The notes under the pieces: model-generated
The model's input: only the letters and a program-made list of their open reading frames with translations
The model's database searches: none
Told to the model about the DNA's origin: nothing
In this document: one piece after another, positions 1 to 64,000 of the stretch
Position numbering within the stretch: position 1 is the stretch's first letter
Layout: the number at the start of each line of letters is the position of its first letter
Program-made: the position numbers and the translations under genes
From: Magnetospiraceae bacterium
GTDB lineage: Bacteria; Pseudomonadota; Alphaproteobacteria; Rhodospirillales; JBMYUJ01
Direction: 5' to 3'
Assembly (NCBI GenBank): GCA_049605255.1
Contig: JBMYUJ010000002.1
Coordinates: forward strand, 9,791-73,790
DNA: 64,000 nt

Positions 1-62
1 ACAAAATCGGTTTCCAGCAGCGGATCGCCGCTTTCAAGAACCATCGCAGGAACTGCATTCAT
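1..62 (-). CDS. 5' end of a CDS downstream of nifX (partial, runs off window); possibly the NifX-associated (DUF269-type) gene
   Basis: ATG (rc of 60-62) preceded by a GGAGAA RBS. It reads MNAVPAMVLESGDPLLETDF. Only 20 codons are visible, so the call rests mainly on position after nifX. Confidence 0.3.
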   Translation of the reverse strand, partial: MNAVPAMVLESGDPLLETDF

Positions 63-111
63 GGGTTTTCTCCATCTCTTGGGGTTACCAAACCGGCGGG
101 GTGCACCAGGG

Positions 112-591
112 TTATTCGTCCCAACCATCCGCCTCCATGGCGCTGAAGCGGTCGGGGTCCCGTTGCTGGGCAATGGCGCGGGCGAGCCAGCTACGCGGCC
201 CTTCCCGGAGTTCTTCACGCAAGGCGTGGATCATCTCGCCGATGGGGGTGCCATTGGACACCTTCACCGGTTGCACATTGATGGCCCGCAGTTGCGTCAT
301 GGCCGAAGAGCCCACCGCCTGCACATAGACGGCGGCGCAATCCTTCAAGGCATCCATTTTGGCGATCAGTTTGTTTTCGTTTCCGTCCTGATCCGTGTCC
401 TCGAACTGCACCACCTCGGCCATGTGGGCCTCGTCGGGAGTCACCGCATATTTCACAAAGCAGGAGGCGGAGCCAAAATGCTGGTCCACATGTTTAAGAT
501 CCGACGAAGCGAAAGCCACCTTCAGCGCGGTATCCATCCAAGCCTCATCCGTGCTGACGTCCAAGACCGCCAAGCGTCGCGTCATGGTCAT
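112..591 (-). CDS. nifX: NifX, FeMo-cofactor biosynthesis carrier
   Basis: MTMTRRLAVLDVS..LKVAFASSDLKHVDQHFGSA..VQPVKVS..LREGPRSWLARAI..FSAMEADGWDE matches NifX along its whole length. Start 591 has a GAGAGGGA RBS and overlaps the nifN 3' end by 47 nt. Confidence 0.93.
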   Translation of the reverse strand: MTMTRRLAVLDVSTDEAWMDTALKVAFASSDLKHVDQHFGSASCFVKYAVTPDEAHMAEVVQFEDTDQDGNENKLIAKMDALKDCAAVYVQAVGSSAMTQLRAINVQPVKVSNGTPIGEMIHALREELREGPRSWLARAIAQQRDPDRFSAMEADGWDE

Positions 592-1960
592 GGTCCATCC
601 CTCTCGGGTTATCGGGTTGTGCATAAATCGATCGGTGCGGGGCGACCTCGCCATGGCCCAGGGCCAGCATCATATTAGCGAGGTCGAACAGGGCCTGCCG
701 GGCGCCCCGGTAGCCGATCCAGCAGCGGGCATAGCCGCCCACCAGGTCATATTGCGGGAAACCGGCCCGCAGCAGCGGCATCCCCAAGCGGTCGGCGGTG
801 GCTGCCGCGTGGGAATTGGCGATGATCAGATCGGCGCCGTTTTCCTGAATGCGCTTCTCCAGTTCTTCCAGATCGCCAATCTTCACTTGATCCACATCCA
901 GGGCCCGGAACAGCGGGCTGTTGGTGGGGGAAATGGCGGCGGTGACCCGCGCACCGGTTTCCTGCACCAGGGCCGTGTAGCCCGCCAGCAGTTCGGGATC
1001 GGCAGCAATGGCGATCTTCGACAAGCCGGTCATGAAGTGGGTGTCCAGCATGGCGTCTTGCAACTGAGACCGTTGCCGCTCGATCCGGTCGGGCACCGGC
1101 TGGTCGGAAATGTCCGCCAGGGCGGCGATGAAGGCATCCGTCGCGGCCAAACCCATCAGATGATCGAACCGGTAATCGGGCACACCGGTGCGCTCCTTCA
1201 ACAGATCCGCCGCGGCGGTCAAAGACCCCCCGATCACCAGCGTTGCCTTGGCCTTACCCAGGGTACGAATTTCATCCACCGGAGTGCCGCCCATGGTCAG
1301 GGGGGTGAATTCCATGTCGATCAGGTGACCATCCAGAGAGTCCGCGATATCGGGCAGCACCACCGGGCGCAGGCCGAACCGCTCCACCAGCTCCTTGACC
1401 TCCTCGATATCGCCGGGGGTCAGGGTAGAGCTCACCAGGATATTCACCTGTTTGCGCCGCTTGGCCCCTTTCGCGGGGGTTGTCGGCACCAGGGCGTCGA
1501 TCATCTCCTTGACCGCGAGGGCGAAGCCGGTTTCCAGGCAACCACTGAAATCCGGGGTGATGACCGGCACCACGGCGGTGCTGGCATGTTCCGGATGCTT
1601 TTTCTGGAAGTCGCGCACCGCCATGCGCACGTCTGTGCCCTCGGTTTCCACCACCCCGGTGGTAGGCACGCCGATGATGGCGGGATTGGATTTCTCGCAC
1701 AGGGTTTTCAACCCCTCGACCACATTGTCATCGGGGCCCATTACCGCGCTGACCTGATCGATGGCGGTGGTCTGCAAGGGGATCGGCTCGCGGAAATGGC
1801 GCACAAAGAACACCTTGCCGAAGGCGGTACAGCCTTGCGATCCATGCAGCATGGGCATGGCCCGTTCGATGCCCAAAAAGGCCAGGGCCGCACCGACGGT
1901 TTGGCTCGACTTCAGCGGACTGACGGACAGCGCCTTGTTGCGTTTGATCACCTCGGCCAT
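545..1960 (-). CDS. nifN: NifN, nitrogenase MoFe cofactor biosynthesis scaffold subunit
   Basis: MAEVIKRNKALSVSPLKSSQTVGAALAFLGIERAMPMLHGSQGCTAF is a NifN N-terminus. The ATG at 1960 lies 4 nt after the nifE stop. Confidence 0.95.
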   Translation of the reverse strand: MAEVIKRNKALSVSPLKSSQTVGAALAFLGIERAMPMLHGSQGCTAFGKVFFVRHFREPIPLQTTAIDQVSAVMGPDDNVVEGLKTLCEKSNPAIIGVPTTGVVETEGTDVRMAVRDFQKKHPEHASTAVVPVITPDFSGCLETGFALAVKEMIDALVPTTPAKGAKRRKQVNILVSSTLTPGDIEEVKELVERFGLRPVVLPDIADSLDGHLIDMEFTPLTMGGTPVDEIRTLGKAKATLVIGGSLTAAADLLKERTGVPDYRFDHLMGLAATDAFIAALADISDQPVPDRIERQRSQLQDAMLDTHFMTGLSKIAIAADPELLAGYTALVQETGARVTAAISPTNSPLFRALDVDQVKIGDLEELEKRIQENGADLIIANSHAAATADRLGMPLLRAGFPQYDLVGGYARCWIGYRGARQALFDLANMMLALGHGEVAPHRSIYAQPDNPRGMDHDHDATLGGLGRQHG

Positions 1961-1964
1961 GATG

Positions 1965-3374
1965 TTACGCCTCCGCCGACACCGGGGTCGGTTCCGGCGC
2001 TTTGTGCCAGGGAGCGGGATCGCGCACGGCATTCCAGATCGGGTTGTTCATGGTCAGCACCAACTGCCGGGCCAGCTCGGTCATACCGGCGTAGCCCGCA
2101 TAGGCGAATTCCCGCTCCTGATTGATATCCAGGAACGGCAGACGGGCCTTCAGGGCCGTGTACATATTCCGGCCCCCGGCGATCAGGATATCCACCCGCT
2201 CCTTGCGGCAGATATCCAGCAGGTTATAGGGGTTGCCGTCTTCGATCATGATGGCGTCGCGGCCCATGATCTCGCGGATGCGGGCCTTGTCTTCCTCGGT
2301 GGATTTCTTGGTGCCGGTGGCCACCACCTCCATGCCCAGATCCTTGAGTGCGGAGACCACCGACCAGGATTTCACCCCCCCGGTATAGAGCAGAACCCGC
2401 TTGCCCTTGAGCTGACCGCGCCAAGGTTCCAGTGCTGCATCGATGGCGGCTTCCTCGCGGGCGATCAGGGTTTCGGTGCGCGCGGTCAGGTCGTCATCAC
2501 CGATCAAACGGGCGATATCGCGCAGCGCCTGAGACATGTCCTGCACGCCATAAAAGCTGCCCTCGAACCAGGGCGATCCGTAGCTTTCGCGCAGCTTGCG
2601 GGCGACGTTGATCATCGCCTTGGAGCAGACAATCATGTTGACTTCCGACCGGTGCATGGTTTGCACGTCGCGGAACCGGGCATCGCCAGACAGGTTGCCA
2701 AGAATGCGAATGCCCAATTCGTCAAACAGCGGCGTGACATGCCACAGCTCTCCGGCGATGTTGAATTCGCCGATCAGGGCGATGTCATGGACCTTGATCC
2801 CGGGTCGTTGCGCCGCTTCTGGCACCGGATCGGGCTCACGGGTGCCGATCACATGCTTGACCATGGCTTCCCCGGCGATCCGGTTACCCAAGTTTTTGGT
2901 GCCGTAAAAACCGGCGGCATCGATGGGCACCACGGGGGTGCCGAATTTCTCTTCCGCCGCCTTGCACACCGCGCCGATATCATCGCCGGTCAGGGCGGGG
3001 ACGCAGGTGTTGTACACGAACACGGCCTGGGGCCCGTAGGTTTCCACCGCTTGTTTGATGGAATGGAACAGGCGCTTTTCGCCCCGGCCCATGATGATGT
3101 CTTGTTCGGTCAGATCGGTGGTCATGCCGATCTTGTAGAGCGCCCGCCCCGTGGTCCGGCTGCCCCGATTGTCCCAGGAGCTGCCCGCACAGGCGATCGG
3201 ACCATGAACGATATGCGCCACATCGGCGATGGGAGAGAGCGCGATCTGCGCGCCATCGAAGGAACATCCGCCTGCGGTGGCGCCGGGCTTCAGTTTGGCA
3301 CAACCGGATTTGGACTTGTTGTTATGGCTGCAAGCCGGCTCATCAAGCAGGGCGGCGATATCTTTGGCCTTCAT
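1965..3374 (-). CDS. nifE: NifE, nitrogenase MoFe cofactor biosynthesis scaffold subunit
   Basis: [45 protein letters not shown] matches NifE. A GGGAGG RBS precedes ATG 3374. Confidence 0.96.
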
Positions 3375-3415
3375 GGGACCTCCCGATGCGAAATAATGTC
3401 TCTTCCCGCATCTCA

Positions 3416-3430
3416 GCAACCTTTGTGCCA
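3416..3430 (-). promoter_or_regulatory. sigma54 (-24/-12) promoter of nifENX
   Basis: The reverse complement reads TGGCACAAAGGTTGC, an exact TGGCAC-N5-TTGC, about 40 nt upstream of the nifE ATG. Confidence 0.85.
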
Positions 3431-3474
3431 AACACTAAGATATTGATTTTACTAATTTGTCGGAAGGGAGGGGA

Positions 3475-3490
3475 TGTCACAAACCCGACA
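3475..3490. promoter_or_regulatory. NifA-type UAS (TGT-N10-ACA) upstream of nifE
   Basis: TGTCACAAACCCGACA is an exact TGT-N10-ACA. It lies about 45 bp upstream of the -24 element, closer than is usual. Confidence 0.6.
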
Positions 3491-3517
3491 ATCCCCGCCT
3501 TTCCCACCGGGCCCCAC

Positions 3518-4462
3518 TCACAGGGCGTAGGGGTCCTTGATCCAGCGCTTCAATATCTTCACATCCCGGGTCGGCAAGTAGGCATAGGCGCCCATCAAAT
3601 CCTCATGGGCCGCTTCGGCCACCCGGTGATAGCGGGCGTTACCTGTGACCAGGCTGAAAAACCAGGCCATGGGATAACCCGCCGCCCGATCATGGGCGTG
3701 AATGATCCGGGCCAGATCCGCACCCCGCGTGAGCGACCCCTCCGGCACTTCCGGCAGTTCGTCGACCGGGCGGGGCCGGGGTTTGACGTCAAAACGTTGC
3801 TCTCCGAAACGGTCCAGATAGGGCACCACGGTGAGAATCCAATGATCGCAGAGCAAGGTTTCCGCCGCGCTGCTTTCGGTCCAATCCGCGATGAACCGGC
3901 GGAACCATTTATCGCCCTGAAAAGGGGATTCCGGATCGCTGAGCGCGTTGGTGAAATTGATCGCCCGCCGCAAATGGTAGCGCGGCGCGCTCAGGGGTTC
4001 CGGGTCGAGACGGACGCTTTCGAGGGGATCGACAATATCGTCGATATCATCGGGAAGGTTTTCCGGGTCCAACAACAGCCGGTCCTGTATCTCGCGCGTT
4101 TCTTCCACCTCGACCTGCAAAAAGGTCAGAGGTTTATCGCCCAGGGGCACGATGAAATAATGGGTCGCCCCAGCGATGCGCGTGGCGATATAGCCGCTGT
4201 CGCCATACTGGGCGGCAAAATCCAAAGCATCACCGCCGCTTTCGGCTTCCACCCAATCCCCTAAATTTTCGGCGATCCGGGTCCCGTCTGCCGTCACAAT
4301 GCCGCCGGACCGATACCAGCCCTCCCGCGTCAGCGCCAATTCAATCGCGTCGTTCCCCAAAACATTCGCGATATTGGCAATCAGCGCCGCATGATACCGA
4401 TCCGGCAAAGCGGTCTGGCACGCCGCCCGAAGGCGGTCCTCCTCCCCCCAAATAATCGTCAT
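3518..4462 (-). CDS. Hypothetical 314-aa acidic protein, last gene of the nifHDK..nifY transcription unit
   Basis: ORF 3518..4789 trimmed to ATG 4462, which overlaps the TAA of the preceding 88-aa ORF (TAATG). It has only one Cys and no metal-cluster motif. I do not recognise the family. Confidence 0.6.
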   Translation of the reverse strand: MTIIWGEEDRLRAACQTALPDRYHAALIANIANVLGNDAIELALTREGWYRSGGIVTADGTRIAENLGDWVEAESGGDALDFAAQYGDSGYIATRIAGATHYFIVPLGDKPLTFLQVEVEETREIQDRLLLDPENLPDDIDDIVDPLESVRLDPEPLSAPRYHLRRAINFTNALSDPESPFQGDKWFRRFIADWTESSAAETLLCDHWILTVVPYLDRFGEQRFDVKPRPRPVDELPEVPEGSLTRGADLARIIHAHDRAAGYPMAWFFSLVTGNARYHRVAEAAHEDLMGAYAYLPTRDVKILKRWIKDPYAL

Positions 4463-4728
4463 TAGTCCGGCTCCGTCTCCGCAACCACCAACCCCGTGGC
4501 CACTTGGTAATCCGGTGTCAGACGCAAACAATGGTCTGCCGCATCCACGTAATAGAGGTTGAACCCCTCCCCTTCGAACGCCGGGCGTGGCCCCACCACG
4601 TCGTCGTCCATGCAATAGGTGAAATGCACACCGGGATGGGTCGCCCGCAGGTTGGTGACGGTCTGTTCGGCCACGCCCTCCTCGGTCAACTGCAAGACCA
4701 CCGCGTTCAGCACATTTTCGTCGATCAT
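4462..4728 (-). CDS. Hypothetical 88-aa protein, nif-operon embedded
   Basis: The start shares an ATGA overlap with the nifY-like stop, and the stop overlaps the next start. Sequence is MIDENVLNAVVLQLTEEGVAEQTVTNLRATHPGVHFTYCMDDD. I do not recognise the family. Confidence 0.6.
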   Translation of the reverse strand: MIDENVLNAVVLQLTEEGVAEQTVTNLRATHPGVHFTYCMDDDVVGPRPAFEGEGFNLYYVDAADHCLRLTPDYQVATGLVVAETEPD

Positions 4729-5423
4729 TCTTCCACCTCGTGAATGACCGGCGCGCGATCCTCCGCCGAAACGCCCATGATTTTAGCAAGCCAAGGCGGC
4801 GGCGTGGTTTCGAGCCGCTCGGCGAGCTTCATGGCCAAATCCCGGGCGCTGCCACCAGCCGGGATCTTCACGGGCTGGATATCGCGCTTGATGACCTTGG
4901 CGGCGGCGGCCCCCCCGATGGAGGCCACGTACAAAACATGACAATCCGCGATTAGATCGGCGCGAAAGTCATTCTTGTCTTCCACATCCGTCACCGTGTT
5001 GGCATCGCGGATATCGATCAGGCGCACCGTATCGGGGGCCACTTGATAGACCAGGAACCGGGCGCAGGAGCCGAAATGCCCATCCAGCGCCTCACCCGTA
5101 TTGGAGGCGCAAGCGACCCGGATCGAGCCGGGCATATCGCCTTCTGTAAAGGCTTCGGCAGTCGGCAGCGGCGCTTCTTCCTTCGCGCCCTTCAACTGGC
5201 TGAGCGCTTCTTCCAAGGCGGCCTTCGGCATCTCGGAAAATTCACCATCCAAAGCGGTACGCAGGTCTTTGAGACGTAACTTTTGGATCTTGTCCTCTGC
5301 CGGCGGCAGGCCGATGGCGGCATCCAGCACGGCAAGCAACTTCGCGGGGGTGGTATCCGGCAAGGCGCGGGCGGCCAGGCCGATACGCAGGGCCATTTCG
5401 CGGGTCATGGGGGTATCCGACAT
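4725..5423 (-). CDS. nifY: NifY/NafY-like protein (NifX-core domain with N-terminal extension)
   Basis: The C-terminal half has the NifX/NifY core (GHFGSCARFLVYQV..VLYVASIGGAAAAKVIKRDIQPVK). An N-terminal domain of about 100 aa resembles NifY/NafY. ATG 5423 was chosen (MSDTPMTREMAL). Confidence 0.8.
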   Translation of the reverse strand: MSDTPMTREMALRIGLAARALPDTTPAKLLAVLDAAIGLPPAEDKIQKLRLKDLRTALDGEFSEMPKAALEEALSQLKGAKEEAPLPTAEAFTEGDMPGSIRVACASNTGEALDGHFGSCARFLVYQVAPDTVRLIDIRDANTVTDVEDKNDFRADLIADCHVLYVASIGGAAAAKVIKRDIQPVKIPAGGSARDLAMKLAERLETTPPPWLAKIMGVSAEDRAPVIHEVEE

Positions 5424-5494
5424 GGGGCGCTCCCTCTTCGAACGGTTGAACGATGGGCGGCGGCGCGGGTTTGCCACGCCGCCATCCATGGGAA

Positions 5495-5695
5495 TCAGGC
5501 ATCCAAAAAGACGATGCAGTCCGGCTCTTGGCACACATCCATGCATTGGGGCATGTCGAAGTCGCCTTCGCATTCGGTGCAGGTATCGACCTTGACGGCA
5601 TAAACGCCTTTGTGGGGGAAGATGGAATCCGTCGGGCAGACCGGTTCACAGTCGCCGCAAGCGGTGCAGATATCGGAAACGATTTTTACGGCCAT
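5495..5695 (-). CDS. Small 2x[4Fe-4S]-type ferredoxin (66 aa)
   Basis: MAVKIVSDICTACGDCEPVCP and CTECEGDFDMPQCMDVC are two Cys clusters typical of nif-linked ferredoxins. Confidence 0.85.
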   Translation of the reverse strand: MAVKIVSDICTACGDCEPVCPTDSIFPHKGVYAVKVDTCTECEGDFDMPQCMDVCQEPDCIVFLDA

Positions 5696-5724
5696 GGGAC
5701 AACTCCTCTTGGACGGGCCTGGAA

Positions 5725-5937
5725 TCAGGCACGTTTGAATCGCAAGGTTGTGGGGAATTGAGGGGGTGGGCTGATGGGATCGATATACCACCGGGTCCCG
5801 TCGGAGAGTTCGACCTCCCCGCCCCAGGTTTCGTCGGTGTCGTTTTCGACGGCGACAACGGTCTCTTCCATGTCTTTCTTGGCGACATAGAACAGTAATT
5901 TGCCGTCCTCCCGGCACCGCAGCATGACACTGGGCAT
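5725..5937 (-). CDS. nifT: NifT/FixU
   Basis: The 70-aa MPSVMLRCREDGKLLFYVAKKDMEETVVAVE..WGGEVELSDGTRWYIDP matches the NifT/FixU pattern. It lies directly after nifK. Confidence 0.88.
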   Translation of the reverse strand: MPSVMLRCREDGKLLFYVAKKDMEETVVAVENDTDETWGGEVELSDGTRWYIDPISPPPQFPTTLRFKRA

Positions 5938-6016
5938 TCTTTGACCTCCTATAGATGGAGGGAACGGCGGACGCCGCCATCGAATGGTCGATGACGGCGC
6001 CGTTTCCGTACCCCGA

Positions 6017-7588
6017 TTAACGAACGAGGTCGTAGTTGTAGTCCGTGGTACCCATGCCCCGGGTATCATCATCGAGCCGTTCCAGGACCGCATTCACCAA
6101 GGTGGTGAGGATGTGCATGGCACCCTCATAGCCCATGGTGGTGTGGCGGTGCAGGTGGTGACGGTCGAAGATGGGGAACCCGATACGGATCAGGGGAACC
6201 TCAAACTCTTTACCCTTGTACAAGGTATCACGCTGGATGAACTTGCCGTAGGAGTTGCCAATCATGAAGTCCGGCTTATCGGTGAAGACCAGCGAGCGCA
6301 TGTGCCACAGGTCCTTGCCGATATGCACGGTGGAGTTCGCGCCGTAGGGAGAATCCGCCAGGATCTTCTCCATCGCCTTTTTCCACCGCTTGTTGGCATG
6401 GTTGCACAGGATGTGGGTCGGTTCCGCACCCAGTTCGAGCAGGAACTTGGTCATGCCCATCACGAAGTCGGCATCGCCCCACAGGGCGTATTTCTTGCCG
6501 TGCAACCAGGCATGGGAGTCGGTCATCATGTCGACCAGACGGCCCCGTTCGATCTCCAAGGATTTGGAAACCGGCTTGCCGGTGAGTTCGGAGACCTTCA
6601 TGAGGAAGGCATCGGTGTATTCCAGCCCCATGGGGATGGCGATATCGCTGGCTTCCTGTTTCCAGGTGTTTTTAATGTACTTGCGGGTTTTCACAAGCTG
6701 CCAGGGTTGCAGGAGCAGGGTGTCGGCCGCATTCGGCGCGTCCTTCACCTCGTCTTGCGTGGTGCCGCCAGCATACATGCGATATTCGCCGTCGGCGGGG
6801 GTGTCCAGCACCTCGGTGGGATCGGACAGGAAGGAGAAATCAACATCCATGTCTTTCAGCATGCGCTGAATGACCCGGAAATTGCCGAGATAGGTTTCGA
6901 AGCCCGGCACGATATTGATCTTGCCGTTGCTGCCCACTTCCTTGTCTTCCATGTGGTTCAGGGTGAAGTAACGAATCACCCCTTCGAACATGTTGTCCCA
7001 ACCGGTGGTGTGGCTACCAACGAAGCTGGGGGTGTGGGCAAAGGGAACCGCGTAATCCTCGGGGACATGACCTTCCTTCTTCGAGTTGGCGATGAAGGCA
7101 TTCAGGTCATCACCGATGACTTCCGCCATGCAGGTGGTGGAAACGGCGATCATGTCCGGCTTGTACAGGGCCTTGGCGTTGGCCAGACCATCGAACATGT
7201 TCTTTTGTCCACCGAACACCGCGGCATCTTCGATCATGGAATCGGAGACACAGGCGATCGGTTCTTTGAAGTGACGATTGAAGTAGGTCCGGAAGTAGGC
7301 AACGCAACCCTGAGAACCGTGAACGTAGGGCAGAGTCTTTTCAAAGCCCAGGGCACACAACACCGCACCCAAAGGCTGACACGCCTTCGCCGGGTTAACG
7401 GTCAGCGCTTCGCGCTGGAAGTTGATATCCTGGTATTCTTTGGTGGTGGTCCACTCAAAGACCTCATCAATCTTTTCGGCATCATGGGCCTCTTCGAATT
7501 CGGCCCGCTTCTTACCGAGGGAATCCTTGTAATCCTCATCCCGGAACAAGGGAAAGCTCGGCTTGATGTTATCAACGACTTGACTCAT
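6017..7588 (-). CDS. nifK: Nitrogenase MoFe protein beta chain
   Basis: MSQVVDNIKPSFPLFRDEDYK..LTVNPAKACQPLGAVLCALGFEKTLPYVHGSQGCVAYFR matches NifK. Confidence 0.98.
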   Translation of the reverse strand: MSQVVDNIKPSFPLFRDEDYKDSLGKKRAEFEEAHDAEKIDEVFEWTTTKEYQDINFQREALTVNPAKACQPLGAVLCALGFEKTLPYVHGSQGCVAYFRTYFNRHFKEPIACVSDSMIEDAAVFGGQKNMFDGLANAKALYKPDMIAVSTTCMAEVIGDDLNAFIANSKKEGHVPEDYAVPFAHTPSFVGSHTTGWDNMFEGVIRYFTLNHMEDKEVGSNGKINIVPGFETYLGNFRVIQRMLKDMDVDFSFLSDPTEVLDTPADGEYRMYAGGTTQDEVKDAPNAADTLLLQPWQLVKTRKYIKNTWKQEASDIAIPMGLEYTDAFLMKVSELTGKPVSKSLEIERGRLVDMMTDSHAWLHGKKYALWGDADFVMGMTKFLLELGAEPTHILCNHANKRWKKAMEKILADSPYGANSTVHIGKDLWHMRSLVFTDKPDFMIGNSYGKFIQRDTLYKGKEFEVPLIRIGFPIFDRHHLHRHTTMGYEGAMHILTTLVNAVLERLDDDTRGMGTTDYNYDLVR

Positions 7589-7673
7589 TTCTTCTTCCTC
7601 CTCCCGCGCCACTAATCCGTGGACGAACGGGTCGGGTGAAACAGAACAGCCTTGGGATCAAGAACCGAAGTTC

Positions 7674-9155
7674 TTATTCTCCGGCGGCAGCGACAGAGGT
7701 TTCGGCGTCATCCGCGGCTTTCCACGGCGGGGTCAGCTTTTTCCAGCACGGGTTATTCAGGGTCATGTCCATATCCCGGGCGAAGATGGCGAAGCCGTCA
7801 TAGCCGTGATACGGGCCGGAATAATCCCAGGAGTGCATTTGCCGGAAGGGAACGCCCATCTTCTGGAAGATGTACTTTTCCTTGATACCGGAACCGATGA
7901 GGTCGGGTTTGACCTTCTTGACGAACTCTTCGAACTCATAGCCCGTGACGTCGTCATAGATCAGGGTCGCGTTGCCCATTTCCTTCATGGTACGGTCGTA
8001 ATCATCGTTATGGGCGAATTCATAGCCCGTGCCGACCACTTCCATGCCCAGATCCTCGTAGGCGCCGATCACGTGGCGCGGCCGCAGACCACCCACATAA
8101 AGCATGACCCGCTTGCCTTCCAGACGCGGCCGATACTTGTCGATAACCGCCTGGTATTCGGCTTTGTACTTAGCAATCACTTCCTCGCACTTGGCTTGGA
8201 TGGTCTCGTCGAAGAACGCGGCGATCTTGCGCAGGGATTCTTCGATTTTGGTGGGACCGAAGAAGTTGTATTCCATCCAAGGAATACCGTACTTCTCTTC
8301 CATGTGCCGGGAGATGTAGTTCATGGACCGGTAGCAGTGCAGCAGGTTCAGCTTCGCTTTCGGAGTGTTTTCCATTTCCGACAGCGTGCCATCACCAGAC
8401 CATTGCGCGATCACCCGCAGGCCCATTTCCTCGAGCAGGATACGCGAAGACCAGGCGTCACCACCGATGTTGTAATCACCGATGATGGTGACGTCATAAG
8501 GGGTGGTTTGGAAGGAGGTGTCGTTATCCCGGTTGCTCAGCACCCAGTCGCGCACGGAATCGTTGGCGATGTGGTGACCGAGGGATTGGGACACACCGCG
8601 GAACCCTTCGCAGCGCACCGGCACGACCGGCTTGTTGTATTCCTTGTTCTTGACCTTGGACACGGCCTCGATATCGTCACCGATCAGGCCGATGGGGCAT
8701 TCGGATTGCACCGTGATGCCCTTGTTCAAGGGGAACAGGGATTCGATTTCGTCGATCAGCTTGGACAGCTTCTTGTCGCCACCGAACACAATGTCCTTCT
8801 CTTGGAAGTCAGAGGTGAAGTTCATGGTGCCGAACGTATTCACGCCCGTGGTGCCCACATAGTAGTTGCGACGACCCGCGCGGGAATATTGACCGCAGCC
8901 GACGGGACCGTGGGAGATGTGGATCATGTCCTTTACAGGACCCCACACCACACCCTTGGAACCGGCGTAGGCGCAACCACGAATGGTCATGACACCCGGC
9001 TGGGATTTCCGGTTGGACGTGATGCATTTCTTGGATTGTTCGAGTTCCGGATCATTGGCCGTCAGGTGCTTGGCGCGGTCCTTCTTGGCCTTTTCCGGGT
9101 AGACTTCCAGCACCTCTTGAATAAGGGCTTCTGTCTGTTCACGGTTCATGGTCAT
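7674..9155 (-). CDS. nifD: Nitrogenase MoFe protein alpha chain
   Basis: [64 protein letters not shown] matches NifD. Confidence 0.98.
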
Positions 9156-9203
9156 TGCCCGTTCTCCTCTAAAAGCAGGGGCATATCCGGTCTTCCCGAT
9201 GGG

Positions 9204-9241
9204 CCGTCAATTCCCGTTTGCCACAACAGGGGAAATGACGG
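9204..9241 (-). other. Stem-loop in the nifH-nifD intergenic region
   Basis: CCGTCAATTCCC..GGGAAATGACGG gives 12-nt arms with one mismatch and a 14-nt loop. No U-tract follows, so it is likely an mRNA processing or stability structure rather than a terminator. Confidence 0.4.
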
Positions 9242-9258
9242 CCGCGGGAAGGGTGATG

Positions 9259-10209
<951 letters not shown>

Positions 10210-10213
10210 CTAA

Positions 10214-10228
10214 GCAAGGGCCGTGCCA
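10214..10228 (-). promoter_or_regulatory. sigma54 promoter of nifHDK
   Basis: The reverse complement reads TGGCACGGCCCTTGC, an exact TGGCAC-N5-TTGC, about 65 nt upstream of the nifH ATG. Confidence 0.9.
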
Positions 10229-10327
10229 AGCGGCGATATCACCATTAACCTGTTGAAAAATATAAGAACCCAGGCAAATCAGGGATGCGACAATCGAGTG
10301 ACACATGCGACAAACCCACATTTTTTT

Positions 10328-10343
10328 TGTGGGAACCGTGACA
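10328..10343. promoter_or_regulatory. NifA UAS for nifH
   Basis: TGTGGGAACCGTGACA is an exact TGT-N10-ACA, about 100 bp upstream of the nifH -24 element. Its last A is the A of the draT ATG. Confidence 0.8.
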
Positions 10344-11158
10344 TGACGCCCAGTCTCCCGCGCTGGGCACGGCTGCCCATTAACCGCTGTAACCTGCCCT
10401 CTGTGATCCTGGGAGGCTTGGCCTTTCAGGAACAGCCCAGCGTCTTGGAAATTGATTGCGTCCGCCCGCTTCATGAGGAGCTGTTCGCTATGTTGCGGGC
10501 CCTGCAAACCCATGACGCGCGCGCTGAACGGTTTATGGATTACATGACCGTCCATTTCATGTTGCATGAGCTGGAAGAAGCCGGGCTGGGCCCCCGGGTG
10601 CCCGGATCGCGGGCCAATGCGGATTATTTGCGGATGATGCGCGGCTGGCTTTTTGATAGCGATGGGCGGGAAGGCGCTGTTTTGAAAGGCTGGGTGGAAA
10701 GCCGCTTCGGGCTCCTGCCCCGGTATCATGGCGGCGCGATGAAGGATGTGGGCGAAGCGCCCTATCAACGCTATATCACCCAGCGGTCGGCCGGTTTCTA
10801 TAATACCAATGCCCTCGAAGGGCAGCTCGACCTGCTCTATACCTATTGCCAGTATGAATTGGCGCAAGGGGGACCGGCGGCGCGGCGTATTACCCTGCAT
10901 CGCGGCACCAACGGTCTGGAAGAATACGATATCCTGACCCGTCATTCCCGGCGGGAGGCCGATGTCCTCTTAAATAACCTGAATTCCTTTACCCTGGATC
11001 GCGATAAGGCCGGGGAATTCGGCGATCTGATCCTCACCATCCAGGTACCCGCGCCGAAGATCTTTTTCTATAGCGACCTCTTGCCCGGCCGCCTGCATGG
11101 CGAACAGGAATATGTGGTCATCGGCGGCGTCTACCGCGCCGATATCCGTTACGACTGA
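10343..11158 (+). CDS. draT: NAD+:dinitrogenase-reductase ADP-ribosyltransferase
   Basis: The 271-aa MTPSLPRWARLPINRCNLPS..NADYLRMMRGWLFDSDGREGAVLKGWVESRFGL..LHRGTNG..NSFTLDRDKAGEFG..YVVIGG matches my recollection of DraT. It is divergent from nifH, as in other diazotrophs. Confidence 0.9.
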   Translation: MTPSLPRWARLPINRCNLPSVILGGLAFQEQPSVLEIDCVRPLHEELFAMLRALQTHDARAERFMDYMTVHFMLHELEEAGLGPRVPGSRANADYLRMMRGWLFDSDGREGAVLKGWVESRFGLLPRYHGGAMKDVGEAPYQRYITQRSAGFYNTNALEGQLDLLYTYCQYELAQGGPAARRITLHRGTNGLEEYDILTRHSRREADVLLNNLNSFTLDRDKAGEFGDLILTIQVPAPKIFFYSDLLPGRLHGEQEYVVIGGVYRADIRYD

Positions 11159-11236
11159 CACGTTTTTTTGGCGGGTTTGAGACAAAATACGTAGTCAATC
11201 CAGTTTAGACCGGCGCAAATCCGCGGATTTCCGCCC

Positions 11237-11251
11237 TGGTACGAAATTTGC
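11237..11251 (+). promoter_or_regulatory. Candidate sigma54 promoter for the SIR2-like/hemerythrin pair
   Basis: TGGTACGAAATTTGC has GG and GC at the canonical -24/-12 spacing (TGGYAC-N5-TTGC). It lies 46 nt upstream of ATG 11297. I saw no exact TGT-N10-ACA upstream. Confidence 0.6.
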
Positions 11252-11296
11252 TCCCTCCTCCAACAACATGCCACCTTTGAAAAAGGACGAGAGAGA

Positions 11297-12136
11297 ATGA
11301 CTGGGTTCGACGATCTATTGGCCGGTGTTTCCGCCGGTACCATTATCCCCTATCTTGGCCCCGGCGTGCTTGCCGATGTGACCGAGGTCGGCGGCGACGC
11401 CCCGATCCCCGCCAATAGCGATGATCTGATTCTGGCCATCAATGGCGGCAAGCCCATGGCGCCACGTCTGATGTATGAATTTCCCCGCGCTGCCATGGAT
11501 CTGGAACTGAAAAAGGGGCGGAACTTTCTATCGCGCACCCTGAACGAAATCTTTGGTGAACGGCAATGGACCCGGGCGCGGGTGCATGATTGGCTGGCGG
11601 CGGTCAAACCACCCTATGTAATCGACATCAACCGGGATACCCAACTAATCGATTCCTATTCGGAAACCCCCCATACCCTGGTGCGGGGCATCGCCCGTGT
11701 AGGCGGCACCGATTACCGGTTCCTAATCCATGCCTATGACGGCAGCAGCTACACGGAAATCGACCAGGAAGCGGTGGACCCCCGCTTGCCGATCCTGTTC
11801 AAACCCATGGGATCGCCAACGCCGACACCGAATTATATCGCCTCGGATGCGGATTATGTGGATTACATCACCGAGTTGATGGGCGGCTTCGCCATTCCCA
11901 CCTTCATGAAGGACTACCGGCTGGAAAAACAATATCTGTTCCTGGGCATGCGTTTTACCCGGGATACGGAGCGCATGGTCATGTCGGATATCATCTATGG
12001 TGCCAACGCGCCCGCGGGCTATGCCTTGATCCCCGACCCCACGCCGAAGGAGCTGCGCTATTGCGCGCATAAGGGGATTGAAGTGATCCGGGGCGATTAC
12101 GGCAATCTACTATCCACCGTGAGGGCGGCCTCATGA
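11297..12136 (+). CDS. SIR2-like (SIR2_2/ThsA-type fold) protein, divergent active site
   Basis: The motif order fits SIR2_2: IIPYLGPGV (GAGxS-like), PPYVIDINRDTQLI (TTNYD-like), ILFKPMGSP (KLHGS-like with His replaced by Met), SDADYVDY, YLFLGMRFTRD (FLGYSxxD-like). This is pattern recognition only, with no HMM run. Confidence 0.6.
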   Translation: MTGFDDLLAGVSAGTIIPYLGPGVLADVTEVGGDAPIPANSDDLILAINGGKPMAPRLMYEFPRAAMDLELKKGRNFLSRTLNEIFGERQWTRARVHDWLAAVKPPYVIDINRDTQLIDSYSETPHTLVRGIARVGGTDYRFLIHAYDGSSYTEIDQEAVDPRLPILFKPMGSPTPTPNYIASDADYVDYITELMGGFAIPTFMKDYRLEKQYLFLGMRFTRDTERMVMSDIIYGANAPAGYALIPDPTPKELRYCAHKGIEVIRGDYGNLLSTVRAAS

Positions 12137-12531
12137 GTAAATGGAACCCGTCGGAACACGCCCTGGGTCACGCCGATATGGATGCCACTCATGAAGAGTT
12201 TCTAGACCTGGTAACCCAGGCGCAGCAGGCCACCAACGAGGCGTTTCCCGCCGCGTTCAAAGCGCTGATGGCCCATACGCAGGCGCATTTCGCCAACGAG
12301 GAACGGCTGATGGAAGAGTCCGGTTTCCCCGCCTTTGGGGAACATCGGGAGGACCATCGCCGGGTCTTGGGCGACATGACCCAACTGGCCAGCCGCGTGG
12401 AGGCCGGACGGATCGCCTTCGCCCGGGCTTATTTGCGGGATCGGATTTTGGAATGGTTCACCCAGCATCTGGGCACCATGGATAGCGCCCTCGCCTTTCA
12501 TCTGAAACTCGCGGAAAAACGCTCGGCATAA
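12133..12531 (+). CDS. Bacteriohemerythrin-like protein
   Basis: MDATHEEF, HTQAHFANEE, FGEHREDHRRV and WFTQHLGTMDSAL form hemerythrin His/Glu/Asp iron-ligand motifs. The start shares an ATGA overlap with the SIR2-like stop. Confidence 0.85.
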   Translation: MSKWNPSEHALGHADMDATHEEFLDLVTQAQQATNEAFPAAFKALMAHTQAHFANEERLMEESGFPAFGEHREDHRRVLGDMTQLASRVEAGRIAFARAYLRDRILEWFTQHLGTMDSALAFHLKLAEKRSA

Positions 12532-12538
12532 TCGCGCG

Positions 12539-12590
12539 CTAAACTGTCACGCCGACCGGCAGATCTGCCTAAATTGTCACGCCCACCGGC
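12539..12590. repeat. Imperfect 22-bp direct repeat duplicating the 3' end of draG
   Basis: CTAAACTGTCACGCCGACCGGC (12539-12560) and CTAAATTGTCACGCCCACCGGC (12569-12590) match at 20/22. The second copy encodes the draG C-terminus PVGVTI-stop, and the first would read PVGVTV-stop. Confidence 0.8.
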
Positions 12591-13486
12591 GCGCGGGCCA
12601 GGAGAAGCCTGGCCTGTTCGATGCACTGAATTCCGATCTTTGGATCCAGGGCAGCCACCCAGTTCTTGGGAATGCCCTCCACGCCCCAGAGGGCGCCCGC
12701 CAGCATACCGGCGATGGCCCCCGTCGTGTCCGCATCGCCGCCCCGGTTCACCACGTCGATCAAGATCTCGGAAAAGCCGTCCTTATCACGGAGCGCCTGA
12801 AACACGGCGCGCAGGGTATCCACGATAAAGCCAGACGGGTTTTTTTCGCGCTTTCCGACAAAGGAAAATTCGGGAGACTTTGCGGCGAAACCCTCGGCCA
12901 TCTCGCGCAGATCGGCAAGGGACGCGTTCCCCGCCACGGCCGCTTGCACCATGTCGACAATACAATATGTCCCCGCATCGGAGAGGGCATTATTGTGGGT
13001 AATATGGGATTGCATCTCCACGGCCAGACGGACCTGTTCGGGCGCCGCGCCCAGGGTCGCCAATGCCACGGGCAAAACCCGCATGCAGGCCCCATTGCCG
13101 CCGTCATATTCGTTTTCGGGGACCCGGGTTTCATCGGTTTGCCGGTAGCGCACGATGCCGCGTCGGACCGTATTGCCCATATCCACCGGTTTGCTGCGCA
13201 TCCAGGCGCTGAAGGCCTCGGCAATGGCCCGCCCATCTACCGCCCCGTTGTCCAAAATGGACTGGCCGAGATAGAGGCTCATTTCGGTATCGTCGGTGAT
13301 CTGCCCAGGTTGCAACCGCAGCCAGCCACCGCCGATGATATTCCTGTGAACTCTGTATTGATCGGCGATTTCGCGCGGGGTCATGAATTCGACCGTGGCC
13401 CCCAGGGCATCGCCCACCGCCAACCCCAGATAGGCGCCAATGGCCCGATTTTCCAAGTCAGTCTTCGGGTCCGAAACAATAGTCAT
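12569..13486 (-). CDS. draG: ADP-ribosyl-[dinitrogen reductase] glycohydrolase
   Basis: RAIGAYLGLAVGDALGATVEFMTPREIADQY..GGGWLRLQPGQITDDTEMSL..GGDADTTGAIAGMLAGALWG closely matches R. rubrum DraG as I recall it. Start 13486 overlaps the nifQ 3' end by 29 nt. Confidence 0.93.
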   Translation of the reverse strand: MTIVSDPKTDLENRAIGAYLGLAVGDALGATVEFMTPREIADQYRVHRNIIGGGWLRLQPGQITDDTEMSLYLGQSILDNGAVDGRAIAEAFSAWMRSKPVDMGNTVRRGIVRYRQTDETRVPENEYDGGNGACMRVLPVALATLGAAPEQVRLAVEMQSHITHNNALSDAGTYCIVDMVQAAVAGNASLADLREMAEGFAAKSPEFSFVGKREKNPSGFIVDTLRAVFQALRDKDGFSEILIDVVNRGGDADTTGAIAGMLAGALWGVEGIPKNWVAALDPKIGIQCIEQARLLLARAPVGVTI

Positions 13487-14051
13487 AATCGACGCAGGTC
13501 TCGCAGGTGGGAGACCGGCAGATGAACACGCCATGCGCCTCGCACAACTGTTTGTAGAGGAACTTTTTCCATTTCATGTTCTTCCGGTTGCGCCGCCCCA
13601 ATCGGGGGAAATTATACTCGATCATACGGGTCAGGTCAGCCCGCGCCCACAGGCCCAGGTCTTGCCAGAGGTGATCAGACCCCATGCAGCCCGCACAAAT
13701 CAACTCCGCGATCCAAAATTCCGCCGGATCCCGCTTTGCCCGATGGGCCAACAGCAAAGACCGAAGATCATCAAGTTCTTCCATCCGTTCCAACGGACGC
13801 GGCAACGGGCCACCAGGAGCGGCGGAAAAACGGGCGCCGGGAAAAGCATGGCGCAGCATACGCCGGAACTGCCCCGCGGGCAGGCCCATATAGCCCCGTA
13901 ACATGCCCTCGCCCAGGGACCAAGACGCGATCATCTGGGCCATGAATCGGTCATTGGGCACGCCGCGCCCCCGGGCCAAAAGATCGGCGGCCACGGCCCG
14001 GCGGGCATCCGCTGGGCCGTGGTTCCGTAGGCTTTGTGTAACGACAGACAT
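13458..14051 (-). CDS. nifQ: NifQ (Mo processing for FeMo-co)
   Basis: The C-terminal KWKKFLYKQLCEAHGVFICRSPTCETCVDYDYC carries the Cx4Cx2Cx5C NifQ signature. Start 14051 lies 8 nt after the upstream stop. Confidence 0.88.
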   Translation of the reverse strand: MSVVTQSLRNHGPADARRAVAADLLARGRGVPNDRFMAQMIASWSLGEGMLRGYMGLPAGQFRRMLRHAFPGARFSAAPGGPLPRPLERMEELDDLRSLLLAHRAKRDPAEFWIAELICAGCMGSDHLWQDLGLWARADLTRMIEYNFPRLGRRNRKNMKWKKFLYKQLCEAHGVFICRSPTCETCVDYDYCFGPED

Positions 14052-14059
14052 TCGCGGCC

Positions 14060-14407
14060 TCAATATTCGACCAGAATATCCTCGTCGCGCACGATCATCT
14101 GGCAGGCCAGACGCCATTCGCAGGGAATGTCATCCACCAGCATCCGATCGAGCTCGTCCTTGGTCACTTTGCCCACTTCGCGCAAAACGACCCGTTCTTT
14201 TTCCGTCAGGTGACGGCCCATGAAGGGCTTTTCACCCAGCATGGAGATTTTGATGATGCAACTGCCACATTCGCCATCACCGCAATCGAATTGGATGGGA
14301 ATGCTGTTGGACTTGGCGATCTTCAGCACGGTTTCGGTATGGCTTCCGGCCACCGCGTAAACGGTTTTATCCTTGTAAGCCGGGTTGGAGAACGTAATTG
14401 TCGGCAT
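14060..14407 (-). CDS. Plant-type [2Fe-2S] ferredoxin
   Basis: FDCGDGECGSCIIK...RLACQ matches the C-x4/5-C-x2-C...C pattern of 2Fe-2S ferredoxins. Confidence 0.8.
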   Translation of the reverse strand: MPTITFSNPAYKDKTVYAVAGSHTETVLKIAKSNSIPIQFDCGDGECGSCIIKISMLGEKPFMGRHLTEKERVVLREVGKVTKDELDRMLVDDIPCEWRLACQMIVRDEDILVEY

Positions 14408-14443
14408 CGGTCCGATCCTCGATTTTCTAGGGTTAAATTGGGG

Positions 14444-14740
<297 letters not shown>

Positions 14741-14775
14741 TCACTCATTTTCAAAAATTAGTTCCCCTTCGCGTT

Positions 14776-16041
14776 TCAACCGAGGGATGCCAGGTCGATT
14801 TCCCGCGGCTTTAAAAGACCGCAAAGATGTTCGGCGACGGCACGGCCGAAACGCTCGCACTCTCCAAGCTCCGCTTGAGACGGTGCTAACTTCAGGCGCA
14901 TTCCGGAAACCGGAACCCGCATTTTTAGTCCCCGCAGTCTGGCCTCTATCATGTCCACGGCTTCGCCGGTCCAGCCGTAGGAGCCAAACGCCGCGCCGAG
15001 TTTTCCCTGTGTCTTGATCATGCCCAGCGAGGACAGCAGGTCCCAGACCGGCTTGGCCGCATCGCCATTGATAGTGGGGCTCCCGAAAATCAGGCCATCG
15101 GCTTCTTCCACCAGATCCACAAAGGGCTGGGGGTCGCCCCCCGCCAGATCATAGAGGGAGACGCGCACGCCGGGGATTTGCTCCGCCCCGCGCCGCACCG
15201 ATTGAGCCATGGTCGCCGTGCTGCCATAGGCACTGATATAGAAAATCAACAGGCTTTTTTCCGCTGCGCCCACTTCGCTTTTCAAGCTGGGGCGGGATAG
15301 CTCCCGATAGCGGCGGATATAGTCTCTCGGACGGTCCCGCAGGATCGGGCCATGGGCTGGCGCGACCAGGGCGGGCGACAGGGGTTCGATCAGATCCAGC
15401 GCCTGGTTCACATACTCTTTGAACGGGCGCATGATGTGGGAATAGTAATATTCAAAGGAGAACCGGAAATCCCCGGCCATATCGTTAAACAGGCGGTCGT
15501 CGCAAAAATGGCACCCGAACACATCGCCGGAGAACAGTATTTTATCTTCTTCCAGATAGGTGCATTGGGTATCCGGCCAATGCAGGTAGGGGGTGTTCAA
15601 GAACCGTAAGGTACGCCCGCCAATGGACACCGAATCCCCCGTCGCCACCGCGGTGAACGGGAACTCTTGCAGGTCGGGCTTCAACAAGGCCTTCAGCATG
15701 TTTGGCGCCCGGCGGGAGATGAACACCTGCGCTTGCGGCGCCCGGCGCATCAACTCCGGCAGCGCGCCGGTATGGTCTGGCTCCAAATGGTTGAGGACAA
15801 TTACCTTGATCTCGTCATATCGGGCGACGGATTCCAGGCGCTTGAAAAACGTGTCGGCGAATTCTTGCTTCACCGTATCGACGATGGCGACTCCGTCTTC
15901 CCCGCGAATCAGATACGCGTTATAGGAGGTGCCATTGGCGGTCCGAAGGATGATGTCAAAGTTACGCAAGTCTGGGTCGAACGCGCCGGCCCAGTACACC
16001 TCATTGCCAATGGAAACCGCGCCATCGCCGACAGAAATCAT
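14776..16041 (-). CDS. Flavodiiron protein (FprA-type O2/NO reductase: metallo-beta-lactamase plus flavodoxin domains)
   Basis: NHLEPDHTG (HxExDH di-iron motif) is followed by a C-terminal flavodoxin-like LLIFYISAYGSTATMA..GSPTINGD. The start shares an ATGA overlap with the upstream gene. Confidence 0.85.
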   Translation of the reverse strand: MISVGDGAVSIGNEVYWAGAFDPDLRNFDIILRTANGTSYNAYLIRGEDGVAIVDTVKQEFADTFFKRLESVARYDEIKVIVLNHLEPDHTGALPELMRRAPQAQVFISRRAPNMLKALLKPDLQEFPFTAVATGDSVSIGGRTLRFLNTPYLHWPDTQCTYLEEDKILFSGDVFGCHFCDDRLFNDMAGDFRFSFEYYYSHIMRPFKEYVNQALDLIEPLSPALVAPAHGPILRDRPRDYIRRYRELSRPSLKSEVGAAEKSLLIFYISAYGSTATMAQSVRRGAEQIPGVRVSLYDLAGGDPQPFVDLVEEADGLIFGSPTINGDAAKPVWDLLSSLGMIKTQGKLGAAFGSYGWTGEAVDMIEARLRGLKMRVPVSGMRLKLAPSQAELGECERFGRAVAEHLCGLLKPREIDLASLG

Positions 16042-16463
16042 GACACGGGCTCCCGCATGTTTTCCGCGTGAGTGCGCGGGCAGGTTTCCAAATCCTCTTT
16101 GGGCGGCGCCATATCGATGCCCAGGGCCAATAGCGCCGGACCGGGCACAAAGCCGCTGATCTTGCCTAGGTCCGTTTCCATCAAGGGGCGACGGATCAGC
16201 AGTGGATCTTCCACCATCAGCGCCAGGGCCGTGGCTGCATCCAAACTAGCGGGATCTACCTCGCCGGATTTCACCCGAGGGGCGGATGCGTTGAACCATT
16301 CCTTCACCGGACGATCACCGAAAAACGGCTGCAGGGATTGCACGGTCCACGGCCAACGCAAAAGATCCCTGACCTCCACCTCGTAACCGAGGTCGCGGAG
16401 CAGGGCCTTTTGCTTGGTGTTGTTGATGCAACCCGGTTTCTCGTAGAAATCGATCCTGGTCAC
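16038..16463 (-). CDS. nifO: ArsC/Spx-fold nitrogenase-associated protein (NifO-like)
   Basis: MTRIDFYEKPGCINNTKQKALLRDLGYEVEVRDLL is an ArsC-family N-terminus. Its position between fdxN and nifQ matches the A. vinelandii nifB-fdxN-nifO-nifQ order. Confidence 0.7.
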   Translation of the reverse strand: MTRIDFYEKPGCINNTKQKALLRDLGYEVEVRDLLRWPWTVQSLQPFFGDRPVKEWFNASAPRVKSGEVDPASLDAATALALMVEDPLLIRRPLMETDLGKISGFVPGPALLALGIDMAPPKEDLETCPRTHAENMREPVS

Positions 16464-16473
16464 GACCTCGTTC

Positions 16474-16752
16474 CTAGCGGGCTTGGATCTCCGCCATGGC
16501 GGCGGCCATCCGTTCTGGTGGAATGCCGGTCAATGAGCCCGGCGGATTAATCGGCGCCCCGACCGCATCCAGGATCGCCCCTTCGATGGGGCAAATGGAA
16601 GCGCATTGCGGTTCGCCATGATCGCCATCGCATTCGGTGCAGGCGCGGGGATCGATCATGAAATGCGGCGCCGCCTGGTAGATGGCTTCGCTGGGGCACA
16701 AGGGCATACAGGCCCAGCAATTGGTGCAGCTTTCGACAATCTTCAGGGCCAT
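16474..16752 (-). CDS. fdxN: nif-specific 2x[4Fe-4S] ferredoxin III
   Basis: MALKIVESCTNCWACMPLCP and CTECDGDHGEPQCASICP are the two Cys clusters. The gene lies immediately downstream of nifB. Confidence 0.88.
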   Translation of the reverse strand: MALKIVESCTNCWACMPLCPSEAIYQAAPHFMIDPRACTECDGDHGEPQCASICPIEGAILDAVGAPINPPGSLTGIPPERMAAAMAEIQAR

Positions 16753-16767
16753 GGTTCGGCTCTCCTC

Positions 16768-18258
16768 TTAAGCGCTCAGCGCGGCCGCGGTCGGCGCTTC
16801 CGCCAACTGACCCGCCTCGTACATTTCGTGGTAGACGGCCCATACGGCCTCTTCGATTTCCTCCAAGGCATGTTCACCGTTGGGTTGAATGCCCGCGCCC
16901 TCCAGCCGGTCCCAGGGTTCCATGCCGATCTTGGCGCAGAGCACCGCTTCGCAGCCTTCCAACGCCCGGACGATGCGATCGATCTTGTCCTCACCTTCGT
17001 CGTCGCAGGTATCGGAACCAACGCAATATTGCTCCGCCTTGCGATGGCCGATGAACTCCACACCTTCGGGGGTGGCCTTGTAGACCATGAATTCGCTGGC
17101 ATGGCCGAAATGCTGGTTGATGACGCCCTGGCCCTTGGAGGCAATCGCCATTAGGACGGGCCGCGCCGACATATCGGGAAAAGCCTTGAGGGGTTCGGCC
17201 TCGGCCGCCTTGATATCCCGATTGGATTCGATAGCGGCGTGGAATTCCGCCCGCTTTTCCATGGCCGCGTCGTAATCGATTTGCATCTCGTCGACCTTGT
17301 CCATGGTAAACTCCTGGCCGCGGTCTTCGCCCAGCATGCCGACCGCATCGGCACGGCACTGGCGGCAATGCTTCATCAGGTTGGCCCCCCCGGCGCAATC
17401 TTCCTGCAAGGTTTGCAGTTCGGTTGGGGTGGGGCCACGCTGGCCCATGACGCCGTAGAAGGTACCGTGCTCCGCCTCGGCAATCAGCGGCATGATGTTG
17501 TGTAAGAAAGCACCCTTGGATTGAACCACCCGGTTCACCTCCTTCAGATGCTCGTCGTTCACACCCGGGATCATCACCGAGTTGACCTTCACCAGGATGC
17601 CCCGCTCGGTAAGCATCTCCAGGCCCTTTTGCTGACGCTCGATCAAAATCTCTGCCGCCTTCCGACCCCGAATCCGCCGGTTTTTCCAGAAAATCCAGGG
17701 GTAGATCTTGGCGCCGACGTCCGGGTCGACGCAGTTGATGGTGATGGTCACGTGATCCACATTATGTTTGGCCAGTTCATCCACACAGTCGGGCAGCGCC
17801 AGGCCATTGGTGGACACGCAGAGTTTGATGTCCGGCGCTTTCTCCGTGAGTTCGCGGAAAGTTTGGAAGGTCCGCTCCGGGTTCGCCAGAGGATCGCCAG
17901 GACCGGCGATGCCGAGCACGGTCATCTGCGGCACATTGGCCGCCACCGCCATCACCTTGCGCACCGCCTGATCCGGTTGCAGCAGTTCCGAAACCACGCC
18001 GGGGCGGGATTCGTTCGCGCAATCATATTTGCGGTTACAGTAATGGCATTGGATGTTACAGGCGGGCGCAACGGCCACATGCATCCGTGCATAATAGTGG
18101 TGCGCCTGTTCGGAATAGCAGGGGTGGTTATGGACCTTTTCCCGGATCGCCTCCGGCAGGTGAGAAAGCTGGTCATTGGTGCTGCCGCAGGAACTTGAGG
18201 CGCAGCCGCTTTCCGCTGCTTCCGGCGCACTATCTTGTCCGAGAACTTTTAAATCCAT
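16768..18258 (-). CDS. nifB: NifB, radical-SAM FeMo-cofactor (NifB-co) synthase
   Basis: HVAVAPACNIQCHYCNRKYDCANESRPGV contains the CxxxCxxC radical SAM motif. The C-terminal NifX-like domain shows INQHFGHASEFMVY. Confidence 0.97.
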   Translation of the reverse strand: MDLKVLGQDSAPEAAESGCASSSCGSTNDQLSHLPEAIREKVHNHPCYSEQAHHYYARMHVAVAPACNIQCHYCNRKYDCANESRPGVVSELLQPDQAVRKVMAVAANVPQMTVLGIAGPGDPLANPERTFQTFRELTEKAPDIKLCVSTNGLALPDCVDELAKHNVDHVTITINCVDPDVGAKIYPWIFWKNRRIRGRKAAEILIERQQKGLEMLTERGILVKVNSVMIPGVNDEHLKEVNRVVQSKGAFLHNIMPLIAEAEHGTFYGVMGQRGPTPTELQTLQEDCAGGANLMKHCRQCRADAVGMLGEDRGQEFTMDKVDEMQIDYDAAMEKRAEFHAAIESNRDIKAAEAEPLKAFPDMSARPVLMAIASKGQGVINQHFGHASEFMVYKATPEGVEFIGHRKAEQYCVGSDTCDDEGEDKIDRIVRALEGCEAVLCAKIGMEPWDRLEGAGIQPNGEHALEEIEEAVWAVYHEMYEAGQLAEAPTAAALSA

Positions 18259-18297
18259 GACTTGATCTCCAACAGTCCGAGTGTTGGAGCGATTACA

Positions 18298-18312
18298 GCA
18301 AGCGCCGTGCCA
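18298..18312 (-). promoter_or_regulatory. sigma54 promoter of the nifB operon
   Basis: The reverse complement reads TGGCACGGCGCTTGC, an exact consensus, about 40 nt upstream of the nifB ATG. Confidence 0.9.
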
Positions 18313-18407
18313 ACGCTTATTGCAGAAGCTTACGCCTTGTAATTCTTCACTTTATGGAATGAATGTCGGGTTCGGTCCCCCACAAGTCGACAGGGAGTCA
18401 GCGTTCC

Positions 18408-18423
18408 TGTCGCGTTTGCGACA
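18408..18423. promoter_or_regulatory. NifA UAS for nifB
   Basis: TGTCGCGTTTGCGACA is an exact TGT-N10-ACA, about 95 bp upstream of the -24 element. Confidence 0.8.
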
Positions 18424-18442
18424 TTCCTTGCAGCGCAGACTT

Positions 18443-18707
18443 ATACCAACCTGCGTGGATAATGACTCATTGAGACGGGCTTTCCCGGGTTTTTGGCGAG
18501 GAGAGGCCGATGTGGCGATCTGGGAGATCGGAAATCGACCTCGACGCCGTCCAAAGGCCCAGGAAAGCCGCCGAACCGGTTGGCCACGCGCCCCGGCGGG
18601 AGCGTCGGCCGTCCTTGCCGATGGCCCTGCATCGCCTGCGTTCCTCCTCCTGCCCGACGGGACGCGCCGGACAATCTCTATAGGTCATTATCAACGCAGG
18701 TTGGTAT
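18443..18707. repeat. 265-bp element bounded by 24-nt inverted repeats (MITE-like or long-stem RNA structure) between nifA stop and nifB UAS
   Basis: ATACCAACCTGCGTGGATAATGAC (18443-18466) is the reverse complement of GTCATTATCAACGCAGGTTGGTAT (18684-18707) at 23/24 positions. Similarity continues with mismatches into the flanks. The right arm touches the nifA stop codon. Confidence 0.7.
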
Positions 18708-20275
18708 TAGATCTGCCGCATGTGGATGTTGAGGGTCTTGATCCGATAGTGGATCTGCCGCGGGGTCATGCCCAACAGGCGGGCCGCCTTGGCCTGCACC
18801 CAGCCCGCTTCTTCCAGGGCCGCGATCACCCGCTCCCGGTCATCCAGAGTGGGATCATCCAGGTCCACGGCGGGGCGCGGTGCGGCGGCTTCCGGCACTG
18901 CGGCGGTATCTTCTCGCAGGCCGGTCAGGCCAATCACATCCCGGTCGATGGTATCGCCTTCGCAAAGGATGGCGGCCCGTTCCAGATAGTTTTCCAGCTC
19001 CCGCACATTGCCCGGCCAGGTATGGCGCAGCAATATCCGAATGGCGCTGTCGGTGATCTGCAGGTCCCGGCCCTGCTTACGGGCGATTTTTTCAATCAGA
19101 AAGCGGGCGAGATCAGGAATATCCTCCACCCGATCCCGCAAGGGTGGCAGGTTGATGGGCATCACATTGAGGCGGTAATACAGGTCCTCCCGGAACTTGC
19201 CCTCCTCCACCCCAGCTTCCAGGTTCCGGTTGGTGGCGGCGATTACCCGCACATCCACCTTCAGGGTCACCATACCGCCGACCCGTTCGAACTCGCCTTC
19301 TTGCAAGACCCGCAACAGCTTGGCCTGGAAAGTGGGGGAAATTTCGCCGATCTCGTCCAGGAACAGCGTGCCTTCATCGGCCTGTTCGAAACGGCCCTTG
19401 CGCTGACCGGTAGCACCGGTGAAGGCCCCTTTTTCATGACCAAACAGTTCGGATTCCAGCAAATTATCCGGCAGCGCCGCGCAATTGAGTTTGACGAACG
19501 GGTTGGCATGGCGCGGCGAATTATAATGGATACTGTTGGCAATCAGCTCCTTGCCGGTGCCGGATTCGCCCCGGATCAACACGGTGGTATCCCATTTCGA
19601 CACCAAGCGCACCTGATCGAACACGGTCCGCATCACCTTGGTATGGCCGACCACCTTGTCAAACCCATGCTGCCCTTTGACGGTCCGGCGCAGGGTGTCG
19701 CGCTCATCCCGCAGTTCCTTCTGGCTGTAGGCCACCTGGCGGCACAGGCGAATGGTTTGCGCCACCAGATTAGCAATCATTTCCAGCAGCTTGGCCCGCT
19801 CGCCCAGCAGCAACCCATCTTGCGGCGGTTGCCCGGCGATCACACCGATCAGCTCATCGGGGCCGGAAAACAGCGGTACCGCCAAAAACGGCAGGTCCTG
19901 ATCATAAATGCCGCGCCGGTCCAGGAATTTGGGCTCCTCGGAAATACGAGGCACCACCACGGTTTCCCGGTGATCCATGATCAAGCCGATAATACCTTCG
20001 CCCCGGCGGTAGCTGACCCCATCGTCATCGGCCCAAAGTTCGCGGCCCGGGGTCGCCCGCACCAGCAGGTCGCCGGAATTTTCGTCCACCAGGCTGATCA
20101 TGCCATGGCGGAGTTCGCCGGACTCGTGCAGCATGGCCAAGACCTCGCCGATGGTCTTGCGCAGGTCAAACGACCGGCTCAGCACCTGGCTGGCCCGATA
20201 GAGGAGGTCCAATTCCCGTTCAACAAAGGCGGACCGTCTTTCCTCTCGCAACAAAGTATTCATCCCATCCCACAT
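18707..20275 (-). CDS. nifA: NifA, sigma54-dependent transcriptional activator
   Basis: GAF-like N-terminus, then AAA+ motifs VLIRGESGTGKELIA and ESELFGHEKGAFTGA, then C-terminal HTH AKAARLLGMTPRQIHYRIK. The start could instead be the MNTLL Met 12 nt downstream. Confidence 0.96.
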   Translation of the reverse strand: MWDGMNTLLREERRSAFVERELDLLYRASQVLSRSFDLRKTIGEVLAMLHESGELRHGMISLVDENSGDLLVRATPGRELWADDDGVSYRRGEGIIGLIMDHRETVVVPRISEEPKFLDRRGIYDQDLPFLAVPLFSGPDELIGVIAGQPPQDGLLLGERAKLLEMIANLVAQTIRLCRQVAYSQKELRDERDTLRRTVKGQHGFDKVVGHTKVMRTVFDQVRLVSKWDTTVLIRGESGTGKELIANSIHYNSPRHANPFVKLNCAALPDNLLESELFGHEKGAFTGATGQRKGRFEQADEGTLFLDEIGEISPTFQAKLLRVLQEGEFERVGGMVTLKVDVRVIAATNRNLEAGVEEGKFREDLYYRLNVMPINLPPLRDRVEDIPDLARFLIEKIARKQGRDLQITDSAIRILLRHTWPGNVRELENYLERAAILCEGDTIDRDVIGLTGLREDTAAVPEAAAPRPAVDLDDPTLDDRERVIAALEEAGWVQAKAARLLGMTPRQIHYRIKTLNIHMRQI

Positions 20276-20308
20276 TTCAAAAAATGGTTCGAGCGTTGAT
20301 TGGCGTCG

Positions 20309-21895
20309 TCAGGAAACCCGGTCGTCGGCAACCCGGGTCGAAAGGACAATGCGCACCACACAGCCCAACACGCCGGAATCCTCGATGGTGATTCCGCCGC
20401 CTTGGTCGGTGGCGAGTTGCTGGGCCAGGGTCAATCCCATGCCGCCATGGCCTTGACCGTTGCGCCAACCACAAAAGAACGGTTCAAACACCTTACGGCG
20501 CACTTCCGGGGGAATGCCGGGCCCGGTATCACGAACCTCTACCTCTACCGCGCTATCCGACTGCGACCGTGTCAGAACCTGAATTTCCCGCGTCGAGCCG
20601 CCCCCTTCGCTGACAGCCATCACCGCATTATCCAAAACATTCTTGATCAAAGACCGCAGCGCCGTCACATTCCCCGGAACCGACGCCAAAACCGTTGTCG
20701 GCTGCCAATCCACCGTGGTGCCGGTCGCCAAGAACTGTTCCGTCGATACAGAAAGCACGTCTCGTATAACTTCATTCACGTTCACCGGTTCCGTTGCGGC
20801 GGGGGCTGCCGCTGGCATGGCCGCTTCCAAACGTTCCAGGGTTTCCCGGCTGGACCGAACCACATCATTCAGCGCTTCCAACAAGGGGGTATGCTGGTCG
20901 CCTTGGCGTTCCAGCATGGTGACCGCCGCATTCACAAGGTTGAGCGGCCCTTGCAACTGATAAATGGAAGCGCCGATGATTTCCCGGATGCTGGCCACTC
21001 TCTGCTGTTCCGCCATCAAGGCCCGCACCATGCTGGTGCGAGACTCCTCGAACCGGCGACGTTGCGGCGTGATGTCGTTGCAGACCAAGAGCATGCGGTT
21101 CAACGCACTGCCGCGAAAGAAATGGTCGGCATCCAACTCCTCTTCATGGACCCAGGTACCAGAACAGGCAAACCACCGCTCCTCGCGGGCCTTCAAGCTG
21201 ACGTCGATATTGTGGAAATCCCGGCGGATTGCGGCAATTTCCGCGAAGGAAAGCCCCAATGCCTCCTCCACTGCCGCCAAGACTTCTACGGCCGGTTCCA
21301 AATCCAGGTCAGTCATCAGCACCTTGTAGGCATGGTTATCCAATTCCACCCGGCCCTCTTCATCCACCATGGCAATCGCCACGGGGGCGACGTCGATCAC
21401 TGATTCCAGCAGCGCTTTCTTGTTCTTCAGTTCGGTTTCCAGCTGGTGCAGCTGGGTCACATCCCGGTGCAGGCCCATGTAATGGGTAACCTCCCCATCG
21501 GGCCCCCGCACGGGGATCACCGTCAGCTCCGCCACATAGCGCTCGCCGCTTTTCTTGCGGTTGATCAGGGTGCCGGTCCAGGCCCGCCCCGCGGTGATGG
21601 TGCCCCACATCTCTTCATAGACCTTGGCCGGCGTCGCCTTGAAGGAGAGGACGGATTCGTTCTTTCCCACCAATTCTTCCGGCAGGTACCCGGTGACCTG
21701 TTGAAAGGCCTCGTTGGCATAAAGAATTCGGGCTTTGCGGTCGGTGATGGAGATCGCCACCGAACTCTGCGCGACGGCCTCGATAAAAACCTGCACAGGG
21801 AGGCCCGCCACATTGTTGGCATGTAGATCCCGCAGGATGGTGATAATCTCCTCGGGTGTTCCCGTCGGTGGATTGGCGATAAAATCCTGGAACAT
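20309..21895 (-). CDS. nifL: NifL, redox/N-status anti-activator of NifA
   Basis: PAS region VAISITDRKARILYANEAFQQVTGYLPEELVGKNESVLS..YLGLHRDVT and C-terminal VFEPFF..GMGL parallel A. vinelandii NifL. Start 21895 (MFQDF) has a GGAGGA RBS, and an upstream in-frame ATG at 21937 is also possible. Confidence 0.9.
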   Translation of the reverse strand: MFQDFIANPPTGTPEEIITILRDLHANNVAGLPVQVFIEAVAQSSVAISITDRKARILYANEAFQQVTGYLPEELVGKNESVLSFKATPAKVYEEMWGTITAGRAWTGTLINRKKSGERYVAELTVIPVRGPDGEVTHYMGLHRDVTQLHQLETELKNKKALLESVIDVAPVAIAMVDEEGRVELDNHAYKVLMTDLDLEPAVEVLAAVEEALGLSFAEIAAIRRDFHNIDVSLKAREERWFACSGTWVHEEELDADHFFRGSALNRMLLVCNDITPQRRRFEESRTSMVRALMAEQQRVASIREIIGASIYQLQGPLNLVNAAVTMLERQGDQHTPLLEALNDVVRSSRETLERLEAAMPAAAPAATEPVNVNEVIRDVLSVSTEQFLATGTTVDWQPTTVLASVPGNVTALRSLIKNVLDNAVMAVSEGGGSTREIQVLTRSQSDSAVEVEVRDTGPGIPPEVRRKVFEPFFCGWRNGQGHGGMGLTLAQQLATDQGGGITIEDSGVLGCVVRIVLSTRVADDRVS

Positions 21896-21965
21896 GGTCC
21901 TCCACTTCGCTAATTGCGGCCCTGTGCGGCGTTGCAATGTGCGTGCTGCACTTGCGAAATGTTAA

Positions 21966-21980
21966 GCAAGAAACGTGCCT
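21966..21980 (-). promoter_or_regulatory. Candidate sigma54 promoter of nifLA
   Basis: The reverse complement reads AGGCACGTTTCTTGC. GG-N10-GC spacing is correct, with one mismatch to TGGCAC-N5-TTGC. Confidence 0.6.
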
Positions 21981-22023
21981 TTAAAACCTATGAGCCGCTA
22001 TCGAAGGGGGCTCGTCTGTTTTT

Positions 22024-22039
22024 TGTCAGAAACGCGACA
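22024..22039. promoter_or_regulatory. TGT-N10-ACA UAS in the nifL/rnfA divergent region
   Basis: TGTCAGAAACGCGACA is an exact NifA-type motif. Confidence 0.65.
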
Positions 22040-22063
22040 TGGCGAAACCTGACTGATCGTGGA

Positions 22064-22079
22064 TGTCCGATACTGCACA
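22064..22079. promoter_or_regulatory. Second TGT-N10-ACA UAS in the nifL/rnfA divergent region
   Basis: TGTCCGATACTGCACA is an exact NifA-type motif, 40 bp from the first, which is roughly four helical turns. Confidence 0.6.
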
Positions 22080-22188
22080 TGCACAGATTTGCTCAGACTA
22101 GAGGATTTCTGTCTTAATTTTAAGCAAAACCTTTGAGCGCCCGGCCTTTTGCTGAAAAATTGAACAAAAATTACCAGATTCGGCTTAT

Positions 22189-22203
22189 TGGTATGGTTGA
22201 TGC
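22189..22203 (+). promoter_or_regulatory. Candidate sigma54 promoter of the rnf operon
   Basis: TGGTATGGTTGATGC has GG and GC at canonical spacing. It lies about 50 nt upstream of the rnfA ATG and 110-165 bp downstream of the two UAS. Confidence 0.6.
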
Positions 22204-22253
22204 ATTGGGGAGTCCACGGCTCTTAACCTTCAGGTGGGGAAGTGGATTCGGCA

Positions 22254-22835
22254 ATGACCGCCTATTTGCTGCTGATACTCGGGACAGTCCTGGTCAACAA
22301 CGTGGTTTTGGTCAAGTTTCTCGGCCTTTGCCCGTTCATGGGCGTGTCCAACAAGGTGGATACGGCGCTCGGCATGGGCTTTGCCACCACGTTCGTGCTG
22401 ACACTGTCCGCGGCGGCCAGTTGGGCGATTGAATTCTTTATCCTGGCGCCGCTGGGTATCGAGTTCCTCAGAATCCTCACCTTTATTTTAGTGATCGCCG
22501 CCGTGGTACAGTTTACCGAAATGTCGGTCCGGAAGATGTCGCCAGCACTATATCAGGTATTGGGCATCTTCCTGCCGCTGATCACCACCAACTGCGCCGT
22601 GCTCGGCGTTGCCCTGTTGAACTTGCAAGAGGAGCACAGCTTTGTGCAAAGCCTGCTCTACGGTTTCGGGTCAGCGGTCGGCTTCACCCTTGTCATGGTG
22701 ATATTCGCTGGCCTGCGCGAGCGCTTGGCGCTGGCCCAGGTCCCTGGCGCCTTCGCCGGCGCCCCCATTGGTTTTGTTGTTGCTGGTTTGTTGTCCCTCG
22801 CCTTCATGGGGTTTGCGGGACTCCCGGTAAACTAG
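22254..22835 (+). CDS. rnfA: Rnf electron-transport complex subunit A
   Basis: [32 protein letters not shown] is near-identical in pattern to RnfA/RsxA N-termini. Confidence 0.95.
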
Positions 22836-22848
22836 GAGGAATTCGACC

Positions 22849-23379
22849 GTGTTGCCTGCCATCGGAAGCTTGACCGTTTTAGGACTTTGCTTGGGCGCCC
22901 TGTTGGGGGTCGCGGCCCGCTATCTGCGGGTGGAAGGCAATCCCCTCGCTATGGAAATCGAGGGCATGCTCCCCGGTACCAATTGCGGGCAATGCGGCTA
23001 CCCCGGCTGCACCACGGCGGCGGAGGTTTTGGCCCAGGGCGAAGCGCCGGTGACCCTCTGCCCGCCGGGCGGCCGCGGCCTCGCCTCGGAACTGGCGGGC
23101 AAACTCGGCGTTACCGCCAATCTTTCCGACATGGAAGACAAAGCCCCCGCCGTCGCCTTCATCAACGAAGCGCTCTGCGTGGGCTGCACCAAATGTTTCA
23201 AGCGCTGCCCCACCGATGCCATCGTCGGCAGCTCCCGGCAGATGCATTCCGTGATCAGCGATGCCTGTACCGGCTGCGAACAATGCGTCGACATCTGCCC
23301 CACCGAATGCGTCACCATGCGGCCGATCCCGGCGACCTTGCAAAATTGGTATTGGCCGAAACCGGCGATCGCGGCCTGA
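22849..23379 (+). CDS. rnfB: Rnf complex subunit B (Fe-S)
   Basis: An N-terminal TM helix is followed by LPGTNCGQCGYPGCTTAAE and two CxxCxxCxxxCP clusters. The start codon is GTG. Confidence 0.93.
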   Translation: MLPAIGSLTVLGLCLGALLGVAARYLRVEGNPLAMEIEGMLPGTNCGQCGYPGCTTAAEVLAQGEAPVTLCPPGGRGLASELAGKLGVTANLSDMEDKAPAVAFINEALCVGCTKCFKRCPTDAIVGSSRQMHSVISDACTGCEQCVDICPTECVTMRPIPATLQNWYWPKPAIAA

Positions 23380-23389
23380 GGATTCCGTA

Positions 23390-24889
23390 ATGAAACTCTT
23401 TCGATTCAAAGGCGGCATCCATCCGAACGATAAAAAGGATCTGACCGCCGACTGCGCTATCGAGGCCCTGCCACTGCCAAAACTGTTGCGTATTCCCTTG
23501 CAGCAGCATATCGGTGCCCCGGCCGAACCCATCGTGGCGAAGGGCGATTGGGTCAAGAAGGGTGATTTGCTGGCCGTTGGCCAAGGCATGGTCAGCGCCA
23601 CCATTCATGCCCCCACCTCGGGGCGGATCGTGGGCCTCGGGCGCTATCAGGCGCCCCACGCGTCGGGCCTGCCGGGCCGCACCCTGACCCTGAAGCCCGA
23701 TGGCAAGGATGAATGGGGGGAAACCCTTCCCCCCATGGATCCCTACGCAGTGGACCCATCGGAGATCGCCAAACGGGTTGCCGCCTGCGGTGTGGTCGGC
23801 ATGGGCGGCGCCACCTTCCCCTCGGCGGTCAAACTGAACCTGCGGGCGCGCTACGAGTTGCACACCCTGCTAATCAATGGGGCAGAATGCGAGCCCTATC
23901 TCACCTGCGATGATCGGCTGATGCGCGAACATACCGCAGAGGTGCTAGATGGCATCCTGATCATGGCGCAGGCCCTGGGCACGCCCCGGGTGATCATTGC
24001 CGTCGAAGCCAATAAGCCAAGAGCCATCGCTGCTCTGCGGGATGCGGTCGGCAAACGGGCTGATGCCAGCGACGCAGAGGTCACGGTCGCCAAGGTGCCC
24101 ACCCAATATCCCATGGGATCGGAAAAGCATCTGGTGCGCACCGTGACCGGGCTGGAAACCCCCGCCCGCGCCCTGACCGCCGATCTGGGTATCGTGGTCC
24201 ATAACACGGCCACGGCCTATGCGGTTCATCAGGCGGTGCGTCTCGGTCGCCCGCTGATCGATCGCATCGTCACCGTAAGCGGCGAGGCGGTGGTTCGGCG
24301 CGGGAATTTCCGTGTGCTCATCGGTACTACGGTGGCCGATCTGGTCGCCCATTGCGGTGGGTTCGATGGCGAACCGGCCAAGCTCTTGTTGGGAGGCCCC
24401 ATGATGGGCCAACCCCTGCCCGATACCAAAGCGCCCATCGTTAAAGGCTCCAACGGGGTGTTGGCCCTTTCGGAAAAAGAAGCGGCGCCCCGGCAGGCCG
24501 GTGCCTGCATCCGTTGCGCCAGCTGCGTGTCGGCCTGCCCCTGCGGACTGCTACCCCTGGAGATGGCCTCGCGCATCCGCGCCGAGGAATTGGATAGCGC
24601 CGTGGATATCGGCTTGATGGACTGTGTTTCCTGCGGATCATGCGCCTATATCTGCCCGTCCAACATCCCCTTGGTGCAGTATTTTAATTATGCCAAGGGC
24701 CGGTTGACGGAAACCCAGCGCGCCAAACACAAGCAGGAGGAAACCAAACGCCTCGCCACCGCGCGGACCGAGCGCATGGAGAAAATCGCCGCCGAAAAAC
24801 GCGCCGCCATGGAAAAACGCAAGGCGGAACAGCGGGCCAAGAAAGCGGCGGCCGAGGCGGCGGCGCAGAAAGAAAGCGTTTCCGCATGA
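23390..24889 (+). CDS. rnfC: Rnf complex subunit C (NADH-binding, Fe-S)
   Basis: MKLFRFKGGIHPNDKKD..GMGGATFPS..CIRCASCVSACP..CVSCGSCAYICP matches RnfC. The tail is Lys/Ala-rich. Confidence 0.95.
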   Translation: MKLFRFKGGIHPNDKKDLTADCAIEALPLPKLLRIPLQQHIGAPAEPIVAKGDWVKKGDLLAVGQGMVSATIHAPTSGRIVGLGRYQAPHASGLPGRTLTLKPDGKDEWGETLPPMDPYAVDPSEIAKRVAACGVVGMGGATFPSAVKLNLRARYELHTLLINGAECEPYLTCDDRLMREHTAEVLDGILIMAQALGTPRVIIAVEANKPRAIAALRDAVGKRADASDAEVTVAKVPTQYPMGSEKHLVRTVTGLETPARALTADLGIVVHNTATAYAVHQAVRLGRPLIDRIVTVSGEAVVRRGNFRVLIGTTVADLVAHCGGFDGEPAKLLLGGPMMGQPLPDTKAPIVKGSNGVLALSEKEAAPRQAGACIRCASCVSACPCGLLPLEMASRIRAEELDSAVDIGLMDCVSCGSCAYICPSNIPLVQYFNYAKGRLTETQRAKHKQEETKRLATARTERMEKIAAEKRAAMEKRKAEQRAKKAAAEAAAQKESVSA

Positions 24890-25995
24890 CCCAGCCCTCG
24901 ATCATCGCCGCGCCTTTCGCCCATCAAGGCAATACGGTCAGCCGGGCCATGGTCTTGGTGATGGTGGCCCTGGTGCCCGTCACCCTGTTCGGGCTCTATC
25001 AATTCGGCTGGCCCGCCATCAACCTGCTCCTGGTCACGGTGGCGTCGGCCATGCTGTTCGAGGCGCTGTGCCTAAAATTGATGGGGAAACCCGTTTCCGA
25101 CGGCCTGGCCGATGGGTCGGCGGCCCTGTCTGGTTGGCTGCTGGCATTGACCCTGCCGCCTTGGGCGCCTTGGTGGATCGGTACCGTGGGGGCGTTTCTG
25201 GCCATTGTGGTGGCCAAGCAGATATTTGGGGGATTGGGACAAAACCTGTTCAACCCGGCCATGGTGGCCCGCGTGGCGCTGCTGATTTCCTTCCCCGTGG
25301 AAATGACCCGCTGGGTGGCGCCATTGCCCCTGGGCAGCAATGGAGCGCCGGATTTCCTGGCGGGGCTAGGCATCACTTTCGGGCTAAATCACGGTTTCGA
25401 TGCGGTTTCCAGCGCCTCTCTCCTGGGGGCCTTCAAGACCCAATTGAGCACGGGCGCCAGCGCCAGCGAGGCGCTGAGCACCACCTTCGGCCTGCTCGAT
25501 CTTGGCCTCGGCACGGTGGCAGGCAGCCTGGGGGAAACCGCCGCGGGTCTGATCCTGGCGGGCGGCTTGCTGCTGTTGGCGACCCGCATCATCACCTGGC
25601 ATATCCCGGTGGCCATGCTGGCGACCGTCGCGATCTTCTCCGGCGGCCTATACCTGCTGGACAGCGACCATTTCCTGAGCCCCGCCTATCATCTGCTGTC
25701 CGGCGCGACCCTTTTGGGGGCGTTCTTCATCGCTACCGATTATGTGACCTCGCCGGTCACCACCCGGGGGCAACTTCTGTTTGGCGCCGGTATTGGGCTT
25801 TTGGTGGTGGTGATCCGCACCTGGACCGGCTACCCGGAAGGCATGGCCTTCGCGGTGATGCTGATGAATGCCTGCGTGCCGCTGATCGACCGCTATACCC
25901 GGCCCCGCGTCTTTGGCCGCACCCGCACCGGTGATCCGATGGAATACAGCGCGCAACGCCTCGCCCGCGCCAGCGGGCGGAAGGAGGCGGAATGA
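24886..25995 (+). CDS. rnfD: Rnf complex subunit D
   Basis: Polytopic membrane protein with FIATDYVTSP and NPAMVAR motifs. The start shares an ATGA overlap with rnfC. Confidence 0.93.
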   Translation: MTQPSIIAAPFAHQGNTVSRAMVLVMVALVPVTLFGLYQFGWPAINLLLVTVASAMLFEALCLKLMGKPVSDGLADGSAALSGWLLALTLPPWAPWWIGTVGAFLAIVVAKQIFGGLGQNLFNPAMVARVALLISFPVEMTRWVAPLPLGSNGAPDFLAGLGITFGLNHGFDAVSSASLLGAFKTQLSTGASASEALSTTFGLLDLGLGTVAGSLGETAAGLILAGGLLLLATRIITWHIPVAMLATVAIFSGGLYLLDSDHFLSPAYHLLSGATLLGAFFIATDYVTSPVTTRGQLLFGAGIGLLVVVIRTWTGYPEGMAFAVMLMNACVPLIDRYTRPRVFGRTRTGDPMEYSAQRLARASGRKEAE

Positions 25996-26669
25996 CCGAG
26001 ACAGATAAAGACAAAGAGACGGAGACCCCAGCCCCCTCCCGCTTCGAACGGATCAAGGGAAATATGGTCTATCACGCGCTCATGCTCGGCGCCTTCGCCA
26101 TGGGCGCGGCGGCGATCCTGGGGGGCGGCGATCAGGCCACGGTCGAGGCCATTGCCGCCCGCTTCGCGGAAGATCTTACCGCCTCCCTCGCCCAGGTAGT
26201 GCCGGACGATATGTATGACAACGACCTGCTGGCCGATACCCTGACGATCACCGGCGACAAAGGGCCGGTGGTGGTGCATCGCGGCCGCAAGGAGGGCCGG
26301 ATTACCGCCTTCGCCTATCCCTCCATGGCCTTCGGCTATGGCGGCAAAATTCAGGTGATCATGGGGGTGGATGCCAGCGGAAAAATCCTCGGTGTGCGGG
26401 TGGTGCAGCATGCGGAAACCCCAGGGTTGGGGGATAAGATAGATATCGCCCGGGATACCTGGATCTTGAGCTTCGACGGTCGCTCCTTCGACACCCTCCC
26501 GGCGGATAAATGGGCGGTCAAGAAAGACGGCGGTGTGTTCGATCAATTCAGCGGCGCCACCATCACCCCCCGCGCCGTGGTCCGCGCGGTCAAGGAAGGC
26601 TTGGAATTCTTCCACGCCCATGAAGATGAGCTGCTCGGCGCATCCGGCGACCAGGAGATGGGATCATGA
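25992..26669 (+). CDS. rnfG: Rnf complex subunit G (FMN-binding)
   Basis: ETPGLGDKI and DQFSGATITPRAV, the latter containing the SGAT flavinylation motif. Confidence 0.92.
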   Translation: MTETDKDKETETPAPSRFERIKGNMVYHALMLGAFAMGAAAILGGGDQATVEAIAARFAEDLTASLAQVVPDDMYDNDLLADTLTITGDKGPVVVHRGRKEGRITAFAYPSMAFGYGGKIQVIMGVDASGKILGVRVVQHAETPGLGDKIDIARDTWILSFDGRSFDTLPADKWAVKKDGGVFDQFSGATITPRAVVRAVKEGLEFFHAHEDELLGASGDQEMGS

Positions 26670-27358
26670 GTGGAACCCCTTACAGCCATATCGTTCGCGA
26701 AGGCCTGTGGTCTAATAATGTGGTATTTTCCCAGATGTTGGCGCTTTGCCCGCTACTGGCGGTCACCAGCACCGCCACCAACGGTCTGGGCATGGGCCTC
26801 GCCACAACGGCGGTCATGGTGGCTTCCGGGTTGGCCGTTTCCCTCTTGCGCGGGCTGATCAGCCCCGAGGTCCGCATCCCCGCCTTTGTGTTGATCATCG
26901 CAACGCTGGTGACCTTGGTGGATATGGCGTTGAACGCCTGGCTGCATGAGCTTTACAAGGTTTTGGGCCTGTTCATTCCCCTGATCGTGACCAACTGCGC
27001 CATCCTGGGCCGGGCCGAGGCCTTTGCCTCCCGGCAGGACCCGCTGCGCGCGGCGACGGATGGATTCATGATGGGCGCGGGTTTCACCCTGGCCCTGGTC
27101 GTTTTAGGCGCGGTGCGGGAAGTGATCGGGTCCGGCACCCTGTTTTCCGGGGCGAGCCTGCTTCTGGGCGCGCATTTTTCCTTCATGGAGACGGTTTTGA
27201 TCCCGGAATATAAGGGATTCCTGCTTTTCATCCTGCCGCCGGGCGCCTTTTTGGTGCTGGGCTTCTTGCTGGCGGCGAAACGGCTTTTGGATCAGCGGAT
27301 CGAACAGCTCAAGGCCCGGCGCGCCGCCGCGGCCAAGGGCGTTCCCGCAGAGGCTTAG
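26666..27358 (+). CDS. rnfE: Rnf complex subunit E
   Basis: LWSNNVVFSQMLALCPLLAVTS..LGLFIPLIVTNCAILGRAEAFAS matches RnfE. Confidence 0.94.
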   Translation: MSGTPYSHIVREGLWSNNVVFSQMLALCPLLAVTSTATNGLGMGLATTAVMVASGLAVSLLRGLISPEVRIPAFVLIIATLVTLVDMALNAWLHELYKVLGLFIPLIVTNCAILGRAEAFASRQDPLRAATDGFMMGAGFTLALVVLGAVREVIGSGTLFSGASLLLGAHFSFMETVLIPEYKGFLLFILPPGAFLVLGFLLAAKRLLDQRIEQLKARRAAAAKGVPAEA

Positions 27359-27370
27359 GGGACGAAGACC

Positions 27371-27640
27371 ATGAATGTGGGTGTGGCATACGCGAAGGCA
27401 GCACGGCAGGTCTGGTTGAAAATGGAGGTGCCCGAAGGCAGCACGGTGCGCCAAGCCATCGAGCTTTCCGGCATCCTGGAGACCTTCCCGGAAATCGACC
27501 TCGCCACCCAAAAGGTCGGCATCTTTGGCCGCGCCACCAAGTTGGATGCGGTTTTGGAAGATGGCCAACGGGTGGAAATCTACCGCCCCATCACCGCCGA
27601 CCCCGACATGGTGGAACGCTCGGATTCCGCAAATGACTAG
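27371..27640 (+). CDS. rnfH: RnfH
   Basis: The 89-aa ubiquitin-like protein MNVGVAYAKAARQVWLKMEVPEGSTVRQAIELSGIL..DGQRVEIYRPI matches RnfH. Confidence 0.88.
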   Translation: MNVGVAYAKAARQVWLKMEVPEGSTVRQAIELSGILETFPEIDLATQKVGIFGRATKLDAVLEDGQRVEIYRPITADPDMVERSDSAND

Positions 27641-28061
27641 CGCGGAAGCGGTAGAGGGCACCGCGCGGGTGATTGCCGTGGGCCAGGGCCAGGTGGTGTT
27701 GGAAGCGGAACGACGGGCCGCCTGTGGCGGTTGTGGCGAGTCCAGCCATTGTGGCGTTGCCGCCCTGACCAAATGGAAGAAAGCAGACACGGTGCGTTTT
27801 ACCCTGACCGATACCTTCCAGGCCCGCGTAGGGGAACGGGTGGTGATTGGGATCGATGCGGGTTCCGTGGCCCGGGCCTCCCTCATCGCCTATGGCCTGC
27901 CCCTGATCGGCGCCCTTGTGGGGGCCATGGTCGGCGGATCCTATGGCGGCGATGCCCTCGCCCTGCCCCTCTGTCTGATGGGCGGCGTTTTGGGATATGG
28001 ATTGGCCCGGCGCAGCTCCCCCCATCTCGCCAAGCCGTTTTTCCTGCGGCGTGGGGCATAA
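27633..28061 (+). CDS. RseC/MucC-family membrane protein
   Basis: GTARVIAV..AACGGCGESSHCGVAAL is followed by two TM helices, as in the RseC family. The ATG overlaps the rnfH stop by 8 nt. Confidence 0.75.
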   Translation: MTSAEAVEGTARVIAVGQGQVVLEAERRAACGGCGESSHCGVAALTKWKKADTVRFTLTDTFQARVGERVVIGIDAGSVARASLIAYGLPLIGALVGAMVGGSYGGDALALPLCLMGGVLGYGLARRSSPHLAKPFFLRRGA

Positions 28062-28065
28062 GGCC

Positions 28066-29109
28066 GTGCGGTTTCCCGCCATCTTGTTGCTGTGCGTCAC
28101 CCTGCTGGTCGGGGCTTGTCGACCCAACGACGCCCCCTACCGGGAAACCTTCTATGTTTTCGGCACCCTGGTGGAATTTGTGGTCTGGGATTCGGATGCG
28201 GACACCGCCCGTACCGCGGTGCGCGATGCGGCCCATCTTTTACAGCGCTATCACGATGCTTGGCACGCCTGGCGGCCGGGCCAGGTGGCGACCGTCAATG
28301 CCGCCTTCGCGCGCGGCGAGACTGCCCGGATAGACCCGGAACTGGCCCGATTGATCGCGGTCAGTCAATCCCTTAACACCGCCAGCGGCGGGCTTTTCGA
28401 TCCTGGTATCGGGGCCCTGATCGCCGCCTGGGGCTTCCACGACGATACCCCGCCCGAAGGCCGGGCACCGCCGCTGGGGGCGATTGAGGACTATTTGCGG
28501 ACGCGCCCCACCATCGCCCAGGTAACCGTTGACGGAGACCAAATTCGCAGCGCCAATCCCGCCGTCCGGCTAGATTTCGGTGCCATCGCCAAGGGCTACG
28601 CCCTGGACCGGGCCATGGAAATTCTGGCACGGCATGGCCTGAAGAACGGGCTGATCAATGCCGGCGGCGATCTGAATGTGGCGGGCACGGCACCGGGCCG
28701 CCCCTGGCGGGTGGCGATCCGCAATCCCGTGGGCTGGGGCGCCGTGGCCTGGATCGAGGCGCGCAACGGCGAGGCCATCTATACCTCTGGCAACTACGAA
28801 CGCTTCTTGGAATATGAAGGCGTGCGCTTTGCCCATATCCTGGACCCCCGCACCGGCATGCCGATCCATCACATTGTCTCTGCCACGGTGATTTCCGATA
28901 ACGGTGCCCTGGCCGATGCCGCCGCCACCGCCCTTTCGGTCGCGGGAGCCGACTGGCCCGCGGTTGCGCGCCAGCTCGGTGTTACCCAGGCCCTGATCAT
29001 CGGGGAGGACGGCGCCATCGAAGCCACCCCCGCCATGGCAAAGCGCCTAAGGGGACTGTCGGCAGCGCAGCATCTAACCTTGAAAAATCCTGCCAGGTCG
29101 GCGAGTTAA
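28066..29109 (+). CDS. apbE: ApbE-family FAD:protein FMN transferase (lipoprotein)
   Basis: LFDPGIGALI, DFGAIAKGYALD, NAGGDL, HILDPRTG and DALATA-like motifs are present, with lipobox LLVGAC. GTG 28066 was chosen (5 nt after the rseC-like stop), and an upstream ATG at 27997 is possible. Confidence 0.85.
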   Translation: MRFPAILLLCVTLLVGACRPNDAPYRETFYVFGTLVEFVVWDSDADTARTAVRDAAHLLQRYHDAWHAWRPGQVATVNAAFARGETARIDPELARLIAVSQSLNTASGGLFDPGIGALIAAWGFHDDTPPEGRAPPLGAIEDYLRTRPTIAQVTVDGDQIRSANPAVRLDFGAIAKGYALDRAMEILARHGLKNGLINAGGDLNVAGTAPGRPWRVAIRNPVGWGAVAWIEARNGEAIYTSGNYERFLEYEGVRFAHILDPRTGMPIHHIVSATVISDNGALADAAATALSVAGADWPAVARQLGVTQALIIGEDGAIEATPAMAKRLRGLSAAQHLTLKNPARSAS

Positions 29110-29114
29110 GCGTC

Positions 29115-29435
29115 ATGTCAGCCCCGAAACTAAAAGACTATATGGCCTTGTTCGAGCTTTATGGCGGCGATCCGGGGAACCTCTACCTGGAACCCGACGA
29201 CCAACGATTTCGGTTTTTGTTCGAACAGGTTGTGCGTCTGCTGGCCCAACCCTGCCCGTTCAACCATAGTCTCCCCTATCCGTTTATCGATAGCGCCCGG
29301 CGCTATGTGAACGGAGACCCGGAAACCGTGCGACATCTGGGCTATCCCGAGAACCAGCATTTCATGCTCAGTGATCTATACGACTATCTAGCGCTCAGAG
29401 CGCGATCGAGGTCCTCTAAAACGATCCGACCCTAG
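29115..29435 (+). CDS. Hypothetical 106-aa protein, last gene of the rnf transcription unit
   Basis: Starts 5 nt after the apbE stop. Sequence is MSAPKLKDYMALFELYGGDPGNLYLEPDDQRFRFLFEQ. I do not recognise the family. Confidence 0.5.
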   Translation: MSAPKLKDYMALFELYGGDPGNLYLEPDDQRFRFLFEQVVRLLAQPCPFNHSLPYPFIDSARRYVNGDPETVRHLGYPENQHFMLSDLYDYLALRARSRSSKTIRP

Positions 29436-30364
29436 GCAGCGCCGCGCACCGCGTGAACGGCGCTCGCTCGGGCGACCTCGGCGGTTTTGCGGAAATCGGT
29501 CACCGCATCGCCAATCACCAGGGCCTTTTCGATCCGCGCCGACCGACCGGTAGAAACATCTACCGGGCACCAACCGGTCGCATCGGCAAGACCGCTGCGC
29601 AGGGCAAGCTCGCCCGCCCATTGCGGCGGGATGATGTTGATCAGATCGGCGGAAATCGGGCCTGCTTCCGCCCGCACTTGGTTTTGCGCGGCATCCACGC
29701 GGATCAGGCGCCCACCATTGGCCCCGGAAATCCATTCGACGCCCGCCGCCCTGGCGGCATCGGCGCCCGGGGCTTTGCCCGCATCCAGCACAATCACCTT
29801 GGCCCGGGGGTTATGGCGCCGCAAATAGTCGGCGGCCTGCCCGGCCCTAAGCGCCGGCCCTTCTGGGAAGCGGAACGGTCCCTCCGGCAGGGTGATTAGC
29901 ACCGTCCCCCCGTCGGGCAGAACGGAAAGACGGCGCATGAACCGGTCGGCATCCGCCGGGCCGGACCAGAGGGCCGGAAACCGGGAGCGGGCCAGGCTAT
30001 CGTAACCCTCGACAAAACCACCGCGGAAGGCGACGCCCGGGGCCATCACCAGCCGGTCAAAATCATAGGAAAAGCCGTTCCAGCCGACGGCGCGCCCCGC
30101 AGACCAATCGATATCCTGGATATCATCACGATACACCTTGACGCCTTGGCTGAGCAGCCCGGCGGCGGTCTCTTCCGGATGCCGATCCACCAGGGTGACC
30201 TCGGCTTCTGGCGCCGCCGCGCGGAACTGCGCGGCAAAGGTGCTGCCCGCCACGCCACCGCCGATGACCAAAACCCGCTGCGGGCGGTCAAAAATCGCCA
30301 GACCCGCAAGCCCGGCGCCGGCGGTAACCGTGGTGACCATTCCCAGGAATTGTCGGCGTTTCAT
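29432..30364 (-). CDS. Tat-exported FAD-dependent oxidoreductase, short FccB/sulfide-dehydrogenase-flavoprotein-like
   Basis: MKRRQFLG is a twin-arginine signal, followed by the Rossmann motif VLVIGGGVAGSTFA and then NIIPPQWAG..GWCPVD..VIGDA. At 310 aa it is shorter than the roughly 430-aa FccB type. Confidence 0.7.
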   Translation of the reverse strand: MKRRQFLGMVTTVTAGAGLAGLAIFDRPQRVLVIGGGVAGSTFAAQFRAAAPEAEVTLVDRHPEETAAGLLSQGVKVYRDDIQDIDWSAGRAVGWNGFSYDFDRLVMAPGVAFRGGFVEGYDSLARSRFPALWSGPADADRFMRRLSVLPDGGTVLITLPEGPFRFPEGPALRAGQAADYLRRHNPRAKVIVLDAGKAPGADAARAAGVEWISGANGGRLIRVDAAQNQVRAEAGPISADLINIIPPQWAGELALRSGLADATGWCPVDVSTGRSARIEKALVIGDAVTDFRKTAEVARASAVHAVRGAA

Positions 30365-30384
30365 GGTCTTGCTTCCTTCTTCGC

Positions 30385-31707
30385 TTAAGAGGTTTCGCCG
30401 CCCGCCGCGCGCAGCGGCAGCGTGTTTTCTTCAGGGGAGTCGTCGGTGTCTTCATTGGGGACCATATGGACCGGCCCGGTTCCCAAGGCGGCGGCCTCAT
30501 CCACGATACAAAGGGCCACCGGGTCCATGGAGGGCAGGTCGTACATGGTCCGCGACAGAATATGTTCAAACACCCCGCGCAATCCCCGGGCGCCGGTTCC
30601 CCGCGCCTGGGCCAAACGGGCGATGGCGCGCAATGCATCGTCGGTAACCTCCAAGTCCGTGCCTTCATGGGCAAAGAGCTGACGATATTGGCGCACCAGC
30701 GCGTTGCGTGGCTCGGTCATGATGTGCACCAGATCGTCTTCCGTCAACGCCTCAACTTGGGCGATCACCGGGAAGCGGCCGATCAGCTCCGGAATAATGC
30801 CAAAGCGCCTCAGGTCCTCTGGATGCACACGATCGGCGCCAAACAAGGCGTGATTTTCAACCGCATCATCCCCTTCCGGCTCTGGCGCCCCCTGGAAACC
30901 CATGGAGACGGAGACATTTTCCGTCCGCGCGTCCACCAGATCCTTCAATCCCTCAAAGGCGCCGCCGGCAATGAACAATACATTGCGGGTATCCATCATC
31001 ACATGGTCGCCGCCTTCCTTGCGGCCGCGCCCGGTGGGCACCTTGACCTGTTCGCCTTCCACCAATTTTAGCAGGGCCTGTTGCACACCTTCGCCCGACA
31101 CGTCCCGCAATCCATGGCCACCGCCGCCGGTGCGGGCCAGCTTATCCACCTCATCCAGGTAGATAATGCCCCATTCCGCCAGGCCCACATTGCCATCGGC
31201 CATGTTAAGCAATCGGGTCAGCAGGGATTCCACATCATCGCCCACATAGCCCGCCTGGGTTAGGGTGGTGGCGTCGGCGATCACCAGGGGCACGCCAACG
31301 ATGCGGGCCAGGGTGCGGGCCAACAGGGTCTTGCCCGTGCCCGAGGGGCCCAGCAGAAGGATATTGGATTTATCCACTTCGACCCGGTCGTCCGCATCCA
31401 GGCTGACGGTTTTCAGCATGGTTTCCGCATGCAGCCGCTTGTAATGATTGTAGATGGCGACCGCCAAGGTTTCTTTGGCCGCTGATTGGCCGATCACATA
31501 GGCATCCAGGCCTTCCTTGATGCCGTGCGGTGTGGGCGGCGATTCCAAGGGTTCTTGGAACCGGCGGCGCCGCGCCCAACCTTCCACCATCTGCGCGGCC
31601 AAGGTCACGCAGGGTTCGCAGATCAGGCCATCCCGGCCCGAAATCAAGGGCCGTTCCCGGGCCTGCTCCGCGCCGCAAAACGAACAGTGATTAAGAGGGG
31701 TGTTCAT
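30385..31707 (-). CDS. clpX: ClpX-family AAA+ unfoldase, nif-cluster paralogue
   Basis: N-terminal zinc-binding CSFCG..C..C, Walker A LLLGPSGTGKTLLA, and IYLDEVDK. Its position after nifM matches A. vinelandii nifWZM-clpX. Confidence 0.92.
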   Translation of the reverse strand: MNTPLNHCSFCGAEQARERPLISGRDGLICEPCVTLAAQMVEGWARRRRFQEPLESPPTPHGIKEGLDAYVIGQSAAKETLAVAIYNHYKRLHAETMLKTVSLDADDRVEVDKSNILLLGPSGTGKTLLARTLARIVGVPLVIADATTLTQAGYVGDDVESLLTRLLNMADGNVGLAEWGIIYLDEVDKLARTGGGGHGLRDVSGEGVQQALLKLVEGEQVKVPTGRGRKEGGDHVMMDTRNVLFIAGGAFEGLKDLVDARTENVSVSMGFQGAPEPEGDDAVENHALFGADRVHPEDLRRFGIIPELIGRFPVIAQVEALTEDDLVHIMTEPRNALVRQYRQLFAHEGTDLEVTDDALRAIARLAQARGTGARGLRGVFEHILSRTMYDLPSMDPVALCIVDEAAALGTGPVHMVPNEDTDDSPEENTLPLRAAGGETS

Positions 31708-32573
31708 GCCGCCACCTCCGCCGCCGCCAGGGCACCGACTTCCCCCAGCCAGGCCTTTTGCGCCGCGCGGCGCGCCCGGTCGGTCAGCGCATCGGCAAGC
31801 CGATCCCGGACATCATCAAACGTCAACGTTTGCGCGGGGTAAATGGCCTCGCACCACAGCACATGGTAGCCCAATTCCGTTTCCACCGGCCCCGCGATCT
31901 CCCCTGCCGCCATCGTGAACAATTGGGCATCGAGGGCCGGAAACAGGGTCCCCTTCGGCACCGTGCCCAGGGTTCCCCCCTGCAGCGCGGTGGGGCATTC
32001 GGACCAATCCCGGGCCAGCCGTTCGAAGGTGCTGCCATCCTCTTGCAAGGTGCTGACCAAAGCGGTCGCCCGGGCCCAGGAGACCGATTGCTTGTTATCC
32101 GTATAGGCGTCGTTCACGGTAATCAGAATATGGCGCACCGTCCGGGTTTCCGGTTTTTGGAAGCGGTCCATATTCTCTTCATAGAAGATCCGCATATCGC
32201 TCTCCGACGGCGGCGGAACCGACGCCGTAACCGCCGTCAACAGGGCATCAAAACGCAAATCCTGATGCAGACCTTGACGCAGGGCAGTCGGGGTCAAACC
32301 ACTCAGCGTCAGGTCTTGCTCAAAAGCCTCCTCCGACTCGTAGCGGCCCTTTATTTCGGCAAAAGCCGCGTCAATTTGAGATTCGGGGATGATGATCGCC
32401 TTGCCCTCGTCCGCCGCCAGGGCGGACCGCTCCAGTGCCAGGCTTTTACGGGCACGGGTTGCCGCCTTGGCCCGCTGGCGCGCGTCCAAATGGGCGGGGC
32501 CTTTCCCGTAGAGGTCAACGGTCGCCTTCATTAAATGATAGGCAAAGGCGGTTTCGCCATGCATCGCGTTCAT
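31704..32573 (-). CDS. nifM: NifM, PpiC-type peptidyl-prolyl isomerase for Fe protein maturation
   Basis: C-terminal parvulin domain RTVRHILITV..CPTALQGGTLG..GYHVLWCE. The start shares an ATGA overlap with nifZ. Confidence 0.88.
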   Translation of the reverse strand: MNAMHGETAFAYHLMKATVDLYGKGPAHLDARQRAKAATRARKSLALERSALAADEGKAIIIPESQIDAAFAEIKGRYESEEAFEQDLTLSGLTPTALRQGLHQDLRFDALLTAVTASVPPPSESDMRIFYEENMDRFQKPETRTVRHILITVNDAYTDNKQSVSWARATALVSTLQEDGSTFERLARDWSECPTALQGGTLGTVPKGTLFPALDAQLFTMAAGEIAGPVETELGYHVLWCEAIYPAQTLTFDDVRDRLADALTDRARRAAQKAWLGEVGALAAAEVAA

Positions 32574-33061
32574 TCTGCCGCCGCCTCCTCCAGCGCCGCG
32601 GCCTCCAGGGCCTCCGCGGTTTCTTCGGGCGCGGCCTCCAAGGCCGTTTCCGGCACCTGGAGCGTGCGCCCATTGATCCGCAGGTGGTAGGAAATGCCCC
32701 CCGGGGCATCCCGTAGGACCTTCAGGATCTGGCCATTTTCTCCCGGGCTGGCGACCACATCACCCGCCATGCCCAAGGGGATGGTGGGGCTTACCCAATC
32801 TCGAAATTCGAACTTGTTGGGCACCCAGGGAAGATCGGCGAATTGCAGTTCTTCTTCCCGGCATCCCACCAGCTTATCCGCGTCCATGAAATGCACCGCG
32901 TAGACGATATATTCCTGCAGGTAGGTGCCCACGTCGCGCACATAGCCGACGCTGCCCCGGCGGATCAAAAGCTCGCCGGTGCGGGTATCGGGGAAGGTGC
33001 CGTCGTTGCGGAGATTGCGGAGCACCCGGACTTCTGCGCCATATTCGAATTTAGGAATCAT
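32570..33061 (-). CDS. nifZ: NifZ
   Basis: MIPKFEYGAEVRVLRNLRNDGTFPDTRTGELLIRRGSVGYVRDVG is a NifZ N-terminal signature. Confidence 0.9.
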   Translation of the reverse strand: MIPKFEYGAEVRVLRNLRNDGTFPDTRTGELLIRRGSVGYVRDVGTYLQEYIVYAVHFMDADKLVGCREEELQFADLPWVPNKFEFRDWVSPTIPLGMAGDVVASPGENGQILKVLRDAPGGISYHLRINGRTLQVPETALEAAPEETAEALEAAALEEAAAE

Positions 33062-33069
33062 GGGTCTGC

Positions 33070-33387
33070 CTATTTGATCAAATCATCAACGGAAACAAAG
33101 CCTTCCGGCTGGGCCGGCAGTTCCATGGGGTCTTGGAACACCTTGAACACCTTTTCGGTCAGCGCGTTGGATTCAACAAAATCCTGATAGGCGCGGGCGA
33201 GATGTTCTTTGTAGACTTCGCGTTTGAAGGTTTCGTTTTCGGGGATTTCTTCCTCCGCCAAGTAATCGTGAAACCGTTGCAGGATATGCAACCGGTTCAC
33301 ATGCACCACGGCGGGGTCATAGATGATGCCGAAATAATCGAGAAAATCTTCGGCGCTCGACAGTTCTTCCAAATCTTCATCCAGCAT
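33070..33387 (-). CDS. nifW: NifW
   Basis: LSSAEDFLDYFGIIYDPAVVHVNRLHILQRFHDYL is a NifW signature. Confidence 0.9.
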   Translation of the reverse strand: MLDEDLEELSSAEDFLDYFGIIYDPAVVHVNRLHILQRFHDYLAEEEIPENETFKREVYKEHLARAYQDFVESNALTEKVFKVFQDPMELPAQPEGFVSVDDLIK

Positions 33388-33904
33388 GGGGGTCTCCTTC
33401 CAGGGGTTCGGGGGTCAGGCTGGCACGGACGGTCTTGGCCAGGGCATCCGCGCCCAGCCGGTCTGCGCTATCCAATTCGCGGAGTTTGTCGAGACGGGCC
33501 AAACCCGCCTCGTGCAATCCCAGCCGTAAAAACAAGTAGGCGGCGCCTTTCAAGGTCAGCAGATGAAAGCGCAACAGGGTTGGCGCGTTTTCGGTCTTGT
33601 TGGCCACATCCGCCGGGGTCAGTTCCTGCCAATCTTGCGGCAAGTTGAGCCGCCGTGCGGTGGTCGCTAGGGCCCGGTCGGCCACGACCAACGCATCGCT
33701 GAACTGGTGGCGGTAGTAGAAATACCGGTACTGCGCCACCATCACCATCAGGTTCTCGGGGGCGAGTGCCTCGGCCTCGGCCAGCATGCTGCCCGCGCGG
33801 GGATCGGGATAGGTTTCCCCCGCTTGCCGGATAAGCGCCTCTACCGATGGGTCGATAGGTTCATCGAAATAGAGGTCAGCCGGTTCAAAGTCCAGAAGAT
33901 CCAT
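33377..33904 (-). CDS. Hypothetical 175-aa helical protein between cysE and nifW
   Basis: It overlaps the nifW start by 11 nt and begins 4 nt after the cysE stop. Helix-rich sequence (QYRYFYYRHQFSDALVVADRAL..AYLFLRLGLHEAGLARL) may be TPR-like. I do not recognise the family. Confidence 0.55.
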   Translation of the reverse strand: MDLLDFEPADLYFDEPIDPSVEALIRQAGETYPDPRAGSMLAEAEALAPENLMVMVAQYRYFYYRHQFSDALVVADRALATTARRLNLPQDWQELTPADVANKTENAPTLLRFHLLTLKGAAYLFLRLGLHEAGLARLDKLRELDSADRLGADALAKTVRASLTPEPLEGDPHAG

Positions 33905-33908
33905 GGCC

Positions 33909-34718
33909 TTATCTCAATCCCTTCAACAGCGCTTTATTTACGGGATGAGGCACCGGTTGACCCACGGTATCGTCGCATGCATCGCAATCGGTGCAGGCGA
34001 AATCGGGGCCGGGGTCTTGATTGCTGCGCAAGGCGATAATCTGCCGTTCCAACACGGCCACACGGTCGAGCATGCAGGCGAAGGCCTCCGCCACCGGGTC
34101 CGGGATCAGGTGGTGATCCAGATTGATACCATAGGGCGACGCCGTTTCCGGTTTGCCGACGGCGACCACCTTGGCCGGAATACCGACGACCGAACGATGG
34201 GCGGGCACATCCTTAACCACCACCGAGTTGGCGCCAATTCGCGCGCCCTCGCCAACAGTCAGCGGACCCAGCACCTTGGCGCCGCCACCGATCACCACAC
34301 CATCGCCGACGGTGGGATGGCGCTTGCCCTTGTTCCAACTGGTACCGCCCAGGGTCACCCCGTGATACAGGGTCACATCATCCCCAACCTCGGCGGTTTC
34401 GCCGATGACCACACCGGCGCCATGATCGATGAAGAACCGCCGCCCGATGGTCGCGCCCGGATGGATTTCAATTGTCGTCCACCACCGCATGAAGAAGGAC
34501 AGCAACCGGGCGGCGTAGCGCCAACCGCCCCGCCAGAGGCGATGGGCCAGCCGATGGCCGATGATGGCATGCACGCCGGGATAGGTGGTCAACACCTCAA
34601 AAGTGGTGCGCGCCGCCGGGTCCCGATCAAAGACGCAAGACACATCCTCGCGGATCAGGGTCAGTAATGTGACGGGTTTTGCCGTATCAATTTCCATGGA
34701 AAGCGCCGATTCAACCAT
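33909..34718 (-). CDS. cysE: Serine O-acetyltransferase, nif-cluster copy, with Cys-rich C-terminal tail
   Basis: [41 protein letters not shown] contains hexapeptide repeats. An alternative start is ATG 34697 (MEIDTAK). The tail contains [10 protein letters not shown]. Confidence 0.88.
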
Positions 34719-35847
34719 GATGACCACAGGCTGCGTAAAAAATTCGCAGCTCCCTTTCAACCGGGCTTCGTTTCGCCTGACTGACGAAATGCCGGACTTG
34801 AGGCAGGATTGCCGCGGCCTCCGCCTGAGAGAGCGGAATGCCGATCTCCGCGTAGGCCCGCTGTACCCCCTTGGTGCCGGAATGTTTGCCGAGCACGAGG
34901 TTATGGGCTCGGCCCAGCTCCAGCGGATCAAAACCTTGATAGGTCAACGGGTCTTTCAACAAACCATCCACATGAATGCCTGATTCATGGGAAAATACAT
35001 TGGGGCCCACCAGGCTTTTTTGGCCCGGCACCGGACGACCGGAGGCCTCCGCGACGCGGCTGGACAGCGCTTCGTAGCCGCGCAGGTCGATGCCCGTATC
35101 CACCCCATAGAGATGGCGGGCGCCCATCACCACTTCTTCGAGGGCGGCATTGCCCGCGCGCTCGCCCAATCCATGTACCGTGGTATTGGCATGGGTGGCA
35201 CCGCCGCGCACGGCCGCGTGGGTATTGGCAACGGCCATGCCCAGATCATCATGGGCGTGGATTTCCAATTCCAGATCGGTCCTGGCGCGGAGCTGGGTGA
35301 AAATGGCGTGAACCGCGAAGGGCTCCATGATCCCGACCGTATCGGCGAAGCGGAAGCGGGAGGCCCCCGCCGCCGCCGCGGTGTCGAGCACTTGCGCCAA
35401 AAAATCCAGATCGGCGCGGGAGGAATCTTCGCCGCCGATGCAGATTTTGGCGCCCATATCCATTGCCTGGGGCACGATACGGCGGATTTCCGCCAGGACC
35501 CAATCCCGGCTGCGGCGGAGTTTACGCTCAATATGAATGTCTGAAACCGGGATCGAGAGATCGATCAGGTCCATGCCAAGATCGCCAACCACGGCCAGGT
35601 CTGCATCGCACATCCGGCACCAGGCCATCAGTTTGGCGTTGAGGCCGAGCGACGCGACTGCCCGCATGGACTCCCGCTCTTCCGCACCCATGGCCGGAAT
35701 ACCGATTTCCAGTTCGGGCACCCCGATCGCATCCAGGTGCCGGGCGATATCGAGCTTTTCGTCGAGTGTAAAGGCCACACCGGCGGATTGCTCGCCGTCA
35801 CGCAACGTCGTGTCATTGATGGTCAGGAAACGATTCTCAAGGCTCAT
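34711..35847 (-). CDS. nifV: Homocitrate synthase
   Basis: [17 protein letters not shown] and [19 protein letters not shown] are HMGL-like motifs. ATG 35847 has an AAGGA RBS. Confidence 0.93.
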
Positions 35848-35890
35848 CGCGAAATCCTTCGGCATGAACACGCTCTCATGCCTTGGAACA

Positions 35891-35905
35891 GCAAACACCG
35901 TGCCA
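35891..35905 (-). promoter_or_regulatory. sigma54 promoter of the nifV operon
   Basis: The reverse complement reads TGGCACGGTGTTTGC, an exact TGGCAC-N5-TTGC. Confidence 0.88.
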
Positions 35906-35951
35906 TCGCGAAAAATCTTTTTATTTCCGTTGTTTATCTTTTTTTTTGCCA

Positions 35952-35967
35952 TGTCGTCAGAGTGACA
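35952..35967. promoter_or_regulatory. NifA UAS (proximal) for nifV
   Basis: TGTCGTCAGAGTGACA is an exact TGT-N10-ACA. An A/T-rich tract (35912-35950) between UAS and promoter could be an IHF bend site. Confidence 0.7.
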
Positions 35968-35988
35968 TTGGCGGGATCGCAACGAAAA

Positions 35989-36004
35989 TGTCGGCTTTGC
36001 GACA
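35989..36004. promoter_or_regulatory. NifA UAS (distal) for nifV
   Basis: TGTCGGCTTTGCGACA is an exact TGT-N10-ACA. Confidence 0.7.
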
Positions 36005-36049
36005 TGGGGCGGTGTCACCCTTGACAGGGCTGTTGGGGGCGGCCTTGGC

Positions 36050-36955
36050 CTATTCCGAAAGCAGGCCTACCAGAATATTGCGCAACCAGATATTGCCGGG
36101 GTCCTTATGATACCGGCGATGCCAAAACAGGTTGATTGGCGCTGGGGGAATGGCCACCGGATGGGCGCGCATTTCCAGATCCAGAATCTCCCGGGTTTGC
36201 AGCGCCAGCTTTTCGGTCACCGTCGCCACCAGATCGGTTTCCCGCACGATATAGGGCGCCGACATGAAGTTGGGCAGCCGCAAACGCTGGATACGGGTGA
36301 TACCTGACCGGGTGAGCCGCTTTTCCACCTGCCCATGCCAGGTGCCCTGCGCCTCGATCACCAGATGCAGCGCTTGGGAGAATCTCTCGATGGTCAACGG
36401 CCCCTGGGCCAGCGGGTGGCCCTTGCGCATCAGGCACACATAGGGCTGATCGAACAGCTTGCGCTGATAAAACCCCGCTTCCAATTGGGGGAGCAGGCCC
36501 ACCGCCATATCCACGGTGCCCGCCTCCATTTGGTCCTTCAGGGGCAATAGCCCATCCACCGCCGTGCTGATTTGGACCTGCGGCGCATGGCCTGCCAAAT
36601 ACCGCATCAGCTTGGGCAGGATATACATCTCCCCCAAATCGGTCATCGCCAAGCTAAAGACGCGTTCGCTGCGCGCGGGAACAAACGCGCTATCAATATT
36701 CAAGCCACTTTGCAGGGTGCTGAGGGCATAGGCGATCGACGGCGCAATACTGTCTGCGAACGGGGTGGGACGCATCCCCTTGGCGGTGCGTTCGAACAAT
36801 TCATCCCTCAGGTGGCGGCGCAATCGGGTAATCGCGTTGCTGACCGCAGGCTGGCTAACCCCCAGCGCCTCGGCCACGGCGACGGTTTTCCGCTCCCGAT
36901 ACATAAGGTTGAAGGTGACCAGCAGGTTGAGGTCTAGGTTTTGCAGCTTGATCAT
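36050..36955 (-). CDS. LysR-family transcriptional regulator
   Basis: The N-terminal HTH is YRERKTVAVAEALGVSQPAVSNAITRLR. The gene is divergent from the monooxygenase gene. Confidence 0.9.
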   Translation of the reverse strand: MIKLQNLDLNLLVTFNLMYRERKTVAVAEALGVSQPAVSNAITRLRRHLRDELFERTAKGMRPTPFADSIAPSIAYALSTLQSGLNIDSAFVPARSERVFSLAMTDLGEMYILPKLMRYLAGHAPQVQISTAVDGLLPLKDQMEAGTVDMAVGLLPQLEAGFYQRKLFDQPYVCLMRKGHPLAQGPLTIERFSQALHLVIEAQGTWHGQVEKRLTRSGITRIQRLRLPNFMSAPYIVRETDLVATVTEKLALQTREILDLEMRAHPVAIPPAPINLFWHRRYHKDPGNIWLRNILVGLLSE

Positions 36956-37141
36956 GGCGCTCTATTATAATTTCCGTGAATACTATATATTCATATTTTA
37001 AATTTCCTAGATATAACAAACTTCCGTATTTTGCCCCTTAATGAGGTTGCGGCCAGCCCTGCATACCCCGGGGCGGCGCTCGCCTAAAAATCCTTACGGA
37101 GGAGGCGATTATGCCGGACAACACCTTAGAATATTGCCATT

Positions 37142-38326
37142 GTGGGCGGTGGCATCGGGGGGCTCACCCTCGCCCTGGCCCTGCGGCGACGCGGCCTTTC
37201 GGCCACCATTTATGAACAGGCGGACGAACTGCGCGAAGTGGGCGCGGCCGTGGCCCTGTCGGCCAACGCCACCCGGTTCTATGACGAGCTGGGCCTGCGC
37301 CAACAGTTCGACGATGTGTGTTTTTCCATTTCCACCCTGATCTACCGGGATGGCCGTAGCGGGGTGATCATCGGCAAGCATAGCGGTGAACCTACCTATG
37401 AAGAACAATTCGGCGCCTGCTACTGGGGCATACACCGGGCGGACCTGCAGGCCATTTTGTCGCAGGCGGTGGGGCTGGAGAACATCCATCTGAGCAAGCG
37501 GCTGACCGATCTGGAGGATTCCGGCAAGGAAGTGGTGCTGCGCTTCGAAGACGGGTCCTCCGCCAACGCCGATCTGGTCATTGGCGCGGACGGCGCCCGG
37601 TCTTTCGTGCGCCAATGGATGCTCGGCTATGACGATGCGCTGTATTCCGGCTGCTCCGGCTTCCGGGGCATCGTGACGCCCGACCAGCTGGACCTTCTGC
37701 CCGACCCGGATGCGATCCAGTTCTGGGTCGGCCCGGGGCGCCATTTGCTGCATTATCCCATCGGCAACGGGGATCATAACTTCCTGCTGGTGGAGCGGAA
37801 CCCCTCCCCCTGGCCGTCCCGTGATTGGCGCATGCCCGCCGCGCAGGGCGAACAGCTTCCCGGTTTCGAGGACTGGCACCCCGCCGTGGTGCAGATGATC
37901 AGCGCGGTGCCCACCAGCGACCGCTGGGCCCTGTTCCACCGCCCGCCCCTAGGGCGCTGGACCAAGGGCCGGGTGACCCTGATCGGCGATGCCGCCCATG
38001 CCCTGGTGCCCCATCACGGCCAACGCGCCAATCAATCCATCGAAGACGCGGTCGTCCTGGCGGACAAGCTGGCGGACGGCGGGATGAAGGATATGGGGGA
38101 CGCCCTGGAAGCTTACGAGAAGCTCCGTCGCGGGCGGACCCGCAAGGTGCAGTTCGCCTCCATCACCACGGCGGATATCCTGCACCTGCCGGACGGTCCT
38201 GCCGCCGACATGCGCAATGCCCGTCTGGCCAATCGGGCCGAGGTTCTGCGTCATCTGGGTTGGATTCACGCCTTTGACCCGGCAACGCAAATCCCCACCG
38301 ACAAGCAAGGTGGCACCTGGCTTTAG
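37142..38326 (+). CDS. FAD-dependent aromatic-ring monooxygenase (salicylate/3-hydroxybenzoate hydroxylase-like), 5' end probably frameshifted
   Basis: GGGIGGLTLALAL, GADGARSFVR and GDAAHALVPHHGQRANQSIEDA motifs are present. The open frame begins only at GTG inside the Rossmann beta1-GxGxxG. A well-placed ATG (37111, GGAGG RBS) lies in another frame. Confidence 0.8.
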   Translation: MGGGIGGLTLALALRRRGLSATIYEQADELREVGAAVALSANATRFYDELGLRQQFDDVCFSISTLIYRDGRSGVIIGKHSGEPTYEEQFGACYWGIHRADLQAILSQAVGLENIHLSKRLTDLEDSGKEVVLRFEDGSSANADLVIGADGARSFVRQWMLGYDDALYSGCSGFRGIVTPDQLDLLPDPDAIQFWVGPGRHLLHYPIGNGDHNFLLVERNPSPWPSRDWRMPAAQGEQLPGFEDWHPAVVQMISAVPTSDRWALFHRPPLGRWTKGRVTLIGDAAHALVPHHGQRANQSIEDAVVLADKLADGGMKDMGDALEAYEKLRRGRTRKVQFASITTADILHLPDGPAADMRNARLANRAEVLRHLGWIHAFDPATQIPTDKQGGTWL

Positions 38327-38433
38327 AGCCGGATCGATGAATTCCTCGACTCCGGCTCTAAACAATATCTTAGAGGGCGATTCACGACTTAATTTGCATC
38401 AAATCATAAGCCCAAATTAAGTCGATCGCGCTC
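38326..38433 (-). mobile_element. MITE-like repeat, short 108-bp variant (family copy A)
   Basis: Bounded by GAGCCGGATCG and CGATCGCGCTC inverted termini and flanked by TA on both sides. Its reverse complement aligns with the copies at 50818 and 53515 but lacks the third hairpin. Confidence 0.75.
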
Positions 38434-38455
38434 TACCAACGGGAAACGCGGCGCG

Positions 38456-39040
38456 TCACATTGCCGACGTGGCGGTGGGTGGCGCGCCGTGCCGGTTTAA
38501 GACCCGCAGGAACGCGCCGACGGCGGCGCCCAAGGTAGTGGAATTATCCACCGTTTCCACGCGGCTTGCCGTCACCTGAACGGCCGCGGCCCGGGCCAAC
38601 CGCCGTTGCACATCCGCTTCATCCTCCCGGCCGCGCTGGCGCAGGCGTTCGGCTAAAATGTCCGGGGCGACGGTGACGTGGATGGTCACCACCTTGGGAA
38701 ATCGGTCTTCCGCCATGCCGATCACCGTTCGCGATACATTGATGACCACATTCTGGCCCCGCGCGATCTCTTTTTCGATTTCCGATGAAATCCCGTAATA
38801 CAGGCCATGGGCGCCCCAGGAGAGAGCGAAGGCACCTTCTTGTCGCAGGGCCTGAAAAGCGCTTTCGTCCAAAGCAATATGATCCTCGCCGCCTGCATCG
38901 GCAGCCCGGGTGATGTGGCGTTGGGGAAAAAGAAAGGAAGAGTCCGCGCCCAATTGCCGCTTCGCCCCCGCGATCAGGGAATCCTTGCCCGCACCGCTGG
39001 CACCGACCACAAGGAACACGCAACCCGGCCCAGTCTTCAC
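38456..39040 (-). CDS. phnN: Ribose 1,5-bisphosphate phosphokinase
   Basis: P-loop VVGASGAGKDSLI in a guanylate-kinase-like protein of PhnN size, within a phn locus. Confidence 0.8.
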   Translation of the reverse strand: MKTGPGCVFLVVGASGAGKDSLIAGAKRQLGADSSFLFPQRHITRAADAGGEDHIALDESAFQALRQEGAFALSWGAHGLYYGISSEIEKEIARGQNVVINVSRTVIGMAEDRFPKVVTIHVTVAPDILAERLRQRGREDEADVQRRLARAAAVQVTASRVETVDNSTTLGAAVGAFLRVLNRHGAPPTATSAM

Positions 39041-39828
39041 GGCTCTTCTCCCAATTCAACACACGCCAGATCCGCAAGCAGGCCATAATGATCGCTGGCA
39101 AATACCCCGCTGTCGGGATCGGAGGATTCGAGAACCCGCCGAACACTGGGTCGGCCTCCGCCACCCCCACCCACCAGAAGAATATGATCAACCGCGCCGT
39201 CCGGCCCGTCAACTGCCTGCAATGTGGAAAGCGGCACGCCATCCTCTCCACAAGCCGTCAACAGGCGCAAGGGTGGCTCAGAGACGCCCGCAATCCACTC
39301 ATGCAGCGGCGCGCCCGGCGCCGCATTGAAATCCCCGGCGACAATTCTCCTCTCGCCCCCCCACGGGTCGAGCGCCTGGAGGGCCGCCTGGAGTTGTGCA
39401 AGACGGCAGGCATGGGCATCTGGCAGATGGGTGAGGTGGAGATTGAGCAAACAGAGGCGTTCGTCCCCGACACGGCCCCGTACCATGAATCCAACGCGGT
39501 CGGGATCACGCGCGTCCAGCGGAAGGGCGATCTGTTGTTCCATAAGAACACGCCCGCGCAGCAGTACCCCTAAACCGGAAAAGCAGCGCCGGGATACCCC
39601 CTCAACGTCGCGCCACTTATCTCGGGCAGGGCAGAACGCGGGCGCAAGCTCCAAGGCCTCAGCCAGATACCCCGTCGTGTCCAAGGATGTTCCCGGCACG
39701 GACAAGGCCTCTTGCAGGAACACAATGTCGGGAGACAGCGCGGCCAACCCCCGCGCCATGGCGTGCAGGCGGGCGGTATAGGAGCCATCCCCCTTCCAGG
39801 TATTCAAAGTAATGATGCGCAGGCTCAT
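39037..39828 (-). CDS. Endonuclease/exonuclease/phosphatase (EEP) family protein, translationally coupled to phnN
   Basis: MSLRIITLNTWKG, IVFLQE, GDFNA and SDHYGL are EEP catalytic motifs. The stop shares an ATGA overlap with the phnN start. Confidence 0.75.
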   Translation of the reverse strand: MSLRIITLNTWKGDGSYTARLHAMARGLAALSPDIVFLQEALSVPGTSLDTTGYLAEALELAPAFCPARDKWRDVEGVSRRCFSGLGVLLRGRVLMEQQIALPLDARDPDRVGFMVRGRVGDERLCLLNLHLTHLPDAHACRLAQLQAALQALDPWGGERRIVAGDFNAAPGAPLHEWIAGVSEPPLRLLTACGEDGVPLSTLQAVDGPDGAVDHILLVGGGGGGRPSVRRVLESSDPDSGVFASDHYGLLADLACVELGEEP

Positions 39829-39963
39829 GGGGAGGGAATTACCCGGTCTCGGCGCCGCCCCGGTGACAATCCCGTTAAAGTTCAATGACGCGAGCGGAAA
39901 CTTCTTGTGTGTCTCCGGCCAACGATCACTCTGGCGGCCCCTTGGTAATCGGAGGACCGGAAA

Positions 39964-40587
39964 ATGTCGAAGCAATTGGGGATGGCGCCGCTGATTCATC
40001 CCACGGCGCAAATCTCGGACTGCCAATTCGGCTGCTATAACGAGGTCGGCGCCCGCACCAAGATGACCGAAACCCGGTTCGGCGACTACAGCTACGTGGT
40101 CGAGGACGCTGACATCATCTATGCCAAGATCGGCAAGTTCTGCTCCCTCGCCAGGGGGGTGCGGATCAATCCCGGTAATCACCCGCTAGACCGGGCGGCG
40201 CTGCATCATTTTACCTATCGCGCGCGGCGGTTTGACCTCGGGGACGACGACGACACCTTTTTCGATTGGCGTCGAAAATTCTCGGTGACTCTCGGCCATG
40301 ATGTCTGGATCGGCCATGGCGCGGTGGTACTGCCGGGGATCACCATCGGCACCGGGGCGGCGGTGGGGGCCGGGGCGGTGGTTACCCAGGATGTGGCGCC
40401 GTTCACCATCGTCGTGGGAACACCGGCCAAGCCGGTGCACAAACGGTTCGACGAGGCCACCATCGCGGCATTGCTGGATCTGGCTTGGTGGGATTGGCCC
40501 CACGACCGGCTGCGCGCTGCCCTGTCCGACTTCCAAAAACTGAGCGCCGCCGACTTCGCAGCCAAGCATGCGGACCGCCCGCGTTGA
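39964..40587 (+). CDS. Hexapeptide-repeat acetyltransferase of the phosphonate-cluster type
   Basis: GHDVWIGHGAVVLPGITIGTGAAVGAGAVVTQDV is a left-handed beta-helix repeat. Similar transferases accompany alphaproteobacterial phn clusters. Confidence 0.75.
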   Translation: MSKQLGMAPLIHPTAQISDCQFGCYNEVGARTKMTETRFGDYSYVVEDADIIYAKIGKFCSLARGVRINPGNHPLDRAALHHFTYRARRFDLGDDDDTFFDWRRKFSVTLGHDVWIGHGAVVLPGITIGTGAAVGAGAVVTQDVAPFTIVVGTPAKPVHKRFDEATIAALLDLAWWDWPHDRLRAALSDFQKLSAADFAAKHADRPR

Positions 40588-40606
40588 CCCGACAACTGCA
40601 GCCAAT

Positions 40607-40622
40607 CGTCTAGAAATAGACG
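40607..40622. promoter_or_regulatory. Candidate PhnF (HutC/GntR) operator upstream of phnC
   Basis: CGTCTAGAAATAGACG is an inverted repeat (GTCTA-N4-TAGAC). It shares GTCTAGA with the sites in the phnF-phnG intergenic region. Confidence 0.35.
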
Positions 40623-40710
40623 CCTGTTGTTCACACAAGCGTAAACAAGACGACACGAAAGAGTCTGTGACTCCGCTTAAAGATGACCCTGTGCATCGAA
40701 GGAGCCACGG

Positions 40711-41571
40711 ATGTCGCCAGCTATCGAAGTCAAAAAGCTCAGCAAGACCTTTCGTCGAAGTGGCAAGGCTCTCGATGATGTGTCCTTGCTTATCGAACCC
40801 GGCGAAATGGTCGCCCTGATTGGCGCCTCTGGTTCCGGCAAATCGACCCTGCTGCGCCATATGGCGGGCTTGGTTCACGCCGATGCGACGCCTGATTGTT
40901 GCCAGGTTACCGTGCGGGGTCACGTTATTCAAAGAGCAGGCAAATTGTCGCGAAGCGCGCGCAAAAGCCGGGCGGAAATCGGCTTTGTGTTCCAGCAATT
41001 CAATCTCGTGGGGCGTCTCTCTGTTCTGACCAACGTTTGCCTCGGATTTCTGGGCAGCATCTCTGGGTTCCGCGGGACGCTGGGCCTTTTTTCCAAGTCA
41101 GAAAAATTGCAGGCCATGGAAGCGCTGCATCGGGTCGGCATCGGCCGAACCGCAACCCAGCGCGCCTCAACCCTATCGGGTGGGCAACAACAGCGGGCGG
41201 CCATCGCCCGCACCCTGGTGCAAGGGGCCCAGTTGATCCTGGCAGACGAGCCTATCGCGTCGCTGGACCCGGCCTCCTCCGTTCGGGTGATGGAAAACCT
41301 GCGCGAAATCAACCGGCAAGACGGCATTACGGTCGTGGTGTCGCTCCATCAGGTGGAATATGCCAAGAAATACTGCCCGCGGACCGTCGCCCTGCGGGAC
41401 GGAAAGATCGTCTTCGACGGCCCCAGCGAGGCCCTGGTGCCCGAGTTCCTGATGGAGCTCTATGGCGCCGAAAGCGAGGAACTTCTGGTCGAAGATCATC
41501 CCAAGCCCAAGACCGCGAATAGTGCGGCGGACATGGGTGACGACGCACTGGCCCTGGCGGGAGCCGTTTAA
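40711..41571 (+). CDS. phnC: Phosphonate ABC transporter ATP-binding protein
   Basis: Walker [12 protein letters not shown], signature [13 protein letters not shown], Walker B LILADEP. Confidence 0.92.
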
Positions 41572-41645
41572 GACCTCCAACCCGCCATATGAATTTCCGA
41601 AAAATTACCCCACCCCAAACCTGACACGAAAGAAGGAACGACACC

Positions 41646-42659
41646 ATGTTACGTAAGTTGTTTGCCGGTGCCGCCATCGCGGCCATGGCTCTGACCGGAG
41701 CCGCCAATGCGGAACCGACCTTCAAGCCTTTGGACGGTGATCCGACCGAATTGAATTTCGGGATCATCTCCACCGAATCCAGCTCCAACCTGAAAGAACA
41801 GTGGCTGCCCCTGATCGCCGATATGGAAAAGGCCCTGGGCATGAAGGTCAATGCGTTCTTCGCGCCCGATTATGCCGGGATCATCGAAGGCATGCGTTTC
41901 GGCAAGGTGCACGTGGCCTGGTTCGGCAATAAGTCCGGCATGGAAGCCGTGGACCGCGCGGGCGGCGAAGTCTTCGCGCAAACCTCCAAAGGCGATGGCA
42001 CCCAAGGGTACTATTCCCACATCATCACCCATGTGGATAACAAGGACATCAACAGCCTTGAAGACATCTTCAAATGCGACAAGTCCTTGAACTTCGGCAT
42101 CGGCGACCCGAACTCCACCTCCGGCTTCCTGGTGCCGTCCTACTATGTGTTCGCGAAAAACGGTGTGGAGCCGAAAAACTGCTTCAAGACCGTGCGTAAC
42201 GCCAACCACGAAACCAACCTGATGGCCGTGGCCAACAAGCAGGTTCACGTGGCCGCCAACAACTCCGAACAAATTGGCCGTTCCAAGCTGAAAGCGCCTG
42301 AAAAAGCCGCGCAAATCAAAGTGATTTGGACCTCTCCGCTGATCCCGTCCGACCCCATGGTCTACCGCAAGGACATGAGCAAGGAACTGAAGACCAAGAT
42401 CAAGGGCTTCTTCCTGGGCTATGGCCGCTTCGGCGATGTGGAACATGCCAAAGAGGTGCTGAACGGCATCTCCGACGGCAACGGCCTGTTCATGGAAAGC
42501 AACAACACCCAACTGTATCCGATCCGCCAACTTGCCCTGTTCAAGGACAAGGTCAAAACCGAAGGGTCGGAAGGCATGTCCAGCGATGACAAAGCCGAGA
42601 AGATTTCCGCCATTGAGAAGAAATTGGCTGACCTGGATATCCTGGTCGCCAACCAATAA
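41646..42659 (+). CDS. phnD: Phosphonate ABC transporter periplasmic binding protein
   Basis: Signal peptide MLRKLFAGAAIAAMALTGAANA. PhnD-like motifs LNFGIISTESS and FGIGDPNSTSGFLVP. Confidence 0.9.
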   Translation: MLRKLFAGAAIAAMALTGAANAEPTFKPLDGDPTELNFGIISTESSSNLKEQWLPLIADMEKALGMKVNAFFAPDYAGIIEGMRFGKVHVAWFGNKSGMEAVDRAGGEVFAQTSKGDGTQGYYSHIITHVDNKDINSLEDIFKCDKSLNFGIGDPNSTSGFLVPSYYVFAKNGVEPKNCFKTVRNANHETNLMAVANKQVHVAANNSEQIGRSKLKAPEKAAQIKVIWTSPLIPSDPMVYRKDMSKELKTKIKGFFLGYGRFGDVEHAKEVLNGISDGNGLFMESNNTQLYPIRQLALFKDKVKTEGSEGMSSDDKAEKISAIEKKLADLDILVANQ

Positions 42660-42676
42660 ACCATAGCACCTCTTAC

Positions 42677-42703
42677 GGCGCCCGGATAAGTAAACCGGGC
42701 GCC
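42677..42703 (+). terminator. Hairpin after phnD (partial terminator or attenuator)
   Basis: GGCGCCCGG-ATAAGTAAA-CCGGGCGCC is a perfect 9-bp stem followed by GTTT. The U-tract is weak. Confidence 0.45.
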
Positions 42704-42734
42704 GTTTCCACGCAGGAATGCGGAGATCGCCACC

Positions 42735-43541
42735 ATGTCTGACACCGCCCCCATGTCTTCCAGCGTCAACCTCCCGCCACGTGACTTGAAACGCTCGACG
42801 ACCTCTTTAGTGATCTGGGGCGTGTTGGCGGGCTTGCTGATGCTTTCCTGGGAAGGGGCCGACATGCGGCCCTGGTCATTGGTGGAAAACGCCCAAAACA
42901 TGGTGGATTTCAGTGTCGGGTTTTTCCCGCCCAATTTCACCGAATGGAAAATGTATCTGCGCGAGATGTGGATCACGATCCAGATCGCCATCTGGGGCAC
43001 CGCCCTGGCGGTGGTCTGCGCCATTCCTTTCGGTATCCTGTCCTCTGAAAATATCGTGCCTTTTTGGGTTTATCAGCCGGTGCGCCGCCTAATGGACGCG
43101 GCCCGGGCGATCAACGAAATGGTCTTTGCCATGCTGTTCGTGGTTGCCGTGGGCTTGGGCCCGTTTGCCGGGGTTCTGGCCCTGTGGGTGCATACCACGG
43201 GTATCCTGGCCAAGCTGTTTTCTGAAGCCGTCGAGGCCATCGATCCGCGCCCGGTGGAGGGCATCCGGGCCATTGGTGCCAGCAAACTGCAAGAGGTGGT
43301 TTACGGTGTGATCCCGCAAGTTCTGCCCTTGTGGATTTCCTACTCGCTGTATCGTTTTGAATCCAATGTGCGGTCTGCCACGGTGCTCGGCATCGTCGGA
43401 GCTGGCGGTGTGGGCATGATCCTGTGGGAGAACGTGCGGGGGTTTTATTATGCGGAAACCGCGGCGGTGATGATCATCATCATCCTGTCGGTCAGCCTGC
43501 TGGATATCCTTTCCCAGCGGCTGCGCAAGTTGGTGACCTGA
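42735..43541 (+). CDS. phnE: Phosphonate ABC transporter permease
   Basis: Polytopic membrane protein with the [17 protein letters not shown] motif (EAA loop of PhnE). Confidence 0.9.
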
Positions 43542-43559
43542 GAAGGCACAGTCTGAATC

Positions 43560-44303
43560 CTAAAAATCAAACACAAGCTGCGTGCGATCCCCTGCCCAGA
43601 CCGTGACCCCGAAGCTCAAGGGCTGGTCCACGGGATCGATATCCACCGCCTCGGTCACCAGAACGGGGCGGGTGACCGGCTGCTTCAAAAGCTCCGCTTC
43701 CTCCCGGCTTGGCAAACGGCCCATGACCCGGGTGGTCTTGCGGAAATAATCCTCCACCCCGCAATGGCGAAGCGCCTGGGTGATCGACCGGGTTTCGACG
43801 GCGAATTCGGCAAGATCGGGGAATCTCTTTTTCTCGAAATAGGTCTCGGAGAGGCCCAACGGTCGCCCATCCAACTCGGAAACCGCCCGGATTTGCAGCA
43901 CCACAGCCTGGACAGAAATGCCAAGCGGTGCGGCGATACGGCGCCCGGCCCGCAGGGTCGCGGTGGCCAAAATCACCCGCCCTTGCGATCGCCCCGTGCG
44001 CATCACGGTTTCCGTAAACCGGGTGCGCCGCCGGATGGGATAGTCCAACACATTTTCCTGCACGAAGGTGCCGCGCCCCTGATCGGCACGCAGCAGCCCT
44101 TTTTCGGTCAGATCGGCAATGGCCCGGCGCACCGTATGACGGTTCACCCCGAACTGCTGGGCAAAGGCATTTTCCGTCGGCAACCGCGCGCCTGCGCCGA
44201 TACGGCCCGATAGCACATCGTCTCGGATCTGGGCGCTGATCTGCCGCCACAAGGGGGCGCCCTTGGCGCGCGCCAATCCAGCCAGACTATTTTTTTCCGT
44301 CAT
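43560..44303 (-). CDS. phnF: GntR/HutC-family phosphonate-utilisation regulator
   Basis: Winged helix LPTENAFAQQFGVNRHTVRRAIADL plus a UTRA-like C-terminus. The gene is divergent from phnG. Confidence 0.88.
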   Translation of the reverse strand: MTEKNSLAGLARAKGAPLWRQISAQIRDDVLSGRIGAGARLPTENAFAQQFGVNRHTVRRAIADLTEKGLLRADQGRGTFVQENVLDYPIRRRTRFTETVMRTGRSQGRVILATATLRAGRRIAAPLGISVQAVVLQIRAVSELDGRPLGLSETYFEKKRFPDLAEFAVETRSITQALRHCGVEDYFRKTTRVMGRLPSREEAELLKQPVTRPVLVTEAVDIDPVDQPLSFGVTVWAGDRTQLVFDF

Positions 44304-44348
44304 AAATTTATCACGACTAGGGGGTTTAAACCGTAACGTGAATAGAAT

Positions 44349-44378
44349 AATGTCTAGACAAATAATTGTCTAGATAAA
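44349..44378. promoter_or_regulatory. Two candidate PhnF operators in the phnF-phnG divergent region
   Basis: AATGTCTAGACAAAT contains the perfect palindrome TGTCTAGACA, and AATTGTCTAGATAAAT follows 16 bp on. The core resembles the GTCTAGAC of HutC-family (DasR/NagR-type) operators. Confidence 0.55.
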
Positions 44379-44392
44379 TTTTTGGGTTGTCT

Positions 44393-44860
44393 ATGTTGCA
44401 AGATCAAAAGACCGCAGAAAAACAACCATCACCAGACCATCAGCAACGCCAGCGTTGGATGGCACAACTTGCTCGTCTGCCCGGGGCACAACTGGAATCC
44501 CTGTGGGACGGCGTCGACAATAAACCGGCTTATACGATGCTGCGTGCCCCGGAAACCGGCTTGGTGATGGTGCGTGGGCGTGCGGGCGGCACCGGCACCA
44601 AATTCAATCTGGGCGAAATGACCGTCACCCGTTGTGTGGTGCGGCTGGCCAATGGCTACCAAGGTGTCTCCTATGTATCTGGCCGGGATAAACGCCAGGC
44701 GGAACTGGCGGCGGTTTTCGATGGTCTTTTGCAGGCGGGAGATCTGGATGCGGAAACTCTGACCCCCGCCACCGAAGAGGCCGCCCAGCGCGATGCCGCG
44801 CGGGCGGGCAAGGTCGCCGCGACAAAAGTTGATTTCTTCACCATGGTCCGGGGGGAATGA
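44393..44860 (+). CDS. phnG: C-P lyase core complex subunit PhnG
   Basis: RQRWMAQLA..APETGLVMVRGR..VTRCVVRL..GRDKRQAELAAV..KVDFFTMVRGE parallels E. coli PhnG. The ORF track starts 6 nt earlier at a TTG. Confidence 0.92.
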   Translation: MLQDQKTAEKQPSPDHQQRQRWMAQLARLPGAQLESLWDGVDNKPAYTMLRAPETGLVMVRGRAGGTGTKFNLGEMTVTRCVVRLANGYQGVSYVSGRDKRQAELAAVFDGLLQAGDLDAETLTPATEEAAQRDAARAGKVAATKVDFFTMVRGE

Positions 44861-45447
44861 ACATGGACCTCGCCCCCGCCCCCATCCTGCCGGGCTTCCC
44901 CGATTCCGTGACGGCATCGCAACGGGTTTTCCGGGCGGTGCTGACCGCGCTGTCTCAACCTGGCCTGATTGTGCCGTTGGTTGACCTACTGGAATGCCCC
45001 GCGCCGCTACGCCCGACCACCAATGCGGTCCTGCTGGCATTGGCGGATTTCGAGACACCCGTGTGGCTCGATCCCGAATTCACCGGCGCCCACGATCATT
45101 TGACCTTCCATTGCGGTTGCCCGGTAACCGACAATCCTGGGGAGGCCGCGTTCGCGGTGGCGAGCGCCCCCCCGGACCTCGCGCAATTCGCCTGGGGCTC
45201 GCCGGAGTATCCGGAACGTTCCACCACGGTGATAATTCAAGTTCCCGATCTGAAACCGGCGTCGGGGGTGCGCCTTACCGGACCGGGGATCGCCCAATAC
45301 AAGGAACTTGCTGTGGACGGCCTGGACGCCTCCTTTTGGGATCAATTGGATGGCAATATCGCCGCATTCCCTTGCGGTATCGATGTGATTTTCGCGGCGG
45401 CAGACAAGATCGCCGCCTTGCCCCGCACCACTCGGGTGGAGAGATAA
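44857..45447 (+). CDS. phnH: C-P lyase subunit PhnH
   Basis: SQRVFRAVLTALSQPG and FPCGIDVIF match PhnH. The start shares an ATGA overlap with phnG. Confidence 0.9.
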   Translation: MNMDLAPAPILPGFPDSVTASQRVFRAVLTALSQPGLIVPLVDLLECPAPLRPTTNAVLLALADFETPVWLDPEFTGAHDHLTFHCGCPVTDNPGEAAFAVASAPPDLAQFAWGSPEYPERSTTVIIQVPDLKPASGVRLTGPGIAQYKELAVDGLDASFWDQLDGNIAAFPCGIDVIFAAADKIAALPRTTRVER

Positions 45448-45448
45448 C

Positions 45449-46540
45449 ATGTACGTGGCCGTCAAAGGGGGCGAAAAGGCCATTGCGGCTGCCCATAAAC
45501 TCCTCGCGGAAGATCGTCGTGGCGATCCGCGGGTGCCGGAAATCGGCACCGATCAGATCGGCGAGCAACTGACCCTCGCTGTCGACCGGGTGATGACCGA
45601 AGGGTCGGTCTATGACCGCGATCTCGCCGCGCTGGCGCTGAAGCAAGCCCGGGGCGATCAGGTGGAAGCAATTTTCCTCTTGCGCGCCTATCGCACCACC
45701 CTGCCCCGTTTCGCGGTCAGCCGCCCCCTCGACACCCAGGAGATGGCGGTAGAGCGTCGCATTTCGGCGACCTATAAGGACCTTCCCGGCGGGCAAATTC
45801 TCGGTCCCACCTTCGATTACACCCATCGGCTGCTGGATTTCGCGCTGGCGGCAGAAGGCGTCGCCCGGCCCGTGGCGGAGACCCGGGACCATGGTCTCGA
45901 TCCCATGCCCCGGGTGGTGGATGTCTTGAACGCCGAAGGGTTAATCGAACAAGAAATTGACACCGCCCCCGAAGCGCCGGTGGGCGACCTGACCCGCGAG
46001 CCCCTCGATTTCCCGGCTGACCGAGATATTCGGTTGCAAAATCTGGCCCGGGGCGATGAGGGTTTCCTGCTGGCGCTGGCCTATTCCACCCAGCGCGGCT
46101 ATGGCCGGTCCCATCCCTTCGCGGGAGAGATTCGCATGGGCACGGTCACCGTGGAAATCGATGTACCGGAATTGGATTTTCCCCTCGATATTGGCGATAT
46201 CCTGGTCACTGAATGCCAGATGATCAACCAGTTCAAGGGATCAAAAACCACCCCGCCACAATTTACCCGAGGTTACGGCCTGACCTTCGGCTATGCGGAA
46301 CGCAAGGCCATGGCCATGGCGCTGGTGGACCGGGCCCTGCGCAGCCGAGAGCTGGGCGAGGACCAGACGGCCCCGGCCCAGGATGAAGAATTCGTGCTGT
46401 CTCACACAGACAATGTGGAGGCTTCGGGCTTCGTCCAGCATTTGAAACTGCCCCATTATGTGGATTTCCAAGGCGAGCTGGAACTGGTGCGGAAGCTGGC
46501 GGCTGACCAGCACGAAATTTTGGCGGAGGCGGGAGAATGA
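45449..46540 (+). CDS. phnI: C-P lyase subunit PhnI
   Basis: MYVAVKGGEKAI and the YSTQRGYGRSHPFAGEIR motif match PhnI. Confidence 0.93.
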   Translation: MYVAVKGGEKAIAAAHKLLAEDRRGDPRVPEIGTDQIGEQLTLAVDRVMTEGSVYDRDLAALALKQARGDQVEAIFLLRAYRTTLPRFAVSRPLDTQEMAVERRISATYKDLPGGQILGPTFDYTHRLLDFALAAEGVARPVAETRDHGLDPMPRVVDVLNAEGLIEQEIDTAPEAPVGDLTREPLDFPADRDIRLQNLARGDEGFLLALAYSTQRGYGRSHPFAGEIRMGTVTVEIDVPELDFPLDIGDILVTECQMINQFKGSKTTPPQFTRGYGLTFGYAERKAMAMALVDRALRSRELGEDQTAPAQDEEFVLSHTDNVEASGFVQHLKLPHYVDFQGELELVRKLAADQHEILAEAGE

Positions 46541-47436
46541 GGGAACAGATGTCGACGCCGACAACAACCAGGCAAGGTTATAACTTCGCCTATCTGGACG
46601 AACAGACCAAACGCATGATCCGGCGCGCTATCCTCAAGGGCGTGGCCATCCCCGGATATCAGGTGCCCTTTGGCAGCCGGGAAATGCCACTGCCCTATGG
46701 TTGGGGCACCGGCGGCATCCAGGTCACCGCCAGTGTGATCGGCCCCGAGGACGTGCTGAAAGTGATCGACCAGGGCGCGGACGATACGACCAATGCGGTG
46801 AGCATCCGCAAGTTTTTCGCCGATACCACCGGCGTCGCCACCACGGAAAAGACCGACGCCGCGACCCTGATCCAAACCCGGCATCGGATTCCGGAAACGC
46901 CGCTCGTAGAGGGGCAGGTGCTGGTCTATCAAGTACCAATCCCCGAACCCCTGCGCTGGGTGGAACCGCGAGAAACGGAAACCCGCAAAATGCATGCGCT
47001 GGGAGAATATGGCGTGATGCATGTAAAGCTTTACGAAGACATCACCCATCATGGGCGTATCGCCACCGCCTATGATTATCCGGTGCGGGTCAATGGCCGC
47101 TATATCATGGCGCCGTCGCCGATTCCCAAATTCGATAATCCGAAAATGCACCAGATGCCCGCCTTGCAATTGTTCGGCGCGGGCCGGGAAAAGCGTATCT
47201 ACGCCATTCCCCCCTACACAGACGTGCACAGCCTGGATTTCGAAGACCATCCCTTCAGCGTACAAACCTGGGACGACTGCTGTGCCCTGTGCGGGTCGGT
47301 GGAAAGCTATCTGGATGAAGTGATCACCGATGATACGGGGGGGCGCATGTATGTGTGCTCCGACACGGATTTTTGCGGTGACCGGCGGGCCGCCGGGCAT
47401 ATTGGGCCGCAAGGGGTCTCGGAGGCTGCGGAATGA
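46537..47436 (+). CDS. phnJ: C-P lyase radical-SAM catalytic subunit PhnJ
   Basis: YNFAYLDEQTKRMIRRAILKGVAIPGYQVPF plus the C-terminal Cys cluster CCALCGS..VCSDTDFC. Confidence 0.95.
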   Translation: MREQMSTPTTTRQGYNFAYLDEQTKRMIRRAILKGVAIPGYQVPFGSREMPLPYGWGTGGIQVTASVIGPEDVLKVIDQGADDTTNAVSIRKFFADTTGVATTEKTDAATLIQTRHRIPETPLVEGQVLVYQVPIPEPLRWVEPRETETRKMHALGEYGVMHVKLYEDITHHGRIATAYDYPVRVNGRYIMAPSPIPKFDNPKMHQMPALQLFGAGREKRIYAIPPYTDVHSLDFEDHPFSVQTWDDCCALCGSVESYLDEVITDDTGGRMYVCSDTDFCGDRRAAGHIGPQGVSEAAE

Positions 47437-48245
47437 ACAACAGCACGACAATTGCCACAGCGACCGAGCCCCAACAATCGCCCCTGTTGCGCGTGCGCGG
47501 GCTGAGCAAGATGTATGGCGCGCAGGTGGGCTGCCAAAACGTCGATTTCGACCTTTATCCGGGGGAAGTGCTCGGTGTGGTGGGCGAATCCGGGTCCGGC
47601 AAAAGCACGTTGCTCGGCTGCCTGTCCAACCAACTCACCCCCACCTCGGGCACCGTGGACTATGACACCCGAAACCAGGGCCTCACCAATCTCTACGATC
47701 TCAGTGAACCGGAACGACGCATGCTGGCCCGCACCGATTGGGGCATCGTGCATCAAAACCCCCGGGAGGGTCTCCGCATGGGGGTCAGCGCCGGGGCCAA
47801 TGTGGGCGAACGGCTGATGGCTGTCGGCGCCCGACACTACGGAGACATTCGCCAGACTGCCGGGGACTGGCTCGACAAGGTGGAAATCGATACGGATCGC
47901 ATCGATGATGCGCCGCGCACCTTTTCCGGCGGCATGCAACAGCGGGTGCAGATCGCCCGCAATTTGGTGACCAAGCCCCGCTTGGTGTTCATGGATGAGC
48001 CCACGGGCGGGCTGGATGTGTCGGTGCAGGCGCGGCTTTTGGATCTGCTGCGCAATTTGGTCACCAATCTGGGCCTGTCCGCCATCATCGTCACCCATGA
48101 TCTGGCGGTGACCCGTCTGCTCGCCCATCGCTTGATGGTGATGCGCCGGGGCGACGTGGTGGAATCGGGCCTTACCGATCAGGTTTTGGACGATCCCCAG
48201 CATCCCTACACCCAGCTTCTCGTTTCCTCCGTGCTGCAACCCTAG
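47433..48245 (+). CDS. phnK: C-P lyase accessory ATPase PhnK
   Basis: Walker [10 protein letters not shown] and signature [13 protein letters not shown]. Confidence 0.92.
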
Positions 48246-48255
48246 GGCCCTTGCG

Positions 48256-48954
48256 ATGATTCAGGTTCAAAACCTCTGTAAGACCTTTACCCTGCATCAC
48301 CAGGGGGGCGCCCGCATCGCGGCCTTGACCGGCATCAATCTCACCGTTGAGGGCGGCGATTGTGTGGTCCTCCATGGGCCCTCTGGAACGGGCAAAAGCA
48401 CGCTGATGCGCTCGCTTTATGCCAACTACAAACCGCAATCGGGCAGCGTCCTGATCCGCCATAAAGGCGCGTGGGTCGATATGGTCACCGCACCGCCCTA
48501 TGTGGTCATCGAGGTGCGCCGGTTTACCATCGGTTATGTAAGCCAGTTCTTGCGGGTCATTCCGCGGGTCTCCACCCTGGACATCGTTTCCGAACCTTTG
48601 CGCGCCCAAGGTGTGGACCAGACCACCGCGGAGCGGCGCGCCAAGGATTTGCTGGCGAGCTTGAATATCCCCGAGGCCCTCTGGTCTTTGGCCCCGGGCA
48701 CTTTTTCGGGCGGCGAGCAGCAGCGGGTGAATATCGCCCACAGCTTCGTTGCCGATTACCCCGTGCTGCTGCTTGACGAACCCACCGCCGCGCTGGATGC
48801 GGAAAATCGCCGGATCGTTGTTGATCTGATCAACCGCGCCAAACAGCGTGGCGCCGCCATCGTGGGAATTTTCCATGATGCGGATGCGCGTGATGCCGTC
48901 GGCACCCGCCTATTCGAAATGCGCCATGCCGAAACCGGAGACACCGCCGCATGA
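48256..48954 (+). CDS. phnL: C-P lyase ATPase PhnL
   Basis: Walker [22 protein letters not shown], and [11 protein letters not shown]. Confidence 0.9.
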
Positions 48955-50096
48955 CCCAAGATCTGCTGATTACCAATGCCCAAATTGTCACGCCGGACGA
49001 GGTCATTTTTGGCACGGTGGAGGTACGCAGCGGCCATATTACCGCCGTGGATCGGGGGTTGACCGGCTTGGCCACCGCCATTGATTTTGACGGTGATTAC
49101 CTGATTCCCGGCCTGATCGAACTGCATACGGATAATCTGGAGCGCCATTTCACCCCTCGGCCCGGGGTGCACTGGCCCGCCGTGCCCGCCGTCATGGCAC
49201 ATGACGCCGAAATCGCCGCTGCCGGGATCACCACGGTGTTCAACGCTATCGCCATCGGCGATATCATCAACGGATCGACCCGCCTGAACTATCTGGAAGA
49301 AATGGCGCGGGGGGTGCATGAGGCCCGCGAGCGCAAGGTAACCCGCGCCGACCATCGCCTGCACCTGCGCTGTGAAATCAGCTTCGCGGGGGTGCTAGAC
49401 CTGTTCGAACCCTTTAGCCAGGATCCGCTGGTACGGTTGGTGTCACTAATGGACCATTCTCCGGGGCAACGGCAATTCGCCAATGTGGATAAATACCGGG
49501 AATATTATCAGGGCAAATACCGGATGACCGACGACGAGATCGAGAGCCTGATCTGCCGCCAACAGGAAGCCAGTGCCACCTATGGAACCATCAACCGGCG
49601 CAAAATTGTGGATTTCTGCCATGATCGCAAGCTTGCCTTGGCCAGCCATGACGACGCCACCGCCGACCATGTGGCCGAAGCGGCGCGCCAAGGCATGACC
49701 ATTGCCGAATTCCCAACCACCTTAGAAGCGGCAGATCTTTCCCGGCAGCATGGCATGAAGACCCTGATGGGTGCGCCCAATGTGGTGCGCGGCCATTCCC
49801 ATTCCGGCAATGTGTCGGCCCGGTATCTGGCCAAGGAAGGCTTGGTCGACATCTTATCGTCGGACTATTTCCCCTCAAGCCTTTTGCAAGGCGCCTTCAC
49901 GCTGGCCAAGGAAATTGACGGCATCGACCTGCCAGACGCCATCGCCACCGTCACGGCGCACCCGGCGGCGGCGGTGGGTTTACGGGACCGGGGCCGGATC
50001 CTGCCCGGCAAAAAGGCGGATTTGGTCCGGGTCGCCCTGTCTGACGATGTGCCGGTGGTGCGCCATGTCTGGCGCGACGGTGGACGGGTGGTATGA
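48951..50096 (+). CDS. phnM: RPnTP diphosphatase PhnM (amidohydrolase fold)
   Basis: [12 protein letters not shown] is the HxD metal motif, and LASHDD is also present. The start shares an ATGA overlap with phnL. Confidence 0.92.
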
Positions 50097-50818
50097 CCTC
50101 CGTCCCCGCACCGGCCGCCACCTCCGGCCCGGAGCGTGCAGAGGCCCGCTACGCGCTGTATTACGCGCCGCCGACGGGCAGTGCGCTGGCCGCCTTTGGC
50201 GAGGCCTGGCTTCAAACTCCGCAACTCGATGGATTTGATCCCGGGCTGTTGCGGGCCCTCACGAAAAGCCCACGTAAGTACGGTTTTCACGGCACCTTGA
50301 AGCCGCCCTTCCGGCTGGCCGCGGGATGTGATGTGGCCTCCCTGGAAGCTGCCGTGTCGGATTTCACCGCCCGGCGCGCGCCCTTCTCCCTCGGCCCCTT
50401 GAAGGTTTGCCTCATTGATGGGTTTCTCGCGTTGGTTCCCGGCAACCCAAGCGAAAGCGTTGCCCAATTGGCCGCAGATTGCGTTACGCATTTCGATCCT
50501 TTCCGGCGCCATGCAAACCGCGACGAGATGGCCCGGCGGCGTGCGGCCGGGCTCGATGCCGTGGAAGAGTCTTACCTGCAAAGCTGGGGCTATCCCTATG
50601 TGCTCGACCGCTTCCGGTTTCACCTGACCCTGACGGAGCGTTTGGTCGGGCGGGTCGACGCCGACCGGCTGCCGCTGCTGCAAAAAGCCATCACCGAGCG
50701 CTTTGCCGCCGCCTGTCGGGAAGAACCCCCATTGGTCGCCGACCTGTGCCTGTTCACACAGCCCACGACCAATGCGCCGTTCACGTTGGCAAAGCGGTTT
50801 AGCTTCTCCGCGACTTAA
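50093..50818 (+). CDS. DUF1045-type 2H-phosphoesterase-like phosphonate metabolism protein
   Basis: Two H-x-T motifs (FHGTLK and FHLTLT) about 100 aa apart, preceded by ALYYAP. The start shares an ATGA overlap with phnM. Confidence 0.8.
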   Translation: MTSVPAPAATSGPERAEARYALYYAPPTGSALAAFGEAWLQTPQLDGFDPGLLRALTKSPRKYGFHGTLKPPFRLAAGCDVASLEAAVSDFTARRAPFSLGPLKVCLIDGFLALVPGNPSESVAQLAADCVTHFDPFRRHANRDEMARRRAAGLDAVEESYLQSWGYPYVLDRFRFHLTLTERLVGRVDADRLPLLQKAITERFAAACREEPPLVADLCLFTQPTTNAPFTLAKRFSFSAT

Positions 50819-50953
50819 AGCGCGACCGACATAATTTGGACTCATGATTTGATACAAATTAAGTCGTGAAGCGCCCTCTAAGATTTTGTTTAGAGACGGA
50901 TTCACGTTGAAATCATGGTCATGCTTTTGACCAGGGTTTCTACGATCGGGCTC
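50818..50953 (+). mobile_element. MITE-like repeat, 136-bp copy (family copy B)
   Basis: AAGCGCGACCGAC...CGATCGGGCTC aligns along its full length with the units at 53515 and 53652. It begins immediately after the TA of the DUF1045 TAA stop. Confidence 0.8.
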
Positions 50954-51008
50954 TTGCATCGTCTTGCCAGGAGGCCTGCCATTTCGCCGTCAATAATGAG
51001 TCCGGACC

Positions 51009-52514
51009 CTAGTGATCACCTGTCCCCCCGAAATGGAACTTGGCGCCGTCACGGATGCCCGTGGGCCAGCGCTCGGTCACGGTTTTCAGTTGCGTGTAAA
51101 AATGCACGCCCTCGGGGCCATAAATGGAATGGGCCCCGAACAAGGAACGCTTCCAACCACCGAAACTGTGATAGGCCACGGGGACCGGAATAGGAACGTT
51201 GACGCCAACCATTCCGACCTGGATCTTGTCGGCGAATTCCCGGGCGGAATCTCCGTCGCGGGTGAAAATCGCGACCCCGTTGCCGTATTCATGACCGTGG
51301 ATCAAATCCACCGCCGCGGCAAAATCGGGCACCCGTACCGTCGATAGGACCGGCCCAAAGATCTCGTCTTTATAGATGGTCATGTCTGGGGTCACTCTGT
51401 CGAACAGGGTGCCACCTAGGAAATATCCGTTCTCGTAGCCTTGCAAAGAGAACCCCCGGCCATCGACCAAGAGTTCAGCCCCTTCCGCCACGCCGCGGTC
51501 GATATAGCCCTTGATCCGGTCATAGGCGTCGCGGGTGACAATAGGGCCCATTTCCGCTTCCGGATCGGTGTAGGGGCCAATTTTGAGATTTTCCACCCTT
51601 GGCTTGAGCTTGGCGATCAGCGCATCGGCGGTTTCTTCGCCGACCGGCACCGCCACCGACACAGCCATGCAGCGCTCGCCAGCCGACCCATATCCCGCGC
51701 CCATGAGAGCGTCGACCGCCTGGTCGATATCCGCATCTGGCATGATCACCATATGGTTCTTCGCCCCGCCCAAGGCCTGCACCCGCTTACCGTATTTCGC
51801 GCCGGTTTCATAGATATACTGGGCAATCGGCGTCGACCCCACGAAGCTGACCGCTGCAACGTCCGGATGGGTGAGGATCGTATCCACCGCTTCCTTGTCT
51901 CCATGTACGAGGTTCAGAACCCCGTCTGGAAAACCTGCTTCCTTGAACAGATTCATCACCGCCAAGCTAACGGAAGGATCGCGCTCAGACGGTTTCAACA
52001 CAAAGGTATTCCCCGCGGCGATGGCATTCGGATACATCCACATGGGGACCATGATCGGGAAGTTGAAGGGTGTAATACCGGCGCAGACCCCGACCGGCTG
52101 GCGGAGGGTGTAGCTATCGATGGCGGGACCTACATTGCGTGAGTACTCGCCCTTCAATAATTCCGGAATGCCAATGGCAAACTCCACATTCTCGATCCCG
52201 CGCATGACCTCTCCCATGGCGTCGTCAAATACCTTCCCATGTTCGGAACCGACGATGCGGGCCAACGCTTCCTTGTTTTCGTCGAGCAGCGCCTTGAACG
52301 TCATCATCATGCGCGCGCGTTTTAGGGGCGGAGTATTGGCCCAGGCGGGCAGAGCTGACTTGGCGGCGGCGATGGCATCGCTTACTTCGGCGGAACTGGA
52401 AAGATCCACCGCACCGGTCTGTTCACCCGTCGCCGGGTTGAAGACCGGCGCGGTGCGGCCGCTACGGGAGGCGACGTCTTGGCCGTTGATAATGTTGTGA
52501 ATGGCTTGGGTCAT
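51009..52514 (-). CDS. mmsA: Methylmalonate-semialdehyde dehydrogenase (CoA-acylating)
   Basis: The 501-aa ALDH-superfamily protein carries [41 protein letters not shown], which are MmsA/IolA-type motifs. Confidence 0.9.
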
Positions 52515-52544
52515 CTTTGATATTCCTACACTGGTTGAATAACC

Positions 52545-53111
52545 TTACTTTTTTGGTGCCGTTTGAGGCGCGATCCAGTCGTGGTCAGGATGGTTTTGGA
52601 TTCGCCACTGACGGCGCGGACCCGCCATGACATTGAGGTACTACATCTCGTAGCCATGGGGAACGCCGCAGGGGTGGTGGCCTTTGGGCACCAGCACCAC
52701 ATCTCCTTCCTGCACGGTCATGGTCTCGTCAATCTCTCCATCGTCGGTGAACACCCGCTGAATGCCGAAGCCCTGGGCGGGGTCCAAACGGTGATAATAG
52801 GTTTCTTCAAGATAGGTCGTGGTCGGGTAATCGTCGACATTGTAGCGATGCGGTGGATAGCACGACCAATGGCCCGACGGGGTAAAGACCTCGGTCATCA
52901 GCAGGCAGTCGGCCACATCCCGATCTTCCATGGCGATGGTATTGATGTAGCGCGTATGTGTGCCCTCGCCCCGGGTGACCGTTTCAATGCCATTGGGGCC
53001 GATCACCTGGGCCTCGTGCCCGACGGTTCCAGGAGCAGTCCCCACCGCCCCGGTACACGCCGTTGTCGCCGTCGCCGACCACGAGGAACCGGAGGGCACA
53101 TAGACGCAGTG
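52545..53111 (-). pseudogene. iolB: iolB (5-deoxy-glucuronate isomerase) remnant: 5'-truncated with an in-frame TAG
   Basis: VYVPSGSS..TRGEGTHTRYINTI..GHWSCYPPH..LEETYYHRLDPAQGFGIQRVFTDD..VPKGHHPCGVPHGYEM-TAG-YLNVMAGP matches IolB. The stop at 52641-52643 replaces the first Tyr of the conserved YYLNVMAG motif. Confidence 0.75.
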
Positions 53112-53289
53112 CGGCGGCGTGGGCGACGAAGTCAACCTCCGGCAGCATCACAACGTTGGAATCCTTGTACATGTTGTTGAACGCCGCCCCACCACATTCG
53201 ATCTGCAGCCGATTGATGCAGCCATAGCCGCAATTATCGGTCAGCACGATGGTAAAGGGCACGCGGCGCATCACCGCGGCCCTCTGCCA
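53107..53289 (-). pseudogene. iolD: iolD (TPP-dependent trihydroxycyclohexane-dione hydrolase) internal fragment fused to the iolB remnant
   Basis: FTIVLTDNCGYGCINRLQIECGGAAFNNMYKD..VDFVAHAAAL resembles the IolD C-terminal region. Only about 60 of roughly 600 codons remain. The junction with iolB-like sequence is near 53105-53112 in a different frame. Confidence 0.55.
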
Positions 53290-53495
53290 CCCGCTGGAAG
53301 CCACCTCGGCGCTGCTTGTTCAAACCTTGATCGATGTCATCAATCAGGAGACGCCAGGGGCGACCCTGCAGCGGGTCATTCCCTTTGAGATCGTTACGCC
53401 GGAGAATGTGTAAGCTGGAAAAAAACCCGACCCGCACGGCCACAGGGCCGATTTGAACATCAACACCGATATGCACCTGATGCTTGAACGGTATT

Positions 53496-53786
53496 TTTCA
53501 TCGATCCGGCTCTAGAGCGCGATCGACTTAAAATGAATCATGAAATGATACAGATTAAGTCGTGAATCGCCCTCTCAGAGTTTGTTTAGAGACGGAGTCA
53601 CGTTGAAATCATGGTCATGCTTTTGACCAGGATTTCATCGATCCGGCTCTAGAGCGCGATCGACTTTATCTGAATCATGAAATGATGCAGATTAAGTCGT
53701 GAATCGCCCTCTAAGATTTTGTTTAGAGACGGATTCACGTTGAAATCATGGTCAGGATATTGACCAGGTTTTCAACGATCCGGCTC
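53496..53786 (+). mobile_element. Tandem array of the MITE-like repeat: partial end plus two full 135-bp units joined by TA (family copies C0, C1, C2)
   Basis: The period is 137 bp (unit starts at 53515 and 53652). Each junction reads CGATCCGGCTC-TA-GAGCGCGATCG. The last unit ends at the TAG stop of the GGDEF gene. Confidence 0.85.
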
Positions 53787-54460
53787 TAAGTTGATTGCTC
53801 GGCAAAAATAACCAAGTTTCGCCCGCCGGACTTGGCTTTGTAGAGCGCTTGATCCACGCGGTTGAATAGCGGGCGGAAACCTTCGTCTTTCAAGGCGATA
53901 GCGACGCCGATGCTGATCGTCACTTTCTGGGGAATGGGGAAGTCGCATTGCGCCACGGTACGCCGCAATCTTTCCGCCGAGGCCATCGCTCCCTTTTGAT
54001 CCGCCATTGGACAGACCACCATGAACTCCTCTCCCCCCCAACGGGCGACCGTATCTATGGCGCGGGAATGCTCCTTGAGAATTTCCGAAAGGTGAATCAG
54101 GCATTCGTCGCCGACCGCATGGCCGTAGGTATCGTTGATCCGCTTGAAATGATCGATATCGATCAAAAACACGGCCAAAGGCGGACCGCCCCGTGAAAAA
54201 CGCTCAATCTCACCCCCGGGCTTGAAACACAAAAACCCTATGGAACTGTTTACAATTGCCTCATGGAAAAATTTATCACCGTCGCGCGTGTTGGCCTTCT
54301 GGTCCCCAACGGCCGCATCTGTACGATGCCGGGCGATCTCGCTTCGCAGCTTTAGATACATAAATATCAAAACAGCAACGACTATAAGGAGAAGAAGCTC
54401 ATTAGAGAACGTCAGCATGCTGTTTAAAATTTGAAAGTTCGCGGATAGGGTAAATGACAA
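53786..54460 (-). CDS. GGDEF-domain diguanylate cyclase with N-terminal TM helix
   Basis: DIDHFKRINDTYGH and RWGGEEFMVV (GGEEF active site). The start may be Met at 54418. The 5' part looks lower in GC. Confidence 0.85.
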   Translation of the reverse strand: MSFTLSANFQILNSMLTFSNELLLLIVVAVLIFMYLKLRSEIARHRTDAAVGDQKANTRDGDKFFHEAIVNSSIGFLCFKPGGEIERFSRGGPPLAVFLIDIDHFKRINDTYGHAVGDECLIHLSEILKEHSRAIDTVARWGGEEFMVVCPMADQKGAMASAERLRRTVAQCDFPIPQKVTISIGVAIALKDEGFRPLFNRVDQALYKAKSGGRNLVIFAEQST

Positions 54461-54772
54461 TATTCAACGACTCTAATTCTACCCCAGCGGCATCAATTCG
54501 TCCACGATTCACCGCGTTGGCATGAATTTAGCGCGGCACATTTTCCACTTGGCACCCGCGCACTGACCTGATTAGCGTCGGTATTGCGCGAGTCGTTAAA
54601 GACGGATGGCCGGACTTCGAACAAATACGACCATCACGCACGCCTGAAATGGCAGGGGATTGAGGAGCGACCTGGGCTATGACGGCACCACCGAAACTCT
54701 TCGATATAATCTCTCATTGATTTCCTTTTAGAACAATACGAAGATATTTCGAAAATATGGGGTTTAAAGCGA

Positions 54773-55561
54773 ATGCAGAAACTATCAGAGCGACAGCGCG
54801 AGATCATCTCCGTGGCGCGGGCACAGGGCCAGGTGAATGTGGATGACTTGGCGGCACAGTTCGAAGTGACCCCGCAAACAATACGCAAAGATCTGAATGA
54901 TATCTGTGCGTCGGGGCTGATGCGGCGCACACATGGCGGGGCCGTTGTCGTCGCCAGCATGGAAAACCTTGAATATGACGCCCGTCGGCTTCTGGCGCAG
55001 GAGGAAAAGCGCCATATCGGCATCGCCGCCGCCGCGCTGATCCCAAACAATTGTTCCGTGTTTATCGGCATCGGCACCACCACAGAGGAAGTCGCCCGCA
55101 ACTTATTGAACAAGAAAAACATCCTCGTCGTCACCAATAATATTAACGTTGCCAATATGTTACGATCTGGCTCCGAGGTCGATGTCATCATTGCTGGAGG
55201 GATCGTTCGACGCACGGATGGCGGCGTTGTTGGGGATGCCGCCGTCGACTTTCTAACTCAGTTTAAGTTTGATTTTGCCATTGTCGGCACATCCGCAATC
55301 GATGAAGACGGCTCTCTTCTCGACTATGACCTGCGTGAAGTGAAGGTCGCACAGGCAATTCTCAATAATGCACGGCACGTGATTTTGGTTTCCGATACGC
55401 TGAAGCTTGATCGCAATGCGCCCATACGGATTGCACACCTTACCCAAATTCAAACCTTCGTGACGGATACTCTGCGCTCAAACGCACTGCGCAACTTATG
55501 CCGGTCAGAAGGCGTTACCCTTGTGGAGACAATGGCGACAGCGTCACAAAAAAGCTCTTGA
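54773..55561 (+). CDS. glpR: DeoR-family glycerol-3-phosphate regulon repressor
   Basis: HTH region ERQREIISVARAQGQVNVDDLAAQFEVTPQTIRKDLNDI plus a DeoR C-terminal sugar-phosphate domain. Confidence 0.88.
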   Translation: MQKLSERQREIISVARAQGQVNVDDLAAQFEVTPQTIRKDLNDICASGLMRRTHGGAVVVASMENLEYDARRLLAQEEKRHIGIAAAALIPNNCSVFIGIGTTTEEVARNLLNKKNILVVTNNINVANMLRSGSEVDVIIAGGIVRRTDGGVVGDAAVDFLTQFKFDFAIVGTSAIDEDGSLLDYDLREVKVAQAILNNARHVILVSDTLKLDRNAPIRIAHLTQIQTFVTDTLRSNALRNLCRSEGVTLVETMATASQKSS

Positions 55562-55672
55562 AAGTACTTTTGTTTTCGATTAGCGTTAATATGAAAATTA
55601 AAACGAAAATACAAAATGCCATCTCACAAAGAGTGAGCACGGCAATCCGGATAAATCCGGGCGGGAGGCTTT

Positions 55673-57217
55673 GTGAACCAACACCCCTTCGATCTGGCGA
55701 TCGTCGGTGGCGGTGTCAATGGGTGCGGCATCGCGAGAGACGCTGCGGGTCGTGGACTTTCAGTATTTTTATGTGATCAGGGGGACTGGGCAAACGCGAC
55801 CAGTTCGGCGAGCACGAAACTGGTCCATGGCGGTTTGCGCTATCTCGAACATTACGAGTTTCGGCTCGTGCGGGAGTCTCTCAAAGAGCGTGAAGTGCTC
55901 TGGGCCATGGCGCCGCACATTATTCACCCTCTCCGGTTCGTGCTACCCCACAATCCCGCAATGCGCCCAGGATGGATGATCCGTCTTGGCCTGTTTCTTT
56001 ACGATCACTTGGGCGGTCGCAAGGCCCTTCCCGGCACTCAGGTCAGGGATCTGACCACCGATCCACTGGGGCTGCCCTTGCGCGGCAATTTCACCAAGGC
56101 ATTTGAATATTCCGATTGCTGGGTAGACGATGCGCGCCTTGTGGTCCTGAATGCCCTGGATGCCAACGAAAAAGGGGCAACCATTGCGCCCCGAACGCGC
56201 TGCACCCATGCCACGCCCACCAATGGGAAATGGCGGTTAACCCTCGAAGACGCTGAATCGGACACCCCCCATACCATAGATGCCAGCATGCTGATCAACG
56301 CCACGGGGCCTTGGGTATCGCAGTTTGCAACTGAATTTGCCGATCTCCCCACCAAGCATAAAATTCGCCGGGTGAAAGGGAGCCACATCGTGGTGCCACG
56401 TCTGTTCGACCATGATCAGGCTTACATTTTTCAAAACGAGGATCGCCGGATCGTCTTCGCGATCCCCTACGAGAAAAACTTCACGCTGATCGGAACGACG
56501 GACGAGGATTTCGACGCAGACCCCGGCACGGTAAGAATATCGGAACAGGAGATCGAGTATCTCTGCGCCGTCGCCAATACCTATTTCACCACCCGCATTC
56601 AGCCAGATGATGTGGTCTATACCTTTTCGGGCGTGCGGCCCCTCTATGACGACGGCGCCAGCAAAGCGCAAGAAGCGACCCGCGATTATGTTTTGAAGGT
56701 GGATGGGGGCCATGACGGCATCCCCCCCATATTGCATATCTTCGGCGGCAAAATCACAACCTACCGTCGGCTTGCGGAAGAAGTGTTGGATGCGCTCAGT
56801 CCATTTTGCCCCACCATGGGGGCACAATGGACAACAGACAGCACCCTTCCCGGCGGGAATTTCCCCATCAGCGGTATTCTCCCCCAGATTGCCGGATTGA
56901 TGCGGCAATACCCCTTTCTGACTCCCGAACATGGCGAACGGCTCATTCGGCATTACGGTAAACGGGCGACGGATGTTCTCGGCATGGCAACGTCCGTTGC
57001 CGATCTTGGCCCCTGTTTCGGCGCCGATTTATATGCGCGAGAAGTGAATTACCTCCGCGAGAAAGAATGGGCGTTCACGGCGGAAGATGTCTTATGGCGG
57101 CGGACCAAAATGGGCTTGCGACTCGATGCGGCCCAGACACAAGCCGTCGCCGATTATATGGCCCGCCCCCGAACGACGAACGCCGGAATCTCAACGCGAG
57201 GCCCCGCGAATGCTTGA
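55673..57217 (+). CDS. glpD: Aerobic glycerol-3-phosphate dehydrogenase
   Basis: GTG start with a GGGAGG RBS. FDLAIVGGGVNGCGIARDAAGRGLSV..ATSSASTKLVHGGLRYLE matches GlpD. Confidence 0.94.
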   Translation: MNQHPFDLAIVGGGVNGCGIARDAAGRGLSVFLCDQGDWANATSSASTKLVHGGLRYLEHYEFRLVRESLKEREVLWAMAPHIIHPLRFVLPHNPAMRPGWMIRLGLFLYDHLGGRKALPGTQVRDLTTDPLGLPLRGNFTKAFEYSDCWVDDARLVVLNALDANEKGATIAPRTRCTHATPTNGKWRLTLEDAESDTPHTIDASMLINATGPWVSQFATEFADLPTKHKIRRVKGSHIVVPRLFDHDQAYIFQNEDRRIVFAIPYEKNFTLIGTTDEDFDADPGTVRISEQEIEYLCAVANTYFTTRIQPDDVVYTFSGVRPLYDDGASKAQEATRDYVLKVDGGHDGIPPILHIFGGKITTYRRLAEEVLDALSPFCPTMGAQWTTDSTLPGGNFPISGILPQIAGLMRQYPFLTPEHGERLIRHYGKRATDVLGMATSVADLGPCFGADLYAREVNYLREKEWAFTAEDVLWRRTKMGLRLDAAQTQAVADYMARPRTTNAGISTRGPANA

Positions 57218-58295
57218 ATTGCGAAACATCGGTAAGCGCGTCGGCGGGCAATGGCACTTGAAGGATATCTCCCTGCGCCTGGAAAAGGGCACGCTCAACG
57301 TGCTGCTGGGGCCGACGCTTGCCGGAAAAACCAGCCTGATGCGGATCATGGCGGGCCTGGACCAGCCCACGGAAGGCCAGGTATTCACAAACGGACAGGA
57401 CGTCACCGGCGTTTTCGTGCGCAAGCGCAACGTGGCCATGGTCTACCAGCAATTCATCAATTATCCGGCCATGACCGTCTATGAAAACATCGCCTCGCCC
57501 CTGCGGATGGCGGGCGCCGACAAAGCCACCATCGATGCGGAGGTGCATAAGGTCGCCGCGCTGCTGAAGCTGGAACCCTATCTGAAACGCAAGCCGCTTA
57601 ATCTTTCCGGCGGGCAGCAACAGCGCACCGCACTGGCCCGGGCCATCGTCAAGAAGGCGGAACTGGTGTTGCTGGACGAACCCCTGGCCAACCTGGATTA
57701 CAAGCTGCGCGAGGAACTGCGCGAGGAACTGCCCCGCATTTTCGCGGAATCCGGCGCCATTTTCGTTTACGCCACCACCGAACCTTCCGAAGCGCTGTTG
57801 CTGGCGGGCAATACGGCCACCCTGTCTGAGGGGCGGGTGACCCAGTTCGGCCCCACAGTGGAGGTTTTCCGCCACCCGGTGGACCTGATGACCGCGAAAA
57901 CATTTTCCGACCCGCCGATGAACGTGATCTCGGCGCATAAGCAAGGTGATAGGTTCCAGATTGCCGGGGCGCAAGCCGCGCTTCCCCTGCCGCCGACCGC
58001 CGCCGCCCTACCCGATGGCACCTATACTCTGGGATTTCGCGCCCATCACCTGGCGCTTGCCCCGCAGAATGCCCAATGCCTCGCCCTTACGGCGCGGGTC
58101 GCGGTCACCGAAATCACCGGTTCGGAAAGCTTTGTTCACCTGCATTCCCAGGAAGACCGCTGGGTGTTGCTGGCGCATGGCATCCACGATTTGGAGCCAG
58201 AGCAGGAGATCGCCGTGTATTTGGATACGCGCCATATCATCGTTTTTGATGCCCAAGGCAGGACCATGGCCGGCGGCGAAACCCACGGGGCATAG
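57210..58295 (+). CDS. glpS: Glycerol ABC transporter ATPase 1 (Rhizobium glpS-type)
   Basis: Walker A variant [23 protein letters not shown], and LLDEPL. The start overlaps the glpD stop. Gene order matches R. leguminosarum glpDSTPQUVK as I recall it. Confidence 0.8.
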   Translation: MLELRNIGKRVGGQWHLKDISLRLEKGTLNVLLGPTLAGKTSLMRIMAGLDQPTEGQVFTNGQDVTGVFVRKRNVAMVYQQFINYPAMTVYENIASPLRMAGADKATIDAEVHKVAALLKLEPYLKRKPLNLSGGQQQRTALARAIVKKAELVLLDEPLANLDYKLREELREELPRIFAESGAIFVYATTEPSEALLLAGNTATLSEGRVTQFGPTVEVFRHPVDLMTAKTFSDPPMNVISAHKQGDRFQIAGAQAALPLPPTAAALPDGTYTLGFRAHHLALAPQNAQCLALTARVAVTEITGSESFVHLHSQEDRWVLLAHGIHDLEPEQEIAVYLDTRHIIVFDAQGRTMAGGETHGA

Positions 58296-58305
58296 GGAGG
58301 CGGTC

Positions 58306-59376
58306 ATGGCACGGATCGATTTGCAGCATATCCGGCATTCCTATCTGCCCAACCCGGCCTCGGATGCGGATTATGCCCTGAAGGAAGTGCATCACTCCTG
58401 GGAAGACGGCGGCGCCTATGCCCTGCTCGGCCCATCGGGATGCGGCAAGACCACGCTGTTGAACATTATCTCTGGCCTGCTGATTCCGTCAGAGGGCAAA
58501 ATCATGTTCGGCGACACGGATGTTACCCGGCTCTCGACCGAAGACCGCAATATCGCCCAGGTTTTTCAGTTCCCCGTGGTGTACGACACCATGACGGTCG
58601 CGCAGAACCTGGCCTTTCCCTTGCGCAACCGGGGGGTGCCGGAACCCGAAATCCGCGACCGGGTGGCCGCGACCTTGAAGATGCTGGACCTGGAAGGCTG
58701 GGCCAACCGCAAGGCGCGGGGATTGACCGCGGATCAGAAGCAGAAAATTTCCCTGGGGCGCGGCATGGTCCGCCCGAACGTGAATGCCATCCTGTTCGAC
58801 GAACCCTTGACCGTGATCGACCCGCATATGAAGTGGCAGCTCCGCTCCCAGCTCAAACTGCTGCACAAGCAGTTCGGCCATACCATGGTCTATGTGACCC
58901 ATGATCAGACCGAAGCCCTCACCTTCGCCGACACTGTGGTGGTGATGTACGAGGGTGAAATCGTACAAATCGGCTCACCAGAGGCCCTGTTCGAGCGCCC
59001 CAGCCATACCTTTGTGGGCTATTTCATTGGATCGCCCGGCATGAATGTGATGCCGGTAACCGTGGATGGCGCCCAGGCCCGGTTGGGCGGGCAAACCATC
59101 GCCTTGCCGAACGGGGTCGCCGCGCCGCTGGAAGGCAAGACGGAACTGGGCATCCGCCCCGAATATGTGCGGTTCGATGCCGGGGGCATGGCGGCCCGGA
59201 TCACCAAGGTGGAGGATATCGGACGGCAGAAGATCGTCCGGCTCTCGCTGGAAGGTCATGAAATTGCGGCAATCCTGGCGGAGGACGACGCCATTCCCGC
59301 CGAGCCGAAAATCGCCTTCGACCCCAAGGGGATCAACCTTTACGCCAATGATTGGCGCGTGGAATTAGGGGGCTGA
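58306..59376 (+). CDS. glpT: Glycerol ABC transporter ATPase 2 (glpT-type)
   Basis: GPSGCGKTTLL and YVTHDQTEAL are present, along with a MalK-like C-terminal domain. Confidence 0.8.
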   Translation: MARIDLQHIRHSYLPNPASDADYALKEVHHSWEDGGAYALLGPSGCGKTTLLNIISGLLIPSEGKIMFGDTDVTRLSTEDRNIAQVFQFPVVYDTMTVAQNLAFPLRNRGVPEPEIRDRVAATLKMLDLEGWANRKARGLTADQKQKISLGRGMVRPNVNAILFDEPLTVIDPHMKWQLRSQLKLLHKQFGHTMVYVTHDQTEALTFADTVVVMYEGEIVQIGSPEALFERPSHTFVGYFIGSPGMNVMPVTVDGAQARLGGQTIALPNGVAAPLEGKTELGIRPEYVRFDAGGMAARITKVEDIGRQKIVRLSLEGHEIAAILAEDDAIPAEPKIAFDPKGINLYANDWRVELGG

Positions 59377-59379
59377 TCC

Positions 59380-60243
59380 ATGGATAAGACACTCAACAAC
59401 CGCGCCTGGCTGATGGTTCTTCCGGTCCTGTTAATCGTGGCGCTGAATGCCGTGGTGCCGCTGATGACCGTGGTCAACTACTCGGTCCAGGATACCTTTG
59501 GCGATAATATCTTTTTCTTCGAAGGCGCCCGCTGGTTCCGCGAAGTGCTGCAATCGGAACGTTTCCTGGCTGCGTTGGGGCGGCAATTCACCCTGACCGC
59601 CGTGATCCTGGCCATCGAAATTCCCCTGGGTGTGGCGATCGCGTTGGCCATGCCGAAAACGGGGATTTGGTCCTCGGTCTGCCTGGTCCTGATGGCCCTG
59701 CCCCTGTTGGTGCCCTGGAACGTGGTTGGTGCCATGTGGAATATCTTCGCCCTGCCGGATATCGGCTTCCTGGGCTATGTGGTGAACGCGGCGGGCATTC
59801 CCTACAACTTCACCAACCAGCCCACCGCCGCCTGGATCACCGTGGTGCTGATGGATGTTTGGCACTGGACCTCGCTGGTGGTGCTGCTGGCCTATGCGGG
59901 GCTGCAATCCATTGATGATGCGTATTATCAGGCCGCGCGGATCGACGGCGCCTCGCGTTGGGCGGTGTTCCGCTTCATCCAACTGCCGAAGATGAAGCAT
60001 GTGCTGACCATCGCCTTCCTGCTCCGTTTCATGGACAGTTTCATGATTTACACAGAACCCTTCGTGCTGACCGGGGGCGGACCGGGCAATACCACCACCT
60101 TCCTGTCCATTGATCTGGTGAAGGCGGCCCTGGGCGAATTCAACCTGGGCAGCGCCGCCGCCATGAGCATCATCTACTTCCTGATGACGCTGCTGGTGTG
60201 CTGGCTGTTCTATACCCTGACCATGCGGGGAGAAAACAAATGA
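59380..60243 (+). CDS. glpP: Sugar-type ABC permease (glpP-type)
   Basis: Six-TM permease with EAA-loop-like YYQAARIDGASRWAVFRFIQLP. Confidence 0.8.
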   Translation: MDKTLNNRAWLMVLPVLLIVALNAVVPLMTVVNYSVQDTFGDNIFFFEGARWFREVLQSERFLAALGRQFTLTAVILAIEIPLGVAIALAMPKTGIWSSVCLVLMALPLLVPWNVVGAMWNIFALPDIGFLGYVVNAAGIPYNFTNQPTAAWITVVLMDVWHWTSLVVLLAYAGLQSIDDAYYQAARIDGASRWAVFRFIQLPKMKHVLTIAFLLRFMDSFMIYTEPFVLTGGGPGNTTTFLSIDLVKAALGEFNLGSAAAMSIIYFLMTLLVCWLFYTLTMRGENK

Positions 60244-61040
60244 CCCGGCTGCGCTGGCTGATCCCGACCCTGTATATCCTGTTCCTGATGCTGCCGATCT
60301 ATTGGCTGTTGAACATGTCGTTCAAGACCACCAACGAAATCCTGGGCGGGTTCAGCCTGTTTCCCCAGGAATTCACCATCGACAGCTATGTCACCATCCT
60401 GACCGACCCCACCTGGTATAACGGCTATATCAATTCCATCACCTATGTGGTGATGAACACGGTGTTCTCGGTGACCCTGGCCCTGCCCGCCGCCTATGCC
60501 TTTTCCCGCTACCGGTTCTTGGGCGATAAGCATCTGTTCTTCTGGCTGCTCACCAACCGCATGGCGCCGCCTGCCGTGTTCGCGCTGCCGTTCTTCCAGC
60601 TCTATTCAGCGGTGGGGCTGTTCGATACGCCCATCGCGGTTGCCCTCGCCCACTGCCTGTTCAATATCCCGCTGGCGGTGTGGATTTTAGAAGGTTTCAT
60701 GTCCGGCGTGCCGAAGCAGATCGATGAAACCGCGTTTATCGACGGCTATTCCTTCCCCAAATTCTTCGTGAAAATCTTCATGCCGCTGATCGCCAGCGGG
60801 ATCGGCGTGACCGCGTTCTTCTGCTTCATGTTTTCCTGGGTGGAACTGCTGCTGGCCAAGACCCTGACGGCGGTGGAGGCCAAGCCCATCGCGGCGGTGA
60901 TGACCCGCACCGCCAGTACCGCCGGGTACGAGTTGGGCCTGTTGGCCGCCGCCGGGGTGCTGACCATCATCCCCGGGGCCATCGTGATCTATTTCGTGCG
61001 CAACTATATCGCCAAGGGCTTCGCCCTGGGGAGGGTCTGA
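60240..61040 (+). CDS. glpQ: Sugar-type ABC permease (glpQ-type)
   Basis: The start shares an ATGA overlap with the previous gene. The EAA loop is IDETAFIDGYSFPKFFVKIFMP. Confidence 0.8.
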   Translation: MTRLRWLIPTLYILFLMLPIYWLLNMSFKTTNEILGGFSLFPQEFTIDSYVTILTDPTWYNGYINSITYVVMNTVFSVTLALPAAYAFSRYRFLGDKHLFFWLLTNRMAPPAVFALPFFQLYSAVGLFDTPIAVALAHCLFNIPLAVWILEGFMSGVPKQIDETAFIDGYSFPKFFVKIFMPLIASGIGVTAFFCFMFSWVELLLAKTLTAVEAKPIAAVMTRTASTAGYELGLLAAAGVLTIIPGAIVIYFVRNYIAKGFALGRV

Positions 61041-61042
61041 TC

Positions 61043-61330
61043 ATGGATCTCAGTTGGATGGCCTGGACCTGGCAGACCGCCACCTTCTTTTCGGTCATCG
61101 CCGTGTTCCTGGTGGGCATGACAATCTGGGAGCTGGCCCGGCCCGGCGGGGCGCCGCGCTTTGGTATTCTCCATTTGGATACCACCCGCGGGGATCGGCT
61201 GTTTATTTCGTTGTTGACTGCGGCTTATATCCATTTGGCCTGGTTGGGACTGGCGCCGGAAACCTGGCCCCTTTGGGGCGCCACGCTGGTTTCAGTCGCC
61301 GTCGCCGGGATTTATTTCCGATGGGCCTGA
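61043..61330 (+). CDS. glpU: DUF2160-type small membrane protein (glpU-type)
   Basis: The 95-aa protein has three predicted TM segments and starts 2 nt after the previous stop. It is typical of this glycerol transporter family. Confidence 0.7.
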   Translation: MDLSWMAWTWQTATFFSVIAVFLVGMTIWELARPGGAPRFGILHLDTTRGDRLFISLLTAAYIHLAWLGLAPETWPLWGATLVSVAVAGIYFRWA

Positions 61331-61490
61331 ATGTCGTTCTTGGACCCATTCACAGAATTTCGCGTTCGAACCGGTCGGCGCGAAAGACCGTTCCACGGCT
61401 CGAAATGCCGGGAACGCCACAAGAATGTCAGGCGTCGACCCGTCCTGACACCCGTACCGTAAGGTATTTGAACCCTAGGGAGGAAGACCT

Positions 61491-63221
61491 ATGCGATTAA
61501 AACTTATGGCATCCATGGCCGTCATCGGCCTTCTCTGCGCGGCCGGACAGGCCGATGCCGGGATGGCGGAAGCGGAAAAATGGATCAATGACGAATTCCA
61601 ACCTTCTTCACTGTCCAAGGACGACCAAAAAGCGGAGATGGAATGGTTCATCAAAGCGGCCGAGCCGTTTAAGGGCATGGAGATCAACGTGCTGTCGGAA
61701 ACCATTCCGACCCATGAATATGAATCCAAGACCCTGACCAAGGCGTTTGAGGAAATCACCGGCATCAAGGTGAATCACCAGCTGTTGGGCGAAGGCGAAG
61801 TGGTGCAGGCGGTACAAACGCAGATGCAGACCTAGCGCAATCTGTATGACGCCTATATCAACGATTCAGACCTGATCGGCACCCATTCCCGCCTGCAACT
61901 GGCGGTGAACCTTACCGATTTCATGGCGGGCGATGGCAAGGACGTCACCAACCCCATGTTGGATATCGATGATTTCATCGGCAAGTCCTTCACCACCGGC
62001 CCGGACGGCAAGCTGTATCAGCTTCCCGACCAGCAGTTTGCCAATCTTTATTGGTTCCGCAAGGACTGGTTCGACAAACCGGAACTGCAAGCCAAGTTCA
62101 AGGAAATGTATGGCTATGATCTGGGCGTGCCGGTGAACTGGTCCGCCTATGAGGATATCGCCGAATTCTTCTCGGTCCATGTGAAGGAAATCGACGGCGT
62201 CCGTATTTCTGGTCACATGGATTATGGCAAGCGCGCCCCCGATCTTGGTTGGCGCATGACCGATGCCTGGCTGTCAATGGCCGGCGGCGGTTCCGCCGGT
62301 CTGCCCAATGGCCGCCCCATCGATGAATGGGGCATTCGCATGGAGGAAGGCTCTTGTAATCCGGCGGGCGCTTCGGTGACCCGGGGCGGCGGCACCAATG
62401 GCCCGGCGGCGGTTTATGCCATTCGTAAATGGGATGAATGGCTGCGGCAATATGCCCCTCCGGGCGCCGCGAGCTACGACTTCTACCAATCCCTGCCCGC
62501 CCTGTCACAAGGCAATGTGGCACAGCAGATCTTCTGGTATACCGCCTTCACCGCCTCCATGGTGGCGCCCAAGAGCGAGGGGAACAACACCGTCAATGAT
62601 GCGGGCGAGCCCCTGTGGCGCATGGCCCCGTCGCCGCACGGCCCCTATTGGGTCGAAGGCCAAAAGCTGGGCTATCAGGACGCCGGGTCCTGGACCATCC
62701 TGAAATCCACCCCCACCGATCGCGCCAAGGCCGCTTGGCTGTATGCGCAGTTCGTGGTCTCCAAAACCGTGGACGTGAAGAAAAGCCATGTGGGCCTGAC
62801 CTTCATCCGCGATTCCTCCGTGCGCCATCAAAGCTTCACGGATCGGGCCCCGAAACTGGGCGGTTTGATCGAGTTTTATCGCTCCCCCGACCGGGTGCTG
62901 TGGACCCCGACCGGCGTCAACGTGCCGGACTATCCGAAACTGGCGCAACTGTGGTGGCAGAATATCGGCGATGTGAACTCGGGCGCCTTCACGCCGCAAC
63001 AGGCCATGGACCGGCTCGCCGGTGAAATGGACCAGGTGATGACCCGCATGCAGGCGGCGGACGAAAAAGCCAATGTGTATGGCGGATGCGGCCCGCGGCT
63101 AAATCCCGAAAAGGATGCCGCCGAATGGCTTGGCAAGGGCGGCGCCAAGGCCAAGCTCGACAATGAAAAACCGAAAGGCGAAACCATCGCCTACGAAGAC
63201 ATCATCAAGCGTTGGCAATAA
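61491..63221 (+). pseudogene. glpV: Glycerol ABC transporter periplasmic binding protein (glpV-type) interrupted by one in-frame TAG
   Basis: ORFs 61491..61835 and 61905..63221 are in the same frame (offset 414 nt). The signal peptide is MRLKLMASMAVIGLLCAAGQADA. The sequence reads through as ..VQTQMQT-TAG-RNLYDAYINDSDLIGTH.. with no other disruption. Confidence 0.7.
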
Positions 63222-63242
63222 GCCAGAACTCAACTTCTGCCA

Positions 63243-63275
63243 GCCGGGGCCTTCGGGTCCCGGCAGTTTTTTTTT
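63243..63275 (+). terminator. Rho-independent terminator after glpV
   Basis: CCGGGGCC-TTCG-GGTCCCGG is an 8-bp stem with one G-T pair and a TTCG tetraloop. A run of 9 T follows. Confidence 0.8.
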
Positions 63276-63331
63276 ATACTCAGGGTTCGTCTTACTAAAA
63301 TAATCAAAATCATTGTCAGGGAAGCCACGTC

Positions 63332-64000
63332 ATGTCGACTTATATTCTGTCCATCGATCAAGGCACCACATCGAGCCGCGCCATCCTGTTCAACCCGGAC
63401 CTTACCATCAAATCCGTCGCTCAGCAGGAGTTTACCCAGCATTTCCCGCAGAGCGGCTGGGTAGAGCATGACGTGGAGGAAATCTGGCAATCGGTTCTCG
63501 CCACCTGCACGGCGGCCTTGGATAAGGCGGCCGCGAACCCCGAGGATATCGCCGCCATCGGCATCACCAATCAGCGCGAAACAACGGTGGTGTGGGAACG
63601 GGAGACAGGCAAACCGATCCATAACGCTATTGTTTGGCAGGACCGCCGCACCGCCGATTATTGCGACGGGCTGAAGAAAGCCGGCCATGAACCCATGACG
63701 GCGGCGAAAACCGGCCTGGTTCTGGACCCCTATTTCAGCGGCACCAAGCTGCGCTATATCCTGGAAACCGTGCCCGGCGCCCGCCAAGCCGCGCGCGCCG
63801 GAAAACTCTGTTTCGGCACGGTCGATAGCTATCTAATCTGGAAGCTGACCAACGGGGTTTCCCATGTGACCGACGCCACCAATGCGGCCCGCACCTTGTT
63901 GTACAACATTCACGAAAACCGCTGGGATTCAGATCTTTTGGCCCTGCTGGAGGTGCCGGAGCCCATGCTGCCCCGGGTGTGCGATTCCGCCGATGATTTC
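63332..64000 (+). CDS. glpK: Glycerol kinase (3' end beyond window)
   Basis: [53 protein letters not shown] matches the GlpK N-terminal region. The frame is open to the window end. Confidence 0.95.

Follow-up and report, generated by a model that had tools for sequence, protein, structure and literature searches.

A SIR2-like/bacteriohemerythrin gene pair is a candidate accessory of proteobacterial nitrogenase gene clusters

Introduction

Canonical draT-draG(-draB) operons are found in Rhodospirillum rubrum and Azospirillum brasilense. In the DNA analyzed here, a stretch of 64,000 nucleotides referred to as the window, DraT and DraG are both encoded and adjoin nifHDK, and a two-gene unit is flanked by draT on one side and by a convergent draG on the other. 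This arrangement raises the question of what the unit does and whether it belongs to the DraT/DraG switch. An earlier reading, made from the sequence alone, proposed that the pair occupies the usual place of draG and constitutes an accessory layer of the switch, for example in NAD+/ADP-ribose sensing or in O2-responsive control of NifH modification. We examined the unit by profile searches, structure prediction, promoter analysis, and a survey of the corresponding loci in other genomes.

Results

Organization of the unit

The features of the locus are given in Table 1. A gap of 138 bp separates the end of draT from the 279-aa ORF (ORF279), and the gene for a 132-aa protein is coupled to ORF279 through an ATGA overlap, just as the sequence-only reading had described. 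The five motifs to which it drew attention (IIPYLGPGV, VIDINRDTQL, ILFKPMGSP, SDADYVDY, and YLFLGMRFTRD) are all present in the ORF279 translation. Because the DRAT domain begins only at aa 53 of the draT ORF, the true start of draT probably lies further downstream. On the minus strand, draG is the final gene of a string that, by gene order in the window, reads nifB-fdxN-nifO-flavodiiron-fdx-fdx-nifQ-draG. No Rfam family was matched anywhere in the window, and neither intrinsic terminators nor sigma70-like promoters were found around the unit.

Table 1. Positions of the unit, its candidate regulatory elements, and the flanking genes in the window.
Feature	Position	Strand	Evidence or remark
Possible degenerate NifA upstream activator site, weak	11169..11184	+	TGG-N10-ACA, one mismatch to TGT-N10-ACA
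Putative sigma54 (-24/-12) promoter element TGGTACGAAATTTGCT	11237..11252	+	60 nt 5' of the ORF279 ATG
ORF279, 279-aa nif-associated SIR2_2-fold protein (clade A)	11297..12136	+	PF13289, AF2, Foldseek, hhalign
132-aa bacteriohemerythrin	12133..12531	+	PF01814, TIGR02481; start overlaps ORF279 stop (ATGA)
draT (context only, outside the unit)	10223..11158	+	PF07357, E 2e-96
draG (context only, outside the unit, convergent)	12569..13534	-	TIGR02662, 400 bits (cutoff 337)

Fold and active-site residues of the SIR2-like protein

The exact NCBI match to ORF279 carries the name 'SIR2 family protein [Magnetospiraceae bacterium]', and no NCBIfam model was found for the protein. The SIR2_2 profile PF13289 matches it at 33.6 bits (cutoff 24.5), with the match covering only aa 155-264, equivalent to profile positions 30-141. 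The AF2 model of ORF279 has a pLDDT of 89.2 and a pTM of 0.89, and its best Foldseek matches in the PDB are the SIR2 domains of DSR2 and KomC (E ~1e-8, TM ~0.6, 273-300 aligned columns). The profile match and the predicted structure support a Rossmann-type SIR2 fold for the whole protein, in agreement with the SIR2_2/ThsA-type fold first proposed from its motifs. The identity of a classical, CobB-like sirtuin protein deacylase was rejected for ORF279: PF02146 gave no match at E <= 1 and, since C256 is the only Cys in the protein, the sirtuin Zn (Cys4) module is absent.

Comparison of the family with ThsA (6LHX) by hhalign gave a probability of 92.7% (E 4e-7), this match being obtained only with a profile rebuilt from 50%-cluster representatives of the two clades described below. 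An earlier low-diversity profile of 28 close homologues yielded nothing meaningful against ThsA by hhalign and no match against PDB sequences. The alignment places KPMGS over KMHGD and DINRD over TTNYD, so that M171 corresponds to ThsA H152 and N112 to ThsA N112, and the shared Pfam profile coordinates give the same mapping for both residues. ORF279 retains the catalytic Asn112 together with Asp114 and has Met171 at the catalytic His position; the replacement of the catalytic HG by Met-Gly, inferred earlier by eye, is thus confirmed by two alignments. The Rossmann/NAD-pocket motifs kept in the family are GxG, the H97xxLA helix, D110-x-N112-x-D114, G172, D186-Y187, and G217. We take His-mutant forms of DSR2 and KomC to be catalytically inactive. 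The SIR2 domains of DSR2 (H171A) and KomC (H146N) have been deposited with NAD+ or NAD fragments (titles of 8wyb and 9xvc), so that losing the His need not prevent binding of the ligand.

Two clades with different substitutions

Relatives are encoded in at least 574 species genomes. Residues were counted in 120 database relatives for each of two clades and, separately, in 80 clade A loci, which are the closest relatives and not an unbiased sample. Clade A is 65-70% identical across proteobacterial classes. At its catalytic His position, the 120 database relatives have Met (103), Leu (15), His (1), or Cys (1), and the 80 loci have Met (61), Leu (14), His (3), Thr (1), or Ala (1). The three His-bearing loci are from Marinobacterium species, congeners of which have Met or Leu. 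All 120 clade A relatives keep N112, D110, D114, G172, D186, H97, H126, and C256, with N112 also kept in all 80 loci. These counts indicate that the His position of clade A, Met or Leu, is evolutionarily unconstrained. The protein terminates in -Gly-Cys in 34 of the 80 homologues, and C256 is near-invariant; the window protein has no such tail.

Clade B is only 27-30% identical to clade A. Its members keep the His in 119 of 120 cases, and in all 120 the Asn position is occupied by Trp. As judged from these residue counts, neither clade carries the full canonical Asn+His catalytic pair. Databases and several papers label the gene product an NAD-dependent deacylase, a label that is probably wrong given the incomplete pair in both clades.

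Promoter and regulon membership

The element upstream of ORF279 reads TGGTAC-N5-TTGCT, which fits the GG-N10-GC / TGGCAC-N5-TTGCW pattern at a suitable distance from the start codon. The window contains five matches to TGGYAC-N5-TTGCW versus 0.16 expected by chance; the other four are upstream of nifE, nifH, nifB, and nifV, with the nifB upstream site at 18312, and all other strong sigma54 sites in the window precede nif operons. No sigma54 site was found on the plus strand upstream of draT. An equivalent element (>=9/11), in most cases 55-68 nt ahead of the ATG, is present in 64 of 79 orthologous upstream regions versus 6 of 237 control windows. With these frequencies, the -24/-12 element that had been judged good from its sequence proves genuine and phylogenetically conserved.

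No exact NifA upstream activator site (TGT-N10-ACA) precedes the promoter of the unit, only the one-mismatch site at 11169, and the sole exact copy between 9900 and 12600 maps to 10328, within the intergenic region of nifH and draT. Reports from other species concern two proteins that are provisionally placed in the family by annotation and by a nifT-SIR2 gene order matching clade B, and that are absent among the top 120 matches of a rhizobial clade B query: Rcc03262 of Rhodobacter capsulatus, encoded beside NifT, went undetected in a strain with nifA1 and nifA2 deleted (PMC6925177), and ZMO1821 of Zymomonas mobilis is up-regulated during N2 fixation (PMC8600466). The promoter evidence suggests that the unit is a sigma54-dependent and, in this organism, presumably NifA-dependent bicistronic operon belonging to the nitrogen-fixation regulon as a whole, not to the DraT/DraG switch.

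The bacteriohemerythrin

The 132-aa protein scores 43.3 bits against PF01814 (cutoff 25.3) and 77 bits against TIGR02481 (cutoff 51.75); its score against the NCBIfam bacteriohemerythrin subfamily NF033749, 68.3 bits, is below the cutoff of 84. All seven Fe ligands (H20, H52, E56, H71, H75, H112, and D117) align with those of the Methylococcus protein 4XPW. The two profile matches and the intact di-iron ligand set substantiate the earlier description of a translationally coupled bacteriohemerythrin.

A same-strand hemerythrin gene is found within 2.5 kb downstream of the SIR2-like gene in 29 of 71 loci, and the two genes overlap or are separated by less than 30 bp in Alpha, Gamma, and Zeta representatives. 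Where the distance is 200-260 bp, no separate sigma54 promoter for the hemerythrin gene was found, and the gap instead holds a conserved small Cys-rich ORF. More than half of the loci lack the hemerythrin, which the SIR2-like protein therefore does not require. In a zetaproteobacterial locus, the operon continues into genes for Fe-SOD, a monothiol glutaredoxin, and BolA, and the nifB operon of the window also carries a flavodiiron protein. In Thalassolituus, a nif-embedded hemerythrin has been interpreted as O2 defence (PMC11290528).

Genomic context in relatives

Within the sample of 80 closest loci, nif or dra genes lie within 6 kb of the SIR2-like gene in 62. No nif genes were found upstream in the other 18 loci with more of the Nif proteins of the window as queries. 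For six of the 18, the upstream ORFs were listed, and by inspection these do not look nif-like.

Sufficient upstream sequence was available for 65 loci. In 16 of these, draT is the gene directly upstream, and nifH or nifEN takes its place in 21: the SIR2-like gene is directly divergent from nifH, without draT, in 10 loci and is divergent from nifEN in 11. Clade A adjoins nifEN in Chromatiaceae, and clade B is found in nifB-fdxN-nifZ-nifT operons on rhizobial symbiosis plasmids. Nearby genes include a conserved, DUF1289-like ORF rich in Cys and, at some loci, those for Grx and BolA. Zymomonas mobilis has a SIR2 gene in its nif island and neither draT nor draG (PMC8594446). The survey thus did not reveal a consistent linkage to draT, and the proposal of a layer specific to draT/draG gives way to linkage with nif genes in general. 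Nor does the pair sit in a place that draG would otherwise hold. A layout split in this way, with draT by nifH and draG ending a nifB-nifQ operon, is common in its own right, a convergent draG lying downstream in 25 of 71 loci, and therefore the pair does not displace draG. The gene neighborhoods point to a widespread and as yet uncharacterised accessory that goes with nitrogenase gene clusters generally. The sequence-only reading had called the module undescribed; it has indeed never been characterised, but SIR2 genes and hemerythrin in nif clusters are mentioned in passing in several papers.

Discussion

We favor, at a probability of about 0.5, the reading of the unit as an accessory under nif regulation whose SIR2-like protein would bind a nucleotide without canonical catalysis and would in many lineages be co-transcribed with an O2-binding hemerythrin. 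What we observe of gene structure, fold, residue substitutions, promoter conservation, nif linkage, and recurrent SIR2-hemerythrin coupling is consistent with it. The missing exact NifA site and the many loci without a hemerythrin count against it. The first product would be one of a compact family of SIR2_2-fold proteins that is specific to nif clusters and has lost the canonical Asn+His pair. We infer that it binds NAD+ or an ADP-ribose-type nucleotide without hydrolysis by the sirtuin/ThsA mechanism, and that it may act by contacting another protein, a conserved partner related to nitrogenase. The hemerythrin, having all its ligands, would bind, buffer, or sense O2, making the pair an O2/redox-related accessory produced only when nitrogenase is produced.

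An active enzyme, whether a protein deacylase, an ADP-ribosyltransferase, or an NAD+ glycohydrolase, that has a non-canonical catalytic arrangement and targets nitrogenase or Nif proteins is an unlikely alternative, and one assumed by the papers that speak of a deacetylase. The 65-70% identity across proteobacterial classes could equally reflect such an enzyme; the invariant polar residues E70, R75, H97, D110, N112, D114, H126, D184, D186, E193, R226, and C256 would suit it, as would the retained His of clade B, and acetylation of Nif proteins has been reported in Z. mobilis (PMC8600466). It accords poorly with the drift of the His position through M, L, H, T, A, and C within an otherwise invariant motif, with the Trp at the Asn position of clade B, with the fact that the His-to-Ala and His-to-Asn forms of DSR2 and KomC are the ones deposited with NAD+, and with the lack of a PF02146 match and of a sirtuin Zn module. 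A switch accessory of the kind first proposed would be favored by the position of the gene directly after draT in the window and in the 16 loci, by the convergent draG downstream, and by the NAD-type ligand implied by a SIR2 fold, NAD+ being the substrate of DraT. The loci with nifH or nifEN in place of draT, the sister-clade genes in rhizobial nifB-nifZ-nifT operons, and the Z. mobilis gene nevertheless make it highly unlikely; furthermore, the Thalassolituus SIR2_2 gene lies beside nifH in 23 of 25 genomes while draT was detected in only 18, and the pair has its own sigma54 promoter, with none before draT.

A maturation or assembly factor for the nitrogenase metalloclusters or for NifH/NifDK, unrelated to O2/NAD signalling and with the hemerythrin as an independent passenger, is suggested by the company of clade B (nifB, fdxN, nifZ, and nifT) and of clade A (nifEN in Chromatiaceae), by the DUF1289-like, Grx, and BolA neighbors, and by the -Gly-Cys ends and near-invariant C256. 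We think it quite unlikely: the fold gives no hint of metal-cluster binding, ORF279 lacks a -GC tail and contains only one Cys, and the SIR2-like family is not known to form part of the minimal or the classical nif gene sets of Azotobacter/Klebsiella. An anti-phage effector of the Thoeris or DSR type, inserted by chance into the cluster, to which the structural matches with the defence sirtuins DSR2 and KomC could point, was rejected. Synteny with nif genes and a sigma54 promoter, both conserved across classes, effectively refute a defence-system insertion; in addition, ORF279 matched no PADLOC defence-system model at E <= 1, lacks a sensor or partner domain, and is missing the catalytic His.

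A bolder extension of the favored accessory reading is that the nif-associated SIR2-like proteins might be unrecognised pseudo-sirtuin regulators or protectors, with complementary losses of Asn or His in the two clades, which would read a NAD+-derived or adenine-nucleotide signal, plus O2 where paired with hemerythrin, and would bind directly to a component of nitrogenase, for instance in conformational protection or activity tuning. We regard this extension as speculative and quite unlikely. A gene that is 65-70% identical across classes and apparently co-regulated with nitrogenase accompanies the nitrogenase genes of several hundred proteobacterial species or more. If the gene specifies a nucleotide-binding or O2-linked nitrogenase accessory, it could explain part of the protection or tuning of nitrogenase in aerobes other than Azotobacter and in microaerophiles, and it would be a candidate part for the transfer of nif clusters to new hosts.

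Comparison with known systems

ThsA (Thoeris), DSR2, and KomC are anti-phage NAD+ glycohydrolases of the SIR2_2 type, and ORF279 belongs to the same Pfam family, shares their fold by the Foldseek scores given above, and has collinear motifs (GxG, HxxLA, (T/D)xNxD, the xG(S/D) strand end, DY, and FxGxSF/RF). Their catalytic Asn is conserved in ORF279, whereas their catalytic His (ThsA H152, DSR2 H171, KomC H146) is replaced by Met171. Unlike these proteins, ORF279 has no SLOG, sensor, or partner domain, contains an additional beta-hairpin insertion (aa 126-147), and is encoded in a nif cluster with a sigma54 promoter, not in a defence island. Closer in setting are ZMO1821, Rcc03262, the Thalassolituus SIR2_2 protein, and the products of rhizobial pSym genes downstream of nifT, all ~290-aa SIR2_2 proteins of nif clusters, co-expressed with nitrogenase in a NifA-dependent or N2-fixation-induced manner. 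The genes of Zymomonas, Rhodobacter, and Thalassolituus have been called deacetylases in papers without testing. The genes of the rhizobial-type clade differ from ORF279 in that they follow nifZ-nifT instead of draT or nifH, and a hemerythrin partner was not observed for this clade.

The hemerythrin resembles McHr of Methylococcus capsulatus (PDB 4XPW/4XPX) and the DcrH hemerythrin domain in being a single four-helix domain of ~130 aa with the complete H-HxxxE-HxxxH-HxxxxD ligand set, at a weak sequence similarity (E ~1e-7); it stands apart from them in that its gene, behind a nif-type promoter, is coupled in translation to a SIR2-like gene. As in R. rubrum and A. brasilense, both DraT and DraG are encoded in the window. 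Unlike in those species, draT and draG are not co-transcribed, with draG ending the convergent nifB...nifQ string, a split arrangement also seen at many loci of Gamma, Alpha, and Beta members.

Gene organization and promoter of the unit

The ORF coordinates bear out the arrangement described in the sequence-only reading, in which two ORFs joined by an ATGA overlap follow draT after a short gap. A string of minus-strand genes runs in the order nifB, fdxN, an ArsC/NifO-like gene, a flavodiiron protein, two 2Fe-2S ferredoxins, and nifQ, and closes with the convergent draG.

Positions of features in the window
Feature	Position	Strand	Remarks
nifK, nifD, nifH	6017-10149	minus	
draT ORF	10223-11158		divergent from nifH; PF07357, E 2e-96
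-24/-12 element TGGTACGAAATTTGCT	11237-11252		60 nt 5' of the ATG of the 279-aa ORF
SIR2-like ORF, 279 aa	11297-12136	plus	138-bp gap after draT
Hemerythrin ORF, 132 aa	12133-12531	plus	ATG overlaps TGA of the 279-aa ORF
22-nt direct repeat CTAAACTGTCACGCCGACCGGC / CTAAATTGTCACGCCCACCGGC	12539-12590		spacing 30 nt
draG	12569-13534	minus	convergent with hemerythrin ORF; TIGR02662, 400 bits
Flavodiiron-type gene, 421 aa	14776-16041	minus	inside nifB...nifQ-draG string
NifL-type PAS/HATPase gene	20309-21937	minus	
Putative rnf genes	within 20309-36018		assigned by position and length only
nifV-cysE-nifW-nifZ-nifM-clpX	36018-30385	minus	Azotobacter-like; nifW and nifZ putative

The pair has its own sigma54 element, as had been claimed. 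The pattern TGGYAC-N5-TTGCW is matched five times in the 64 kb, against a chance expectation of 0.16, and the remaining sites lie upstream of nifE, nifH, nifB, and nifV; an additional high-scoring site precedes nifL. No sigma54 site was found upstream of draT in the window, which indicates that the pair and draT are under separate regulation. The element is conserved, a site scoring at least 9 of 11 being present 5' of the SIR2-like gene in 64 of 79 loci (compared to 6 of 237 control windows), mostly at 55–68 nt from the ATG.

Several other features of the cluster were recorded. The flavodiiron protein, which contains ODP/metallo-beta-lactamase and flavodoxin domains, is likely an O2/NO-reducing protector whose gene forms part of a nif operon; homologues of 64–71% identity hold the same position in many related loci. 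Copy 1 of the direct repeat (CTAAACTGTCACGCCGACCGGC) falls inside the 37-bp convergent spacer between the hemerythrin gene and draG, copy 2 (CTAAATTGTCACGCCCACCGGC) makes up the last bases of draG with the stop codon, and a palindrome (GGCAGATCTGCC) lies between them. The repeat may be left over from a duplication or may serve as a binding site.

Linkage to nif genes across genomes

The protein database contains 4351 relatives of the SIR2-like protein, and a relative was identified in at least 574 genomes when each species was represented by a single genome. The best 120 of the 4351 (64–72% identity, approximately 290 aa) belong to Chromatiaceae, Sedimenticola, Thiodiazotropha, and other sulfur-oxidising symbionts, and to Magnetovibrionaceae; an identical entry is named 'SIR2 family protein [Magnetospiraceae bacterium]'. 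When the Nif and Dra proteins encoded in the window served as queries against the 80 best loci, nif or dra genes were found within 6 kb of the SIR2-like gene in 62. Where 2.5 kb or more of upstream sequence was available (65 loci), the immediate 5' neighbor is draT on the same strand in 16, a divergent nifH with no draT between in 10 (e.g. Marinobacterium), and a divergent nifE with nifN further out in 11 (Chromatiaceae). A convergent draG that ends a nifB...nifQ string lies 3' in 25 of 71 loci, and the exact layout of the window is found again in Methylocystaceae and in a number of genomes from Gammaproteobacteria. The pair had been read as occupying the usual place of draG; this recurrence shows that a split draT/draG arrangement is common and that the SIR2 gene is no replacement for draG. 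Judged by these neighborhoods, the SIR2-like family is a conserved nif-cluster family that is not tied to draT.

Most of the nearest relatives of the SIR2-like protein are gammaproteobacterial, with identities of up to 72%, and the best match among named Alphaproteobacteria is 66% identical; the contig is assigned to an alphaproteobacterial Magnetospiraceae MAG. This discrepancy suggests that the whole nif cluster was laterally acquired.

The hemerythrin and its coupling to the SIR2-like gene

The 132-aa protein is a bacteriohemerythrin, as proposed: it matches PF01814 and TIGR02481, and alignment to Methylococcus bacteriohemerythrin 4XPW recovers all seven iron ligands (H20, H52, E56, H71, H75, H112, and D117). 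In 29 of 71 loci the SIR2 gene is followed, at no more than 2.5 kb and in the same orientation, by a hemerythrin gene, and the two genes overlap or are less than 30 bp apart in representatives of Alpha- (Methylocystaceae, also with ATGA), Zeta-, and Gammaproteobacteria. The pairing is thus recurrent, not obligatory. In a Mariprofundaceae MAG (L033:6001-9321), a sigma54-like site precedes a six-gene run on one strand encoding the SIR2-like protein, hemerythrin, an Fe/Mn superoxide dismutase (Fe-SOD), a rhodanese-ankyrin protein, a monothiol glutaredoxin, and BolA. The theme of the neighborhood is O2, ROS, and Fe-S chemistry.

Many gammaproteobacterial loci have a conserved Cys-rich ORF (PCQGK..C....C.TCGR...EI) between the two genes, with no separate sigma54 site in that intergenic gap. 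This third operon member, missing from the window, is approximately 75–85 aa long (e.g. L042:6871-7125, also in L044, L047, L060, L061, L063, L065, L069, and L080), has the consensus M..F.PCQGK..CR.D...C.TCGR...EI..LR.L.DQLA.LA, and resembles DUF1289 weakly (E 0.004–0.012, under the Pfam cutoff).

Fold and active site of the SIR2-like protein

All SIR2 motifs quoted in the sequence-only reading are present in the translation. Pfam SIR2_2 (PF13289) matches above threshold, limited to the C-terminal 110 residues; no NCBIfam or PADLOC model and no PF02146 match was found for the 279-aa protein, and its single cysteine means that it lacks the sirtuin zinc module. A confident AlphaFold model from 28 homologues (pLDDT 89.2, pTM 0.89) predicts a Rossmann sheet of six strands, a helical subdomain, and an additional beta-hairpin at aa 126-147. 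Foldseek searches of the PDB matched it over almost its full length to the SIR2 domains of DSR2 and KomC/HAM-SIR2 (E ~1e-8, TM ~0.6). A low-diversity profile of the family gave no alignment to ThsA, the Thoeris NAD+ glycohydrolase (reference sequence identical to PDB 6LHX); hhalign with a profile from 50%-identity representatives gave a probability of 92.7% (E 4e-7). H97xxLA is paired with ThsA H97xxLA, D-I-N112-R-D114 with T-T-N112-Y-D114, and K-P-M171-G-S with K-M-H152-G-D, and placing the two proteins on the Pfam profile likewise equates M171 with ThsA H152. On this evidence, the SIR2 fold, the kept Asn, and the His-to-Met replacement are real.

A profile search of a 1.84-billion-cluster library returned only 397 representatives at E <= 1e-3. 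A sister clade (clade B) was recovered by tblastn against plasmids (72 records, 27–30% identity), mostly from rhizobial symbiosis plasmids with the gene 3' of nifB-fdxN-nifZ-nifT; one record is a Methylococcus nif plasmid with a BolA gene next. In clade A, which includes the window protein, N112, D110, D114, G172, D186, H97, H126, and C256 are kept in 120 of 120 database matches, C256 being near-invariant in the clade overall. The His position is M in 103, L in 15, H in 1, and C in 1 of these matches, and M in 61, L in 14, H in 3, T in 1, and A in 1 of the 80 loci. This drift within an otherwise frozen motif argues that the side chain is unused. Clade B has His at that position in 119 of 120 and Trp at the Asn position in 120 of 120. 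As a rule, then, the Asn+His pair is missing from both clades. The exceptions are Marinobacterium zhoushanense, lacunae, and ramblicola (L008, L015, and L027), with His plus Asn112 (KPHGAP); in other Marinobacterium species the residue is Met or Leu. The canonical pair is complete in these three, which are natural revertants or ancestral forms useful for activity tests.

The name 'SIR2 family NAD-dependent protein deacylase' is in wide use for clade B proteins (including L081:6929-7867) in NCBI and UniRef. It is probably an over-annotation given the Trp at the catalytic Asn position in all 120 examined; in the protein of Rhizobium phaseoli/etli the His position is, in addition, occupied by Tyr. 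A variable C-terminal tail ending in -Gly-Cys, which might be redox-active or metal-binding, is present in 34 of 80 clade A homologues and absent from the window protein.

Possible roles of the unit

We favor, at a probability of about 0.5, an accessory operon of the nif regulon, in which a SIR2_2-fold protein, devoid of canonical catalysis and probably nucleotide-binding, would act with an O2-binding hemerythrin in O2/redox-linked protection or tuning of nitrogenase. That the SIR2-like protein is instead a non-canonical enzyme seems unlikely; the frozen clade A motif could be read in this way, and the drifting His position speaks for an unused side chain. Less likely still is a maturation factor, which would fit the siting of clade B with nifB, fdxN, nifZ, and nifT and of clade A beside nifEN in Chromatiaceae. 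The accessory to DraT/DraG proposed from the sequence is improbable: draT adjoins the unit in the window, but nifH or nifE takes that place in other loci. A defence-gene insertion would fit the structural matches to anti-phage proteins, and is very improbable for a family with this nif linkage and promoter.

The fold family is known and its nif-cluster context has been noticed by others, although it is unstudied. Zymomonas mobilis ZMO1821, assumed to be a deacetylase, is up-regulated under N2 fixation in an organism without draT or draG (PMC8600466, PMC8594446). Rhodobacter capsulatus Rcc03262, adjoining NifT, was detected in wild type and went undetected in a nifA1-nifA2 deletion strain (PMC6925177). 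In Thalassolituus, a SIR2_2 gene adjoins nifH in 23 of 25 genomes and draT was found in 18 (bioRxiv 10.64898/2026.08.28.747955); a hemerythrin within the nif cluster of Thalassolituus haligoni has been labelled O2 defence (PMC11290528). SIR2 genes in nif clusters of Rhodovulum and Paenirhizobium receive passing mention. The claim of an undescribed module therefore stands in part: SIR2 genes in nif clusters have been mentioned, but our literature search found no SIR2-hemerythrin operon, nothing on the loss of catalytic residues or on the conserved sigma54 promoter, no paper joining draT, hemerythrin, and nifH, and no functional study of nif-cluster SIR2 proteins. Given how large and well conserved the family is, its function merits testing.

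The anti-phage NAD+ glycohydrolases offer the closest comparison. DSR2(H171A) and KomC(H146N) have PDB structures complexed with NAD+ or NAD fragments, so loss of the His is compatible with nucleotide binding. Taken with the missing Asn+His pair, this analogy suggests that the SIR2-like protein is probably a nucleotide binder, not a canonical NADase or deacylase.

Follow-up and report, generated by a model that had tools for sequence, protein, structure and literature searches.

Genes at the nifB-draG locus

The window analysed here is a stretch of 64,000 nucleotides from the contig JBMYUJ010000002.1 of a Magnetospiraceae bacterium (assembly GCA_049605255.1). On its minus strand, eight tightly packed genes occupy about 5.7 kb in the order nifB, fdxN, a nifO-like gene, a flavodiiron gene, two 2Fe-2S ferredoxin genes, nifQ and draG. 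The features of this gene cluster are the following.

16768-18258, minus strand: nifB, 496 aa (TIGR01290, 662 bits)
16474-16752, minus strand: gene of an fdxN-like 2x[4Fe-4S] ferredoxin, 92 aa (NF033683, E = 3e-20, which is under the cut-off of that model)
16038-16463, minus strand: gene of a nifO-like nitrogenase-associated protein, 141 aa (TIGR01616, 162.5 bits, cut-off 109)
14776-16041, minus strand: flavodiiron (type A flavoprotein) gene, 421 aa, at the position of Azoarcus fprA (matched in part by models of flavorubredoxin, flavodoxin and the metallo-beta-lactamase fold)
14444-14728, minus strand: first 2Fe-2S ferredoxin gene, 94 aa, at the position of Azoarcus fdxC (PF00111, E = 3e-12)
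14060-14407, minus strand: second 2Fe-2S ferredoxin gene, 115 aa, at the position of Azoarcus fdxD (PF00111; gene order as in PMC8467165)
13458-14051, minus strand: nifQ, 197 aa from the ATG at 14051, with the longest ORF extending to 14117 (PF04891, 181.9 bits)
13458-13486, minus strand: out-of-frame overlap of 29 nt between the 3' end of nifQ and the 5' end of draG (read from the sequence)
12569-13486, minus strand: draG, ADP-ribosyl-[dinitrogen reductase] glycohydrolase, 305 aa (TIGR02662, PF03747)

From nifB to draG, the junctions are 15 nt (nifB/fdxN), 10 nt (fdxN/nifO-like gene), -4 nt (nifO-like gene/flavodiiron gene, overlapping in ATGA), 47 nt (flavodiiron gene/first ferredoxin gene), 36 nt (first/second ferredoxin gene), 8 nt (second ferredoxin gene/nifQ) and -29 nt (nifQ/draG). 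The 8-nt gap is counted from the ATG at 14051, which is the probable start of nifQ and has a GAGG 6 nt upstream; the longest nifQ ORF would overlap the second ferredoxin gene by 58 nt. The nifQ stop codon TGA is located at 13460-13458, and the overlap with draG comprises 9 codons of nifQ and this stop codon. A 103-aa ORF at 14433-14744 was rejected as the first 2Fe-2S ferredoxin gene. It is in the wrong frame, and according to PF00111 the real gene is 14444-14728.

The genes of the dinitrogenase reductase switch that face this cluster are located as follows.

9259-10149, minus strand: nifH, whose product is the substrate of DraT and DraG, with Arg101 in GRGVIT (TIGR01287)
10214-10228, minus strand: nifH sigma54 promoter, an exact -24/-12 site
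10343-11158, plus strand: draT, divergent from nifH and convergent with draG (PF07357, 323 bits)
11237-11251: sigma54-like site TGGTACGAAATTTGC with one mismatch, in the gap between draT and the SIR2_2-like gene, preceding the SIR2_2-like and hemerythrin genes
11297-12136, plus strand: SIR2_2-like gene, at the position of Azoarcus azo0536 (PF13289)
12133-12531, plus strand: hemerythrin gene, at the position of Azoarcus dcrH1 (PF01814)

The draG and draT genes are 1.4 kb apart. The stop codon of draG is separated from that of the convergent hemerythrin gene by only 37 bp, and draG is therefore the terminal gene of the cluster. An earlier sequence-only reading of this DNA had placed draG at the tail of the nifB operon, on the strand opposite to draT, with its start inside the last 9 codons of nifQ and with upstream junctions that overlap or do not exceed 47 nt. 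The coordinates, the TIGR02662 and PF07357 matches, the positions of the ATG at 13486 and the TGA, and the seven junctions given above agree with this description.

Identity of draG

The draG product was matched to the equivalog model TIGR02662 (dinitro_DRAG) with 400.6 bits against a cut-off of 337.05, covering the model positions 1-286 of 287. The model PF03747 (ADP_ribosyl_GH) also matches. Alignments with the DraG proteins of Rhodospirillum rubrum (2WOC, E = 2e-83) and Azospirillum brasilense (3G9D, E = 7e-82) are full-length. According to the alignment to 2WOC and 2WOE, the stretches TVEF, QITDDTEMS, PVD(M)GNT and GGDADTTGA are retained, and the residue D mutated in 2WOE is present. The retained stretches TVEF, TDDTEM, PVD and GGDADTTG are taken here to be the motifs of the dinuclear-metal site seen in solved structures of DraG. 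In the whole genome, only one DraG scores above the TIGR02662 cut-off. A second, distant ADP_ribosyl_GH member is encoded on contig 21 (39.8 bits). The draG gene of the window is a true DraG gene, and its product is probably functional. As the metal-site motifs of DraG are retained and NifH has Arg101, the DraT/DraG switch as a whole looks functional.

Related loci and the start codon of draG

For comparison, the window proteins were mapped onto those 80 DraG loci of reference genomes that are closest to the DraG of the window. In 77 of the 80 loci, genes of the nifB operon precede draG on its strand. The gene directly upstream of draG is nifQ, on the same strand, in 67 loci, the 2Fe-2S ferredoxin gene in four (Zoogloea-like) and nifB in one (Ectothiorhodospira haloalkaliphila); in five Thiohalomonadaceae loci, nifQ precedes draG on its strand at a distance of about 1 kb. 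The 77 loci cover the Chromatiaceae, Ectothiorhodospiraceae, Thiohalomonadaceae, Thiobacillaceae, Rhodocyclaceae, Zoogloeaceae, Gallionellaceae, Hydrogenophilaceae and Oceanospirillaceae, and a few alphaproteobacterial genomes (labelled Terasakiella and 'Methylocystaceae') are also among them.

The minus-strand ORF 12569-13534 holds an in-frame ATG at 13486, from which the N-terminus reads MTIVSDPK.... The other in-frame starts are a TTG at 13456, located 1 nt past the nifQ stop codon, and an ATG at 13534. The start at 13486 is favoured because 33 of the 80 related loci likewise have an ATG inside nifQ, with an overlap of exactly 26 or 29 nt. Translation of draG might instead begin at the TTG 13456 or, with lower probability, at the ATG 13534; nifQ and draG would then abut, and the membership of draG in the operon would be the same. 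The alignments with TIGR02662 and with the PDB entries begin exactly at the TTG codon (residue 11 of DraG), and in several betaproteobacterial draG relatives a GTG start is located 0-4 nt past the nifQ stop. No good Shine-Dalgarno sequence was found before the ATG 13486, and a GAGG is located 3 nt before the ATG 13534. On the other hand, the 33 loci with the conserved overlapping ATG belong to Chromatiaceae and alphaproteobacterial genomes, and at many of them, including many Chromatiaceae, the open frame offers no other start codon than this ATG. The TTG is not conserved at its position, and the ATG 13534 has no positional counterpart in the relatives. A start other than 13486 is thus considered unlikely. 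The overlapping ATG is retained in each of two nifQ codon contexts (TAT-Gxx and CAT-Gxx), and the conserved overlap suggests translational coupling of draG to nifQ.

Promoter and terminator motifs around the probable operon

The control elements upstream of nifB, and the single candidate inside the operon, are as follows.

20309-21937, minus strand: nifL (TIGR02938, 514.8 bits)
18707-20275, minus strand: nifA (TIGR01817, 661 bits)
18408-18423, strand not assigned: NifA upstream activator sequence (UAS) TGTCGCAAACGCGACA, an exact TGT-N10-ACA
18298-18312, minus strand: sigma54 -24/-12 promoter of nifB, TGGCACGGCGCTTGC, TGGCAC-N5-TTGC with 0 mismatches
13639-13611, minus strand: sigma70-like match inside nifQ, CTGACC and TATAAT spaced by 17 nt, 10 of 12 positions (motif scan)

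The nifL and nifA genes lie directly upstream of the nifB operon, and rpoN is encoded in the genome (TIGR02395, 420.6 bits). The -24/-12 site of nifB is located 40 nt upstream of the nifB ATG. About 100 bp separate the UAS from the -24 element downstream of it, and the range looked for was about 80-150 bp upstream of the promoter. Thus, the consensus promoter and UAS that had been reported from the sequence at 18298-18423 are exact matches upstream of nifB. The 64 kb contain four exact -24/-12 sites, each of them on the minus strand. Two, at 10214 and 18298, immediately precede nifH and nifB, respectively, and a third, at 35891, is close to a pair of TGT-N10-ACA sites that precede a homocitrate-synthase-like gene. 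A sigma54 site was not recognised for draT.

Between nifB and draG, no minus-strand sigma54 site with one mismatch or fewer was found. Matches with two mismatches at 15195 and 17395 were rejected, since they have neither a good GG/GC core nor any conservation. In the related loci, a site was counted when the -24/-12 element had at most one mismatch and an intact GG/GC, and the region searched for nifB extended 400 nt upstream of the gene. Such a site precedes nifB in 55 of the 60 loci, and only three of the 60 have one anywhere between nifB and draG (the scan covered 245 kb altogether). In the 600 nt that precede draG, it was detected in 2 of 92 cases.

No intergenic terminator was found in the operon; the terminator-like matches are at chance expectation and are all inside coding sequence. 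At the 3' side of draG, a 9-bp imperfect hairpin followed by UUUUU (about 12505-12557) was tried as an intrinsic terminator and was rejected. Its fold is no better than that of shuffled sequences (z = 0.27 and 0.76).

The sequence-only reading had seen no internal promoter in the operon. This holds for sigma54 sites with up to one mismatch, whereas one sigma70-like match at chance level is present in nifQ. This match is located 125 nt upstream of the draG ATG and is the best of the region and the sole candidate internal promoter of draG. If it were a constitutive sigma70 promoter, a NifA-independent basal level of DraG would be added to the read-through from nifB. The expression of the corresponding genes in Azoarcus olearius BH72 would fit such a nitrogen-independent baseline. 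By RNA-seq under N2 fixation, the fold changes from nifB to draG1 are 196, 308, 292, 79, 92, 106, 65 and 24 (PMC8467165 supplement), and the 24-fold value of draG1 is lower than the 65-fold of nifQ and than those of the genes upstream. The lower induction of draG1 could be caused by operon polarity or by some NifA-independent transcription. In the window, however, the number of sigma70-like matches in the region agrees with that expected from shuffling (4 observed, 4.4 expected). The TATAAT stems from a Tyr-Asn codon pair that only this nifQ has and that the aligned relatives lack, and the conserved overlap of nifQ and draG argues for coupled expression. An active promoter inside nifQ is thus quite improbable.

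Host and phylogeny of DraG

The RpoB of the host is 75-78% identical to those of Thalassospiraceae, Ferrovibrionaceae and Acetobacteraceae-type genomes, and 57-60% identical to those of beta- and gammaproteobacterial genomes. Therefore, the host is an alphaproteobacterium. Among the genomes compared, it is the sole representative of its family.

DraG was detected in 5 of 401 genomes of a class-level sample, a number too small for a survey of layouts, and in 125 of 401 genomes of an order-level sample. The position of DraT was checked in 80 of these 125 genomes, including every genome with a DraG that scores like that of the window. The classic co-oriented draT-draG pair is present in 58 of the 80 genomes of the host's order. 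The split layout is present in 19 genomes belonging to seven families, and in three genomes the two genes are otherwise separated or on different contigs. In 18 of the 19 split-type genomes, nifQ is directly upstream of draG, with gaps of 14-313 nt between the model matches.

A maximum-likelihood tree was constructed from 92 DraG proteins. The draT-linked proteins, which are those of the classic operon, and the nifB-operon-linked proteins form separate clades, each with an SH-aLRT value of 100. The two DraG clades match the two gene layouts. The DraG of the window is in the nifB-operon-linked (nifQ-linked) clade, where it adjoins that of another genome of its order, and the alphaproteobacterial DraG proteins branch near the base of this clade. 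The ADP_ribosyl_GH superfamily is broad, and the genome carries the distant member on contig 21, yet it is very improbable that the window gene is a general ADP-ribosylhydrolase paralogue outside the nitrogenase switch, as its score exceeds the curated cut-off of an equivalog model, the match to the R. rubrum DraG is full-length with the metal-site motifs retained, DraT and the NifH Arg101 target are encoded 1.4-3 kb away, and the gene falls within the DraG tree.

The sequence-only reading had regarded the placement of draG in the nifB operon, apart from draT, as an unusual wiring, and had proposed that the draG context be compared in relatives. In this comparison the split, nifQ-linked layout is dominant among the closest DraG loci. 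The view that the wiring is unusual is contradicted by the 77 of 80 closest loci, by the seven families of the host's order, and by the publications on Dechloromonas and Azoarcus BH72 described below. Among NifL-NifA-type diazotrophs, the split layout is common and has already been described; in the order of the host it is not rare.

Proposed expression of draG

It is probable that draG is the last gene of one NifA/sigma54-driven transcript from nifB to draG, and that draT is controlled separately. This interpretation is favoured because of the tight spacing of the genes, the absence of internal sigma54 sites between nifB and draG, and the Azoarcus data. The analysis shows the identities of the genes, their spacing and overlap, the promoter motifs and the conserved layout; we infer that in this organism nifB to draG are transcribed together under NifA and that draG translation is coupled to nifQ.

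In the proposed mechanism, NifA would activate the single sigma54 promoter upstream of nifB, and the transcript would run through to draG. Translation of draG would start at the ATG inside nifQ, and would probably be coupled to the ribosomes that translate nifQ or terminate on it. DraG would then appear together with nitrogenase, which is the only time when its substrate, the ADP-ribosylated NifH, can exist. The draT gene would be transcribed separately from the divergent region between nifH and draT. Finally, PII and AmtB would set the activities of both DraT and DraG after translation, as these proteins control both enzymes post-translationally in R. rubrum and A. brasilense (PMC6490700).

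As for the regulation that had been proposed from the sequence, the part in which draG is expressed with the nif genes and draT is separate stands, on the grounds of the anatomy of the locus, the conservation of this anatomy and the expression in BH72; the part in which such wiring is unusual does not. Such a layout explains how the on/off organisation of nitrogenase is arranged in many diazotrophs, in that the enzyme for reactivation is produced only together with nitrogenase and the enzyme for inactivation is under separate control.

Two further readings can be put forward. The conserved out-of-frame overlap of 26 or 29 nt may be a selected coupling device, which fixes DraG at a low level relative to the FeMo-cofactor assembly proteins. 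Moreover, NifL-NifA and the split dra genes may have moved as one module between the Alphaproteobacteria and the Beta- and Gammaproteobacteria, in a direction that is not fixed by the DraG tree. Taken together, these two readings are speculative, and we hold them to be possible rather than probable.

Comparison with known systems

The closest studied system is that of A. olearius BH72, in which the genes are arranged as nifL, nifA, nifB (azo0523), ferredoxin, azo0525, fprA, fdxC, fdxD, nifQ and draG1 (azo0530) (PMC8467165). The order of all eight operon genes, with draG last after nifQ, is the same in the window. NifL-NifA control is also common to both, as are a draT gene divergent from nifH and, following draT, an uncharacterised gene and a hemerythrin gene. 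An RpoN motif is predicted upstream of nifB in BH72 (PMC3916325). The split layout of BH72 was studied experimentally by Oetjen and Reinhold-Hurek in 2009, as summarised in PMC8467165. According to this summary, a draG1 reporter fusion was induced 19-fold, and draT was not nitrogen-responsive by Northern blot. As draG1 is induced and draT is not nitrogen-responsive, the regulation that had been proposed for the window is already demonstrated for this gene order. In BH72, azo0536 and the hemerythrin gene dcrH1 come after draT; both are induced about 60-fold, and a secondary promoter is suspected by the authors (PMC8467165).

Three differences from BH72 were observed. BH72 is a betaproteobacterium, whereas the host of the window is an alphaproteobacterium. 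Several genes (azo0531-0534) are located between draG1 and dcrH1 in BH72, whereas in the window the stop codons of the corresponding genes are 37 bp apart. BH72 carries a second draG gene, unlike the genome of the window.

The same layout is found in Dechloromonas aromatica RCB, in the order NifB, 4Fe-4S ferredoxin, nitrogenase-associated protein, flavoprotein, ferredoxin, 2Fe-2S ferredoxin, NifQ and DraG (PMC2907700). The lengths of these proteins are 500, 92, 159, 423, 95, 120, 190 and 326 aa (PMC2907700), and those in the window, in the same order, are 496, 92, 141, 421, 94, 115, 197 and 305 aa. DraT of D. aromatica is encoded separately, adjoining NifH (PMC2907700). There, draG and draT are about 30 genes apart, whereas the distance in the window is 1.4 kb. 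A literature phrase search pairing draG with 'nifB operon' gave no match.

The window thus adds one alphaproteobacterial example with NifL-NifA control, together with the correspondence between clade and layout for DraG. It is of use for annotation and for the engineering of switch-off in diazotrophs, and is not a discovery.

In R. rubrum and A. brasilense, the enzymes, the Arg101 target of NifH and the divergent orientation of draT and nifH are the same as in the window. In these two organisms, draG directly follows draT in one operon, whereas the two genes are split in the window. The classic draT-draG operon is not known to be nif-regulated. The split layout departs only from this textbook operon of Rhodospirillum and Azospirillum. 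In conclusion, the window contains the Azoarcus/Dechloromonas-type split DraT/DraG layout in an alphaproteobacterium with NifL-NifA control.

Reading frames and predicted promoter sites in the window

The longest open reading frame in one gap of the nifB operon (103 aa, GTG start, 14433-14744, minus strand) was rejected as an Arg-rich wrong frame. The true gene in that gap is the overlapping 94-aa 2Fe-2S ferredoxin gene (14444-14728, minus strand; PF00111). The wrong-frame product nonetheless matched relatives at 33-53% in tblastn.

The following sites are located upstream of nifL.

21966-21980, minus strand: sigma54 site AGGCACGTTTCTTGC, one mismatch
22024-22039 and 22064-22079: two exact TGT-N10-ACA sites

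The sigma54 site and the two TGT-N10-ACA sites within 21966-22079 suggest that nifLA may be autoregulated by NifA. Downstream of the nif region, another cluster is present, and its members include a phosphonate-binding protein, PhnI and an amidohydrolase.

41646-50096: phosphonate uptake and C-P lyase cluster

draG in other genomes

In Thiohalomonadaceae (loci L019, L024, L030, L047 and L049), the interval between draG and nifQ contains about 1 kb of additional sequence, which may hold a gene. In genome G449 of the host's order (contig 30, 13554-15286), draG follows nifQ and is immediately convergent with draT. The gap between the draG and draT model matches is just about 100 nt, with no SIR2-like or hemerythrin gene present. 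An exception inside the draT-draG operon clade is the classic-type DraG (470 bits) of genome G579 (contig 35), encoded 20 kb away from draT and on the other strand.

In one family of the host's order, four genomes (G033, G500, G693 and G564) carry a divergent second DraG paralogue in addition to the classic draT-draG operon.

G033, contig 6, 84583-85437: second DraG paralogue (L094)

As an exact TGGCAC-N5-TTGC is located 95 nt upstream of the DraG match start, the G033 paralogue looks like a stand-alone draG under predicted sigma54 control.

Comparison with Azoarcus

Between draT and the SIR2_2-like gene there is a further sigma54 site, upstream of the SIR2_2-like and hemerythrin genes (11297-12531).

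11237-11251, plus strand: sigma54 site TGGTACGAAATTTGC, one mismatch

These two genes occupy the positions of azo0536 and dcrH1 in Azoarcus olearius BH72, both of which show an induction of about 60-fold there without draT being induced; a "secondary promoter" for azo0536/dcrH1 was only suspected by the authors (PMC8467165). The predicted site, located downstream of draT and ahead of the counterparts of azo0536 and dcrH1, would explain why these genes are induced in Azoarcus without induction of draT.
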